Source: Tubulanus polymorphus (lineage: Eukaryota > Animalia > Nemertea). From it: a DNA stretch of 64,000 nucleotides. The position numbers and the translations under genes are program-made. Below the pieces are notes generated by a model that had not been told where the DNA came from, searched no databases, and saw only the letters and a list, made by a program, of their open reading frames with translations. The stretch lies in assembly GCF_964204645.1 (NCBI RefSeq), contig NC_134031.1:4774001-4838000 (forward strand), in the 5' to 3' direction. Of the stretch, positions 1 through 64,000 are shown piece after piece (position 1 is the stretch's first letter; every line of letters begins with the position of its first letter).

Positions 1-3000
1 CCTCGCGCCATTTTAGTCGATGATATGTTATTGTATCCTTTAAAAATTTTGGGGAAAAAAACTCGCGCCATTTTTGAAGATGAAATCACTAAATAATAAC
101 CATGCAAATTGTATCAAAACTACACACAGCGTCTTACATAATTTTGAATTGAATTGTACATTAGGGTTCTATCGCCTTTGATTCGCAGATAAAAGACCAC
201 AGTGAAAGTACCCATACTCGATACATTTGATAAAAACAATAGCCATTTTATTAAATGAAAATCTACACCATTTGATTAGACAAAATCTCATGAATTACCG
301 CAATACGTCGACATAACTACACAGTACCGATAAAAGGTACTTTACAGGTTTTAGATGACAGCACTCCCAAATCTCCCAAATTGAATTTTCATAGAATGCA
401 GACAACATCAGAGCTGTATCGGGAATCTAACCCCACAGCCTGAAACCTTCACGGCCGCCAACCCGACTGCTGGCTTCAAGCCCGACTGTATGACGCTGAA
501 CAGGAAATGTATCGGTCAGACAGGGTCAGTTGGTGGTTTCCTGGCCTTAGTTTGATGAATCTTGCCAGTGTGCTCCGCCGGTGCGAGCCAGATACTGGTC
601 CAGGGTTCACACGGTTTTCATCGGTAGGTCTGGGGAGGGGGCCAGACAATCCAGCACGGGCCGCTGTCGGGAGGAGTCAGCTAAAGTTAGTGAAGGGCTG
701 CAACATTTCTCAGAAAGTCATTACATTTGGACCCTTTTTACTGTTTAATTTGACTTATTTGAAGCATTTGCACAGAAAATCAGTTTCGAAATCAACATAT
801 TTACTTACGATGATACGCTTTGAAAAGTATCATTCGGGATATTTTTGAACACATAATCTCTGATTAATTAGTTACGTTTTAGATTTTGGCAGACAACACT
901 CAAACTTTACAGATAAATGTACAACTCAATCGCGCCATTTTTAAGATGAAATGTCACAGTGCATCATGACTACAGAACAGTAAGGTAGGTTTAAGCGAAA
1001 AGATGAAATCTAAGATGAATGACCACATACCCCCGGTGTAATCTACTGTCACCTATGGCGATTATCCATACAAAAATGGATTTGTTTTTTTGGTCACCTC
1101 ATCCTCTTTGACTGACTTTTCGGCAAGTTTTGCGTTGCAAGTCCCGTGGCCTATCTCTTGCACTTTTTTCAGTCCAGTTCAGGTCAGTTTGTTTTCAGCC
1201 CAAGGACATTTATCTGGTCATAATTGCAGAAACTTCAGTTAGTCCTCGAAAATTTTCCAGTGATGATTTCAGAGTTTAACACGATTTGGTGTAGGCAATT
1301 ACATCATCGGTTCATAGCATGACAGCACTCCCAGACTTCACAGACAAAATACAACACTATCAACAATCATAATTCACTCTCATCTAATTTTGAAAAAAAA
1401 ACAAATCGCGCCATTTTTAAGATGAAATCTCTGAAGATCGAATGACCAAAGTGCATCAAGACTACACAGTGTCAAGGTAGGTTTAAGTGCGAAAAATATG
1501 ACATCTTGGATGAATAACTACATCTCCTCATTATAATCTTGTGTCGTCAACTATGGCGACCACGAACATACATACAAAAAATGCATTTGTTTTTGGGTCT
1601 CCTCTCTCTCTTCTCTATGACTGATTTTTCAGCAGGTTTTGCAAGTCCCCTCTTTGCATTGTTTTAGGTCCAGGATCGTTCCTTGGCTGGTTTCAGCCCA
1701 AAAAAAACTATATAATCATAATTGCTGATATTTAAAGGTGACAGCCCTCCCTTAAAAACCACACTACCAGTAATCCTGCTTCACACATTTGATGAAGCCT
1801 CGCGCCATTTTAGTCGATGATATGTTATTGTATCCTTTAAAAATTTTGGAAAAAAAACTCGCGCCATTTTTGAAGATGAAATCACTAAATAATAACCATG
1901 CAAATTGTATCAAAACTACACACAGCGTCTTTCATAATTTTGAATTGAATTGTACATTAGGGTTCTATCGCCTTTGATTCGCAGATAAAAGACCACAGTG
2001 AAAGCACCCATACTCGATACATTTGATAAAAACAATAGCCATTTTATTCAATGAAAATCTACACCATTTAATTTGACATAATCTGATGAATTACCGCAAT
2101 ACGTCGACATGACACAGTACCGATAAAAGGTACTTTATAGGTTTTAGATGACAGCACTCCCAAATTGAATTTTCATAGAATGCAGACAACATCAGAGCTG
2201 TATAGGGAATCTAACCCCACAGCCTGAAACCTTCACGGCCGCCAACCCGACTGCTGGCTTCAAGCCCGACTGTATGACGCTGAACAGGAAATGTATCGGT
2301 CAGACAGGGTCAGTTGGTGGTTTCCTGGCCTTAGCTTGATGAATCTTGCCAGTGCGCTCCGCCGGTGCGAGCCAGATACTGGTCCAGGGTTCACACGGTT
2401 TTCATCGGTAGGTCTGGGGAGGGGGCCAGACAATCCAGCACGGGCCGCTGTCGGGAGGAGTCAGCTAAAGTTAGTGAAGGGCTGCAACATTTCTCAGAAA
2501 GTCATTACATTTGAACCCTTTTTACTGTTTAATTCGACTTATTTGAAGCATTTGCACAGAAAATCAGTTTCGAAATCAACATATTTACTTACGATGATAC
2601 GCTTTGAAAAGTATCATTCGGGATATTTTTGAACACATAATCTCTGATTAATAAGCTACGTTATAGATTTTGGCAGACAACACTCATTTTTTACAGATAA
2701 ATGTACAACTCAATCGCGCCATTTTTAAGATGAAATGTCACAGTGCGTCATGACTACAGAACAGTAAGGTAGGTTTAAGCGAAAAGATGAAATCTTAGAT
2801 GAATGACCACATGCCCCCGGTGTAATCTACTGTCACCAATGGCGATCATCCATACAAAAATGGATTTGTTTTTTTTTTTGTCACCTCATCCTCTTTGACT
2901 GACTATTCGGCAAGTTTTGCGTTGCAAGTCCCCTGGCCTATCTCTGCACTGCACTGTTTTCAGTCCAGTTCAGGTCAGTCTGTTTTCAGCCCAAGGATAT

Positions 3001-6000
3001 TTATCTGGTCATAATTGCAGAAACTTCAGTTAGTCCTCGAAAATTTTCCAGTGATGATTTCAGAGTTTAACACGATTTGGTGTAGGCAATTACATCATCG
3101 GTTCATAGCATGACAGCACTCCCAGACTTCACAGACAAAATACAACACTATCAACAATCATAATTCACTCTCATCTAATTTTGAAAAAAAAACAAATCGC
3201 GCCATTTTTAAGATGAAATCTCTGAAGATCGAATGACCAAAGTGCATCAAGACTACACAGTGTCAAGGTAGGTTTAAGTGCGAAAAATATGACATCTTGG
3301 ATGAATAACTACATCTCCTCATTATAATCTTGTGTCGTCAACTATGGCGACCACGAACATACATACAAAAAATGCATTTGTTTTTGGGTCTCCTCTCTCT
3401 TCTCTATGACTGATTTTTCAGCAGGTTTTGCAAGTCCCCTCTCTCTTTGCATTGTTTTAGGTCCAGGATCGTTCATTGGCTGGTTTCAGCCCAAAAAAAA
3501 CTATCTAATCATAATCGCTGATATTTAAAGGTGACAGCCCTCCCCAAAAAACCACACTGCCAGTAATCCTGCTTCACACATTTGATGAAGCCTCGCGCCA
3601 TTTTAGTCGATGATATGTTATTGTATCCTTTAAAAATTTTGGAAAAAAAACTCGCGCCATTTTTGAAGATGAAATCACTAAATAATAACCATGCAAATTG
3701 TATCAAAACTACACACAGGGTCTTTCATAATTTTGAATTGAATTGTACATTAGGGTTCTATCGCCTTTGATTCGCAGATAAAAGACCACAGTGAAAGCAC
3801 CCATACTCGATACATTTGATAAAAACAATAGCCATTTTATTCAATGAAAATCTACACCATTTAATTTGACATAATCTGATGAATTACCGCAATACGTCGA
3901 CATGACACAGTACCGATAAAAGGTACTTTATAGGTTTTAGATGACAGCACTCCCAAATTGAATTTTCATAGAATGCAGACAACATCAGAGCTGTATAGGG
4001 AATCTAACCCCACAGCCTGAAACCTTCACGGCCGCCAACCCGACTGCTGGCTTCAAGCCCGACTGTATGACGCTGAACAGGAAATGTATCGGTCAGACAG
4101 GGTCAGTTGGTGGTTTCCTGGCCTTAGTTTGATGAATCTTGCCAGTGCGCTCCGCCGGTGCGAGCCAGATACTGGTCCAGGGTTCACACGGTTTTCATCG
4201 GTAGGTCTGGGGAGGGGGCCAGACAATCCAGCACGGGCCGCTGTCGGGAGGAGTCAGCTAAAGTTAGTGAAGGGCTGCAACATTTCTCAGAAAGTCATTA
4301 CATTTGGACCCTTTTTACTGTTTAATTTGACTTATTTGAAGCATTTGCACAGAAAATCAGTTTCGAAATCAAAATATTTACTTACGATGATACGCTTTGA
4401 AAAGTATCATTCGGGATATTTTTGAACACATAATCTCTGATTAATAAGCTACGTTATAGATTTTGGCAGACAACACTCAAACTTTACAGATAAATGTACA
4501 ACTCAATCGCGCCATTTTTAAGATGAAATGTCACAGTGCATCATGACTACAGAATAGTAAGGTAGGTTTAAGCGAAAAGATGAAATCTTAGATGAATGAC
4601 CACATGCCCCCGGTGTAATCTACTGTCCCCTATGGCGATCATCCATACAAAAATGGATTTGTTTTTTTTTTGGTCACCTCATCCTCTTTGACTGACTTTT
4701 CGGCAAGTTTTGCGTTGCAAGTCCCCTGGCCTATCTCTGCACTGCACTGTTTTCAGTCCAGTTCAGGTCAGTCTGTTTTCAGCCCAAGGATATTTATCTG
4801 GTCATAATTGCAGAAACTTCAGTTAGTCCTTGAAAATTTTCCAGTGGTGATTCCAGAGTTTAACACGATTTAGTGTAGGCAATTACATCATCGGTTCATA
4901 GCATGACAGCACTCCCAGACTTCACAGACAAAATACGACACTATCAGCAATCATAATTCACTCTCATCTAATTTTGAAAAAAAGCAAATCGCGCCATTTT
5001 TATGATGAAATCTCTGAAGATCGAATGACCAAAGTGCATCAAGACTACACAGTGTCAAGGTAGGTTTAAGTGCGAAAAATATGACATCTTGGATGAATAA
5101 CTACATCTCATTATAATCTAGTGTCGTCAACTATAGCTACCACGAACATACATACAAAAAATGCATTTGCTTTTGGGTCTCCTCTCTCTCTTCTCTATGA
5201 CTGATTTTTCAGCAGGTTTTGCAAGTCCAATCTCTCTTTGCATTGTTTTAGGTCCAGGATCGTTCATTCAGCCCAAAAAAAACTATCTAATCATAATCGC
5301 TGATATTTAAAGGTGACAGCCCTCCCCAAAAAACCACACTGCCAGTAATCCTGCTTCACACATTTGATGAAACCTCGCGCCATTTTAGTCGATGATATGT
5401 TATTGTATCCTTTAAAAATTTTAGAAAAAAAAACTCGCGCCATTTTTGAAGATGAAATCACTAAATAATAACCATGCAAATTGTATCAAAACTACACACA
5501 GCGTCTTACATAATTTTGAATTGAATTGTACATTAGGGTTCTGTTGCCTTTGATTCGCAGATAAAAGACAACAGTGAAAGTACCCATACTCGATACATTT
5601 GATAAAAACAATAGCCATTTTATTAATTGAAAATCTACACCATTTAATTAGACATAATCGTATGAATTACCGCAATACGTCGATATAACTACACAGTACC
5701 GATAAAAGGTACTTTATAGGTTTTAGATGACAGCACTCCCAAATTGAATTTTCATAGAATGCAGACAACATCAGAGCTGTATCGGGAATCTAACCCCACA
5801 GCCTGAAACCTTCACGGCCGCCAACCCGACTGCTGGCTTCAAGCCCGACTGTATGACGCTGAACAGGAAATGTATCGGTCAGACAGGGTCAGTTGGTGGT
5901 TTCCTGGCCTTAGTTTGATGAATCTTGCCAGTGCGCTCCGCCGGTGCGAGCCAGATACTGGTCCAGGGTTCACACGGTTTTCATCGGTAGGTCTGGGGAG

Positions 6001-9000
6001 GGGGCCAGACAATCCAGCACGGGCCGCTGTCGGGAGGAGTCAGCTAAAGTTAGTGAAGGGCTGCAACATTTCTCAGAAAGTCATTACATTTGGAACCTTT
6101 TTACTGTTTAATTTGACTTATTTGAAGCATTTGCACAGAAAATCAGTTTCGAAATCAAAATATTTACTTACGATGATACGCTTTGAAAAGTATCATTCGG
6201 GATATTTTTGAACACATAATCTCTGATTAATGAGCTACGTTATAGATTTTGGCAGACAACACTCAAACTTTACAGGTAAATGTACAACTCAATCGCGCCA
6301 TTTTTAAGATGAAATGTCACAATGCATCATTCTACAGAACAGTAAGGTAGGTTTAAGCGAAAAGATGAAATCTTAGACGAATGACCACATACCCCCGGTG
6401 TAATCTACTGTCACCTATGGCGATCATCCATACAAAAATGAATTTGTTTTTTTTTGGTCACCTCATCCTCTTTGACTGACTTTTTCGGCAAGTTTTGCGT
6501 TGCAAGTCCCCTGGCCTCTCTGCACTGTTTCAGTCCAGTTCAGGTCAGTCTCTTTTCAGCCCAAGGATATTTATCTGGTCATAATTGCAGAAACTTCAGT
6601 TAGTCCTCGAAAATTTTCCAGTGATGATTTCAGAGTTTAACACGATTTAGTGTAGGCAATTACATCATCGGTTCATAGCATGACAGCACTCCCAGACTTC
6701 ACAGACAAAATACAACACTATCAGCAATCATAATTCACTCTCATCTAATTTTGAAAAAAAACAAATCGCGCCATTTTTAAGATGAAATCTCTGAAGATCG
6801 AATGACCAAAGTGCATCAAGACTACACAGTGTCAAGGTAGGTTTAAGTGCGAAAAATATGACATCTAGGATGAATAACTACATCTCCTCATTATAATCTA
6901 GTGTCATCAACTATGGCGACCACGAACATACATACAAAAAATGCATTTGTTTTTGGGTCTCCTCTCTCTTCTCTATGACTGATTTTTCAGCAGGTTTTGC
7001 AAGTCCCCTCTCTCTTTGCATTGTTTTAGGTCCAGGATCGTTCATTGGCTGGTTTCAGCCCACGAATATCTATCCAATCATAATTGCTGATATTTTAAGG
7101 TGACAGCCCTCCCTTAAAAACCACACTACCAGTAATCCTGCTTCACACATTTGATGAAGCCTCGCGCCATTTTAGTCGATGATATGTTATTGTATCCTTT
7201 AAAAATTTTAGAAAAAAAAACTCGCGCCATTTTTGAAGATGAAGTCACTAAATAATAACCATGCAAATTGTATCAAAACTACACACAGCGTCTTACATAA
7301 TTTTGAATTGAATTGTACATTAGGGTTCTATCGCCTATGATTCGCAGATAAAAGACCACAGTAAAAGTACCCATACTCGATACATTTGATAAAAACAATA
7401 GCCATTTTATTAAATGAAAATCTACACCATTTAATTAGACATAATCTTATGAATTACCGCAATACGTCGACATAACTACACAGTACCGATAAAAGGTACT
7501 TTATAGGTTTTAGATGACAGCACTCCCAAATTGAATTTTCATAGAATGCAGACAACATCAGAGCTGTATCGGGAATCTAACCCCACAGCCTGAAACCTTC
7601 ACGGCCGCCAACCCGACTGCTGGCTTCAAGCCCGACTGTATGACGCTGAACAGGAAATGTATCGGTCAGACAGGGTCAGTTGGTGGTTTCCTGGCCTTAG
7701 TTTGATGAATCTTGCCAGTGCGCTCCGCCGGTGCGAGCCAGATACTGGTCCAGGGTTCACACGGTTTTCATCGGTAGGTCTGGGGAGGGGGCCAGACAAT
7801 CCAGCACGGGCCGCTGTCGGGAGGAGTCAGCTAAAGTTAGTGAAAGGCTGCAACATTTCTCAGAAAGTCATTACATTTGAACCCTTTTTACTGTTTAATT
7901 CGACTTATTTGAAGCATTTGCACAGAAAATCAGTTTCGAAATCAACATATTTACTTACGATGATACGCTTTGAAAAGTATCATTCGGGATATTTTTGAAC
8001 ACATAATCTCTGATTAATAAGCTACGTTATAGATTTTGGCAGACAACACTCAAACTTTACAGATAAATGTACAACTCAATCGCGCCATTTTTAAGATGAA
8101 ATGTCACAGTGCGACATGACTACAGAACAGTAAGGTAGGTTTAAGCGAAAAGATGAAATCTTAGATGAATGACCACATGCCCCCGGTGTAATCTACTGTC
8201 ACCAATGGCGATCATCCATACAAAAATGGATTTTTTTTTTTTTTTTGGTCACCTCATCCTCTTTGACTGACTTTTCGGCAAGTTTTGCGTTGCAAGTCCC
8301 CTGGCCTATCTCTGCACTGCACTGTTTTCAGTCCATTTCAGGTCAGTCTGTTTTCAGCCCAAGGATATTTATCTGGTCATAATTGCAGAAACTTCAGTTA
8401 GTCCTCGAAAATTTTCCAGTGATGATTCCAGAGTTTAACATGATTTGGTGTAGGCAATTACATCATCGGTTCATAGCATGACAGCACTCCCAGACTTCAC
8501 AGACAAAATACAACACTATCAACAATCATAATTCACTCTCATCTAATTTTGAAAAAAAAACAAATCGCGCCATTTTTAAGATGAAATCTCTGAAGATCGA
8601 ATGACCAAAGTGCATCAAGACTACACAGTGTCAAGGTAGGTTTAAGTGCGAAAAATATGACATCTTGGATGAATAACTACATCTCCTCATTATAATCTTG
8701 TGTCGTCAACTATGGCGACCACGAACATACATACAAAAAATGCATTTGTTTTTGGGTCTCCTCTCTCTCTTCTCTATGACTGATTTTTCAGCAGGTTTTG
8801 CAAGTCCCCTCTCTCTTTGCATTGTTTTAGGTCCAGGATCGTTCATTGGCTGGTTTCAGCCCAAAAAAAACTATCTAATCATAATCGCTGATATTTAAAG
8901 GTGACAGCCCTCCCCAAAAAACCACACTGCCAGTAATCCTGCTTCACACATTTGATGAAGCCTCGCGCCATTTTAGTCGATGATATGTTATTGTATCCTT

Positions 9001-9293
9001 TAAAAATTTTTGGAAAAAAAACTCGCGCCATTTTTGAAGATGAAATCACTAAATAATAACCATGCAAATTGTATCAAAACTACACACAGCGTCTTACATA
9101 ATTTTGAATTGAATTGTACATGAGGGTTCTATCGCCTTTGATTCACAGATAAAAGACCGCAGTGAAAGTACCCATACTCGATACATTTGATAAAAACAAT
9201 AGCCATTTTATCAAATGAAAATCTACACCATTTAATTAGACATAATCTTATGAATTACCGCAATACGTCGACATAACTACACAGTACCGATAA
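1..9293. repeat. Tandem array of ~1.79 kb units (5 full units plus a partial sixth; probably continues left of the window)
   Basis: The unit-start string CCTCGCGCCATTTTAGTCG recurs at 1, 1798, 3591, 5373, 7160 and 8961 (periods 1797, 1793, 1782, 1787, 1801). Copies differ by scattered substitutions and homopolymer indels. Identity stops after ...ACAGTACCGATAA at ~9293. Confidence 0.98.
411..708 (+). ncRNA. Candidate structured ncRNA of unknown family, copy 1 of 5 (others at 2195-2492, 3988-4285, 5774-6071, 7561-7858)
   Basis: GC-rich island in an AT-rich unit, with no indels among the 5 copies. Hand-found helices: GGCCGCCAAC/GTTGGTGGTT, CTGGCCTT/GGGGCCAG, TTGATGAA/TTCATCGG, GCCAGT/ACTGGT, CCTTCAC/GTGAAGG. 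G-U pairs favour the + strand. A T5 run lies at 735-739. Boundaries are approximate. Confidence 0.4.
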
Positions 9294-11021
9294 TAAATTT
9301 TGAAAAAGAACTTGCGCCATCTTTAAGATTTTATGTTTCTCCTAACAGATCGGGTCATTTGTGGACTGCAATAGAATACGTTAACAGTTCCTATCGGGTC
9401 TGTAATGGTTAGCTTGCCCATGACTTAAAATTAGGTAATGTACAGGGAAGAAAGGCCGGATCTACATTAAAGCTCATCAGAAAGGAGAAACACGGTATCA
9501 TTTCTTTACATCATCATTTTTTTCATTTTCATACAGTCCCTAGAGAGCCAGTGTGTTAGAACTATTATAATAAGCAGTTCTCATTTCCATTCTCCCGGTA
9601 ACGATTCCTTCTGTTTTCTGATTCCTTGTTTTTTCTAGTTCCAGAGTTGATGGCGAAACTCGAAAAATCGAAGCTTGGGTGAAAGAAAAGGAAATTTCTT
9701 GAATACCCGTATCATTTTCACATAAACATGTATCTACATTATTTATTATTTACGATTCTTGTGTCGTTTTACTTAAACTTTTCCTGATTGAAATAGAAAT
9801 TGTCCGCTCTCCTTGTCTGATAATTATGTTAAAAAAACTATATCAAAATGTCCCTCATTCTTCTCTTAGAAATTTTTTTTTACAGATTTGCTGTTTTTAT
9901 TTTTCCGTCTGAATTTTCTGCATAAAATAGGACTAGATATGGGCTGTCTTAGAGCCAAACATTTTTTACACTGCCCGACTCACTCACGATTTGAATTGAG
10001 AAAGCGCCATTTTCATCGTTTGGAACTACCAGGTAATTGGTGAATCCTCGATTGAGTCAACTGTGGAATTGATCATTTCATTTCGTTCCGCCGGTCTTAA
10101 ATTTTATATATGCGTAAGCGTTTAAGGAATGGGTTTTCTTTAAATTTTGTAGGGTTATAACCTAGAAATTCCTGAGATTAGTGTATTTCATGTATTTCTC
10201 TGAGCTATAGATTTATCAGTCTCATTGACTCATAGAAATCGTTACAATTTTCAACTAGATACCTGGCTCTTGAACTATAGTTCAAGAGCCATTTTATAGA
10301 ACAGTTTTAACTTAAACAAGCAAGAGCTGCCTCGCATCAACAAACCATGGACATGGACAAACCATGGACTAGCCCGACTTAAGACTCGTCGATGTTTAAA
10401 GACCATTTAAGCAAACCAAACCACAGAGCTCTCGTTCTTAAAGGTACATATTACAAAACTATGCGATGTAAGAAATACAAGAATATTTTGTGAATCAAAT
10501 AAAACAAAGCGAATAAAAACTATTGAAGTCAGAAAAATGAGTCTTGTCTAAAATAAGTACTTTGCCTTTACTGAACAAAAAAAAACATACACGTTTATTT
10601 TGACCACTTATAGCAACAGAAGAACAAAGATCAATGTCGCCCTTGAAAATTGACATAATGACACATCTGTGTATGAATAAATAGTGCCTTTGGAAACTTG
10701 ATTAAGATTGATGATGAGGTTAAAAACGTCGATGTAGTTTGTAGTTCGAGTTCATGTCTTTCTGTCACCTGATTACACGCTGCGTCAATATGTCAGAGCC
10801 ACGAAGATGGAAACAATAAGGTGTACCTGAAGAAAGTAGGCTAGATTACTGATTAACCCAATAAGAACATCAGCTCCAAAATATGGTTTCATATATTCAT
10901 TCGTATATATATATATACACGTACATTATTTTGATCGGTAAATGGATGAAACCGTAAGATTTCAAAGATATCCAAATTACCGGTACCACCCCAAAGCGTA
11001 AATACAGCCGAATAAAGAATG

Positions 11022-12257
11022 TTAGTAAATGTTTACGAACAAGGCGAGCATCAATGCGCTGCAGAAAAAATCCGGGATCTTGAAAACCGTTGCTCCAGAC
11101 TCAACGAATTTGTACGCGGTACAGTTTCCTCGCATTTTCATGAAGTCTCGCGGTTTACGCCATATTTTACAGTCACAATCGTAGTCCATACCCAGTACTT
11201 TATTACCGCCGCATTTTTTCGAGGCGTACCGCAAAAACGGTATGACGAACGGCTGGAAAATGTGTTTATTAAACAACAAATCGTATCTCTCGAATTCGTC
11301 CGGGGTGTGGCACACCCCTCGTACTGTGAATGTTTCGTATTTCAGAAGGTCGTACAACTCGCAACCGCAATGTATCGGGTTGTCGTCCAGGTAAAGGGTC
11401 GAATGCTCAAATCGACAAGGGTCGGTGACGAAATTAACTGACGTTAGATTGTTCGAGCTCAGATCGACGAAGATCGGCAAAGATGCGTTGGCGAATGCGG
11501 CGTCGGAGATGGACGACATCCCGTTCGAGGAGAACCCGTAATGAGTGTGTTTGTTGTTCGGTAGACCGGCTAGCGAATCGTTGTCCAAATATAGAATCGA
11601 GTTGTAACTTAAATCAATCCAATCCAGACTTCGAAGCGGCGATAGCGATTCTCTGGGTACGTCCCTAAGCCTCGTTCCTTGCAAGCATATCGACGTGAGG
11701 CTATTTTCGAGACCGCGAAAAGATGCGGACGTGAGGGTTAACGGGTTAAAACTGATATCGAGCCGGTCGAGATTTCGTACGGACATGAAAGCTCCGTCTG
11801 GAATGTTGGTGATGAAATTCTGACGCAGGTCTAGTCTGGTCAAATTAGGCGTATGTTGAAAAACGACGGGGAATGCGTTCATACGACATTTCACCATACT
11901 GAGCTTTTGGAGTCCGTCGATTCCGGCAAAAGCTTCCGCGTCGATTCGCCGTATCGGATTGTTATCTAGATTGATTTCTTTGATACTCATTCCTTCGAAT
12001 GAGAATCTATCGATGGTTGTTATGTGATTGAAGTTCAATTCGAGACTCGTAACCGGCAACGAGAAATTACGATATTTGAGATTCGGAACGTGACTAAGAT
12101 TTCGATACCTACAGCTGACGATGCGCTCGACTTTGCGGTTAAGCATTTTCTGGGTAGTACAGTCGCAAGGTCGAACGTCTGTGCAACCAGCACTTATCAG
12201 AATCTGCATCGATAAAATGAGCAGTGAAAAGAACTCAAATGTTTTTGACGATGCCAT
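11022..12257 (-). CDS. Secreted, probably GPI-anchored leucine-rich-repeat protein (signal peptide, LRRNT, ~9 LRRs, LRRCT, hydrophobic C-terminal tail), 411 aa, single coding exon
   Basis: Hydrophobic N-terminus FFSLLILSMQILISAG. LRRNT-like C..PCDC...C. LxxLxLxxN repeats (LTRLDLRQNFI, LDRLDISFNPL, LDWIDLSYNSI). LRRCT-like NPIHCGC. C-terminal FFCSALMLALFVNIY with no cytoplasmic tail. A 5'UTR acceptor (TTTTTTCTTTCAG on -) sits at ~12322. Confidence 0.9.
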   Translation of the reverse strand: MASSKTFEFFSLLILSMQILISAGCTDVRPCDCTTQKMLNRKVERIVSCRYRNLSHVPNLKYRNFSLPVTSLELNFNHITTIDRFSFEGMSIKEINLDNNPIRRIDAEAFAGIDGLQKLSMVKCRMNAFPVVFQHTPNLTRLDLRQNFITNIPDGAFMSVRNLDRLDISFNPLTLTSASFRGLENSLTSICLQGTRLRDVPRESLSPLRSLDWIDLSYNSILYLDNDSLAGLPNNKHTHYGFSSNGMSSISDAAFANASLPIFVDLSSNNLTSVNFVTDPCRFEHSTLYLDDNPIHCGCELYDLLKYETFTVRGVCHTPDEFERYDLLFNKHIFQPFVIPFLRYASKKCGGNKVLGMDYDCDCKIWRKPRDFMKMRGNCTAYKFVESGATVFKIPDFFCSALMLALFVNIY

Positions 12258-12697
12258 TTTTTGTCTTTAAGAACTACTCGATGTCAGACTCAATCATCCA
12301 TAATTACGCATTCTTTGTTTTCTGAAAGAAAAAATCCGATGGTTAATGCAGAGTCAGGAATGAAATAGTCTTCATAGCCCGGGGTCAGTTCCTATTCAAT
12401 TCAAGATACGACAGGATCGGCGAGGCAAACGCGCAGCTACGATGCCGATGGTACGCTTACACGTGTAGCACTTATGGTATAATTGCTAATCGTTTTTAAT
12501 TACAATCTGGCTTCTGAATTCGAAACATAGCTACAGGAAACATCTCCGACTTCATAAAACTACGGCTAATTGCGATAAACACGACACTGAAGGCGTTTTC
12601 CTTTCATATAGCAGCGCACTGGGTCGATCAACTGCGATATGGTTTTTCAGAAGAATAAATTGTGCGGTTAAGAAAATGCACCGTGCCTAAAAACCTG

Positions 12698-12813
12698 GGC
12701 CCGGTTTTATAGACTGGTATTATCTTTAAGCCGCGGGTCAACTCGACTGAACATGAATTAAGTTACCCCCCCCCCCCTGAGTTAAAGTTAATACCAGTCT
12801 ATAAAACCGAGCC
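12698..12813. mobile_element. MITE, PIF/Harbinger-like
   Basis: ~25 bp terminal inverted repeats GGCCCGGTTTTATAGACTGGTATTA / TAATACCAGTCTATAAAACCGAGCC, flanked by CTG on both sides (3 bp TSD). Confidence 0.75.
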
Positions 12814-15800
12814 CTGATTATTTTCCATCCCCAAAATCCCAACTCGATGAAGGTCTCGAAATACTTTTAAGGCGTTCACGCCGCTGTTAGCGACTGTATA
12901 ATTGTCACGGCTTACGTTGTAATATTATATTTAATTTGATCAGTGGTATACCCGGTATAAGAGTGCGGTCAAATTATTAATTTCCGTCGCAACTCTTAAC
13001 GTCTTAATATCAGTGAGTCCGCAATAGAAGTACCCGCCTAAACCCGGTTACACACAGCGAAACTAGAATTTTGTATAAAAGCAGATTTCAGAAAAAAAAA
13101 CAAAGTCAAGGAATTATCGTCGTATATTTGCCGATTCATAGATCACGTAATGAATTCAATTCGATACATTTTCAATCGGAGGGCCCGACCTTTAAAATAC
13201 AAAATGCTAAATTTTCATCAACTATTGAATAAGTTAATAAGACCGTGCGCCGCACGAAGCAACACAAAACAACGAATTCAAACGTCACTTCGTTGAATGC
13301 ATTGGAGGTAACCTTCAAGGAATCCTTATTGTTATGAGGATTGGTTTTGAGACGAGATGCGATATAATAATAATAATATTTTATTTACAAATTAAATTAC
13401 AATATAAAGTTGTAGGATTTACAAAATATTGTAAAATAGGACGTTGGACGACGGGTGAAGTTAAAATAAACTTATTACCTGAGAGGCCCAGTCGCCCACA
13501 CACTCACATTCACGCCCCATTCATACATACAAGTTACATGACAAAAACATTCAACATAGAAAATATGATGATTCCAGGATATACAGTGTATTAGATTGAT
13601 CAATTAGAAGTACATAATTTCATCTAAACATATTGGGAAATGAGATAATTTTTTTTTTACACTGCTTTTGTTTTTTCATCATGAATGACGCAGCCTGATT
13701 CTTGAGTTTCCGAAAACCCGTATAAAACGTTAACTTTCGTGTTGATTGGTTATATTTAAAACGTGCCCTTTTTGTTCCTTTCCAAAGGATCGCGAGGAAA
13801 GATTTATATCGCAATGATTTTTGGCGATGGGCAGCATCAGCGGGTATTTCAATTTTACCGTGAATCTTTCCTTCCGTGAATCTACTGTTTTTAGTACATG
13901 TTTGCGTGGGCTCAGAATTTTCGGCGAGGTCTATTTTCTAGGTATTATTGTTATCATCAGGTGCTAACAATCTATTATTACCTCCTTGAGCACTGCGCCT
14001 TTACTGCCTCGGAGGTTTATGAGAGACTGGGCAGACCTACGAGTAATCAGGTCAGACATCGTTCCGTATGATAATCCACTAGTCAGTTCATTGAAAATGA
14101 AAAGCAGTTCACGCTCGGTGCTGAAGATTCTGAAGAATCGACGATTCAAGGAATCGGACATTTCATTGCTCATTTTCATTCTTATCACATGCCTGTTCGT
14201 CCGAGTCAACATTCATGAATTCTTTATTGCGAAGAGCTTTGGCACCCGATGCCTAAAATACCTACTCGATTTATATATAATAATTATAATGTTGGATTTC
14301 TCTGATAATTGGATTCGCGAAATTAAGTATTTTTTCACGCTAAAATAGTATCATAAACGATAAAAACTTCTTGAGGGTCTATATGTTTTCAAAAATAGAA
14401 ATATCACGCTCGAGCTTATTTCCATGCAATATTGATGACCGAACTGATCGAATTTTACGAGGTTCATCTTCGAGTTTATCATCAGATTTATCTGGCGTTA
14501 TGTGTGCATTATTAAAACAGCAACTGTGCCGCTGAAATATTACTGCGTCGTAAATCGTACACTACACGCGGTTGTGTACCCGCGACACCATCCGCGTCAG
14601 CGTTCGGTGACAAAATGAAAAATGGTGAAATTGACCTTGTTCCGATCGGGGAGAACACACGTAGATAGCAGACGAAAAGAAGTGATTCTAGTGCTCCTAT
14701 TAGATGTTCAATAAAAGCGGCATTGAGAACAAAAAACCGGCCGGATCACGGCGTGGAATAAACACAAATTTTACACTCGATTTACTAACATTATGACGCG
14801 CACTCAATCAAACCTTTTACTCGCTATCCGACTCAAACTAAAAACGTCGAAAACACACTTACAATCTATACACGGGGATATAAACTTCGGTCTGGTATCG
14901 ACACACATATTCTGTTAAAAAAGAAAACGTTCCAAAATCGACCGAAAAAAAATCATTTTATCGTATAGTACTAAAAAGATAAGAAATCAATGAAACTGCA
15001 AAACAAATTTAAACAGATCTGGAGGTTGCGCTAACTAGCGCCATTCATAAGCAAAACTGCCCACTCAAACACGAATTACAGACATTAATAATTAATTATG
15101 AGATCATATTTTCAAAAACAAAAGTGAAAATTCGAACGAAGGATTTGGCAATTTCTGAATGAATAATTAGAGCTTACGTATTCTGCATTTCTTATCCAAA
15201 AGAAAACCACTAAGATTTAATTAAGTCGACATTTAATACTTTGACTTAGAATGAAGTTTTCAGACGGGTACTTACCATATTCCCGTTTGACGGCAGGAAA
15301 CCGAGTGAATGTCTTTCTGGTGTATCAGTCACACTTAAACTGTAAATGCCACGACGCTTCGATCAAGAATCCCGGCCGTAGAACTTAATTGCGCCACAGC
15401 CGCAGAAAAACAGACTCTCTAACAAGTACTGCAAATTTACAGTTTCTCACCACGAAAAAATGTTTGCGGCGAAACGAAACAATTGGTCTCGAGAAATTAG
15501 TTATATATGGGTATCGTTAAATGGCTGATCATGCTTTGGTCAAGGTTAACGCGTCCTGTTTTTCAGGTCAATCCTAATCGTGACCTGTGATTTTCGTTAA
15601 AATCCATCAGCGAAACCGAGAATCAACAACATCCTCCGGAACGACAAATTATCGTCGTCCACACATCAGAGATTATTCCCTGGAGTAAAACGTGACTAGT
15701 GTAAGAAGACTAAACAACGGGTTCGCGCGCGTATTGCCTTAATCAAGAAGGAAAGGGATCCCGTCGCATCGGCAATGCACGCGAGAATCGTATATTTTTG

Positions 15801-16629
15801 TTTTCTTTTGATTTTACTTAGCGCCGATGCCCGTAAAGCGGACAATTTTTAAAGCTTGAACAAAATATCAGACGTTTCTGAATTTTATTGTCGCGTCACA
15901 TCACGCGTATGTCTTTACAGCAGATATTTGTAGCCGCCATTGCCGAACGCCGCGGACAGTTGGTTGATGTCTAATAATCTCACTCGGTGCAGAATCGAAC
16001 GTGTTGATTTGGCTTTATCATCATTCAAATACCACCGGACATCATCGAATTAGCCGACATCGACGACATATAGATCTTATTAAACTAACTATCTTTCCAG
16101 GCCCAGTCGAAGGGGCTTCGGGGATAGCGAACGAACCCCATGATATGAAATAAGGGTTTCACAGTAGTCAAATTTGTATCTCATATTTATCAGTAAAATA
16201 ACATATTCACAGGCAGCATGAGATGGTTTGTAATAGACACTATATTAGTTTAGTTATAATTAACATTGCAGTCATCAGGGTTTAACAGTTTTAGCTTCAC
16301 CCCTAAAATTTTCAAAATATCCTTCAAAAGGTCAGTGTTAAAACATTCGGGTCACGATTTTTCAAAATTTTGATATGATTTTTATATTTTTTAGAAAATG
16401 AAAAGTAATCCATTCTCTGCTACAAATTTAGATTATCTAAAAAATCATATTCAAGATCTGTCATTTCTTTTTCAATATGAAAGTGCCCCCTTTTCACAGT
16501 TGAAAAGTGTCAACTCCCCTTCCCCCAAAAAATTAAGATCGGCACAGGCTGCTTCCCGTCACCCGTCAAGGGATTCGATCTTCGAACTCACTAGCTATAG
16601 CCGTTCCCTGGACCCTTTGACCTGGTGAT

Positions 16630-16752
16630 TAGACTGGTTGCCTGCGTTCGCAAACTGAAGGTAGACACCGGCAACCAGTCTACATCGCGAGTCATTACTA
16701 GTAGACTGGTGACCGGTCTCTACCTTATTGAATGTGACAGTCAACCAGTCTA
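16630..16752. repeat. Two adjacent short palindromic elements with TAGACTGGT...ACCAGTCTA ends
   Basis: TAGACTGGTTGCC...GGCAACCAGTCTA is followed ~20 bp later by TAGACTGGTGAC...GTCAACCAGTCTA. Confidence 0.6.
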
Positions 16753-18836
16753 TATCATTGCGCTTGTAATAAACGACATCAGGCTTCTGTTGGATTTCCC
16801 GTTAAATGGACCAATCAGCGAACGTTTTAGTGAACAAGGAAGAATTTCACAAGTTGATATATGACGTCATGCGCAAAAGTGCCAGTAATGGAACCACGCG
16901 GCGGGGGCTGGTGGAAGCGAGTTCGGGAGCGAAACTGGGTCCCTGGCAAGCGAGGATATCTTGGCCATTTCAAACTGTGAGATAATGCTCAAAGAAAATA
17001 TATTTCATTCTCGTATAGGTCTATACATCGAGATCTCTTTTCGAATAATAGAAAAATAAATGGTTTTAACCAGGGTGAAATTTTATTCTTTTATACGTGC
17101 GCCGATACAAATAGAAATCAGTATCATTGAAATCAATCTAAACTAAGAGAATCATTAAATCATTGATTCTTACTACAATTATTTTACAATTTATGGTCAG
17201 AAATAAACTCAGAAAGTAGATAATTTTAGGTTACAAAATGTTTATACCTCACTACAGTTTTGACAACGACTACAAGACAATATGAGTATGAATTTACATT
17301 AACGATTTATTTGAGTGTATTTGATTCGTATGAATAACGTTAAATCGTTACAAATTCTAAAATGATTCGAAATAACGTCGTTATCGTATCATAATCATTA
17401 CTAGTTACAGTGCCGGAAACCACGTATCGCATCAGAACTTGGTGAGTAAATGACTACAAGATCAGAACAACGAAGATGGCGAACGATACATGAGTGGAGA
17501 ACCTCTGGCTGGTAGAATTGTCGTGATGGATAGACTGTTGGGTGACGTCTTGTCGTGTAGATGTGAGGGTAAACTCGTGTAAGACTTCTCCAAAGCTTTG
17601 TATTCATCTTCGGTGAGGAACTCAGAGCCGCCGCGGCCGACCGCCCTCCAGAATTTCGAAGACAGCTCGTGTCTAGGGCCGATACATTCCTCTAAACTAC
17701 CCAGTATCATCATACCTTAAATATACCGCCGAAAAAAGGTGACATATACGTGCGCTAAATTCAACATCATAATTACATTGAAATAAATGGCGATGGTCGA
17801 ATATTAAATCTGTATATTTCTGTGTGAAAACTAGCAGCTTATAGAGGTAAATATTCAAATGTCTTAAGTAAGATTCGAATGTATTTCCACTGAGCTCGAC
17901 TTCGCGTGGGATAGACTGGTGGGATTCGCATGAGTATATCCACTGAACTCGACTTCAACGAATGCGCACCCCGATACGCACACGAGCGCGTGCAATTAAG
18001 GATATACTGATGTATTATCAGTGCAAAAGCTAATGAATAGTCCCATGATGTAATAATCTGTACATTGATGGGATTTATCATTAGTTTTAGAATGAATAAA
18101 ATCTGTCATCAGGACATGATGATTATAGATAATGGTGCTTATTGAGCTACGTACGTCATCAGCTGCGAATGTTTTCTTCCGACTGTAGATTCCCAAAACC
18201 TATCGACTTCGGTCGGACCAATGATTCAACAAATCAGTTCCACCAAAATTCGTAATTTTCAATTGCGAATGAAATAGAAATTCTAGCTCAACATCGGCGG
18301 AATTCAACGGTTCAAATGCCGTGAAAATGCATCTTATTTCAAAGATTTGAGAAAAGTTCGCTCCATCAATCCCCCGGTCGTACCAATCCCAAACGAATCC
18401 CGCCCCCGAGATCCCGCCGGCCCTGCCAATGTCGTGTTTTAACCTAATGCCCGATTATACAACAGTCGTAGAGCGACGGAGATCAATGCGGATACAGACC
18501 ACTTCTCCAGGACTGGGTGAATGTTTTATGTGACCAATCAGCCTCTCATGAAATGAACAAAGTTTGTACCATAACTTAAGGAATCTTAAGTCCGGAATAG
18601 GTCAACACAGACAAGTCTGGTCTTTCCAAACATAATACTATGCGTATTAAAAATAGATCATCAATTCTAATGTTTACAAGAATCGATGTACTTTCACATC
18701 ATCATAATTAGCCTCCCTGGAACTCCGGATTTAGGGTCCCTGGTTTATGGGTTAATTGCACGTATGGTCTATTATATCGAATAATTTGTGAGCAAATAAC
18801 GAGGAGGTCGAGTTATTCATAGAAATATTCCATTAG

Positions 18837-19985
18837 TTACCTCTCGAAATCGTGTACCCTGGCAATAGCAAAATCTGGTGAACCCAAAATACACGTACCT
18901 GGGGTAAATCTAAGCACATGTTTGGTCATCGCGTCTACTGGTTTAGGTTCGGATATTGTGGCCCCGACTGTAGAAGTCAGCTCGTCCAAATGAGCCATTC
19001 TCGTTGACATGGTTGATACTGAGTCTTCTGCTGCCAGTATGTATTTCGCTTGCTCGGCGTACTTCATCAGCTTCTCTTTGTACGCTGTCAATGCATCCTG
19101 GTCGCCGTCAAGGTTTTCTGTGTGGTTCTTCTCGCGGTCGTCCAGCTCTAGCAGTAGTTTTCTCTCCTCTTCTTGAATGTCAGCTATTCGTCTGGCCGCG
19201 TGGGTGCGAATATCGTTTCTTAGCTTGTCGAATGTGTTGTTCACGGATCCCTGGTCGTTCGTTATGGCATCTAAAGTGTTGTCTATGTCGGTGATCTGGC
19301 ACTTGATTTCCGCGAGGAGTCTTTTCATTTTGTCTTGCTGTTTCGTTAACCCTTCTCCGACGTCGATGACTCGGTGGTTTTCGTGCTTCGTCATCGTACA
19401 AATTGTGCAGATGCCGACTTCGCAGATGTCGCAATAATATTTGATCATCTCGATCTGATCCGCGTGCTCTTTGCAGATGATTTTTGATTTATCGCGTTCA
19501 TTCAAGTTTACGATTTCGTGCTGCACGAAAAGTTTTACTTTGTCGTGAACGGCGAGACACGGGTTGCAGAAGTACTTATTGCAAATGTTACAGAAGACAT
19601 CGGCGGCGATCGTATGATCGGACAGTTTGCAAACCTGACACGCTTTGGTCCAGCCGTGGTCGGTGTCTAGTTCTTTCAAAATATCCGCGAATTTCGTGAC
19701 TTTGAAATCGTGTCGGAATCCGGTTATCCCCTTCGCTGGTACTTCGATCATCTCGCGACAAGTCGGACACGGTAGCTGACCGGCTATTGAAGTCGACTGC
19801 ATCTGGTAAACCTGCAAGTGCCTCGCCAGGCAATCTTCGCAAAACGTGTGCAAACATGGTAGCTGCCGAGGCCGAACGAACTGACCGTAACAGATCTGGC
19901 AACAGAGAACCTCCCTGGTGAAATCCTCCGGAAAACGGCATGTTTTGTTGCAGCAGTCCTCGACTTCCTTGCACATCGACGACAT
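18837..19985 (-). CDS. Tripartite-motif (RING, B-box 1, B-box 2, coiled-coil) E3 ligase-like protein
   Basis: RING CQIC...LPCLHTFCEDC...CPTCR. B-box 1 CQVC...FCNICNKYFCNPCLAVH...H. B-box 2 CKEH...YYCDICEVGICTICTMTKHENH, followed by a heptad-rich coiled coil. The ORF end overlaps a possible donor (AG|GTAACT at 18841/18840), so the true C-terminus may be spliced. Confidence 0.92.
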   Translation of the reverse strand: MSSMCKEVEDCCNKTCRFPEDFTREVLCCQICYGQFVRPRQLPCLHTFCEDCLARHLQVYQMQSTSIAGQLPCPTCREMIEVPAKGITGFRHDFKVTKFADILKELDTDHGWTKACQVCKLSDHTIAADVFCNICNKYFCNPCLAVHDKVKLFVQHEIVNLNERDKSKIICKEHADQIEMIKYYCDICEVGICTICTMTKHENHRVIDVGEGLTKQQDKMKRLLAEIKCQITDIDNTLDAITNDQGSVNNTFDKLRNDIRTHAARRIADIQEEERKLLLELDDREKNHTENLDGDQDALTAYKEKLMKYAEQAKYILAAEDSVSTMSTRMAHLDELTSTVGATISEPKPVDAMTKHVLRFTPGTCILGSPDFAIARVHDFER

Positions 19986-22297
19986 AGCTTCAGCGAACTC
20001 GCTACACGAGTTTCCTATGCTGCGCAGTTTTCACGCACTCCCGACCAGAGCTTTCGTCACATGAAATATAGACAATTAGATATGTACATTTTGTCGTGTT
20101 TACTATTACAATTAAATTGAGGCATATCTCATAACGTCACAGATGGAAAATGATAATCGTTTTCGTAACGGAAAAATAGGCCAGTGATATCCAGTGCAAG
20201 AGAAGTTGGCGCTGCATGCTTTCACATTTTCACAGGGAGCTAACTACGTGTCCTAATTATGAGACAGCAATTAATTACAATCAGGCACAGAATTCCGAGA
20301 CTAATATTAATGAAAACAATGCCCAAAATTCGACCCATACAAGATTTGTTTTTTAATTGCCGCATTTGGTCATTGGAATAATGATCCGATCTCAATACAT
20401 ACAATAGACAGTGGAATAATGATGATGTACGTGAAGTAATGAATAAATTACAAACGAGAATGAGCCAAAACCTACATTTTAAACGAAGATTTGAAATTGA
20501 GCCAAAAAATTTGTTAAGTTTTGAAATCAAACCAATGAGGTGTTCAATCTAAAAATATATGGCAAAATAAGATTTTCGTCAACGAACGGCGAAGTATGAT
20601 CAAAGTTACTTGTACCGAAAAATGTAACTTTAATTGCACCGTGTGAAATGAAAATTTACTTACCAACCCTATACGTAGCATATGAAAGCACATGAAACCT
20701 ATTGCGCGTCTAGGGCTAAACGCAAAATCTGTGGTGACTATTTGGATAAATGGCGCAATAAGTAAATATCACGTGGAAACAAGTACTTGGCAATGGTTTA
20801 CCTAAAAAACACTACTCATAGACAAATTACATCAGTCAGCAATTATCAAACACAAAGTTAATGGGAGTGATAATTTCGGTATGAATGCTGGAGAGCTATG
20901 ATTTATCTGTAAAAGAATGTGCCGTTATATATTATTATGTACTCAGCTGTGTGTTTTGAAAGGCATTGGTTGTCATAACCGACGCAGCGAATAAAGCTAT
21001 ATTTTTCCTATCTATTTCATTTTCTATAAAATCACATTCAAATGGTACCGCCGTTTGTCTTTTTTTTATTTTTAGATTCACTGTTTCTTCGTGTACCCGA
21101 AACCTATATATCCGCGGTGCCGGCCATTGTGATAAAATCTGGGTCGATATGAAAAGTCACAGGGGCGAACCCGGGGGCATTTCCAGACAGTATTTGAAGG
21201 AGAAATGGTTAACCAGGGTGTGTGTATTTCCATATTTAATTGGCACGTGTATACAATGAGTCCACAATCCATGTCTTGCGAGCGCCAATGGCACGAAGCC
21301 GATAAGGGGTTTTTGTTGCATTCTGGTGTATGTCTGACAGTCATTTACCCCAACAGATCCACAGAATTTGTGCCGATTAATTCGTCGGACTTTCGGAAGG
21401 CCCCAAAAAATTCGACCGTTATTTTGGAACAGGTACGGGCGCACGGGGTCAAGTTTCAATCACTTCCAAACGCGTGCCAAAATTAAGGCTATGCAAAATT
21501 AGATAGCGCGTTTCGCTATTCCATTAGGATCAATACCATGAGCGACGAGGCATCTTCGAAAAAGATCAATTCTATATCTATTGAAAACATTTTATCCATC
21601 ATACACGGAAAGCTAGGCGGCAACCAAAATCGCTTAAAAAATTTGATCGTGTAATTATTCTAGATTGCTTACGGCCAAAATCTCCAAGATGAGAGATTTA
21701 AAAAAAGAAACGACTCAATATATCAAAGTGACAAAACTATATTTAATTATTTTAAAAATAAATTTCAGATCTATAACAACACTCGTTTTACAAAAAGCAA
21801 ATCAGCTCTAACAAGGTGTGTATAAATACATTGAGGTAAATCACTAGATTGGCAGGTTCTTTAATAAATACTTTAAGCCGAAATCAAGCAGCTGGAAAAC
21901 CTACCTGCGGTGTCAATCAATATCATAGATTAATTTATGAATTATTTAGATGATTTAGAATAATCAACAGATATTCTATGAATTTTCTACTGATTTTCAT
22001 CAAATAAACAAGCTTTTCAATCAGGATTCCATATAATTGGGTATAATTTAATCAGCTCAAAATCCGGCATTAAGTTCAGGGTAGGCTACAATCTAAACAC
22101 TTTTATCCAATTGCCCGGCGGCAGGTTATTATTATACTTGTCCACCTGGCTAGTGCATTCTTATGTCTCAAAGCTTTTTCCTAATTGATACAGCAGATGA
22201 TTGTGCCACCAGTGTAGGGCAAGTAGATTTTTAAGGGGGCAAGTGAAATGTCAGATGCTTACCCCCGCGCAAGTGGGAATCAGGGTTACATTTATCC

Positions 22298-23113
22298 CTA
22301 AAAGTCAGGTACCCAGCCACACCCTGTGCATAGTTTAGTATCAGTTTTATGACATTCTGTTCGTTTTGAACAATTTTCTATTCGTTCTTTTACAATTAAA
22401 GGTAATGAACAGTGAGAACCGTCGCAGAGAGGAGCTGATTTTGTATGTTTACAGCCGCATAGTTCCCAAACCATTTGCTGTTTTTCAACTTTCCATCGCA
22501 TTGGCTTTATTCCCGTTCCAGCGTGTGAACCTGTTAAATTAAATAAAAGCGCGATAGTCTTTTCAAGTCATTGATTGAAAATCAATCAATGACAGATTCA
22601 GGGAATTCGGAAAGAAAAGCGACTCTAATTACCATCACACCAGGGCTGTTTCTTGCTGAGGCCGCATCTACACCAATATTTAGTGTCACCAATCTTCAGT
22701 TCATCGGAGATATTATATGGACCATACTAGAATAGTTTATAAGGGATGATATTTACACAAGATTAAGGGTAACAGATTTCACAAGCATGTCATCAATCCG
22801 GGCCGCACTGCTGGACAGATGATGACCGACCTGAAATAATGCACTTAGACTTAGACAGTGTCCAGGGCCCAGTTCCATAGTCATGGCTTAGACTTACGAC
22901 CAATTTACGAACATCTTAGTTCTTTAACCAATCTAACAACTTAAGACCAGTCTTTGCGACCCTTTTTGGACTTTGAGTCTAACTAAGGAACCAGCCCCTG
23001 GTCCTAATAAATAATATTAGAAATTATTGACAACAAGCAAGCTTCAATTCAAATCTATAGACATAAACCTGAGCAACTTTTGAATGCAAATTTGTCTCAT
23101 TTCCTTCATCCAT
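22298..23113 (-). CDS. Double CDGSH iron-sulfur domain protein (CISD3/MiNT-like architecture)
   Basis: Exons 23113-23069, 22726-22633 and 22530-22298 join in frame through GT-AG introns: MDEGNETNLHSKVAQ|YGPYNISDELKIGDTKYWCRCGLSKKQPWCD|GSHAGTGIKPMRWKVEKQQMVWELCGCKHTKSAPLCDGSHCSL... Two C-x-C-x(n)-P-x-CDGSH motifs are present. Confidence 0.9.
22866..22997. mobile_element. Harbinger-like MITE, degenerate copy of the 29404-29541 family
   Basis: Shares ATAGTCATGGCTTAGACTTA and CCAATCTAACAACTTAAGACCAGTCTT with 29404-29541; flanked by CWG. Confidence 0.7.
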
Positions 23114-23540
23114 ATCGTTATTAGACGCGAAAATACACTCGAAATATGAGAAACGTCAAAATTTCGGACTGCGGCCCGGTTTTCCAGTAGTCCGAAGAAA
23201 ACCGAAGCGGTTTCAGTCGTTAATTAGTGCGGTGGTGTGCGTGACCCCGGAGAAAACTTTACTTCCTTCTTCTTGTTAAAGATTCATATCCGTTTCTATT
23301 CCACGAAAAGTATGTAGTTTTACAGCCTATTTCAAACTGGGGTTTAAAAAGTACATGTTTGTCAGTAATACTAGGCGCTGATGGTCGAAAAATGTCATTA
23401 TTTTTTTATGGTTTCGCGTATTTTACCGTCAAAATTTCACTTCACAGGTGGCGCTGCCAGTCGGCAATAAAATGCCTTTATCTTTTTATATATAACAATC
23501 TAATCGGTCGTTTTGATCTAAACCTTTTTCAGGTCAAACA

Positions 23541-23969
23541 ATGGCATCGATGTTGTGTGCTAGAGTTATCTCGGCTGTCCGTCGCCCGCTCCTAGTGACG
23601 GCGGTACGTTGCGGCGGATCGGGCGGACCCGTCGTCGATCCGATGAAGGGCAAGGTCGTGTCCGATAACGTCACGATGCCTGACACGCTAGGACATTCGG
23701 TCGGCGCTGAGCGATACGAATTGCTCGCGAAACTCGCCGGAAACGAAGATCCATTCGAGATGAACGTCAAAATGCGCGGAGCCGGTTCGAAAGAAGAGCC
23801 GAATTTAGTGCCGTCCATTTACGAAAAGAGGCTGGTCGGCTGCATCTGTGAAGAGGACGCGACTTGCATCAACTGGATGCATCTATATAAAGGCGAACCG
23901 AAACGCTGCGAATGCGGACATTGGTTTCAATTATCCGAATTAAAATCAGTCGATTATACACAGCAATAA
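23541..23969 (+). CDS. COX5B: Cytochrome c oxidase subunit 5B, mitochondrial
   Basis: Arg-rich presequence, then HSVGAERYELLA...DPF, GSKEEPNLVPS...KRLVGCICEED and WMHL...GEPKRCECGHWFQL, which includes the zinc-binding cysteines. The CDS is uninterrupted; a 5'UTR intron (~23310-23532) ends in CTTTTTCAG. Confidence 0.97.
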   Translation: MASMLCARVISAVRRPLLVTAVRCGGSGGPVVDPMKGKVVSDNVTMPDTLGHSVGAERYELLAKLAGNEDPFEMNVKMRGAGSKEEPNLVPSIYEKRLVGCICEEDATCINWMHLYKGEPKRCECGHWFQLSELKSVDYTQQ

Positions 23970-24414
23970 AAGGAGCACTTTGAATGGAGGGATGGCGCCT
24001 TTTTTTTTCTGTGTGAAACTTCGGGAACAATCAAATCTTTACCTCCTATTATTTTATTAGTTTACGGAATATATCGAAATGAATAGATTTATTGCAGGGC
24101 AGTTGTGTGTGTTTAAGAAAGAATTAATTAATTCATATAAGGAACTACATCGATTGGACAAGTTTTCATTCTTTTCTGCATCTTAGCCGACAATGTAAAC
24201 TCATAGAATGAATAATGGATAGATTATTATTAACTCACTGATTAATCGGTTGAATTTGGTGTTTTATTTACGTATGAATAAAATTAACTGTTGTGTAAAT
24301 TTATATCGAATAATTGTGTTCGTTACATTGGAATTGTTCATGGAGAATGAGAGAAATCATCATAGAGTAGTCGGTATCATTCCACTGCTTAAAGCCACCC
24401 TTCCTGATTTATTA

Positions 24415-24567
24415 TAGTAGAACTCGCTAAATTTAGATATTCCAAACCGGATTTTCACTTCATACGGATGAAATATTTGGTCCATTTAACCTGGAATCAT
24501 GTAAACTATTATTCATAATTCGGATTTACTTGATTCAAAGAAATCTGAATTAACTGAGTTCTACTAT
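24415..24567. mobile_element. Tc1/mariner-type MITE
   Basis: Inverted termini TAGTAGAACTC...GAGTTCTACTA with TA flanks. Confidence 0.55.
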
Positions 24568-26973
24568 TAAACAGACAGGGTCCCTTTTGACTGGGAAAAT
24601 ACTCCTAAAGGAGCTTGAAATTCCTTTAATATGAGCAAAAAGCCTGAATATTGAGAAATGGGTGATAAGAAATTTCGGAAATAAACTACTGGTACAACTA
24701 AAATCGGTACAGTTGGGATTTGTTATGTAAGTGTGGTCATTTAATGATAATCGGTAGTCTATTTGCTAAAAATCTTAAGTGATGTTCTGTGCGCTGGTGG
24801 AGCCTCAATCAAAAATTGTAAGAATGGCTATAATAGAGGATCTTGGATTCTTCGCTAATTTGCCCAAAAAATGGGCTCATTGACGTTGATCTTTGATATT
24901 GTGGAGGCGCTTGTATATCTTTCTTTAGTGCAGTAAACTATGCATAAGTCACAAAATCGCTGCTGAAGTCGGAGGAAAATGTGGGGGTCCTGTTTTATTG
25001 TTTTTCAATTTTCTGTACCAAAGTCAGAAACTCGCCTAAGGACGTATTAAAATCAGAAGCTGTAAGCCTGAGAATGAAAATCGAAAAGTCAGTAATCTAA
25101 CAAACCATATCCACATTTTATTTTTACCAGAAAATATTTTTTATAAACATTATTCGCCATCAGGAAACAGATCACCTAAAAAACAAAGAGAACATATCCC
25201 AGAAAATATCGAATGTTCCATACTTAATAACACAATGGGAAAATCATTATTCCATTTCTAGAACATTTGATATCAAATTTTGACTCAAGAATAACCTATT
25301 TTACACGTTAATAAGTAAAACTTAACTTTGCTTGGAAGTACAATAAAGATTACATAGCACAGACTGAACATTATATTCAAATTTCTCATTTCCGGGCCAA
25401 ATTGTACCTTTTTGCAGTAGAGATCATAATTCGTTTTACAAATGAACCTGATGAATACTGACAGGCCCCCAGGTTTATGCCACGAATGAAATATTGAAAT
25501 AGTGTCGAAGAATTGTATAGATATAGAAATAGTTAACCCCGATCTATCCAGATCATTTAATCATGCGAAAAATCTGGGATCGATGGCTCAAAAGTCGGTT
25601 AGACCTAACCAGTGGAAAGATGCCATAGTGACAGTTGAATTAACATTGTTACTGTCCCATTTAGCTTTTACCAACTTATGGGCAACCGGCCACAAGATTA
25701 CCGGTAAATATTTCATAAATTGGGAGCGATTAAGAAACCCCAACTATATCCTGATTATGTGTATCGGCCTCACAGAAGCAAAATATAAACTTTAAAAAAA
25801 TCCCTAGAAAATACAATGTACACAGTACATGTAAATATACTACAACACTCAATTCATTAAAGCTAGCATAGATCGAGCCTGTTTTCATGTGATTATGAAA
25901 TAGGCTGTGCTCTGCCTAAGACTTGTGTATTAATGTGAAACAGCAATGAAGATACTTCGGGCTGTGAACCGCCCCGCTCATTGACAAAGTTCTGCCCAAA
26001 TGCCAGCCTTATGAAAATTTGAGCATCATTTTCAAAAGATTGGCAACACTTTTTCATTCGTTTTTGTTCAAAATATGCGCACATGCTTCCTAACTTAATT
26101 GATCTGAGGCAACACAGGGAAAATAAGCAAGATTCTCACCCCAAATATGCTAAAACTTGTGAAATTGCTTTGCATTTAATTTTCAAAGATCTTCTGCACG
26201 AGTACTCCCAGGACCCAACATTTGCGTGGGTAATTTACAAAAAGTTCCACTTTCATGAAAATTGAAGACATGGTTGGCTATAGGCCTGATACTGGTTTAT
26301 ACGGTTGAGTGAAATTCTACAACTAAATAATGAGTAAGAATTCAGGAAAAGGTTCAATAGAAACCGCTGAAAGTCTCCATTGTGGGATTCAATTTTTTGC
26401 TTAAAAAACCTCGCACAGCAAAGTCTCATAGGCTTTATTTGATATTGGCTAAAATCGCCTTTATCAAATAGTGCTACAAAACTGATCAAGATTTTTCCAC
26501 GGCCAGCATAAATCTAAAAACCATGGAAAATGACCCTTTAAAGCATTACTAAAAATTAAAAACATTCGAGTCAACGTCAGGGATTGTTCAATCAATGTCA
26601 GGGATTGTCATGTGAACTACAAGTGGGATTTACGTTTTTGTTCTAAGATTAATTGAAGAGCTATCTTACATAGTAGAACAAAAATGTGTTCTGTTGACAA
26701 AAAAGAACATGATGGACCCATCAAAAATGAAACTTCAGTGTGACTTTAAAACCTCAAATATGAGTTCGTTATGTACCGAAATCATCATAACTGATCTTGT
26801 AAATAAACAACCGACCATGCACTAGAATCCAGAACAATGAGCCAAGTCAAATCACGCGTTACCTTAAGAGCCATGAACTCAATTCTCTACCAACAAACTG
26901 TCAAAAAAACCCGACGAAATATTGAGATATAACACGTAGAAATGATGATATCACGAATTACTCTCGCGCAATG

Positions 26974-30942
<3,969 letters not shown>

Positions 30943-31499
30943 ACGAATGAAAACTCTTTTTTCTCGGCCGGTAAGACTCTGCTGGTTATTCGTAACAACA
31001 AATCATAATTTTGTTATTTCTGCATCTGAAAGAGACATCTTACGCGTATTACAGTAAGTTAAATGAGGTCTAAGAAATTATAGGATCGGCCGTTCCCTTT
31101 CAAAGTCAATTTGCCCTGGTTTTTTGACACGGCCAAAAATAAAGTTTATATACATTGATACCTAGTATGCATTATTTAAGGGGTTCTAATGTGTACTATG
31201 TCATCAATATTTGCGTTTAAGAATAACAATTACTTTTGGTTTTTGACCCCCCGGAGCTATCGTGACAAGCCCCTGGGCCTGTGGTGGTGGTGGTGGTGGT
31301 TCTAAGATGGCTGACACTGTTAAATGCGTTAAGAACGAACCATAGTGAATCCAGTTATCAGCTCCAACCACAAGTCAACTTGCAAAACTATTTTGAAAAC
31401 AGAAGTTCGCCTTTTTTATAGCAAGCCAGCTGGATAAAGAAATTCTGCTAATTAACTTAACCTAATTAACAAAACATTCAGTTTATCCCACGGAGAATA

Positions 31500-31794
31500 C
31501 CTGCTGACTGGCTATAGCTCCGAACACCAAGCTGCATGACAAATACCAGTCGACAGGAGCATTAGATTTAAAAAACGAGACCAATTTACCGAGCAATTTG
31601 TCCGCACACGTCTCCGCATCAAAGGACCACCGCCGCCATTTTGACAACTCGGCATAGAGCGTAAAACTGTCATGTGACCAAAAACAAAATGGCCGCAATG
31701 TTTACCTCGGAGATTACATCCGACTGACAAAAATAGGTCACTAAATCGTGATTTTCGGCCTTACATATGATCACAATAATAGCAGACGAAAGCT
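31500..31794. promoter_or_regulatory. Probable bidirectional promoter between SLC35E2-like and XPR1
   Basis: The genes diverge here. YY1-type motifs CGCCGCCATTTT (31631-31642) and AAAATGGCCGC (~31686) are present. A probable SLC35E2 5'UTR donor lies near 31500. Confidence 0.5.
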
Positions 31795-34700
31795 ATGAAG
31801 TTTGCGGAACACTTGGGAGCCCATATAACGCCGGAATGGCGCAAACAGTACATCAACTACGAGGTAATTTCTGTTCGTTTCTCGCTTTTCATTTCGCCAA
31901 TTCTTTCAAAATCGTGCTAAGTATCGAAATGGAGCTACGCAATCCACGCGTTTTGTGTCTCCAAGGCTAGGCTTCTGCTCATAAGCGATCAGGAACCGTA
32001 AATTGACATTCGAACAAATCTTAACTCACCTCGCTCAGGTGATATGTAATAACCTGTCTCCGGTCCCGATCCCACCCGCTGTCACTGAATTTAATGAAGT
32101 TAGTGAAGAAAAAGGGTAGGGTTAGGCCCTAACAGAAATTCAAAAGGATATTGATTTGAGATCTTTCTTACCATCGAAGCGGTATCGATAGTCAGTCACT
32201 ACATATTCAGCGACACCTTATTTAAGGGCATGAATTTTTTATTGAACCTCCAAAATCTGCAAAACATTCATCAGTAATTATATGATGCATAGTACACGGA
32301 ATACTACATGGGAGTTCTATCAAATGATATTCAGTATATTACAAAATGATAAGTTCAGTGGTTGAAAGTCAAGAGAAAATACAAACAAATACATTTTTGT
32401 CGATCGCAATATTGACTTATTCAAGTACTGTCTGTATACTGGACGATCTAACAGGTAAACCCGAGATCTTATGGGTTACCCTTTCCTTTGTCTCCATATG
32501 GACAGCTAGATAATAATTCGTGTAGCCCTTTGTCTCTTTGGTGACCTCAGACAGTTGAAGAACTTCATGTTATAAAGTCTTTTTATCCTATTTTCGTGTT
32601 TCTTAACATTCGTTATCTAGGCATATCATTGATTCTATTACCCCAATATGCTAGCGGTCAAAATGTCACAGTAGGTCTAGTTGAAATGAATGGCATTGTG
32701 GATAAAGTCTTAACTTTATTTCTGTTATAGACTGGATTTCTACCTAATAAATAGGACAGATAAAAGACAAATTTGAAATGTTCCCATTCCTTGAATTAGA
32801 ATTATCCAAAGTCTTTCTTTTTCGCTTTCCTTTTCGCGATAAAACTTGATGTTTGATGTCTGTATGATGAGCTTTTGACGAGCTCAACTTGTCATGAAGT
32901 ATTGTATAGCCCTCACGATAGGTAAAACACAATATCCGTGTTGACGCGATGAGGAGAGAATCCCACAATGATAATAAAAAGTCCGAAAATGAAACTTCGA
33001 GATAGTAGTTTATTCAACGTTTCGACTATATCCTAATAGTCATCTTCAGGAATAATGAGATACTACAGAAATTATGAGATATATATACAATCCAGGGACA
33101 AAGAGACTAATTCAAGTAATCAGAGATGATACAAACTAAAGGAAAATTAACGTAGAAACAGTTACACGCTAAAATAGATTAAAGGGAAGCAAACTAAGGG
33201 GTGATTATAAACAACAATAGTGAGTATAAATATAAATGAAACTTAAAGTCAGTAGTAAAAAGAAAGACAAACTAAGGGGCACTAAATTAAAACAAAGGTG
33301 AATACAAGTTAAGTCAGAGACGAAATTGATGAGAGAACAAATTACAAATAATCAAAGGGGAATATATATCTCATAATTTCTGTAGTATCTCATTATTCCT
33401 GAAGATGACTATTAGGATATAGTCGAAACGTTGAATAAACTACTATCTCGAAGTTTCATTTTCGGACTTTTTATTATCATTGTGGGATTCTCTCCTCATT
33501 GTATAGCCCTATTCATCGAACATCGTTTATGGCTCATGTACCAGAAAACTCAGTTTTGATTTTTGTTTTTGGTTGGAATTTAGAAATAATATTTCGAGCC
33601 ATTTTTATCGAGAAAAAATCATGATGAATAAGACCCAATCAAAAATAAATGGTTTTGTTTAATTTAAATTGAAATTTTTGACCTGGGGACACCGCAATGC
33701 AACCATTCTATCAGAGAAAGAGTTTTAAATGCCTGACCCATGAGCTGTTGTAGGCCCTGAGACACGTTCTCATGTCTTTTATAGAAAATGAAAGAAATGC
33801 TGTACAAAGCACAAGAGGAACAGCCATCGCCGGAAGGTATCTTGAACAAATGTCTCAAGCCGCTGACTTCATATTGAATTTACAGAATGATAAATGATTA
33901 AATATTTAACATTGTTTGTACCCGTTGTCGGTCAATGGTGTTTTCTCATCATTTCAGAATCACATCCCAGCGCGATCGAACGTTATCTAGTTCGATTTCA
34001 TGACTATTTCCTTCACTTTTGTCAAAAAGAACTGGCAAAGATAAATACGTTCTTCTCAGGTAAATGATTGACAGATCATTAAAACACTTCTGATGATATA
34101 GTCAAATTTGAGAGGGTTTTTTGAAGATTCACAATACCCATTATCCGAAATTATGGAAAATATTAATCTGAATTCTTGTTTAGATGTATAGATACATGTA
34201 GGCCTATGTTCGTCAATTGTTTAAAATCAATTTCTCATTGTTTTCTCAGAAAAACTCGCCGAAGCGATTCGAAAATATTCGACGCTGAAAGCCGAATTGA
34301 TGTTACACCAAGAAGCGCAGAAACGCAATAAACAACATCACCACGGCAACAAGAACAAACAGGATCCGTCGTCACAGTTGCGGCACCGCAGCAGCGTGTT
34401 CGCGGTGCTCGAAGAAAAAGAGCAAGTCGTTCAAACTCGTAAAATGCACGATTTGAAATTGGCGTTCAGCGAGTTTTATCTCAGTTTGATCTTATTGCAA
34501 AATTACCAAACTCTCAATTTCACCGGCTTTCGAAAGATTCTCAAAAAACATGACAAGGTAATAATGGTATAAGTCTATGTACAGAGTCCCCAAAACTCAG
34601 TGATTTCTTAAAAACTCCTTTTAAACAGGAATTGCTTTTAAAAGTGCTTGAAACTCCTTTGTTTTGAACAAAATGCCCTCTCAATTTCTGAGAAATGGGC

Positions 34701-37700
34701 AATTAGAAATGTTTGTAGTTGTACAGTGAACTATGCCTTAATCGATACAGTTGGGACCAAGTTTTGTTTTTACCCTATCAAGTGGTTACCGAAATAGAAA
34801 CTGAGTGGTGAAAAGTTAGTGTAAAGGATGAACATTTGCTTACTTAATGGTTTACCGAGTTAAACAGTACTGATTTAGGAGGAGTCTACAGTAATTGGGA
34901 TATGAAAGTGATGTAGACGCTTCCTTGAAATTTTCTCCATCAGAACACCTTGAGAACTCATTGTATCTAGGAATGACTGATCTGTAGGGACAGTGCACAA
35001 TTCCTCTTTGAGTTTTACGTAATGCGCAGAATATGCGGAGGATTTTTTATATTCGCTTTATTACAGCTGTACGTTACTGATCTTGGTTCGCAGTGGAGAA
35101 TGGAACACGTGGAACCAGCACCATTCTACACCAGTAAAGACGTTGATCAACTCATATCCAAAGTTGAGGTTCGTGTCAATTTCTTTGTGGATTATTTGAG
35201 TTGCCCTAAATACATAATTTGTAGTGGCTGAAACATGGATGAGTCGTCCATAATCGAATCAGTTTATAAGTTGGAAGATTTTATGATTTTTGCTTAGGGA
35301 TTTGAATAGATACTAGCCATCCAATGTTTAAATGCTCTTTAGGCCTTAAAATACCCTTTTTCGTGTAAAAAGACCGTCAACTTTACGCTTGAGGTATAAG
35401 TGATATTCTGACTATTTAATAGTTTTTATTCCGAGCTAAGACAAATAATCCAGTCTGATTTGATAAGTTGGAAGGATTTTATGAGCTGTGTTACTTTGTA
35501 AAGGGGATTTCAATGAACCACCCTATCTTGAAAACTATTTCAAATTTTTTCATGGGGAATAAGCGGTATTCCGATTGTTTGTTTTAATTAAAAGAGCAAT
35601 TATCCAGTCTTTGACGAATATGTGGTAATCGCGTGCATTCTTTACTGCAAATATAAAACATCAGACGCTTCCTCCGTCTATCTTCAGGCTTTGTTTACGA
35701 ATGAATTGGAGGGAGGAAATCGTCAGAAAGCGATGAAAAGATTGCGCGTACCGCCGCTTACCGAACAGGTACGTAAACTACTAAATTTTTATCATCGACA
35801 CTGCCCTCTGGTGGTTCGTATATAAGACTGACCTTGAAAAAAGTTTGTTATCTTGAAAAAACTGATACAATTTGAAAAAAAAGTATTGTTCTGAATCGTG
35901 ATATGCACATGACTGATTTATGATTATGTACTTAAAGAAAGACTACTTTTGAATTAACAATTTATGGAGTGATTTTTCTGATAACGTATTCTTTTCTTAT
36001 CTCAATCAAACGCTCTAATAAATGGCATTACTTGATAAACGTGAACGGTGATATTGAATTTTTTTACGCTGCGATGATTACGGTGAAAAAGTTAAAAGCT
36101 TCGCCATTGAAACGTTGTAAGAATGTGGAAATGCTTTCAAAAAGCTCGGAAATCAATAATGGTTTTAGATTATAATGGTGTGCAGCCATGGGTTTTAGTT
36201 TGAATATGAAAATTATGTAACTGCGTTTGAGCAAATCCGCAGAGCTTTAACAATGTCCACCACAAGGCCACTAGTCTACACTGCAATGTATTACCGTACG
36301 TACTGACATTTTCAGTGCACTACTTGACAGACTGACTTGTTTATCCAGAAAACATTTGAATCGCTACATTAAGGATGAAATATACATCAAAAGGACTAGA
36401 TTTAAAGGAGTTTGTTTAAAAGAGAATATATACCCTGGATGCACCGACAATGAGCAGTTTGTTATAGGTCATGTTTAGTATTACACACATGTATCTGTGT
36501 AACCACACTGCTGTAGCAATGCTTGATGCGTTAATGGGATTTCGATTGTTACTCGAATTTGGGAATGCCGCGATTTAAGAATGTAATGCAGAAGGAATGG
36601 GAGAATAGAAATGGGACTTCTCATTCGCTAATATCTCTTATCAGTTATCAATAAGGACATTGCGACATAAATAATGTGACCGTTCTGTCAGTCGATCACT
36701 TATAAAGAAAGTGTGTTATGAATCTCTGGTTCAAAGTTCGCTTCAGCTTATCTGTGTATTGATAATGTAGTAACCGGGCGAGCTGGACTGGTAAAATTGA
36801 AGTGTTCTTTATACCAGTAGTGATATTATTATATTCGGGCCGTGTATCGACTTTTTCGGATTTCGACTTCTGCGTTCGCTAACGCATACATGGCAATTCG
36901 TTCTATTCTACGTATGATATTTTCGCTGGTAAAAACCGCTCGTCGTCCGCGCGAGAACAACCCACGATGAATAATCGACCGCCGTGTTTCACGATCCAAA
37001 CGCCGGTTCGAGACGATGAGGAAGGAGAATCGTCGCAACAGCTGCCGTTTATTCCGAGGCCGCGGCGTACGACTTTAGCCGCCGAGCTGATCGAGAACTT
37101 CACGTCGCCGTTCGGTTCGCCGGCGCCGGTCTGGTTGACGATGTCGGACAGTTTCGCCGACAACGAGGACAGCGAATCGGACGATCTCAGCGACCGCATC
37201 GGCGCGATCGGATTTACACACGACAGCGGCAACGAGTCGGAGACGTCGCAACAGGAACGGTCATCGAGCGATACGCCGATCAGCGACGACGACGACGAGA
37301 ACTCGCCGTTAGTCGGGTCGTATTACGAGAAAAACACGGTTCGTTTCGAACCGTATATCAGTCGTTATGTGCTCGCCCATGAAAAACCGGTGGAAGTAAG
37401 TGCATTTCATCACGAGCGGAGAGAGAAATGGGAAATACAGCTGAAAAACGGTTACGAGCTAAACAAATTAAGGCAAACCGAAACTAGGGGGTATTATCGA
37501 AATAATTAGTGTAGTAATTACATCTAAGTAATTGTGTGGGATTCTCTATAAAGCTATCGTCACAACGCGGACATCAATGGTTTCAATGGTTACACGTACT
37601 CGGTGTTACTGCAGTAGGCAGTTCAGTAGGTTACAGCACCATTAACTAATCATTTTCATCTACTAATTTCCCCTATGCGACAATCGCAACTCTTCATAGT

Positions 37701-40700
37701 GGATGTAGCTCGATATTTTTCTGTTCATAGAAGTAGGTCATTTGACACCAAACAATGAAGATTTTTTCAGTATAGCCACATGTTTTAGATCTTGTTATCA
37801 AAAAGGAATTATGATCCATCCCAAAAGGGGTGGATCCAGAATTTTCAAAGGGGGATGCTCAGCTGGTCATCCCAAAAGAAAGTTTTGAAACATCAGTCTT
37901 ACCGGTAATTCTCATGCATTCTGCGCATTTCACTCAAAAACTGTGAATAGATAGTGCATTTTCCAAAGAGGGATGTGCTGTAGCACCTCAAGCACCCCGG
38001 CTGGATTCGCGCCTGATGAAAGGTGTAAAAAATATCTTTCCCCTATTTTCAGCCCTCTCCCTGATGATGAAGTATTTTACAATTTAATCTTGGTTCCTAG
38101 GCTCTTAAAAGATTTCTATGCTTTTCTTTGCAGTTAATGAATTTTGTTTTTGTGTATGGAAAAAGATAATTTGAAAACCCTGACTCCATCGAAATGTTGT
38201 GTTAGAAAAAGATCAATAACCTTATTAACATTTCTTTCTCTACCCTCACAGCAAAATCCATGGACTACGTTTCGAGTGGGCTTTTATATTGGTGTCTTTG
38301 TTGTACTTATTTCTATATTATGTATATCTGGTAAGTAGATATTCTAGTTGCAAATTTAGTCCCGATTTTCAGTATTTGTTACTTTTTTTATAACAACAAA
38401 TACTGATTTGTTTGATGCGTACAGAAATATGAAAGATAATTCTGAGGGTCTTACTGTTGATTACTGATTTGAACAATTGAACAATTTCTTTCATATTTCA
38501 ATGAACTTTTACTGAAAAATTCTTACTGATGGCACTTTTCAGAGGTTGGCTGCCAATGGCAGCCCTAGAATATCATTGTAGCCTATTTCCTAATTAAGAA
38601 AACCAGTTAAAAATATACAAAGCACACATTAGCTTCAACTTCGATAGACCTTTTATTTCATCATTGCGAAAAAATGATCAGAATATTGATGAATTATTTT
38701 TCAGCTCCATTATTGAAGATCGATGTCCCGTGGGTTCCAGCGTTGATCATGTACCGCGGTACGTTTCTAATCGTATTTTTCTTGGCACTGATCAGCGGAA
38801 ATACGTACGGCTGGAGAACATCGGGTGTCAACCACGTTCTGATATTCGAAATCGATCCTAGGAATCATTTGTCGCATCAGGAACTGTTAGAGGTACGGGA
38901 AATTTCATCATATACGCAGTCGTGCTGAATGAAGGCATTTTAAATACGTTTTATGAATCCATGATTTAGTAATTTAAGAAACCACTTAATTTTGAATGCA
39001 AACTTTCTACAGGGTGTCTCAGAAAATGTGATACACCTACTTCAGCTTGTAATAAAGTTCGCCAATCTTAAGAGAATCAATTAAAGCTCAGTCATGCATG
39101 AAGGAGTTGTTACCCTAATTACGCGGCATGGAGATCCTTAGCAAGATTTTAAGAGATCCTCCTGATTTAAGATATCCTACTGATTATCTGGAATACGAAC
39201 AAAAGAAGGTTTCATTAAATCACATTTTCTGAAACACCCTGTAGTGAGAGTGATTTATTCAACTACAATGTACCACTAATAGAGTGGATGCTACACTGGT
39301 TAGCATCCAAAATGTTGTGTTTTTTCAAGAAGAATGTTTCAGCTGTGATTATTATCTAATTTCAGATGGCAGGATTTTTCGGTGTGATATGGGGATTGAG
39401 TGTTATCGGTTATTTGTTTAGCAGTCTGATTCATATTCCAGTATTCGCGAATCCGCTTGCCTTGGTCGCTTTTTATGTGATTTACCTGCTGAATCCGATT
39501 AAAATTCTACATTATAAAGCACGTTTCTGGTTGCTCAGGGTACTCGTAAGTATCAACAATGGCGTGGTCACCCTTTCAGTTCTGACTCATTAATACCCTT
39601 AAGTACTGTACATAATTTGAAAATTTCGCTATATTGCGTCTACACTGCAGTGCGGTGTATCATTAGTTACTTATATTTCATAATGTTCGATAAGGTGCTG
39701 CCATCTTTCAAAAGAGATATAAACTAATTACATCAATACACTATGATGCGGTGTACTGCAAAGTCTATCACTGGTTTGTACACCGCGGTGCGGTGTAGCA
39801 ATGTAGCGACCTGAATAACAAAAGGACTCTGATTGATGTATGCATGTGTATGTATTTTTTTTCTTTTGTAGTTTCGAATCTTTACCGCTCCTTTCCATTA
39901 TGTGAGCTTTCCCGATTTCTGGCTGGCTGATCAGTTGAACAGTTTGGCCGTCATCATGCAGGATTTCGAGTTTTTCATCTGTTACTATGCATTTGAAGTT
40001 GACTGGCTAGGTGCTGATCGTAAGTACTTCTGAAACGAATACGCACAAGATAGTTAGTAGTCTAGTATCTAGCCGTCATTCCCAAACAACCATTGAAGGG
40101 GAACCCACATACATCGTCTGGTATTCACACTAGATAAGGAGCTGCAACCTCCAAGAAATTAATGGGTTTAGACTGATGCTAGGACCAGTTTAAGAATTGA
40201 GCTTGAAAACACTTGAAGTACTATAACATAACTAACATAAACGAGTTAGACATTAAGTTTCCCAATTTGGCCCTGGTAACTAAACCTTATAATGTCTACG
40301 CTATTTCTTTTAATCTAGGTCCTGAAGTGTGCAATAAGGTTACTTATGGAATCCGCCCTCTTGTTGCGCTGCTTCCCGCTTGGTTTCGGTTTGCTCAATG
40401 TCTACGACGTTATCGTGATACGAAACAAGCGTTTCCACATTTAGTCAACGCCGGCAAATATTCGACTACATTCTTTGTTGTGGTGTTTTCATCCTTAAAC
40501 AAGTATTATATCGGTAAGTATGAAGATCTCTTTTGTAGACGGCGATCCAGATAAGACCGGGCTTAATTCTAATTCCGCAAAACAGGTTTAGTCTTATACT
40601 ATTGATTACGAAAATCAATAGTATAAGACTAAACCTGTTTTGCGGAATTAGAATTAAAGACACACTCTCAGAGATGAGCATAGCTAAACTTCATTTCATC

Positions 40701-43700
40701 CTATTATCTCCATCCTCCACCAGCTGGGATCCGAAACTGATGGCGTTGCTAGACTCACCCCCGGCACAAAACCCTGCCACACTAGTCCTTACAGCAAATC
40801 TCCACATATATCTGCACAACCAGTCTAGTGTGGCAGAGTTTCGTACTGTGGCGAGTCTTGATGCCATCAGGTTCAAATCTCTGGGGGAGGATGATTATCT
40901 CAGAATTTAGAAAGGTCTTGAATTATCACCATAAGCATTTGAGTTAATGGAATGATAATGAAATGAACAACAAGCGAATTTCAAAATACTACTAGATCAT
41001 TTAGAAGTATAGAAAGTTGACGCGAAAGAGTCAAATTGTAGAAAAAAATTGTAAATCATAACTTCTTCTAGATCATCACGGAGACCATTGGAAACAGATC
41101 AATGCATTCTTCTATTTGTGGATCGCTTCGTGCATCGTTAGTTCCTGTTACACGTACACGTGGGATATAAAAATGGATTGGGGATTGTTCGATAAAAACG
41201 CCGGTGAAAATCGCTTTCTACGCGAGGAAATCGTCTACGCGTATAAGGTATGAACATGAGGAAGAAAACCTTACATAACTGATGAAATCACTGATTACTA
41301 ATTACCTACTGATTTGCTGTTGCCGATGGGTTTATTGTTCATCAATCGAATAATTTGGAATCTCTGATAAACTTTTCTGGATATTTTCTAGATAATTGAT
41401 ATGATCCAGTTACCTTACATGATTGATCGTATATACCGTATATATCTTATTGTCTATAGCTATTGGTCTTATTGTCTAAGTCTAGTTTTCAGGTCTGTGT
41501 ATTGATGAAGCTTCCAATCCCCCAATGAATTTATATATCGAGATGTTTCTCTCTGTTTTCCAGGGTTATTATTATTTCGGAATTATTGAAGATTTTATAC
41601 TGAGATTTGCGTGGAGTATTACGGTATCTGTTGGTGAAGGTGGTCTCATACACGGTGAAATACTCAAAACGGTTCTAGCTGTGTTTGAAGTCGTCAGGTT
41701 AGAACAACACCGTAATTACAATAGATAGTTTTAAATGCATCCTCGCTTGCCAGGGTTTGATTGACTCCCGCCGAAGCTCATACGAACAAAAACCATGACC
41801 CGATTCATTCTTCTATTACACCGCTCAAGATTTCTTGGGTGGACAGGTTGCTGCTCAGCGGCCACCAGTCCATATATCTAGCCAATCAGATGTGTTGTTT
41901 TGATAGAGCAAATCTGCTGGTGATAACAATGCATCTGACTTCATACATGGACTGGTGGCCACTGAGCAGTAAGCTGTCCGCCCAAGAAATCTTGGGTGGT
42001 GTAATAGACCAACGAAGGGTCTGCGGCTAGGGTTTGTTTTGGCTTAGGTGGGAGGCAATCAAACCCCCCTGTTTTGAATGCTAAGATACCACGATATTAT
42101 CAGTAGTTCTCATTGATTTTACAGACGTTTTATCTGGAACTTTTTCCGATTAGAGAATGAACATTTGAACAACTGCGGTCAGTTCCGCGCCGTACGGGAT
42201 ATATCTATAACACCGATACACGCGAATGATCAGGCATTACTGGAGAATATGATGGACAACGACGACGGCGTACAAAACCGAATGAAACATAAAAAGAAGA
42301 AAACTAGGTACTTATTAGATTTTATTCGCTAATCAAAGGCAATACTAGACAATTATAGACAAAATCACGAGCCGTAAATTCATCCTTAATTCACCCACTC
42401 GCATCCAAACAACCTTGAAAATTGATTTTGTATTCAGGGCGCAGTTAACAGATTTACGCAAGTTAATTAAAGGAGAATTGATTTTCAGGCAAAGATCACG
42501 GACGTACAAACCAGTTGAAGTCGAGCCGCATAGGTGGCCCTCTAACAGGTTGGATTGTCATTAGAATGTCTGATATAACTTTCACTTCCGTCTGCATGAT
42601 CCTCGATGTCCCTATCTCTGAACTTCAGGGTTACATCTGATTTCACATTTCTTTTCATCAAGTTTCTTCCAAATCTTCTCTTTACCTGGACTACAGCTAT
42701 ACATTTCGAGAATGCTTTTCATCACGTTCATGGGTTGTGGTAGTTGTGAGCTGTTGGTGCAATGATCACTACAAATGTTTGGCTGAAATAAAATGATACC
42801 TTGTTTCTCCAAATCGGCCAGGTCATTTTGTTAACTGCGATAGAATTTGTAATTAGTGCATTTCTATTACTGCTAGGTCTGTTATGGTTAGCTAGATCAT
42901 GATCTTAAAAAATATGTACAGGGTCGACAGGCAGTTGGCCGTGTCGACTTTTAAGCTCTGCAGTAATGCGAAGCAAGGTATCAATTATTATAGCCTTATA
43001 CATACTGCTTATTTTCGCTAATATTGAATTCAGATTCAGATTTGTTACGGGTTTTATTAGATGCTGGTGTGCTGAAAGTGGAAATAACATATTGTAATCG
43101 TATTTTAATCATTTGTAGAAATAGGAAATGATGTGTAAGTTACAGCGATGTTGAAATGAGTGCGTTTAAACAATGGTGCAGGAATGATTCCACATGAATT
43201 TCACTAACGTTTTGTTTTTGTTTCTGTGACCTAAAACAACACTATCAGTTTTAAAACAACAATAGATATGTAATATGTTTAGTTGATATATTGTTGTAAC
43301 TGGTGACTGGTTTGTATTTCTCTATATATAGACTCGCTAAAGTTCAGGAGTTACGCAGAGTGTATGGTAAAATCGGAGGGTAAGTTTCACTTACGTCGTG
43401 AAGCATATTCATTGATTGCTTGATAATTGTTCATCGTGTCATCGGTTTGATTATCCCTTCCAATGATAACTGTGAATTCTTCCCACGTACACATATCGCT
43501 CTATATATTTCAACGCGTTGCAAAAATCGAGCATAGCCGATGCAGATAAGGCCATCTTTAGTTACTGTTTTCTTCACTTGTCTACACACTGGGTATGGGT
43601 CCATATTATCGAATATTGAGCATATCTGACTCAGATAAGGCCATCTCCTTTCATAGCTTTCAGAAGAATTAAAAACCACTGTTGATACTCACAGCATTAG

Positions 43701-45585
43701 CTCAGATGTTATGAAATCTGGTTTTTTCAAGTTATGCATTTACACTGTAATCAAATCCTTGATAAAATTGGGAAAATGATGCCAGTCATCTCTGTCCCCA
43801 TCTCCGACCAATAGTACAAATATCTAGGCCTGGTTTTATGAACTAGTATTAACTGAACACATGGCGTATCTTGAGAGAGTTAGTTTTGGTTTTTCATGAT
43901 CAATATATAGAAAAATCTTATCTCGGCTATTACCCAGCGCTGAGGTCCTAAACATTGAAAATCAAAGCTTAGATAATTCTTCCTGCTGTGGCTGTAGTGT
44001 ACATAAGTGTCGTTCTATATGTATATATATATATGAATAATGATTCAAATTGTAGCTGATAATTGTAATTTCTTACAGCCATCTGTATCACCGTGGTCCA
44101 CATGTTAAAATTGTTTTCTGAGTGGTAAGGCGCGCATGCTTGTGTGTGTATAGTATGTGAGTGAGTGTAACCCCGACCCTACCCTACCCTACCCTCTACC
44201 TTTTCTCTTCATTCAAGACAAAGCAAAAATTCATGGAACTGTTGTTACTCTTTTACCGTATATGAGTTGCTTTACACATGTAAGGCTAGATATAATCTCA
44301 TTTCTTTAAATCATGACGGCATGTTGCCAGAATTTTTAAACCGAAAATATCTGGAAGGAACATGTACTTCATAGATCAACATTTTTTAATTGGCTGCCAT
44401 AGGCAACTGTTGCTCGTAACCTGAATTTGTTTTTGTCGACCTCACCCTGACTCCTAGCATTTGAGTGTTGTTGTCTGATGATCGATATGCTATAAAGTCC
44501 AACTTGTAAACAAGGCGGAGGATTAAATTCATAATCTTCAATATTAAAATCACAACTTTATATTCATTTTGCACAACTTAATTAATCAATTTGAGTTCTG
44601 TAATCAGTTGCTTGAAGTACTTTTTTCAGGGTTCATAGCAGTCCTCGAAGGTCTTTAAAAGTTTTTGATTGAGAATGGGTCTGTTCAAGGCCTTGAATAT
44701 CATCGAATGGGCTCTTAAGTTCTTATATCAGTGCCATGGTCCTTGAATGTCATCAGTCATAAGTTATCATCTGCAGATCCAAGATACAAGTTCACTGTTG
44801 CAGCTCTTAAATTCTAATTATAAAAATGCCTGGAAAATGTAAATTTCAGGATTCCTGGCTTAAACATGTCGATCATATATAAGTCCTGGAATTGGGAGTG
44901 AAAAAGTCATTAAATGAGATTGGTCGTGGACACTATGAACCCGTATGTTATCTAGGAGCTTGTGCAACTGCTTTGCGAACGGTTTTACATTTTCAGTTTT
45001 TATTACGTACCAGTTTATTTTCTAGGTTCACGGTAGTTTGATTTATTTTTAGATGAAATTGTATTTTAACGATATGTAACTACTAGTCTGTTACATTATA
45101 TTCTATACGGAGATTCGGTAGGGCATGAATCACTCTCTTATGACAGGTCTTTCGTTGTATTTACAGGATTTCTTAATGCATTTAAATATTTAATCTAAGT
45201 ATAGTGCTCTTTCTGTGTTGATGGTGCATTATCTAATTGTTTATCAGTAGTTAGTACACTCTGGTATAGTTTAGCTTCCTCATTCAACTAGCGCCTTGTT
45301 TAAATCAGATCTTTCTTTTCTCTTTTACCTGGTACAGACTTAACAAACTGATCTTAAAGATAATACAATAACAACCTGTATTGTAAGGATAACGTTTTTT
45401 GCCGATCGGTCTGTGTTTAAACAAGGTTATTACTTTCGCGTAGAACACCTTTAGAACAGGTTTCAAATTACCGGTAGATCAAATCCCACACATCGCCGAA
45501 CATCGTCGTCATTAAACCTATTCTTCATTCTCATTTCAGGAGGAGGAGTTCGAAGTATCTATTGGAGGACGATCCGGAGACTTGA
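31795..45585 (+). CDS. XPR1: XPR1/SLC53A1 phosphate exporter (SPX + EXS domains)
   Basis: Frame-checked exons: 31795-31863, 33785-33836, 33958-34059, 34250-34557, 35067-35168, 35688-35768, 38252-38330, 38705-38892, 39366-39545, 39872-40019, 40319-40513, 41072-41247, 41564-41697, 42125-42307, 42489-42533 (or 42548), 43332-43379, 45540-45585. Motifs: [90 protein letters not shown]. The last three exons are less certain. AATAAA at 46323. Confidence 0.96.
32914..33497 (-). mobile_element. 5'-truncated Penelope-like retroelement with inverted pseudo-LTR arms, in XPR1 intron 1
   Basis: Apparently perfect 138 bp inverted repeats at 32949-33086 and 33362-33499. A 35 bp extension lies on one side only (32914-32948). 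A 13 bp direct repeat ATTGTATAGCCCT occurs at 32901-32913 and 33498-33510. Each arm carries a minimal hammerhead core. Confidence 0.8.
33393..33438 (+). ncRNA. Minimal type I hammerhead ribozyme motif (mirror copy at 33010-33055 on the - strand)
   Basis: TTATTC (stem I), CTGAAGA, T, GACTAT-TAGGAT-ATAGTC (stem II), GAAA, C, GTT, GAATAA (stem I'). A palindromic AACGTT replaces a full stem III. Confidence 0.75.
34581..34995. mobile_element. Composite MITE: CAG(A/G)GTCCC-type outer element containing a TA-flanked CAGT-ended inner element
   Basis: Colinear with 48089-48481, sharing TGCTTTTAAA, CAGTGAACTATGCCT, GGAGGAGTCTACAGTAATTGG and AGGAATGA.TGATC. Confidence 0.65.
36967..37395 (+). CDS. Putative alternative first coding exon of XPR1 (143 aa, acidic and Ser-rich), yielding an SPX-less isoform
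   Basis: GC-rich ORF inside intron 6 with coding-like NCG/NNC codon bias. It ends at a perfect phase-0 donor GAA|GTAAGT, matching the phase-0 acceptor of exon 38252. There is an upstream in-frame TAA at 36880 and no phase-0 acceptor before the ATG. Confidence 0.75.
39010..39241. mobile_element. Tc1/mariner-type MITE
   Basis: TA|CAGGGTGTCTCAGAAAATGTGAT...ATCACATTTTCTGAAACACCCTG|TA. Confidence 0.85.
40563..40657. repeat. Perfect 45 bp inverted repeat with a 5 nt loop
   Basis: 40563-40607 is the exact reverse complement of 40613-40657; the loop is ACGAA. Confidence 0.95.
41739..42068. mobile_element. Foldback MITE (related, interrupted copy at ~50750-51384)
   Basis: Outer arms GGGTTTGATTGACTCCCGCC / GGTGGGAGGCAATCAAACCC, and long inner arms across ~41814-42006 (CAAGATTTCTTGGGTGGACAG / CTGTCCGCCCAAGAAATCTTG). 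Confidence 0.7.
42794..42984. mobile_element. MITE family with TGATACCTTG / CAAGGTATCA ends (other copies ~53983-54170 and ~56154-56257)
   Basis: Inverted termini, plus a shared internal CCAGGTCATTTTG.TAA.CTGC string between copies. Confidence 0.65.
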
Positions 45586-46711
45586 TTACAGTAGAATTTA
45601 TTCAATGAAACGATGATGATACTCTCTTTATAGCGATTTACCCGAGATCTGTCTATTCCTGGAGAAACTTTATTCAATCTCTTTATTCCGTAGATAGCAC
45701 ATACAAAATCCGTACGGTGACGCATTGAACCGGGACAAATCGTTATCGAAGTTTTCCACTTTCTAATGAAAATGATTAAGGTTTGAATCGTGGACTATAA
45801 ATGGTTTAATCATTGATTTCTGGTAAAAGCTGCGAAGTTTTTTTTTTTATGGAGAAACTGTCTTTTTTGCATACAAGTCAATTTCTATGTTTGTATACGT
45901 GTTCTAAGGTTGTATAGTTATAGCAGTGATCAAATTTCTGATTCTTTACCAGAGTACTGATTCTTCTTGACCTCTATGTTAATGTGTTAAATACGGTGTC
46001 AAGAATGTTCATGTTAAACTAGCCAGTGGTTTTTTAAGCAATTTGCTGAAGAAATGAGTGTTGTCTCCATTTGTAAATTTGATTTGACTCGTTAAGTATG
46101 GATAATTGTGTATGAACATATTTCGGGGTATTCAACTTTGGAAATGGGTCCCGGAGATTTAGACGTGACGAGTCAGTATAATTGGACTGTAGTTTAATAG
46201 TTTCACGATTATCGGATATTTACACAATGAACCATGTTGGTTTAACCCTATCCGATAATGATTAGGTCACTAGCTAGAGTCACATGTCCCTGGTGAAGTT
46301 GTACATACGGTATGATAATGTAAATAAATTCTAATTAAGTTTTGTTTGATAATTTCCTTTGTTTATTGAGTTTATGGCTTCAAGGAACGGTGTCCGCTAG
46401 GCTTTTGAGGAGACCCTATCTCGTAGGGATATTTCGGCATCCTCCTTCAAACCCGAAATAACCAGTGACGAAAAGCAATAAACACTTGAGTTCATCGAGT
46501 TTATTCACTACTGTGAAATACATGTTTACATACGCAATTATTACTAAAATGTTTTAATTAAGACATAATAATTTTACCGAAATAGGAAGATTGATAATGA
46601 TTGCAAATCTATTTAGCACAATGCGACAAGACATTGAGGATTTCATCCAACAGCTTGTCTTCCATTTCGAAATCACAGATTTGTCAAGAATGTATGATCC
46701 CGATCATTCCA

Positions 46712-49700
46712 TCATTGAATGACGGAGGAGTTTTTCTTTTCGATGTCTTTATCACAGCTAGTGTCTATTCGAGGAGCGTTCAGTACAAAGGTCTCGGCTA
46801 CTAACAGCGGAAATAACAACGAAGCTTCTCCATAAATCTGAAACGATTAAAAAGCACATTAATCATAAAATGAATTTCATTTGATATTCATACAAAGTGG
46901 CCACTTTCCCATATTTCCCCATGTTATAACACAAAATACCCTGAGCGAATTCGAGACATTTTGTGATTTAAGATGTTATAATGAATCGAGTATTGATAAA
47001 AAATGTGCGGACTATAGGATAACGGAATTCCCGAGTTTTCCAGATGATTTTGCAAAATTTGTCAAATTCCCTGAGATTTCCCAGATTTTCTTCTAGATTT
47101 TTCTGCTTCCCTGAGTTTTCCAGGTCAGCAGCTTCCTTGCTCATTCAGCAATATAAGGATGCTTCCCACTGTGGATTTGATTTTTACCTTAACAGGCGTC
47201 GCGCTAAGTCGTATTTTCCCCCAAGATATCGCCTCATCGGGTCTCGCTCCGGAGTCACTGCCATCGTATTCGGTTGATGTGTTCATAAATATCGAGAAAT
47301 CTGCACCATTTCTCTGAAGAGATACAAAAACAAAGTTATTAGGATATAGGAATGACAAACAATTCTTTTTTCCAGGATGGCCACTTTCCAGCAACAATTT
47401 ACAAATTGCCTGAGCTTCCCTGTTCTTTTTCTTGTTCAAAATGTTACGATTTATCAGTTTTTGAATCATGAATCACGCGTTGATAAAGAAACGCATTATC
47501 AATTATAGCGTATCCAAATTCCTGAGTTTTCCAGGTCTTTTGTAAAATCTGTCAAATTCCCTGATCGTTCTAGATTTTCTGAGTTTTCTATCACAGAGGC
47601 TGCCCTGATTTTTAATTGCAAGGTGAAGATGTGATGTACCATTAAGTTTGCATTGCATATGTGATGTTTCATTAAACCTCCTCCAATGATGATCATTCCG
47701 GTGTTCTGAGCGTAAACTGCCTGACTGTTTAACAATCGAATGTCTGAAAAAAAACAGTGAAAATTACATAAACATTCCCTCAACATTTTCATTCATCAAC
47801 AACAACGACGACGAGTTAAACGAACATTGAAACGTACCTTCAACGATATCCAAACGAAGACCCGGGTTTCTGTACGAATGGAAATAAAGCATATCTCCTA
47901 ATGATCCATCCGTTAACGCTGGACTGAACACTGGAATATTATTCTGAAACAATTCGATAATTTTAAATAACAAGAGGTAAGTAAATACAGTAGAACTCGC
48001 GCTTACCGGGTAATCCAGAATTGATGTTAAGAGAATCGAGTGAGAGGATCTGAAGGATTCTGACAAAATAATGGTTTTTACAGTATTTACAGGGTCTCAC
48101 TCCTCAACTCTAAGATATTCTTCTTATAGTATATAGTAAAATGCTTTTAAAGGTACTCGAAACTCCATCAATTTGAGCAAAATACCAAAAACTCCTTCAA
48201 ACAGGCAATCAGAAATTGTTGTCTAGTTTGAAGTTGTACAGTTCAGTGAACTATGCCTAAATTGATACAGCTGGGATTTTTTTTTACCGCGGTTACTGAA
48301 TAAGAAACCAAGTTTAGGTAGTCTTAAGAATAAATGCCACCAATCATTGGTTTTACATGTACCAAGATAAACAGTACCGATTAAGGAGGAGTCTACAGTA
48401 ATTGGAATATGAAAGTGATTCCTTAAAATGTTCTCCTTAAAAACTACTTATCCAGGAATGATTGATCAGTGGGGACCTTGTATTAGCAAGATTTTGTTTT
48501 GTTAACATACCTTATAGGCCCAGTAATACACAGAATCTGGGTGGTTTATTTCTTTCCCTAATCTGTGAATCAACTTCGAAGGAGTCCAGTTAATATTCTG
48601 TGGGAATAAATCATTGTATTATCAAGAAGCTTCGATATAACTGGAATTTTAGAACGATGTTGGATCGATGACCAGCTTTTTCATGATTAAACAAATATGA
48701 GATGAATTCGATCTCAATCATTCTGATTGTATACCTGTTCATTTTGTTCTTTGAGAACCTGGTTTAAAATCGGCATCAGCCAGTCTTCGAATTTGCAATA
48801 GTTATCGTTAGGAACGAGCAGATTGCCGATTCTGTTGATGCCTTTTTTGCGTAACTCGGCACCGGGATATTTATTGAAATCTCCGATATACGTCGGCGCT
48901 AAACATTTGATAAAGTCCTCCTCGACGCCCCCGGCAGTTGTTACAACTACGTCCACCTGAAATGTTATAGTGAATGAAATTACGAGTTGGACTGAACTGT
49001 TAAAAACATTCTCGTTGCAAGTAAATTTTTCATTGGTGCTATTACAGAAGACTCCAAGCAAATTCGATTGCCTCCAATTAATGTAATGAACAAAATAAAT
49101 TTTCTCGTTAAAACGTTTTCCTTCTCCAATTCATGTGATGACGACCCAGACTGCCCCCAGGAGATACAAGGAAAGCAAATTCTACTCCGCAATTTATTGG
49201 AAATGCTTGTTCAGGATTCACAAATGAGTGATGCAGTGAGCAAGGTGTGCGAGGTATGTTTACACTTGCAGCTATTAACGAAATTCTGAGCGCCACCTGA
49301 GTAAGAAAATCAGACAATGAACAAGAAAGATCGGCTACAAGATAACTACCATAGAAACATCATATACAATAGACCCTGTATTAGTCTGAATACCAGTCGT
49401 TGTTACGGTTCCCTCTAACGTTTGTGGAACGACGGCTAGGTACAAGACTAACCCTTTATAATTCAGATTATCTAAGCAAAACAATTCATCTGATAAGCAA
49501 GAAATCCGGACTAAACATCATATTTGCCTACATCTATATAGGTGGACCAAAAATAGCAGTTTACATCAAAATCAAATTAAACTGATTCAGATTAAGCAGG
49601 GTCTTATGCATAACCGGACGAAAACGCTTCTTTACCATTTTATGTTGAACCAAAAACCTAATTGTCTCGCGAACTCCGGAACTGATCATGTTCGACGTAA

Positions 49701-50573
49701 AACCGAGAAATATCGTACAATTCGTCTTCTCGCGACCGTCGTGTGCTATTTTACCATGTTCGGCGATAACTTCGGCCGGCACTGGCTTCTTTTTACATTC
49801 GATCTGACAAAGAAAGTTTAAATTTCAAACAAAGTCCTGCAGGGCCCAGTTTCAAGAAAGAAGTTATAATTGTTGTAGATACCAGGGCTGCCAACCTCTG
49901 AAATGTACTTTCAGTAACAAATTGAACTTTTTCAGTAACATTTCATTGAATCATGAAAAAAAATGTTCAAATTAATTATTAATCAACATTAAGACTCACA
50001 GTAATATCCTTCATTTTGTACGCATCAAACAAATTAAATCAGTATTTCTTAACAAGTAAAAACCCACAGTAGATATCGAAAAGTTTATTATGAAACCGTC
50101 AGATAATAAACTTTCAATATCTTTTGCTGGGTTTTTACTTGTCAACTCTGAACTGGGATTAATATCAGTCTACCAGTCAGTATTTCTTGTTATAGAATAG
50201 TAACAAATACTGAAAACCAGGAACAGTTGGCAGCGCACTGAAAATATGAAATAAATATAACCAATACGCTAACCAACAGAACCAAAATCTTCGTTTATGA
50301 GTGGGCCCTCTGTGTCGATGATCTTAAAACAAATAAGGTAGATTTCTGGATAAGGCGTCTAATTACCATTTTATTGATTTCATCAACGGCTAGTCCAAAA
50401 TTCGTAGCCTGGAATCCAGAGTATTTGTAAGTCTGCAGCAACTTATGGTAGTCCAAACCTTTATTGAAGTCGTATCCGTAAACGGTCTCAGAACCTTCCG
50501 GCATCTGTTCGCTTTGCACCATTACCGCTTCCGTGGCCAAGTTTGGCGGACATTCATTTTTTGCAGACTCCAT
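46712..50573 (-). CDS. DHPS: Deoxyhypusine synthase
   Basis: Frame-checked exons: 50573-50367, 49803-49636, 48956-48735, 48597-48511, 47943-47838, 47743-47640, 47313-47188, 46837-46712. Motifs: [79 protein letters not shown] (catalytic Lys). Confidence 0.98.
48089..48481. mobile_element. Composite MITE, same structure as 34581-34995
   Basis: CAGGGTCTC...GGGGACCTTG ends, with the same inner CAGTGAAC...GTCTACAGTA module. Confidence 0.65.
49883..50236. mobile_element. Dispersed repeat with CAGGGCTGCCAACCTCTGAAA terminus (other copies ~38345-38567 inverted and ~58772-58985)
   Basis: Shared terminus and internal GCATCAAA.AAA...AATCAGTATTT string. Confidence 0.6.
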
Positions 50574-50891
50574 ATTTGTAAATTCAATTTTTCACTCGGT
50601 CAAAGCTGAAGTTAAACAACATAAGGAATTGTAGTCTAAAGAAGTTCAGTACCTAGCCGTCGTTGTTGTAGGGAACCCGTAACAACGACTGGTATTCAGA
50701 CTTTAAAAGGAATTGAAGAGGTTGGATACAAATCAAATTCCAAAAATATATCCTCGCTATCCAGGGTTTGATTGCCTCCCGCCGTAGTCTGAATACCAGT
50801 CATCGGGTTCCGTAGTTGTTTGGGGAACGACAACACCTAAGGTACTTGAGACTGCTGACTGCTTAGACGGCAACCTGTCCGCCCAATAAAT

Positions 50892-51323
50892 CGGTGTCGG
50901 GTCTGAACGTCCTCACTTTCGTCAGTCAAAACGTCCTCACTCACGCCAGAATCACTACTGTTAAATCCGAGTTATAAGCTAAATATATGACCTTTTTAAT
51001 GTATAGGCTAGATGGCGTATGAGGCAGTCGATCTATATTTACAAAAACAGAAAATAAAAGTACTTTAAACATAAGACAAACGTTATTTACAACATACTAA
51101 TTACATACTATCGGAGGAGGGGTCTAAATACATCTAAAAAAAAGTTGATTTTTTAAAACATCAAGGTTCCTAAAGGTGACTATCGTGAGGTGCCGCCCTC
51201 TCCCCACTACTGTTGATTGAGCTGTTGAGTGTGGAGAGGACATAGGCCCCTAATACAGACAAGGACGTTTTGACTGGAGGACGTTTTGGCGCGAGGACGT
51301 TTTGACATGAGGACATTTTGACC
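50892..51323. mobile_element. Non-autonomous DNA transposon with subterminal GGACGTTTTG repeats, nested in a foldback MITE
   Basis: AACGTCCTCAC occurs twice at the left end and GGAC(G/A)TTTTG four times at the right end, in inverted orientation. The element splits the 41739-type MITE between near-duplicated CAATAAAT / CAAGAAAT. Confidence 0.6.
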
Positions 51324-51910
51324 ATATTTCAAGAAATCTTTGGCAATGTAATAGACAAATGAAGCCAAAGGGCAAGCGAGGATGTATATTTATTTGTTGT
51401 TATTGCAGGTCAAGTGGATATTTCAATTCCATGCCGGCTGGTGGTTAAAATTAAAAAAATCAATAATAGGCCTAGTACACAGGCTGATGAGTCAATGAGT
51501 GAGGAGACATATTAAGAGGCTTGGCCAGGGAATCACAGAATTTTGTCGAATTCTTACTTTACTAATCTTAATTGCAAGTTAAGTTAACAAGAAAGGTTCA
51601 GCAATAATGTAATGTGACAATTGTTGAATACATGGAGTTCAATACATGTGGACATACAAATCGACCAGGGCACCACCTAACGTTAGCCTACAGACTACAG
51701 TTTGATTAGTGATTGGCACTAATCAATTAACTGTTCTAATATCTAAGCTACATCAATACGACAAAACACATTTAGGTAACGATAAAACACAATGAAAAAT
51801 ATATTGTCATTTTTTATGGAGGAAAAATAATCATGCTTTACGGCGATGATGTTCGCGTCGATAATATGATAAGAGATATCATCTATATTGTGCTCCTATT
51901 GCACATGCGA

Positions 51911-51982
51911 TCCTCGGTAGTATAGTGGTGAGTATCCGCGCCTGTCACGTGCGAGACCCGGGTTCGATTCCCGGCCGGGGAG
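51911..51982 (+). tRNA. tRNA-Asp (anticodon GTC)
   Basis: TCCTCGGTAGTATAGTGGTGAGTATCCGCGCCTGTCACGTGCGAGACCCGGGTTCGATTCCCGGCCGGGGAG forms an intact cloverleaf with A and B boxes. A T-run terminator starts at 51987. Confidence 0.97.
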
Positions 51983-54529
51983 AATCTTTTTGATATTTTT
52001 TCGAGATTATGAATTGTCATTTCTCTTCTCTCTTTTGAGGGACCTGTTTAAAACTATTTCTTAGTTTCTACAGACCCCTCCAAGTCTAATTTACTGTATT
52101 TTGTATCAAACTTTTGTACATTGCTGTAAATTATATTATTTGAAAATAAAGCGTAATTCATTCTTTCAGTCATTCAATGAAATAATTGCACAGGGGCGGA
52201 TCCAAGGGGACTTGGCGGCCCGGTCCCCATCTTTTTTTAAAGATAATATTTTCCACAACCTGGCATAAGAAAATTCACACATAGCGGCAATTTTTTTTTT
52301 ACTTCAAATTCTGTTCGTTTTGTTTTTGATATTTTTGTGCGTTCATTCGTTAAACATTATGGTTTAAAATCGAAATGATTTTTTCTCTGAGGTTAGAATT
52401 AATTACAATTAGATTTTAATTAATGGAAATCCCAACTATCTGTTGTCATGGGGACATTTCCAACCTTTTACCGAATTCACCGTACTTTCTCGCGCGCGAT
52501 ATTAAATATTTACTGAGTCCAGGAAAAATCCAATAGATGGAGATTATGGTTTTTACATTGTTGAGTGAAGCTTTTATAGCGCCGAATAGAAATTTTGTTA
52601 GTTCACGTAAATTCTGATAGATGGCGATCTATGATTCTGGCGGTAGGTTTGAACCCTTTTGATAATTAATTAGTAGTCTCTATGCCAAATAGTTAGTTAC
52701 CTAATCGTTGGTGGTAAGCTTTTTATAATCGGATGGGCTTATATATGTGGTTTGTGAAAATACCCGATCGTGAAACTAAACCACAGACAGGTTACTGACT
52801 ATATGCCAAATAGATATTAAACGGGTGCGTCTTGCATTTTATTCCCCGATAGGGCCTCGCTCCTTCTTGATGTTCTTATTCAAAATCAAAATAAATCAGA
52901 CAAATCCAAAAATCCTTCTTAAATACTCGAAATGAATCTTTATTTTATCAACAGTCTAACCATATACATGTTTACAAAATATACAGAATAATAATAATAA
53001 TACATAAACAAACTACACACTCATGAAATTCTTATATTACGCACGATTTATCGTAATCTGCACAAACGTAATGCTTTTACATAGATTTTCCCTGTAAGAT
53101 AGTTACATGCAATGCACTCATTGACACGGCTATAACTATTATGACCAACCACCGAACAGATATTTTATGACGACTAAGTGCAACATAAAATGCGCTTTAT
53201 CACATTGATGCGATTTGATTTAAGTTGCTGTTGATGTAATGCTAGACTTGTGACTTATTTTCTTGGATGTCTTAAGGCAGTCAGGAACCAGTTCCAGTGA
53301 GCGATAACTATACATTTTCAGAGTAAAATCCACAAATGCCATACAGGGGTAAAACGTCCGAAACGTCAAGTTCTATATCATTGATGCAACGAATGTCAAT
53401 AAAAAAGATATATTTCAAACAATCATAAAAGAAGTTGAAAATGAACTAAAAACTAAGATCCTAAAACCTTACCATAAAAGCAGATCTTGGTTAAGCAATC
53501 TTTTGAAATGCAGTAAAAATGCTCGATAAGAAATTAATCCGTAAGATCTGTCTGTGAACTCGGGGTGTGATTGAGAAACAGGCTATACTCTTAATTGCTG
53601 TTTTGATCCAGCAGCAGTTTAACCAGCAGTGCAGCACTATTAGGAAGTACGCGCAAAAAACAAACGCTTCCAAAAAATTAACTCAACAGTAGCTATTGAA
53701 ACGGAAAAAATAACAATATCGCAGAAAGATAGGCAAAATATGAGAAAAAAGATTCGCTTGATTGGTGAGGTAATTACAAGATGTAATCAGTAAGTATTTG
53801 TTTAACAGCAGTCCCTGATTGACTTGAGACACTTAAAAGATGATTGCATTTAGAGCACTGATTTTTCGATATATCTGACTTTCAAAACAATCATGTCATG
53901 TACCCGCATTCGAAACCAAAAATTCTCATAACCTAAAATATGTAAAAGTATTTGATCAAAACACCTTAATGCCCAAATAAAATGATACCTTGATACCTCC
54001 AAATCAGCCAGGTCATTTTGTAAACTGCAAAAAAAATGTGTTATCGGTTCATTTCTATATAACTGTTATGGTTAGCTCGGTCATGATTTTAAAGACAGCA
54101 ATTTACAGGGTAGATAGGTGGCCGGCCGGGTCAACTTTTAAACTCAGCGGAAATGAGAAACAAGGTATCAATTCTTTTAGCCTTGAATGGAATTTTAGAC
54201 TGAAGCAAGTTCTTTAAAGTAACGAAGTAATAAAACATAAATAAATTTAAATGACTATTCAAGTATGGCAAGTTAGGTCAATTTTGATTATTAAAAGATC
54301 TCCGATTCACATGTTTGTCACTTTGAATCTATTCACACTCTGTCATTATTGTACTACCAATTGTCATGTATGATACACTTGAACGACTACAGCCCAAGAC
54401 TTGGACCTAAGAGCGCTTTAAGCCTATGCCCATTCTAAAATCTATCCAAATGCCTATCTTAAGAAGATTTAGATAATTTCTAGACTCAAACTAGGCTTAG
54501 ATTTGCAGCATCATAGATACAATCTATAT

Positions 54530-54706
54530 ACAGTCAACTCCGAATATACCACCCTCCCATATACCGCCACCCTCGTCTATTGCCAGGTTTTCTCAATGTA
54601 CATCTCTATACAAATACATAGTAAAACACCCCCGATATACCGCCATACTCTCTATACCACCAAAATCGTTCTGAACCGATGTGGGCGGTATATCAGGGGT
54701 TGACTG
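54530..54706. mobile_element. Tc1/mariner-type MITE
   Basis: TA|CAGTCAACTCCGAATATACCACCC...GGGCGGTATATCAGGGGTTGACTG|TA, with internal ATACCGCCA repeats. Confidence 0.75.
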
Positions 54707-55174
54707 TATTTCCGTACATAAGAAACATAGTTATATAATACTGCTCATTTACAAGAGTTTCATCACACTTTTGTCATATAAATATAACATCAAGCACAGT
54801 ATGTCCAACACAAAAATATATGTAACTTTGTAACCATGGCATTTCCTATATTTAACGGGGCTATTAAGTCGCCGCCATTTACCCTCAATCATATCTATTT
54901 CTTGTCGGAGTTAAAAAGAATAATTATACATAGAAATTCTACGGAAATCGTTACAAAACGTTTTTTCCAATGGCGTCCGCGCGTCTCCTATACATTTTAA
55001 AAGCTAGTCCACTGGCAAAAGTATCCGGCCCAGTATAGATTCTAAATAGAAAGATATCATAAATTATAGTCAATTGTCAGACTCGTGGAGTAATATAGCG
55101 TGTCTATATCTTCATTCAGATTGCATTGTTAATTGTTTTTAGTAATGACGGTTGTTTTCGCGTGTATGTGTGAA

Positions 55175-58027
55175 TCAACTACGAGGAATGTCCATAGTGA
55201 GAGCCTGCACGATCCACGGATCACACTTGGAACCCTCGCGAAATTCTTCCTTGGAAAGTTTATCATCTCGATTCTACAAAACAAACACATTCAAATATGA
55301 TTAATGAATGATAAATTTGTAGATTGTTTATGGTTTGTTTGTTGTTTACCAAAATCAAAAGCTTAGCCTAGTCTAGCTAAAACTAGCTTAGCCTAAACTA
55401 GCTTAGCCTGGTCGACCTTGGAACCGCACCCTAAGTTGCACAAATCAAAACTGGTCCATTTTGATTTATACCAGCTAATCTTTGATAAGCTTCAGGTCAT
55501 AATAATGATGAGTGCAACAAGCGAAATTTATAAAGGAAAACAGAAAAAAATGATGATTACACAATATTTTGATCAGTGGCAGTATATAATAAGTAGTATT
55601 TATAAGTTTAGTTTCTGAATTGTCTGAAAAGCTGAGCGAGGAACGCTCATACTTTTTCCAAAAAATAAGTATTGTTTGCCTGTAGTATACTGTTAAATTA
55701 AAAACCGGGTCCTGTACTAAACTAAAGGTTTAGTAGTAGCTACTGCGCAACTGAGACCAGATCTTGAAATAAGGTATAATATATACTCAAGATGCCATAT
55801 ATTTTGAGATAAATCACTGTGTGATGTAGACTTACCGTATCCATCTGAGCAAAAATCTTATTGACACGTTTTTCGGGAGTGTCCTCATCTTTTGGCAAGT
55901 CGAGCATATTTCCAACCATACTATAGATGGCGTCTACAATGTCGATCATTTCCGATTTAGTTATATATCCGTCATTGTCGATATCATACAAGTTGAAAGC
56001 CCCTGAAACGCATAAAGAAGTTGACACACAATAGACTTTCTCACTAAAGATAACTTATTAAAGGTACTGCAGAAGATCCAACTCAATGTGGATCATTTGG
56101 GACCAATGAAATCATCGCGGTTTATGTGAAATCCAGATAAGGCTAATAAAATTAATACCTTGTTTCTCATCTCTGTGAGCTTAAAAACGAACTGATTACA
56201 AATTCTATTGCAGTTTACGCAAAATGACCCAGCCGACTAGGAGAAACAAGGTATCATTTTCTTTAGCCTTAAACATCATATTTTACATATCCATATTACA
56301 TCAAAATCCGGTCATAACCACTGTTATCTAATAAAGAAGCATGACCATTCCATGCAAAATTAATGATTTTTATAAAAATCCTTGTTTGTACCAAGGCTAT
56401 TCATCAAGTATCACAAAAATTGGTAAATTTTGCCAACTTCACATGTATATGGCATATGTACGAGGGCGGTACTTACAATCTAATTTCTCATCTAACGTGC
56501 CTCGTGAAGTAACTGATAACGCCACTATGAACTCTTTAAACGATATATAACCATCCTGAAAAATAAACACGTTCAATAACCATTCAAGCGCAATGACGAC
56601 GATGATGATCACGTTCTAAACCGAATTCAGATGAAAATCGATGAAATCCTTTATTTTTTTTTTCAATAAACAGCAAGCTACGACGTATCGACCTACCCGG
56701 TTAGCGTCGAAAACATTGAACACAAAGTTAGCGAACGTAGTCGGATCACCGTGAGGGAAGAACTGTTGATAGATAGACTGAAACTCCTGAAAACAAACAA
56801 AAAAGAATTAGCAAAACAGTGAAGAGCATTTTTGGCCTGTGCCAAATTAGGACCGGAACAACTGTTCACTCGGGTGCCAAATGGGCCCGACCAAAAACAT
56901 CGGACCAGGCCTGAGCCAAATTTTACCACGGGTCAATTCATTGCCCTCGCTGGGCAATCTGGACAATTCCAGTCTGGGCCAAATCATCTCCACGTGATTG
57001 TGGCTCATGTGAGCACGGCTATAACGTTATGGCCATCTGGAACCAGTACTACAGTTGTGAGAGTCATGAATTTAATTTATTTTCAAGTATATAAACCCAT
57101 TCTTTCCGAGATACTTTCCGGGAATCTGACAGCTGCTCGAAATTGAAATGTAAATGGCTGGAAATTGATCTAGAGTTCACCGTGGTCATTTATAGCTCTC
57201 TCTCTCTCTCTAACCTTCATCAACACTCTACATTGTATTGATATAAAATCTCCCTGTTATACATATATATATATCCCTAACTGTCAAATGAAACGTGATA
57301 GATACAATTATATAATAGTTTGTAGCATTTCGAATCTTGTCTCCGTATTAGTGTTGTTGTGAGTGCCGTTAAACTCAGATATATATACTTTCAGATGTCA
57401 GAAAGATGTACTTCACTGATTGATGAATATTTTTATAGGTGTTTCGGCGCTGAAAATCCGGATTTCATCAGCCGTCCGTGGTAGGCATGATAATACTTAA
57501 CTATGAAATTAGGTCTAAGAATTGGAAATGTAATGAACAGGTTCAATATTTGGGTCTATTTGAACAGGGGCGGATCCAGAGGGGGTGCAGGGGGTGCACC
57601 CCCCTAAAATTTTAGGTGCTTTTGTGTCCTTTTTCAGGCCCCAACTTTTCATAATAGGTTTTTATGAATACACTATAGTGCCAATAAGCTGCCATATCGT
57701 AGGTCTTTAAGTCTATATTTTTTCGAAATTTTCTTGGGGAGTACCCCAAACCCCTGCAGGCTTCGCACCTTCGGTGCTCGTGTGGCGCCAGCTATGAAGT
57801 AGTCGCCCTTCTTTTTGCTGCACTGCCTCTTTGAAGAAATCCTAGATCATCCTTATTGATAGGGTCTCCACATAGTGGTGTGGCAAGTCTTCTGCGATAT
57901 GGGTAGAATCACAGTACAGCGTAAATACCAGATGAACATCCAAGCCAGCATTCTATGTTCTCACATGGTAATTTTTAGTCATACACTATTTCAAGAGACC
58001 TTCACACCATCATTGCATACATTATGA

Positions 58028-58065
<38 letters not shown>

Positions 58066-61000
58066 CTTACGTAAATAGAGTGCGGATTGGATTTCTTCAA
58101 GTCATGTTTAAAGCACATTTTAAAGCATATAATAGCGTATTGTTTACGTTTCGATGTTAATGGCTCGTCCGCCGTCTGCACATATAGAAAACCTGTCACC
58201 TAAAATTAGATCGAAATAACTCGACTCCCAGAAGTCACACGTAATTAGATTATCGACGAAAATTAAATTTCCGCTTATTCGAGGTGAGTAGAGACATGTT
58301 GTTCGTTCGGAATATTTCATACGAACGGTTCACGTCGAGTAGCGTTCAGACGCTTTACTCGTATTCGGAATAAGTTTCAGTTTATCTGCGTATTCTGACG
58401 GCTGCCGGCGCGGCGGTTGTGGAAACGATAACTCCTCGTCTGTATTCCCCGTGAAATTTATCGCTGATAACGCGTAAAATGCCATCGGCGTCGAATAAAA
58501 GGCCGGCAAATAATTCATTCACTTAATTTCCAGTTCTGGCAACTTATATAATTTTCAGCTTTCTTAATGAAGCCTCTTAATATCTGTTTTCGATTGTTAA
58601 ATGGGTTTATAAACTTTTTGTAAAAGTTTGTCTGCATAGATATATACCATGTACATCATATATCTATGTGGAAAAGCTCCTGAAGTACCTATCAAATATT
58701 AATTAGATGTTTGATGTTATATACTTGAATCATCTTCAGGTATACGCCATACGGTATTTGTATCTGTATTGCAGGGCTACCAACCTCTGAAAAGTGTAAA
58801 AAAGTGTACTTTTTTCAGTCACATTACTTCATTGAAATACGAAAGAACATGTTCAATTATTCAGTAATCAACAGTAAGACCCTCGGTAACATCTTTCATA
58901 TCTATTTATGCATCAAAAAAACCAAATCAGTATTTCTCATGATTGAATAGTTACAAAAACTGAAAATCAGAGATTGCGGCCACCTTTTCAGAGAATACGA
59001 ATCAAAAAGACTTTCTTTCTAAATTTCCATTGCAGTCGCACGCGACGAGACCCAGCACAAGACCCAGCGGGGACAAATATACAAACATATGATTTTCCAG
59101 TCAACGGATTACGAGATTATTTGCAAATTACAGGTTTAAATGGTAGACGGATTATCAATTAATCCCCTGCAAGTTGTCGGCCATAGAAAGCGAACTGCCG
59201 TTCTAATGGAATAATAAGCCATAATCACACGGGAGAACTGATTAATTATTTCCATTCTCGCAGCGTGTTTTCCCTTGAATAGCGGACGCACTCCGCGAGT
59301 GACCGCAGTACCTACCACACCCTGATTTAATTAAAGACCACTGAAACCTCGCCGGACCACTCGCCGTTTCATTCACAGCGCGGTCACTGCAGAGGTAGTT
59401 ACCAGTTTTTTCAAAACGCGATATCGGTTAAACGAAGGGACCGAAATCTAATTAGCGAATAAAACCCCGCCGAACGAAGCCCCATTAACCCTCGGCTCAC
59501 ATTTGGGAGCGACGAGGATACGAAATAATTTCGGGCGGCATTCGAGGCCTGAACGTCGAACCAAACCGAAGCCCTCGGAAACTTCGAAAATGCCTTTTCT
59601 ACCGATGAGACCGCGACAAGTGAATTCTATAACGGAACGATTGGCCAGTACGCCTACAGTGGCTAGCGTCGCCGCCCGGCACGACTTCGACGCGCAAAGC
59701 TGTCATATTCAGTTTTTGAAGCTACGCGACGGTCGAGTTCAACCGTTCAAAAACCAACTGCGAAATCCGACCGTTCAGTTCGTGTTCGCGCGAACGAAAT
59801 CAGCTCAATCGGCGCGCGGCGGCAGCATGGATACTACGCAGGCAGAAAACAGCGCGAAATCATCGACGGAAAGCTGGACGCCGGGACTCGCGCGGTATTA
59901 TCTCGGCTATCAAGCGGTCAACTCGGACGAACTGCGGTCGATCGTCGAGCGTTTAACGAAGCCGACCCTGGCAAGTCGCGGCGGTATCGACCTGCGCGAT
60001 AAACGTTACGAATACATTCCGAAACTGCGTCTGAAAACGTTGCCCGTCATCGATGGATTAGAATCGCGGTATCGCGGCGACCGAGCGCCCGCGACGCCGG
60101 AAGCGCTGGACGAGATCGTCAGACGTCTGACGCGACCGACGGCGGCGACGACCGCGCGCGATCGGTCCACGCCGAACCCAAACGATAAACCGACGAAACG
60201 CGTCATCTGATCGGATCGGACGCGACACACGAGACCGCAATGAATAGTAATCACGAAAATACGACTTTTCTCGCGGCGGAATTTCTCTGATTAATATTCA
60301 TCGAGATTTCGTCGCAGCGTTCGAATTTGAATTCGTTTGAATTTCAAATATATCGAAGTTGACGCAGCCGTCGTCAATATTGAGTTGATAAACAGCGACG
60401 AACACTCGATGGATGTGATCTGAGTAGGCGGAGGATTTCATCATCGCTCGCTCGACTTTGTGAACACTCGGACATAAATATCAATTTTTATTCTCGCGCG
60501 TAATCAATTCATATATTGCGCCGCAGTAAATCGATCTCAAGTCAATTTCATCCAGAAACAGCAGACGCCTCGTTAAAAAGATAAGTAAACCGCGTCGACT
60601 GACGACCGACCGGGTGCGAATAATGAATAAATGCAAAGTTTGGGAAGAGAAAAAAGCAAGACGGAACATGTCGGGTAAATACACGAGTGTCGCAGATGTC
60701 ATCAGCGAATTTATGTAAATCGGAATTTTTCCCCTTTCGACGAGGCACAGACTTTTCGACTGTCCTACGAACAAAACATCTACGACGAATCATTGACACT
60801 CGTCGTCAAAGGTTAATACCATAATCGTTATTAAACTGTTATTAAGTATTTATATTTCAACCGAAGTATGTTTATTCTGACGAAAAAAGTTGTGATTATA
60901 AGTAGATTTATGCATATAAATATGTCATATAAACCGTACACAATAACGGTATTTAGAGTCGTTAATGGTTATTCATTGAACGGGAATAAAGATCCGACCA

Positions 61001-63879
61001 GTAGACACCGACTGGTCAATAGCGTAAAGATTATAACCCGCGGCCAGTCGCGTAGCCACGACGTAAACGTTTTCGACCCGGGCCAAATTTTGCCCGTCCC
61101 GCACTAGGCCCGGGGCCAACCGTTCACAGAAGTGCCAAACGGGCCCTTGCCTATTCGACACGGGCAAAATATGGTCCGATGAAAAATACCGGACAAGGCC
61201 TGGGTCAAGTTTGCGTGAATACTAACTGGTTCTGGAAGTGATTCACCATTTCAGTATCAAGCGAGTGAGTCACGTGTGAAAGCGCTCTTCAATTAGGCAC
61301 AGGCCTCCGGTCTGGTCCAGACCGGTTTGACGCGGGCCAAATCATCTCGTTCTCTGGTTGCGATTGTGGCTTTACCATATTACCTTTTAGAGCCAATCTA
61401 ACTATTTTAAGACCGGTCTCACTTATACTTCAATTAGTCATGACTAATGCACGAAAGTGGCCATAACTACTGTTATATAATATCAATGTTATAATAAATT
61501 TTTTGTTTGTTGAATGACACCTAAATTGTTAGTCTTGAATGTTATCTATTATCGAGTCTATTATTTTCGCAGCCAAGATTTCAGCCAAGAAACTGCACTT
61601 CGAATACAACGAAAACTATTTAGGTATGAAGACACGAGACGTGCGCGATTACAATAATGAAGCTCATTTGAAAGAAAGCGGTTTCTATTTGCGCTGTCAG
61701 TCATACGTAGTACAAAAACTGATTTCTATTTGACGGCTGCGAAGACGTTTTCGTTCAATACAACCGAAAAATAGTTCATTCGAGAAAACTAGCTTGATTT
61801 ATGACGACACCGTTCGTACAAAGCCCTCCGTAAAAATCGGGGATAAAACAAATTCTCACATCGTCGCTTACGAACGCAACGCGTCGATTGAACACGAGCC
61901 CTGCAGATTTTAAAAAGCGATCTTTAACTGTGTGTCGATCATAAATTAATGGTTTCTCGGGGACGAGGGAGAGACCCCGACCGAAATTAGTCGCGTGACC
62001 TACACGGATAGGTGTGATAAAGACGTTATTGGTAACTCGGAAGGTGTCAGAGTCGTGACAAATAACATTCACTGAATATATATATTCTATATATACGACT
62101 TATTTTTCTAGAATATATAAACATTATACGACTTTCGGTTGCTAGTCATTCGAGTTGAATGCTGTAGATTTCGATCGTCGTACGGAAAGCTATAAACTTA
62201 CTGTAAGTAATCAATGATTTTCTGTAATGATTGTATAAATCAATTTTTACGTCATTTGCCGACGTTTTTCATTAATCTTTATCGGCAGCGTCATTTCTTC
62301 GGCGGTTGATCGCTTGAAATAGGGTTCGCACGGGTTTCCCAATTTCATTTTCTATATCTTTGCCATACCCAGATTATAGATTTTCAATACCCCTGAGTTA
62401 CGCATCGCCAACCTAGAACAGGCAATGTGTAGGCCCATTCAAAGTAAATAAGTGCCAATTATCAATACCATTGAGACAAGTGTTTTTATTAAGTTTGTTA
62501 TCAAATGTGTAGTGAGACATTTAGGCATGTAGCCTGAAATTCAAAATGCAAAGAAAATTTCAATTTGAGACCATATTCCGATTTTTCAATAACTTCTCCA
62601 TAGCCATAGAGAAAAAAAACAAAATTTCCATAGGTCTTCGACGACCTGGAAAAAAAATCCCATTTTCCAAAACGCCGTCAAAGAACGCCGTCAAAGAAAC
62701 GTTCATTCACAATGAGCGCTCGTTATTGGCAATGCTATTTTAATCGAATTTCATTTCAGCCGATTTCTATCGCTAGCCGCACGTCTAAATGCTTCAAAAT
62801 TGGCTTGTGGCCATTTCTTAATCTTGCGAAATAACGAACGCGCGGCTTGTCGTCGTTGTAAGAAAGCAGCTCAGAGATAAATTTCTCAAATATTTCTCGC
62901 AAGTAACGATGACTTACAGCAAGCCGCGCGGCGCGGCATAAATCATATAGTATTACAATAGAAAATGTAAGCTTTTCATTTGAAGACATCGAGTTTTGTA
63001 GCCAGGCTACGAGACATCGGGTGCCGTCTGCCGTCTTAGTCGTATTAGATACGGATCAATTTCAGCATGTCGAATAATACGCGAACATGTCCATCGCAAG
63101 CCGCCCATATAGTCACAGCGCGCACTATACAGCAGGCTATCTACAGAGCAGTCATTCCTGAATATAGGGAATTTCAGGGGAGAAATTTTCAAATTTCGAG
63201 GAAGCGTCTACATCACTGTCATATCCCAATTACTGTAGACTCTTTCTAAATCGGTACTGTTTTTCTCAGTAAACCATTAATTCAGTGGTTTATTTAGCAA
63301 ATATTTATCCGTTACACTACCTACTATTGGTAATTGCCAAATTGGGTAAAAACAAATCCTCGTCCTGATTTAGGTGGTCTACTGTACAACTACAAACTAG
63401 ACAAAAATTTCTAATAGCCTAATAGTCAAAAAGGCGTTTTGGGTACCTAGTTGGTTCAAATTAAAGGAGTTTCAAATGCCTTTAATTAAGCATTTTCCGT
63501 TTTTAAGGAATTTTTAAGGACGTAGGGATTCTGTATGGTATCAATTCGTACGACGACAGGTTTTTTTCGCACAAATATGATGACAAATTATGATGACAAA
63601 TGCATTATCGTTGAACAAACATCATTCCCAGCCGAAGGTTGAATTACTTCCTGATATTTACAACAAACTGTGTTTCGTCCTCTCTGAATACTGAACGATA
63701 TACCTGGTAATACTACTACGGGTAGTGCCTGTGATGATGCCAATAGATTCTAAATCGGAGAAAATGTTGTAAAGGTCAACGTTCTCCTCCGTTGAGAACG
63801 TCAGCCGGTTAGCGATAAAATCTTCCTTACCTCTTTCCTAAGGAAGCCACTGGGACAATCTTTCATGAAGTCTTTATGC
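55175..63879 (-). CDS. Neuronal calcium sensor (frequenin/NCS-1 family EF-hand protein), 5'-partial; the first exons lie beyond the window
   Basis: Frame-checked exons 63879-63831, 56786-56697, 56555-56477, 56002-55836, 55273-55175 give: (W)[16 protein letters not shown]|[30 protein letters not shown]|[26 protein letters not shown]|[15 protein letters not shown]...[15 protein letters not shown]|[25 protein letters not shown]. Confidence 0.95.
57566..57852. mobile_element. Dispersed repeat with CAGGGGCGGATCCA terminus (related copies ~37826-38015 and from ~52191)
   Basis: Shared AGGGG(C/T)GGATCCA start and degenerate inverted end (CTGGATTCGCGCCTG / CTAGATCATCC). Confidence 0.55.
58031..58062. 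repeat. (AT)n microsatellite
   Basis: About 16 perfect AT units. Confidence 0.95.
59590..60210 (+). CDS. Uncharacterised basic 206 aa protein with three I-x-[ER]-R-L-x(2,3)-P-T repeats, nested antisense in the NCS intron
   Basis: GC-rich single-exon ORF with strong NCG codon bias. ATG lies in an AAAATG context at 59590. Repeats: [43 protein letters not shown] at ~60625. Confidence 0.8.
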   Translation: MPFLPMRPRQVNSITERLASTPTVASVAARHDFDAQSCHIQFLKLRDGRVQPFKNQLRNPTVQFVFARTKSAQSARGGSMDTTQAENSAKSSTESWTPGLARYYLGYQAVNSDELRSIVERLTKPTLASRGGIDLRDKRYEYIPKLRLKTLPVIDGLESRYRGDRAPATPEALDEIVRRLTRPTAATTARDRSTPNPNDKPTKRVI

Positions 63880-64000
63880 CTACAGGAAAAATGAAAAGAA
63901 TTAAAATCTAACTTGAAACTATAACGTTAGGACCTGGGGGAAAAGAGCCACACTTTCCAGTAATGTTCCAAAAAAGTGAGCCAAAACCTAACGGGTATTG

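Follow-up and report, generated by a model that had tools for sequence, protein, structure and literature searches.

An alternative first exon in intron 6 of Tubulanus polymorphus XPR1 that bypasses the SPX-coding exons

XPR1 (SLC53A1), like PHO1 and SYG1, is an SPX-EXS protein in which an N-terminal SPX domain acts as the inositol pyrophosphate (PP-InsP) receptor that gates the channel. Removal of this domain has opposite effects in the human and fission-yeast proteins (PMC13083964): human XPR1 Δ1–225 is non-functional (PMC11926068), and the S. pombe ΔSPX protein is more active (PMC13083964). SPX truncations of the Xenopus protein gave background efflux (PMC11033234). The regulation of ERD1, an EXS protein that has no SPX domain, is counted among the open questions (PMC13521290). 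For human XPR1, one preprint gives two isoforms, one of 696 aa (NM_004736) and one "short" form of 631 aa (NM_001135669) (bioRxiv 10.1101/2020.10.16.339374).

Here we describe the XPR1 locus of the nemertean Tubulanus polymorphus in a window of 64,000 nucleotides; positions are those of the window, and all features lie on the + strand. An alternative transcript of this gene is real; it probably has a promoter of its own, and it is probably coding.

XPR1 gene structure and the intronic first exon

The gene is of the SLC53A1 type and is the only XPR1 gene in the genome; every genome-wide match to the EXS profile (PF03124) falls inside it, and there is no second EXS locus. Its canonical 5' part (31795–35768) consists of coding exons 1–6 (31795–31863, ~33782–33836, ~33957–34059, 34250–34557, 35067–35168, and 35688–35768; frames checked) and encodes the SPX domain and a linker. 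The SPX domain, matched by Pfam (PF03105) at 34318–34563, is present in the canonical transcript only. Exon 7 (38252–38330) is the first exon of the membrane core and contains the start of the first transmembrane helix (TM1). It follows the sequence ccctcacag, begins in phase 0 and serves both 5' alternatives as acceptor. The remaining exons (38705–42335) are common to both forms and encode the rest of the transmembrane core together with the EXS domain and C-terminal tail; their limits are 38705–38892, 39366–39545, 39872–~40028, ~40319–40513, 41098–~41250, 41564–~41690, and ~42125–42335, with those beyond 40100 taken from sequence reading only. PF03124 gives six exon-wise matches across this region (38743–41698), which together cover model positions 2–316 of 330.

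The alternative first exon spans 36846–37395, as delimited by a contig of RNA run X2, and comprises a 5' UTR (36846–36966) and 143 codons (36967–37395). The first-pass annotation had placed this open reading frame in intron 6, and six coding exons do precede 38252. Read directly from the sequence, the frame that begins with ATG at 36967 stays open for 429 nt (143 codons) to a GAA/GTAAGT donor at 37395/37396, which it reaches in phase 0. The in-frame TAA (36880–36882) proposed upstream of the ATG is present, inside the transcribed exon, as is the phase-0 exon proposed at 38252. An upstream ORF (uORF) of 26 codons occupies another frame (36890–36970) and terminates in a TGA overlapping the main ATG (ATGA). 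It is part of a longer ORF (36842–36970) with an internal ATG at 36890, and all of the AUGs that precede the main AUG in the contig lie within 36890–36970. The intron that follows the alternative exon (37396–38251, GTAAGT...CAG) is 856 nt long, and the downstream XPR1 exons are open in the frame carried across it. Without splicing, the frame would continue to a stop at 37507–37509 and give a product of 180 aa.

The same intron holds a dispersed short repeat at about 37826–37930, copies of which occur elsewhere in the genome at 73–85% identity. A contig break at 37903 was considered as an extra splice site and rejected, as it lies inside this ~100-nt repeat. An Rfam scan of the whole window returned one tRNA and nothing else.

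The alternative exon had been proposed to be a first exon rather than a cassette, and this assignment is supported. The contig begins at 36846 with no joint upstream, the in-frame stop lies within it and there is no usable acceptor; the sole AG between the TAA and the ATG (36954–36955) lies in the wrong phase and lacks a pyrimidine tract. The cassette reading was therefore rejected. Exon 7 aligns with human XPR1 residues ~229–250, immediately N-terminal to TM1. The alternative exon thus joins just before the first transmembrane helix, as had been claimed, and all SPX-coding exons are replaced in the alternative form.

A search of the animal's own genome found no paralogues or repeat copies of the alternative exon, which is single-copy and hence not a repeat. 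The GC content of the block is 0.57 compared with 0.38 for the window. From stop to stop the frame is open for 208 codons, a length matched in 3 of 2000 dinucleotide shuffles, and the codon-usage log-odds of frame 0 (0.74 bits per codon, against 0.21–0.51 in the five other frames) was reached in none of 1000 shuffles. Third positions of the ORF are the richest in GC (GC3 0.71), in the order GC3 > GC1 > GC2. These statistics resemble those of coding sequence, and they bear on the possibility that the transcript, real as it is, arises incidentally from a cryptic or evolutionarily young intronic promoter and makes no functional protein, its RNA being noise, a decay target or no more than a regulator of transcription at XPR1. 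In favor of this possibility, GC-rich DNA is poor in stops, and the reverse strand is itself open for 139 codons. However, frame 0 exceeds all five other frames and every shuffle in codon usage, its GC order is GC3 > GC1 > GC2, and noise would have to account for a further coincidence, a consensus GTAAGT donor that joins exon 7 exactly in phase 0. We consider a transcript of this kind, with no functional protein, somewhat unlikely.

RNA evidence for two alternative 5' ends

The first-pass annotation had suggested a search of RNA data for a junction between 37395 and 38252, and this junction was found in the spliced contigs of RNA run X2. It is a GT..AG junction that skips 856 nt with zero positional ambiguity and is in phase 0 on both sides, so that the alternative exon is spliced in frame to XPR1 exon 7, as proposed. 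The contig that contains it (record 4; 580 nt, 0 mismatches, depth 39.3) spans 36846–37395 and continues with 30 nt of exon 7. The canonical junction (35768 to 38252) is found in a separate X2 contig at a depth of 40.3 compared with 39.3 for the alternative contig, k-mer depths that are to be compared with caution. Abundance cannot be read reliably from contigs, nor can the strand or the true 5' end. The two 5' ends are mutually exclusive. Both 5' contigs stop 30–33 nt into exon 7, and a common downstream contig (record 6) begins exactly at 38252, which is the fork expected for two alternative 5' exons. The other X2 joints follow the canonical gene: 34555 to 35065, 35166 to 35686 and 35764(+4) to 38252 in the 5' part, and 38329 to 38704, 38890 to 39364 and 39545 to 39872 downstream of exon 7. 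Runs X3 and X4 read straight through these boundaries without splicing, which identifies them as DNA and X2 as RNA.

The junction was obtained from one RNA run (X2), one sample and one contig. Its 30-nt side is the k−1 overlap to be expected, and that the transcript continues through the remainder of XPR1 is therefore deduced from the graph fork rather than from a full-length read. The second presumed RNA run, X5 (2015), had no contigs matching the locus, and sample-to-sample differences in the contig-covered stretch included none that were informative. A single contig with a short side does call for caution, as do joints aligned at a likeness under 95, and an assembly artefact, a chimeric contig, contaminating DNA or another organism could each be suspected as the source. 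However, the contig matches 580 nt of single-copy sequence with 0 mismatches, and its break falls, with no ambiguity, exactly on GT..AG at the acceptor used by the canonical junction. The 30-nt side is itself what a graph fork would produce, and the DNA runs of the same sample, X3 and X4, do not contain the joint. An origin of the junction in assembly or contamination is, in our judgement, highly improbable.

No letters lie upstream of the contig start at 36846, joined or loose; contig ends cannot define a transcription start site, and low-level X2 RNA is present at 35973–36780 as well as at 37449–37903. Transcription may therefore begin at scattered positions, and a part of the transcripts may escape splicing. 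Such diffuse RNA around the alternative exon would also fit a cryptic or young intronic promoter that yields no functional protein, whereas the closeness of the alternative contig to the canonical 5' contig in depth, read with the caveat given above, speaks against that explanation. The RNA at 37449–37903, at a depth of about 16, could instead belong to a mainly independent nested gene, with the unspliced 180-aa protein (36967–37509) as its product and a minor fraction of transcripts spliced into XPR1 exon 7; the frame does remain open for 37 codons beyond the donor. However, the contig continues from the alternative exon across the splice junction, X2 has no depth, by bin arithmetic, over the first 53 intronic nt (37396–37448), no canonical AATAAA was seen in the intron, and the 180-aa product, like the 143-aa one, matches no Pfam family. 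We regard a nested gene as very unlikely.

The predicted N-terminal tail and the proposed product

The predicted alternative product has an EXS domain and no SPX domain. The 143 aa encoded by the alternative exon are acidic and rich in serine and proline (pI 4.2, net charge −18), have no hydrophobic segment and are predicted to be disordered (AlphaFold2 mean pLDDT 48.4). Searches and structure prediction alike were carried out on individual exons. The absence of a transmembrane segment from this disordered, acidic tail suggests that the N terminus would stay on the cytosolic side, as the SPX domain does. No relatives of the tail were detected: a Pfam search gave 0 families at E values up to 10, with neither SPX nor any other domain matched; a word-index protein search gave 26 candidates, none of which scored; an exhaustive phmmer search of 1.84 billion representative proteins gave 0 matches; and the best ESM Atlas score (0.87) was under the useful level. 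With no homologue found in any of these searches, the exon may be young or non-functional. The orphan status, disorder and low complexity of the tail speak for a transcript with no functional protein.

The first-pass annotation had also likened a stretch of the tail to an acidic dileucine sorting signal, and this reading was not supported. The strict pattern [DE]xxxL[LI] has 0 matches, and the sole candidate, ENSPLV, ends in LV. A single match to a relaxed pattern is at chance level, since at least one match occurs in 16% ([DE]xxxL[LIV]) to 24% ([DERQ]xxxL[LVI]) of 5000 shuffled versions of the peptide. The tail has four tyrosines, none of which fits a YxxPhi motif. Both kinds of sorting signal were rejected, as at chance level or absent.

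We propose that transcription from an internal promoter in XPR1 intron 6 begins at 36846 or a short way upstream of it. This would produce a first exon made up of a 121-nt leader, which includes the overlapping uORF, and the 143 codons, and splicing of donor 37395 to 38252 in phase 0 would bypass the six SPX-coding exons. Translation could be reached if ribosomes scan leakily past the uORF or reinitiate beyond it. The protein, of roughly 570 aa, would retain all ten helices of the membrane core together with the EXS domain and C-terminal tail. In place of the PP-InsP-sensing SPX domain it would have a disordered tail on the cytosolic side, strongly acidic and rich in serine. Such a product would not be gateable by PP-InsP through SPX and would form an SPX-independent subunit, acting alone or as a dimer with the full-length form, in which channel activity would be altered, and probably lower or differently controlled. 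The acidic tail would serve as a platform for phosphorylation or interactions, and not as an established sorting signal.

Two observations run counter to an SPX-less subunit and fit a transcript with no functional protein: the uORF lies ahead of the main AUG, and engineered SPX-less human XPR1 is inactive (PMC11926068). The published SPX deletions conflict, so an active exporter should not simply be assumed for the alternative form. Taken as a whole, the account in which an intron 6 promoter produces an SPX-less XPR1 subunit with an acidic, disordered tail is, in our view, the probable one, held with some reserve.

If an SPX-less XPR1 is naturally expressed, this would indicate that evolution itself makes use of SPX truncation, and comparing the two forms of the gene within a single cell type would isolate the contribution of SPX to gating, dimer behavior and localization. 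If the exon proves species-specific and untranslated, the locus would be merely an example of a young intronic promoter.

Comparison with full-length, truncated and EXS-only proteins

The first-pass annotation knew of no comparable arrangement, and the literature searched yielded no account of an SPX-less XPR1 isoform that occurs naturally. The predicted alternative form is the product of the same gene as full-length XPR1 and has the membrane core, EXS domain and C-terminal tail in common with it. It differs at the N terminus, where the SPX receptor is exchanged for 143 acidic, disordered amino acids that have no detectable relatives. Close counterparts are the engineered SPX-deleted XPR1 proteins, which were cut near human residue ~225–229, almost identical to the exon 7 boundary described here. 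However, those deletions are laboratory constructs, whereas the predicted truncation in T. polymorphus would be natural, arise from an alternative promoter and bring a new N-terminal tail. The short human XPR1 of 631 aa lacks an internal segment and retains the SPX domain. The 696- and 631-aa human forms are likewise alternative products of one XPR1 gene, but the accessible part of the preprint that lists them describes no alternative first exon or SPX loss (bioRxiv 10.1101/2020.10.16.339374).

The ERD1-type EXS-only proteins of fungi and plants, which are cis-Golgi phosphate exporters, also have an EXS phosphate channel without SPX (PMC13521290, PMC5714488, and PMC10231389). No ERD1 orthologue was found as a separate gene, all EXS matches in the genome being confined to XPR1, and an SPX-less isoform could in principle fill an ERD1-like role. 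It can be imagined that two promoters give the animal's one EXS gene two roles, the first producing a PP-InsP-gated plasma-membrane exporter and the second an SPX-less, PP-InsP-independent channel of an internal compartment (an ERD1-like Golgi or storage organelle), with the acidic tail, if phosphorylated, controlling trafficking or gating; we offer this as speculation and think it rather improbable. ERD1 proteins are encoded by separate genes, whereas the alternative form is an XPR1 isoform with XPR1's own membrane part. ERD1 regulation is described as lacking both SPX and the C-terminal plug, whereas the alternative form keeps the C-terminal exons of XPR1.

Two 5' paths into exon 7 of XPR1

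Coding-exon coordinates of XPR1, an SPX-EXS phosphate exporter gene, were taken from RNA joints and reading frames, and all sequence searches were made one exon at a time. Exon 1 begins at 31795 with a legible 15-residue stretch and ends at 31863; it is followed by exons 2 (approximately 33782–33836), 3 (approximately 33957–34059), 4 (34250–34557), 5 (35067–35168), 6 (35688–35768), 7 (38252–38330), 8 (38705–38892) and 9 (39366–39545). Exon 10 starts at 39872, and the coding sequence closes with a stop near 42333. Exons 1–7 thus place the open reading frame reported by the first-pass annotation within intron 6. The SPX match (PF03105) of the gene lies at 34318–34563. Exon 7, which follows the acceptor ...ccctcacag and reads 26 residues from 38252, aligned with human XPR1 residues ~229–250, the start of the first transmembrane helix; everything in XPR1 5' of exon 7 is SPX plus linker. 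All EXS (PF03124) matches in the 268-Mb, 77-contig assembly fell in XPR1, at 38743–41698. As no other EXS-bearing locus was detected in the whole genome, an ERD1-like gene distinct from XPR1 is absent. The SPX model also gave four weak matches elsewhere in the genome (C1, C2 and C3), inside long open frames, which may be low-complexity matches. A solute-carrier gene (triose-phosphate/nucleotide-sugar transporter-like; exons 28060–30942) lies head to head with XPR1 on the minus strand, its start being ~850 nt away from the exon that holds the XPR1 ATG.

Four sequencing runs from one study and one older run with the same species label were found, and contigs of the runs X2–X5 were aligned to 34200–40100. 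X2 contigs skip introns at GT..AG, whereas X3 and X4 contigs cross the same boundaries unspliced (e.g., 37242–37485 and 38463–38969); X2 therefore behaves as cDNA and X3 and X4 as DNA. No X5 contig matched this interval. X2–X4 k-mer depths of hundreds to thousands, together with numerous internal joints and loose ends, mark the XPR1 intron stretches 34594–35184, 38337–38533 and 39519–39912 as high-copy repeats.

In X2, exon 7 is entered by two alternative 5' paths. Record 1 (837 nt, depth 40.3) is the canonical SPX form, with joints 34555>35065, 35166>35686 and 35764(+4)>38252. Record 4, mismatch-free over 580 nt at depth 39.3, runs from 36846 to 37395 and continues at 38252 for 30 nt; its joint skips 856 nt at GT..AG, with no positional ambiguity, and is the junction that the first-pass annotation had proposed as its test. 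Record 6 (depth 178) proceeds from exon 7 through joints 38329>38704, 38890>39364 and 39545>39872. Records 1 and 4 each stop k-1 letters into exon 7, and record 6, common to both, begins there; an assembly graph is expected to fork in this way when two alternative first parts share one acceptor. The junction was supported by one contig from one run of one sample, and contigs give neither strand nor a true 5' end nor usable quantification; given the zero mismatches and the fork, we consider an assembly artefact highly improbable. We lean toward a real mRNA from an alternative promoter, whose product of ~570 amino acids would be an XPR1 that lacks SPX and does not sense PP-InsP by the usual route.

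A probable first exon with its own leader

The alternative exon (36846–37395) fits a first exon, as originally annotated, because no sequence is joined upstream of the record 4 start at 36846, neither 36844–36845 nor 36874–36875 is AG, the contig contains an in-frame TAA (36880), and the canonical contig joins exon 6 directly to exon 7. A cassette exon was rejected on the TAA, the want of a usable acceptor and the lack of an upstream joint. Between the TAA and the ATG at 36967, the sole AG (36954–36955) lies in the wrong phase and lacks a pyrimidine tract. A weak TATA-like TTTATAC, noted by reading the sequence, occupies 36808–36814, 32–38 nt upstream of the contig start. Within 35973–36780, X2 also yielded low-depth contigs of single-copy intron sequence at 36085–36471 and 36534–36780 (depths 10.5 and 7.7), and none in canonical introns 35185–35578 and 35776–35972, which suggests that some transcription starts further upstream or runs divergently. 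This unstranded RNA could come from start sites scattered upstream or from divergent transcription of the promoter.

An upstream open reading frame of 26 codons (36890–36970) ends in a TGA that shares bases with the main ATG (ATGA, 36967–36970), and the only AUGs 5' of the main AUG in the contig, 36890 and 36914, both lie in it. The -3 position is T at the upstream AUG and A at the main AUG. The main frame would be translated by leaky scanning past the upstream frame or reinitiation after it, making translational control of the SPX-less isoform possible.

Downstream of the donor, an X2 contig covers 37449–37903 (depth 16.5), and the first 53 nt of the intron have no depth. Incomplete removal of the intron could account for this RNA, as could unspliced transcripts that hold the 180-aa frame reading from the same ATG through the donor (36967–37509). 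The latter would suit a nested 180-aa gene, which we judge improbable beside the spliced joint of record 4. The contig break at 37903 was excluded as a splice site; it is explained by a dispersed ~100-nt repeat (37826–37930), of which the genome has at least nine other copies at 73–85% identity, spread over several contigs.

Coding character of the exon and its peptide

The frame from ATG 36967 is open over 143 codons to a phase-0 donor, GAA|GTAAGT, at 37395/37396, matching the annotated sequence features. The block is GC-rich, as had been claimed (0.57, CpG observed/expected about 2; whole window, 0.38 and 1.1), and the window value means that this DNA is not CpG depleted. Stop to stop, the frame spans 208 codons, a length attained in 3/2000 dinucleotide shuffles of the block, and GC at codon positions 1, 2 and 3 is 0.55, 0.45 and 0.71. 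Codon usage was tabulated from the window's other coding sequence (1353 codons) and scored relative to intron trinucleotides; frame 0 reached 0.74 bits per codon versus 0.21–0.51 in the five other frames, a value attained in 0/1000 shuffles. A genome search found the exon and 876 nt upstream to be single-copy.

GC-rich, CpG-rich composition is shared by three intronless ORFs upstream of XPR1, encoding a COX5B-like protein (23541–23969, plus strand, 142 aa), a RING/B-box TRIM-like protein (18837–19985, minus strand, 382 aa) and a leucine-rich-repeat protein (11022–12257, minus strand, 411 aa). A 235-codon ORF at 59503–60210 (plus strand) is also GC- and CpG-rich, with much Arg, Pro and Thr. The sole Rfam match in the window at the gathering threshold was a tRNA gene (51911–51982, plus strand); a ~1.8-kb tandem array at 411–7998 had none.

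The peptide is an orphan: no Pfam family, no match in a word search or in exhaustive phmmer against 1.84 billion representatives, and no Atlas neighbor at a useful score. It has pI 4.2 and net charge -18 (29 D+E, 29 S+T, 13 P), and its single-sequence AlphaFold2 model has a mean pLDDT of 48.4 and one 7-residue helix. Maximum 19-residue hydropathy is 0.5, and there is therefore no signal peptide or membrane segment; the peptide is a predicted cytosolic, acidic, disordered tail. Eight S/T-x-x-D/E sites (shuffle mean 5.8) are not a significant excess. An exon that is transcribed but young and non-functional would agree with an orphan peptide, and it must also accommodate the codon score; we regard it as rather unlikely.

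In the earlier interpretation, gene structure and SPX loss were upheld by the exon map and RNA, but the acidic dileucine sorting signal was not. Strict [DE]xxxL[LI] is absent from the peptide, ENSPLV matches only relaxed patterns (at least one match in 16% of same-peptide shuffles for [DE]xxxL[LIV], to 24% for [DERQ]xxxL[LVI]), and 0/4 tyrosines form YxxPhi. The signal has no support beyond chance.

Comparison with known SPX-less transporters

The alternative-promoter form would be a case of domain swapping, a known kind of event, in a well-known transporter. A full-text literature search found no natural SPX-less XPR1 isoform, although a library's silence is no proof of absence; the two human isoforms used experimentally are 696-aa and 631-aa products (bioRxiv 10.1101/2020.10.16.339374). 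Human XPR1 lacking residues 1–225 was 'completely non-functional', and earlier reports on SPX essentiality were called conflicting (PMC11926068). In Xenopus, SPX-less constructs gave background efflux, and one down-regulated Slc34-mediated uptake (PMC11033234). By likeness to the human deletion, we expect low or differently controlled activity of the alternative form, possibly within dimers with the full-length form. In S. pombe, unlike HsXPR1, transport rose after SPX removal (PMC13083964). Fungal and plant ERD1 proteins, which have EXS alone, export Pi at the cis-Golgi, and how they are regulated in the absence of SPX is named as an unanswered question (PMC13521290). With these precedents, the alternative form could still be an active, SPX-independent channel.
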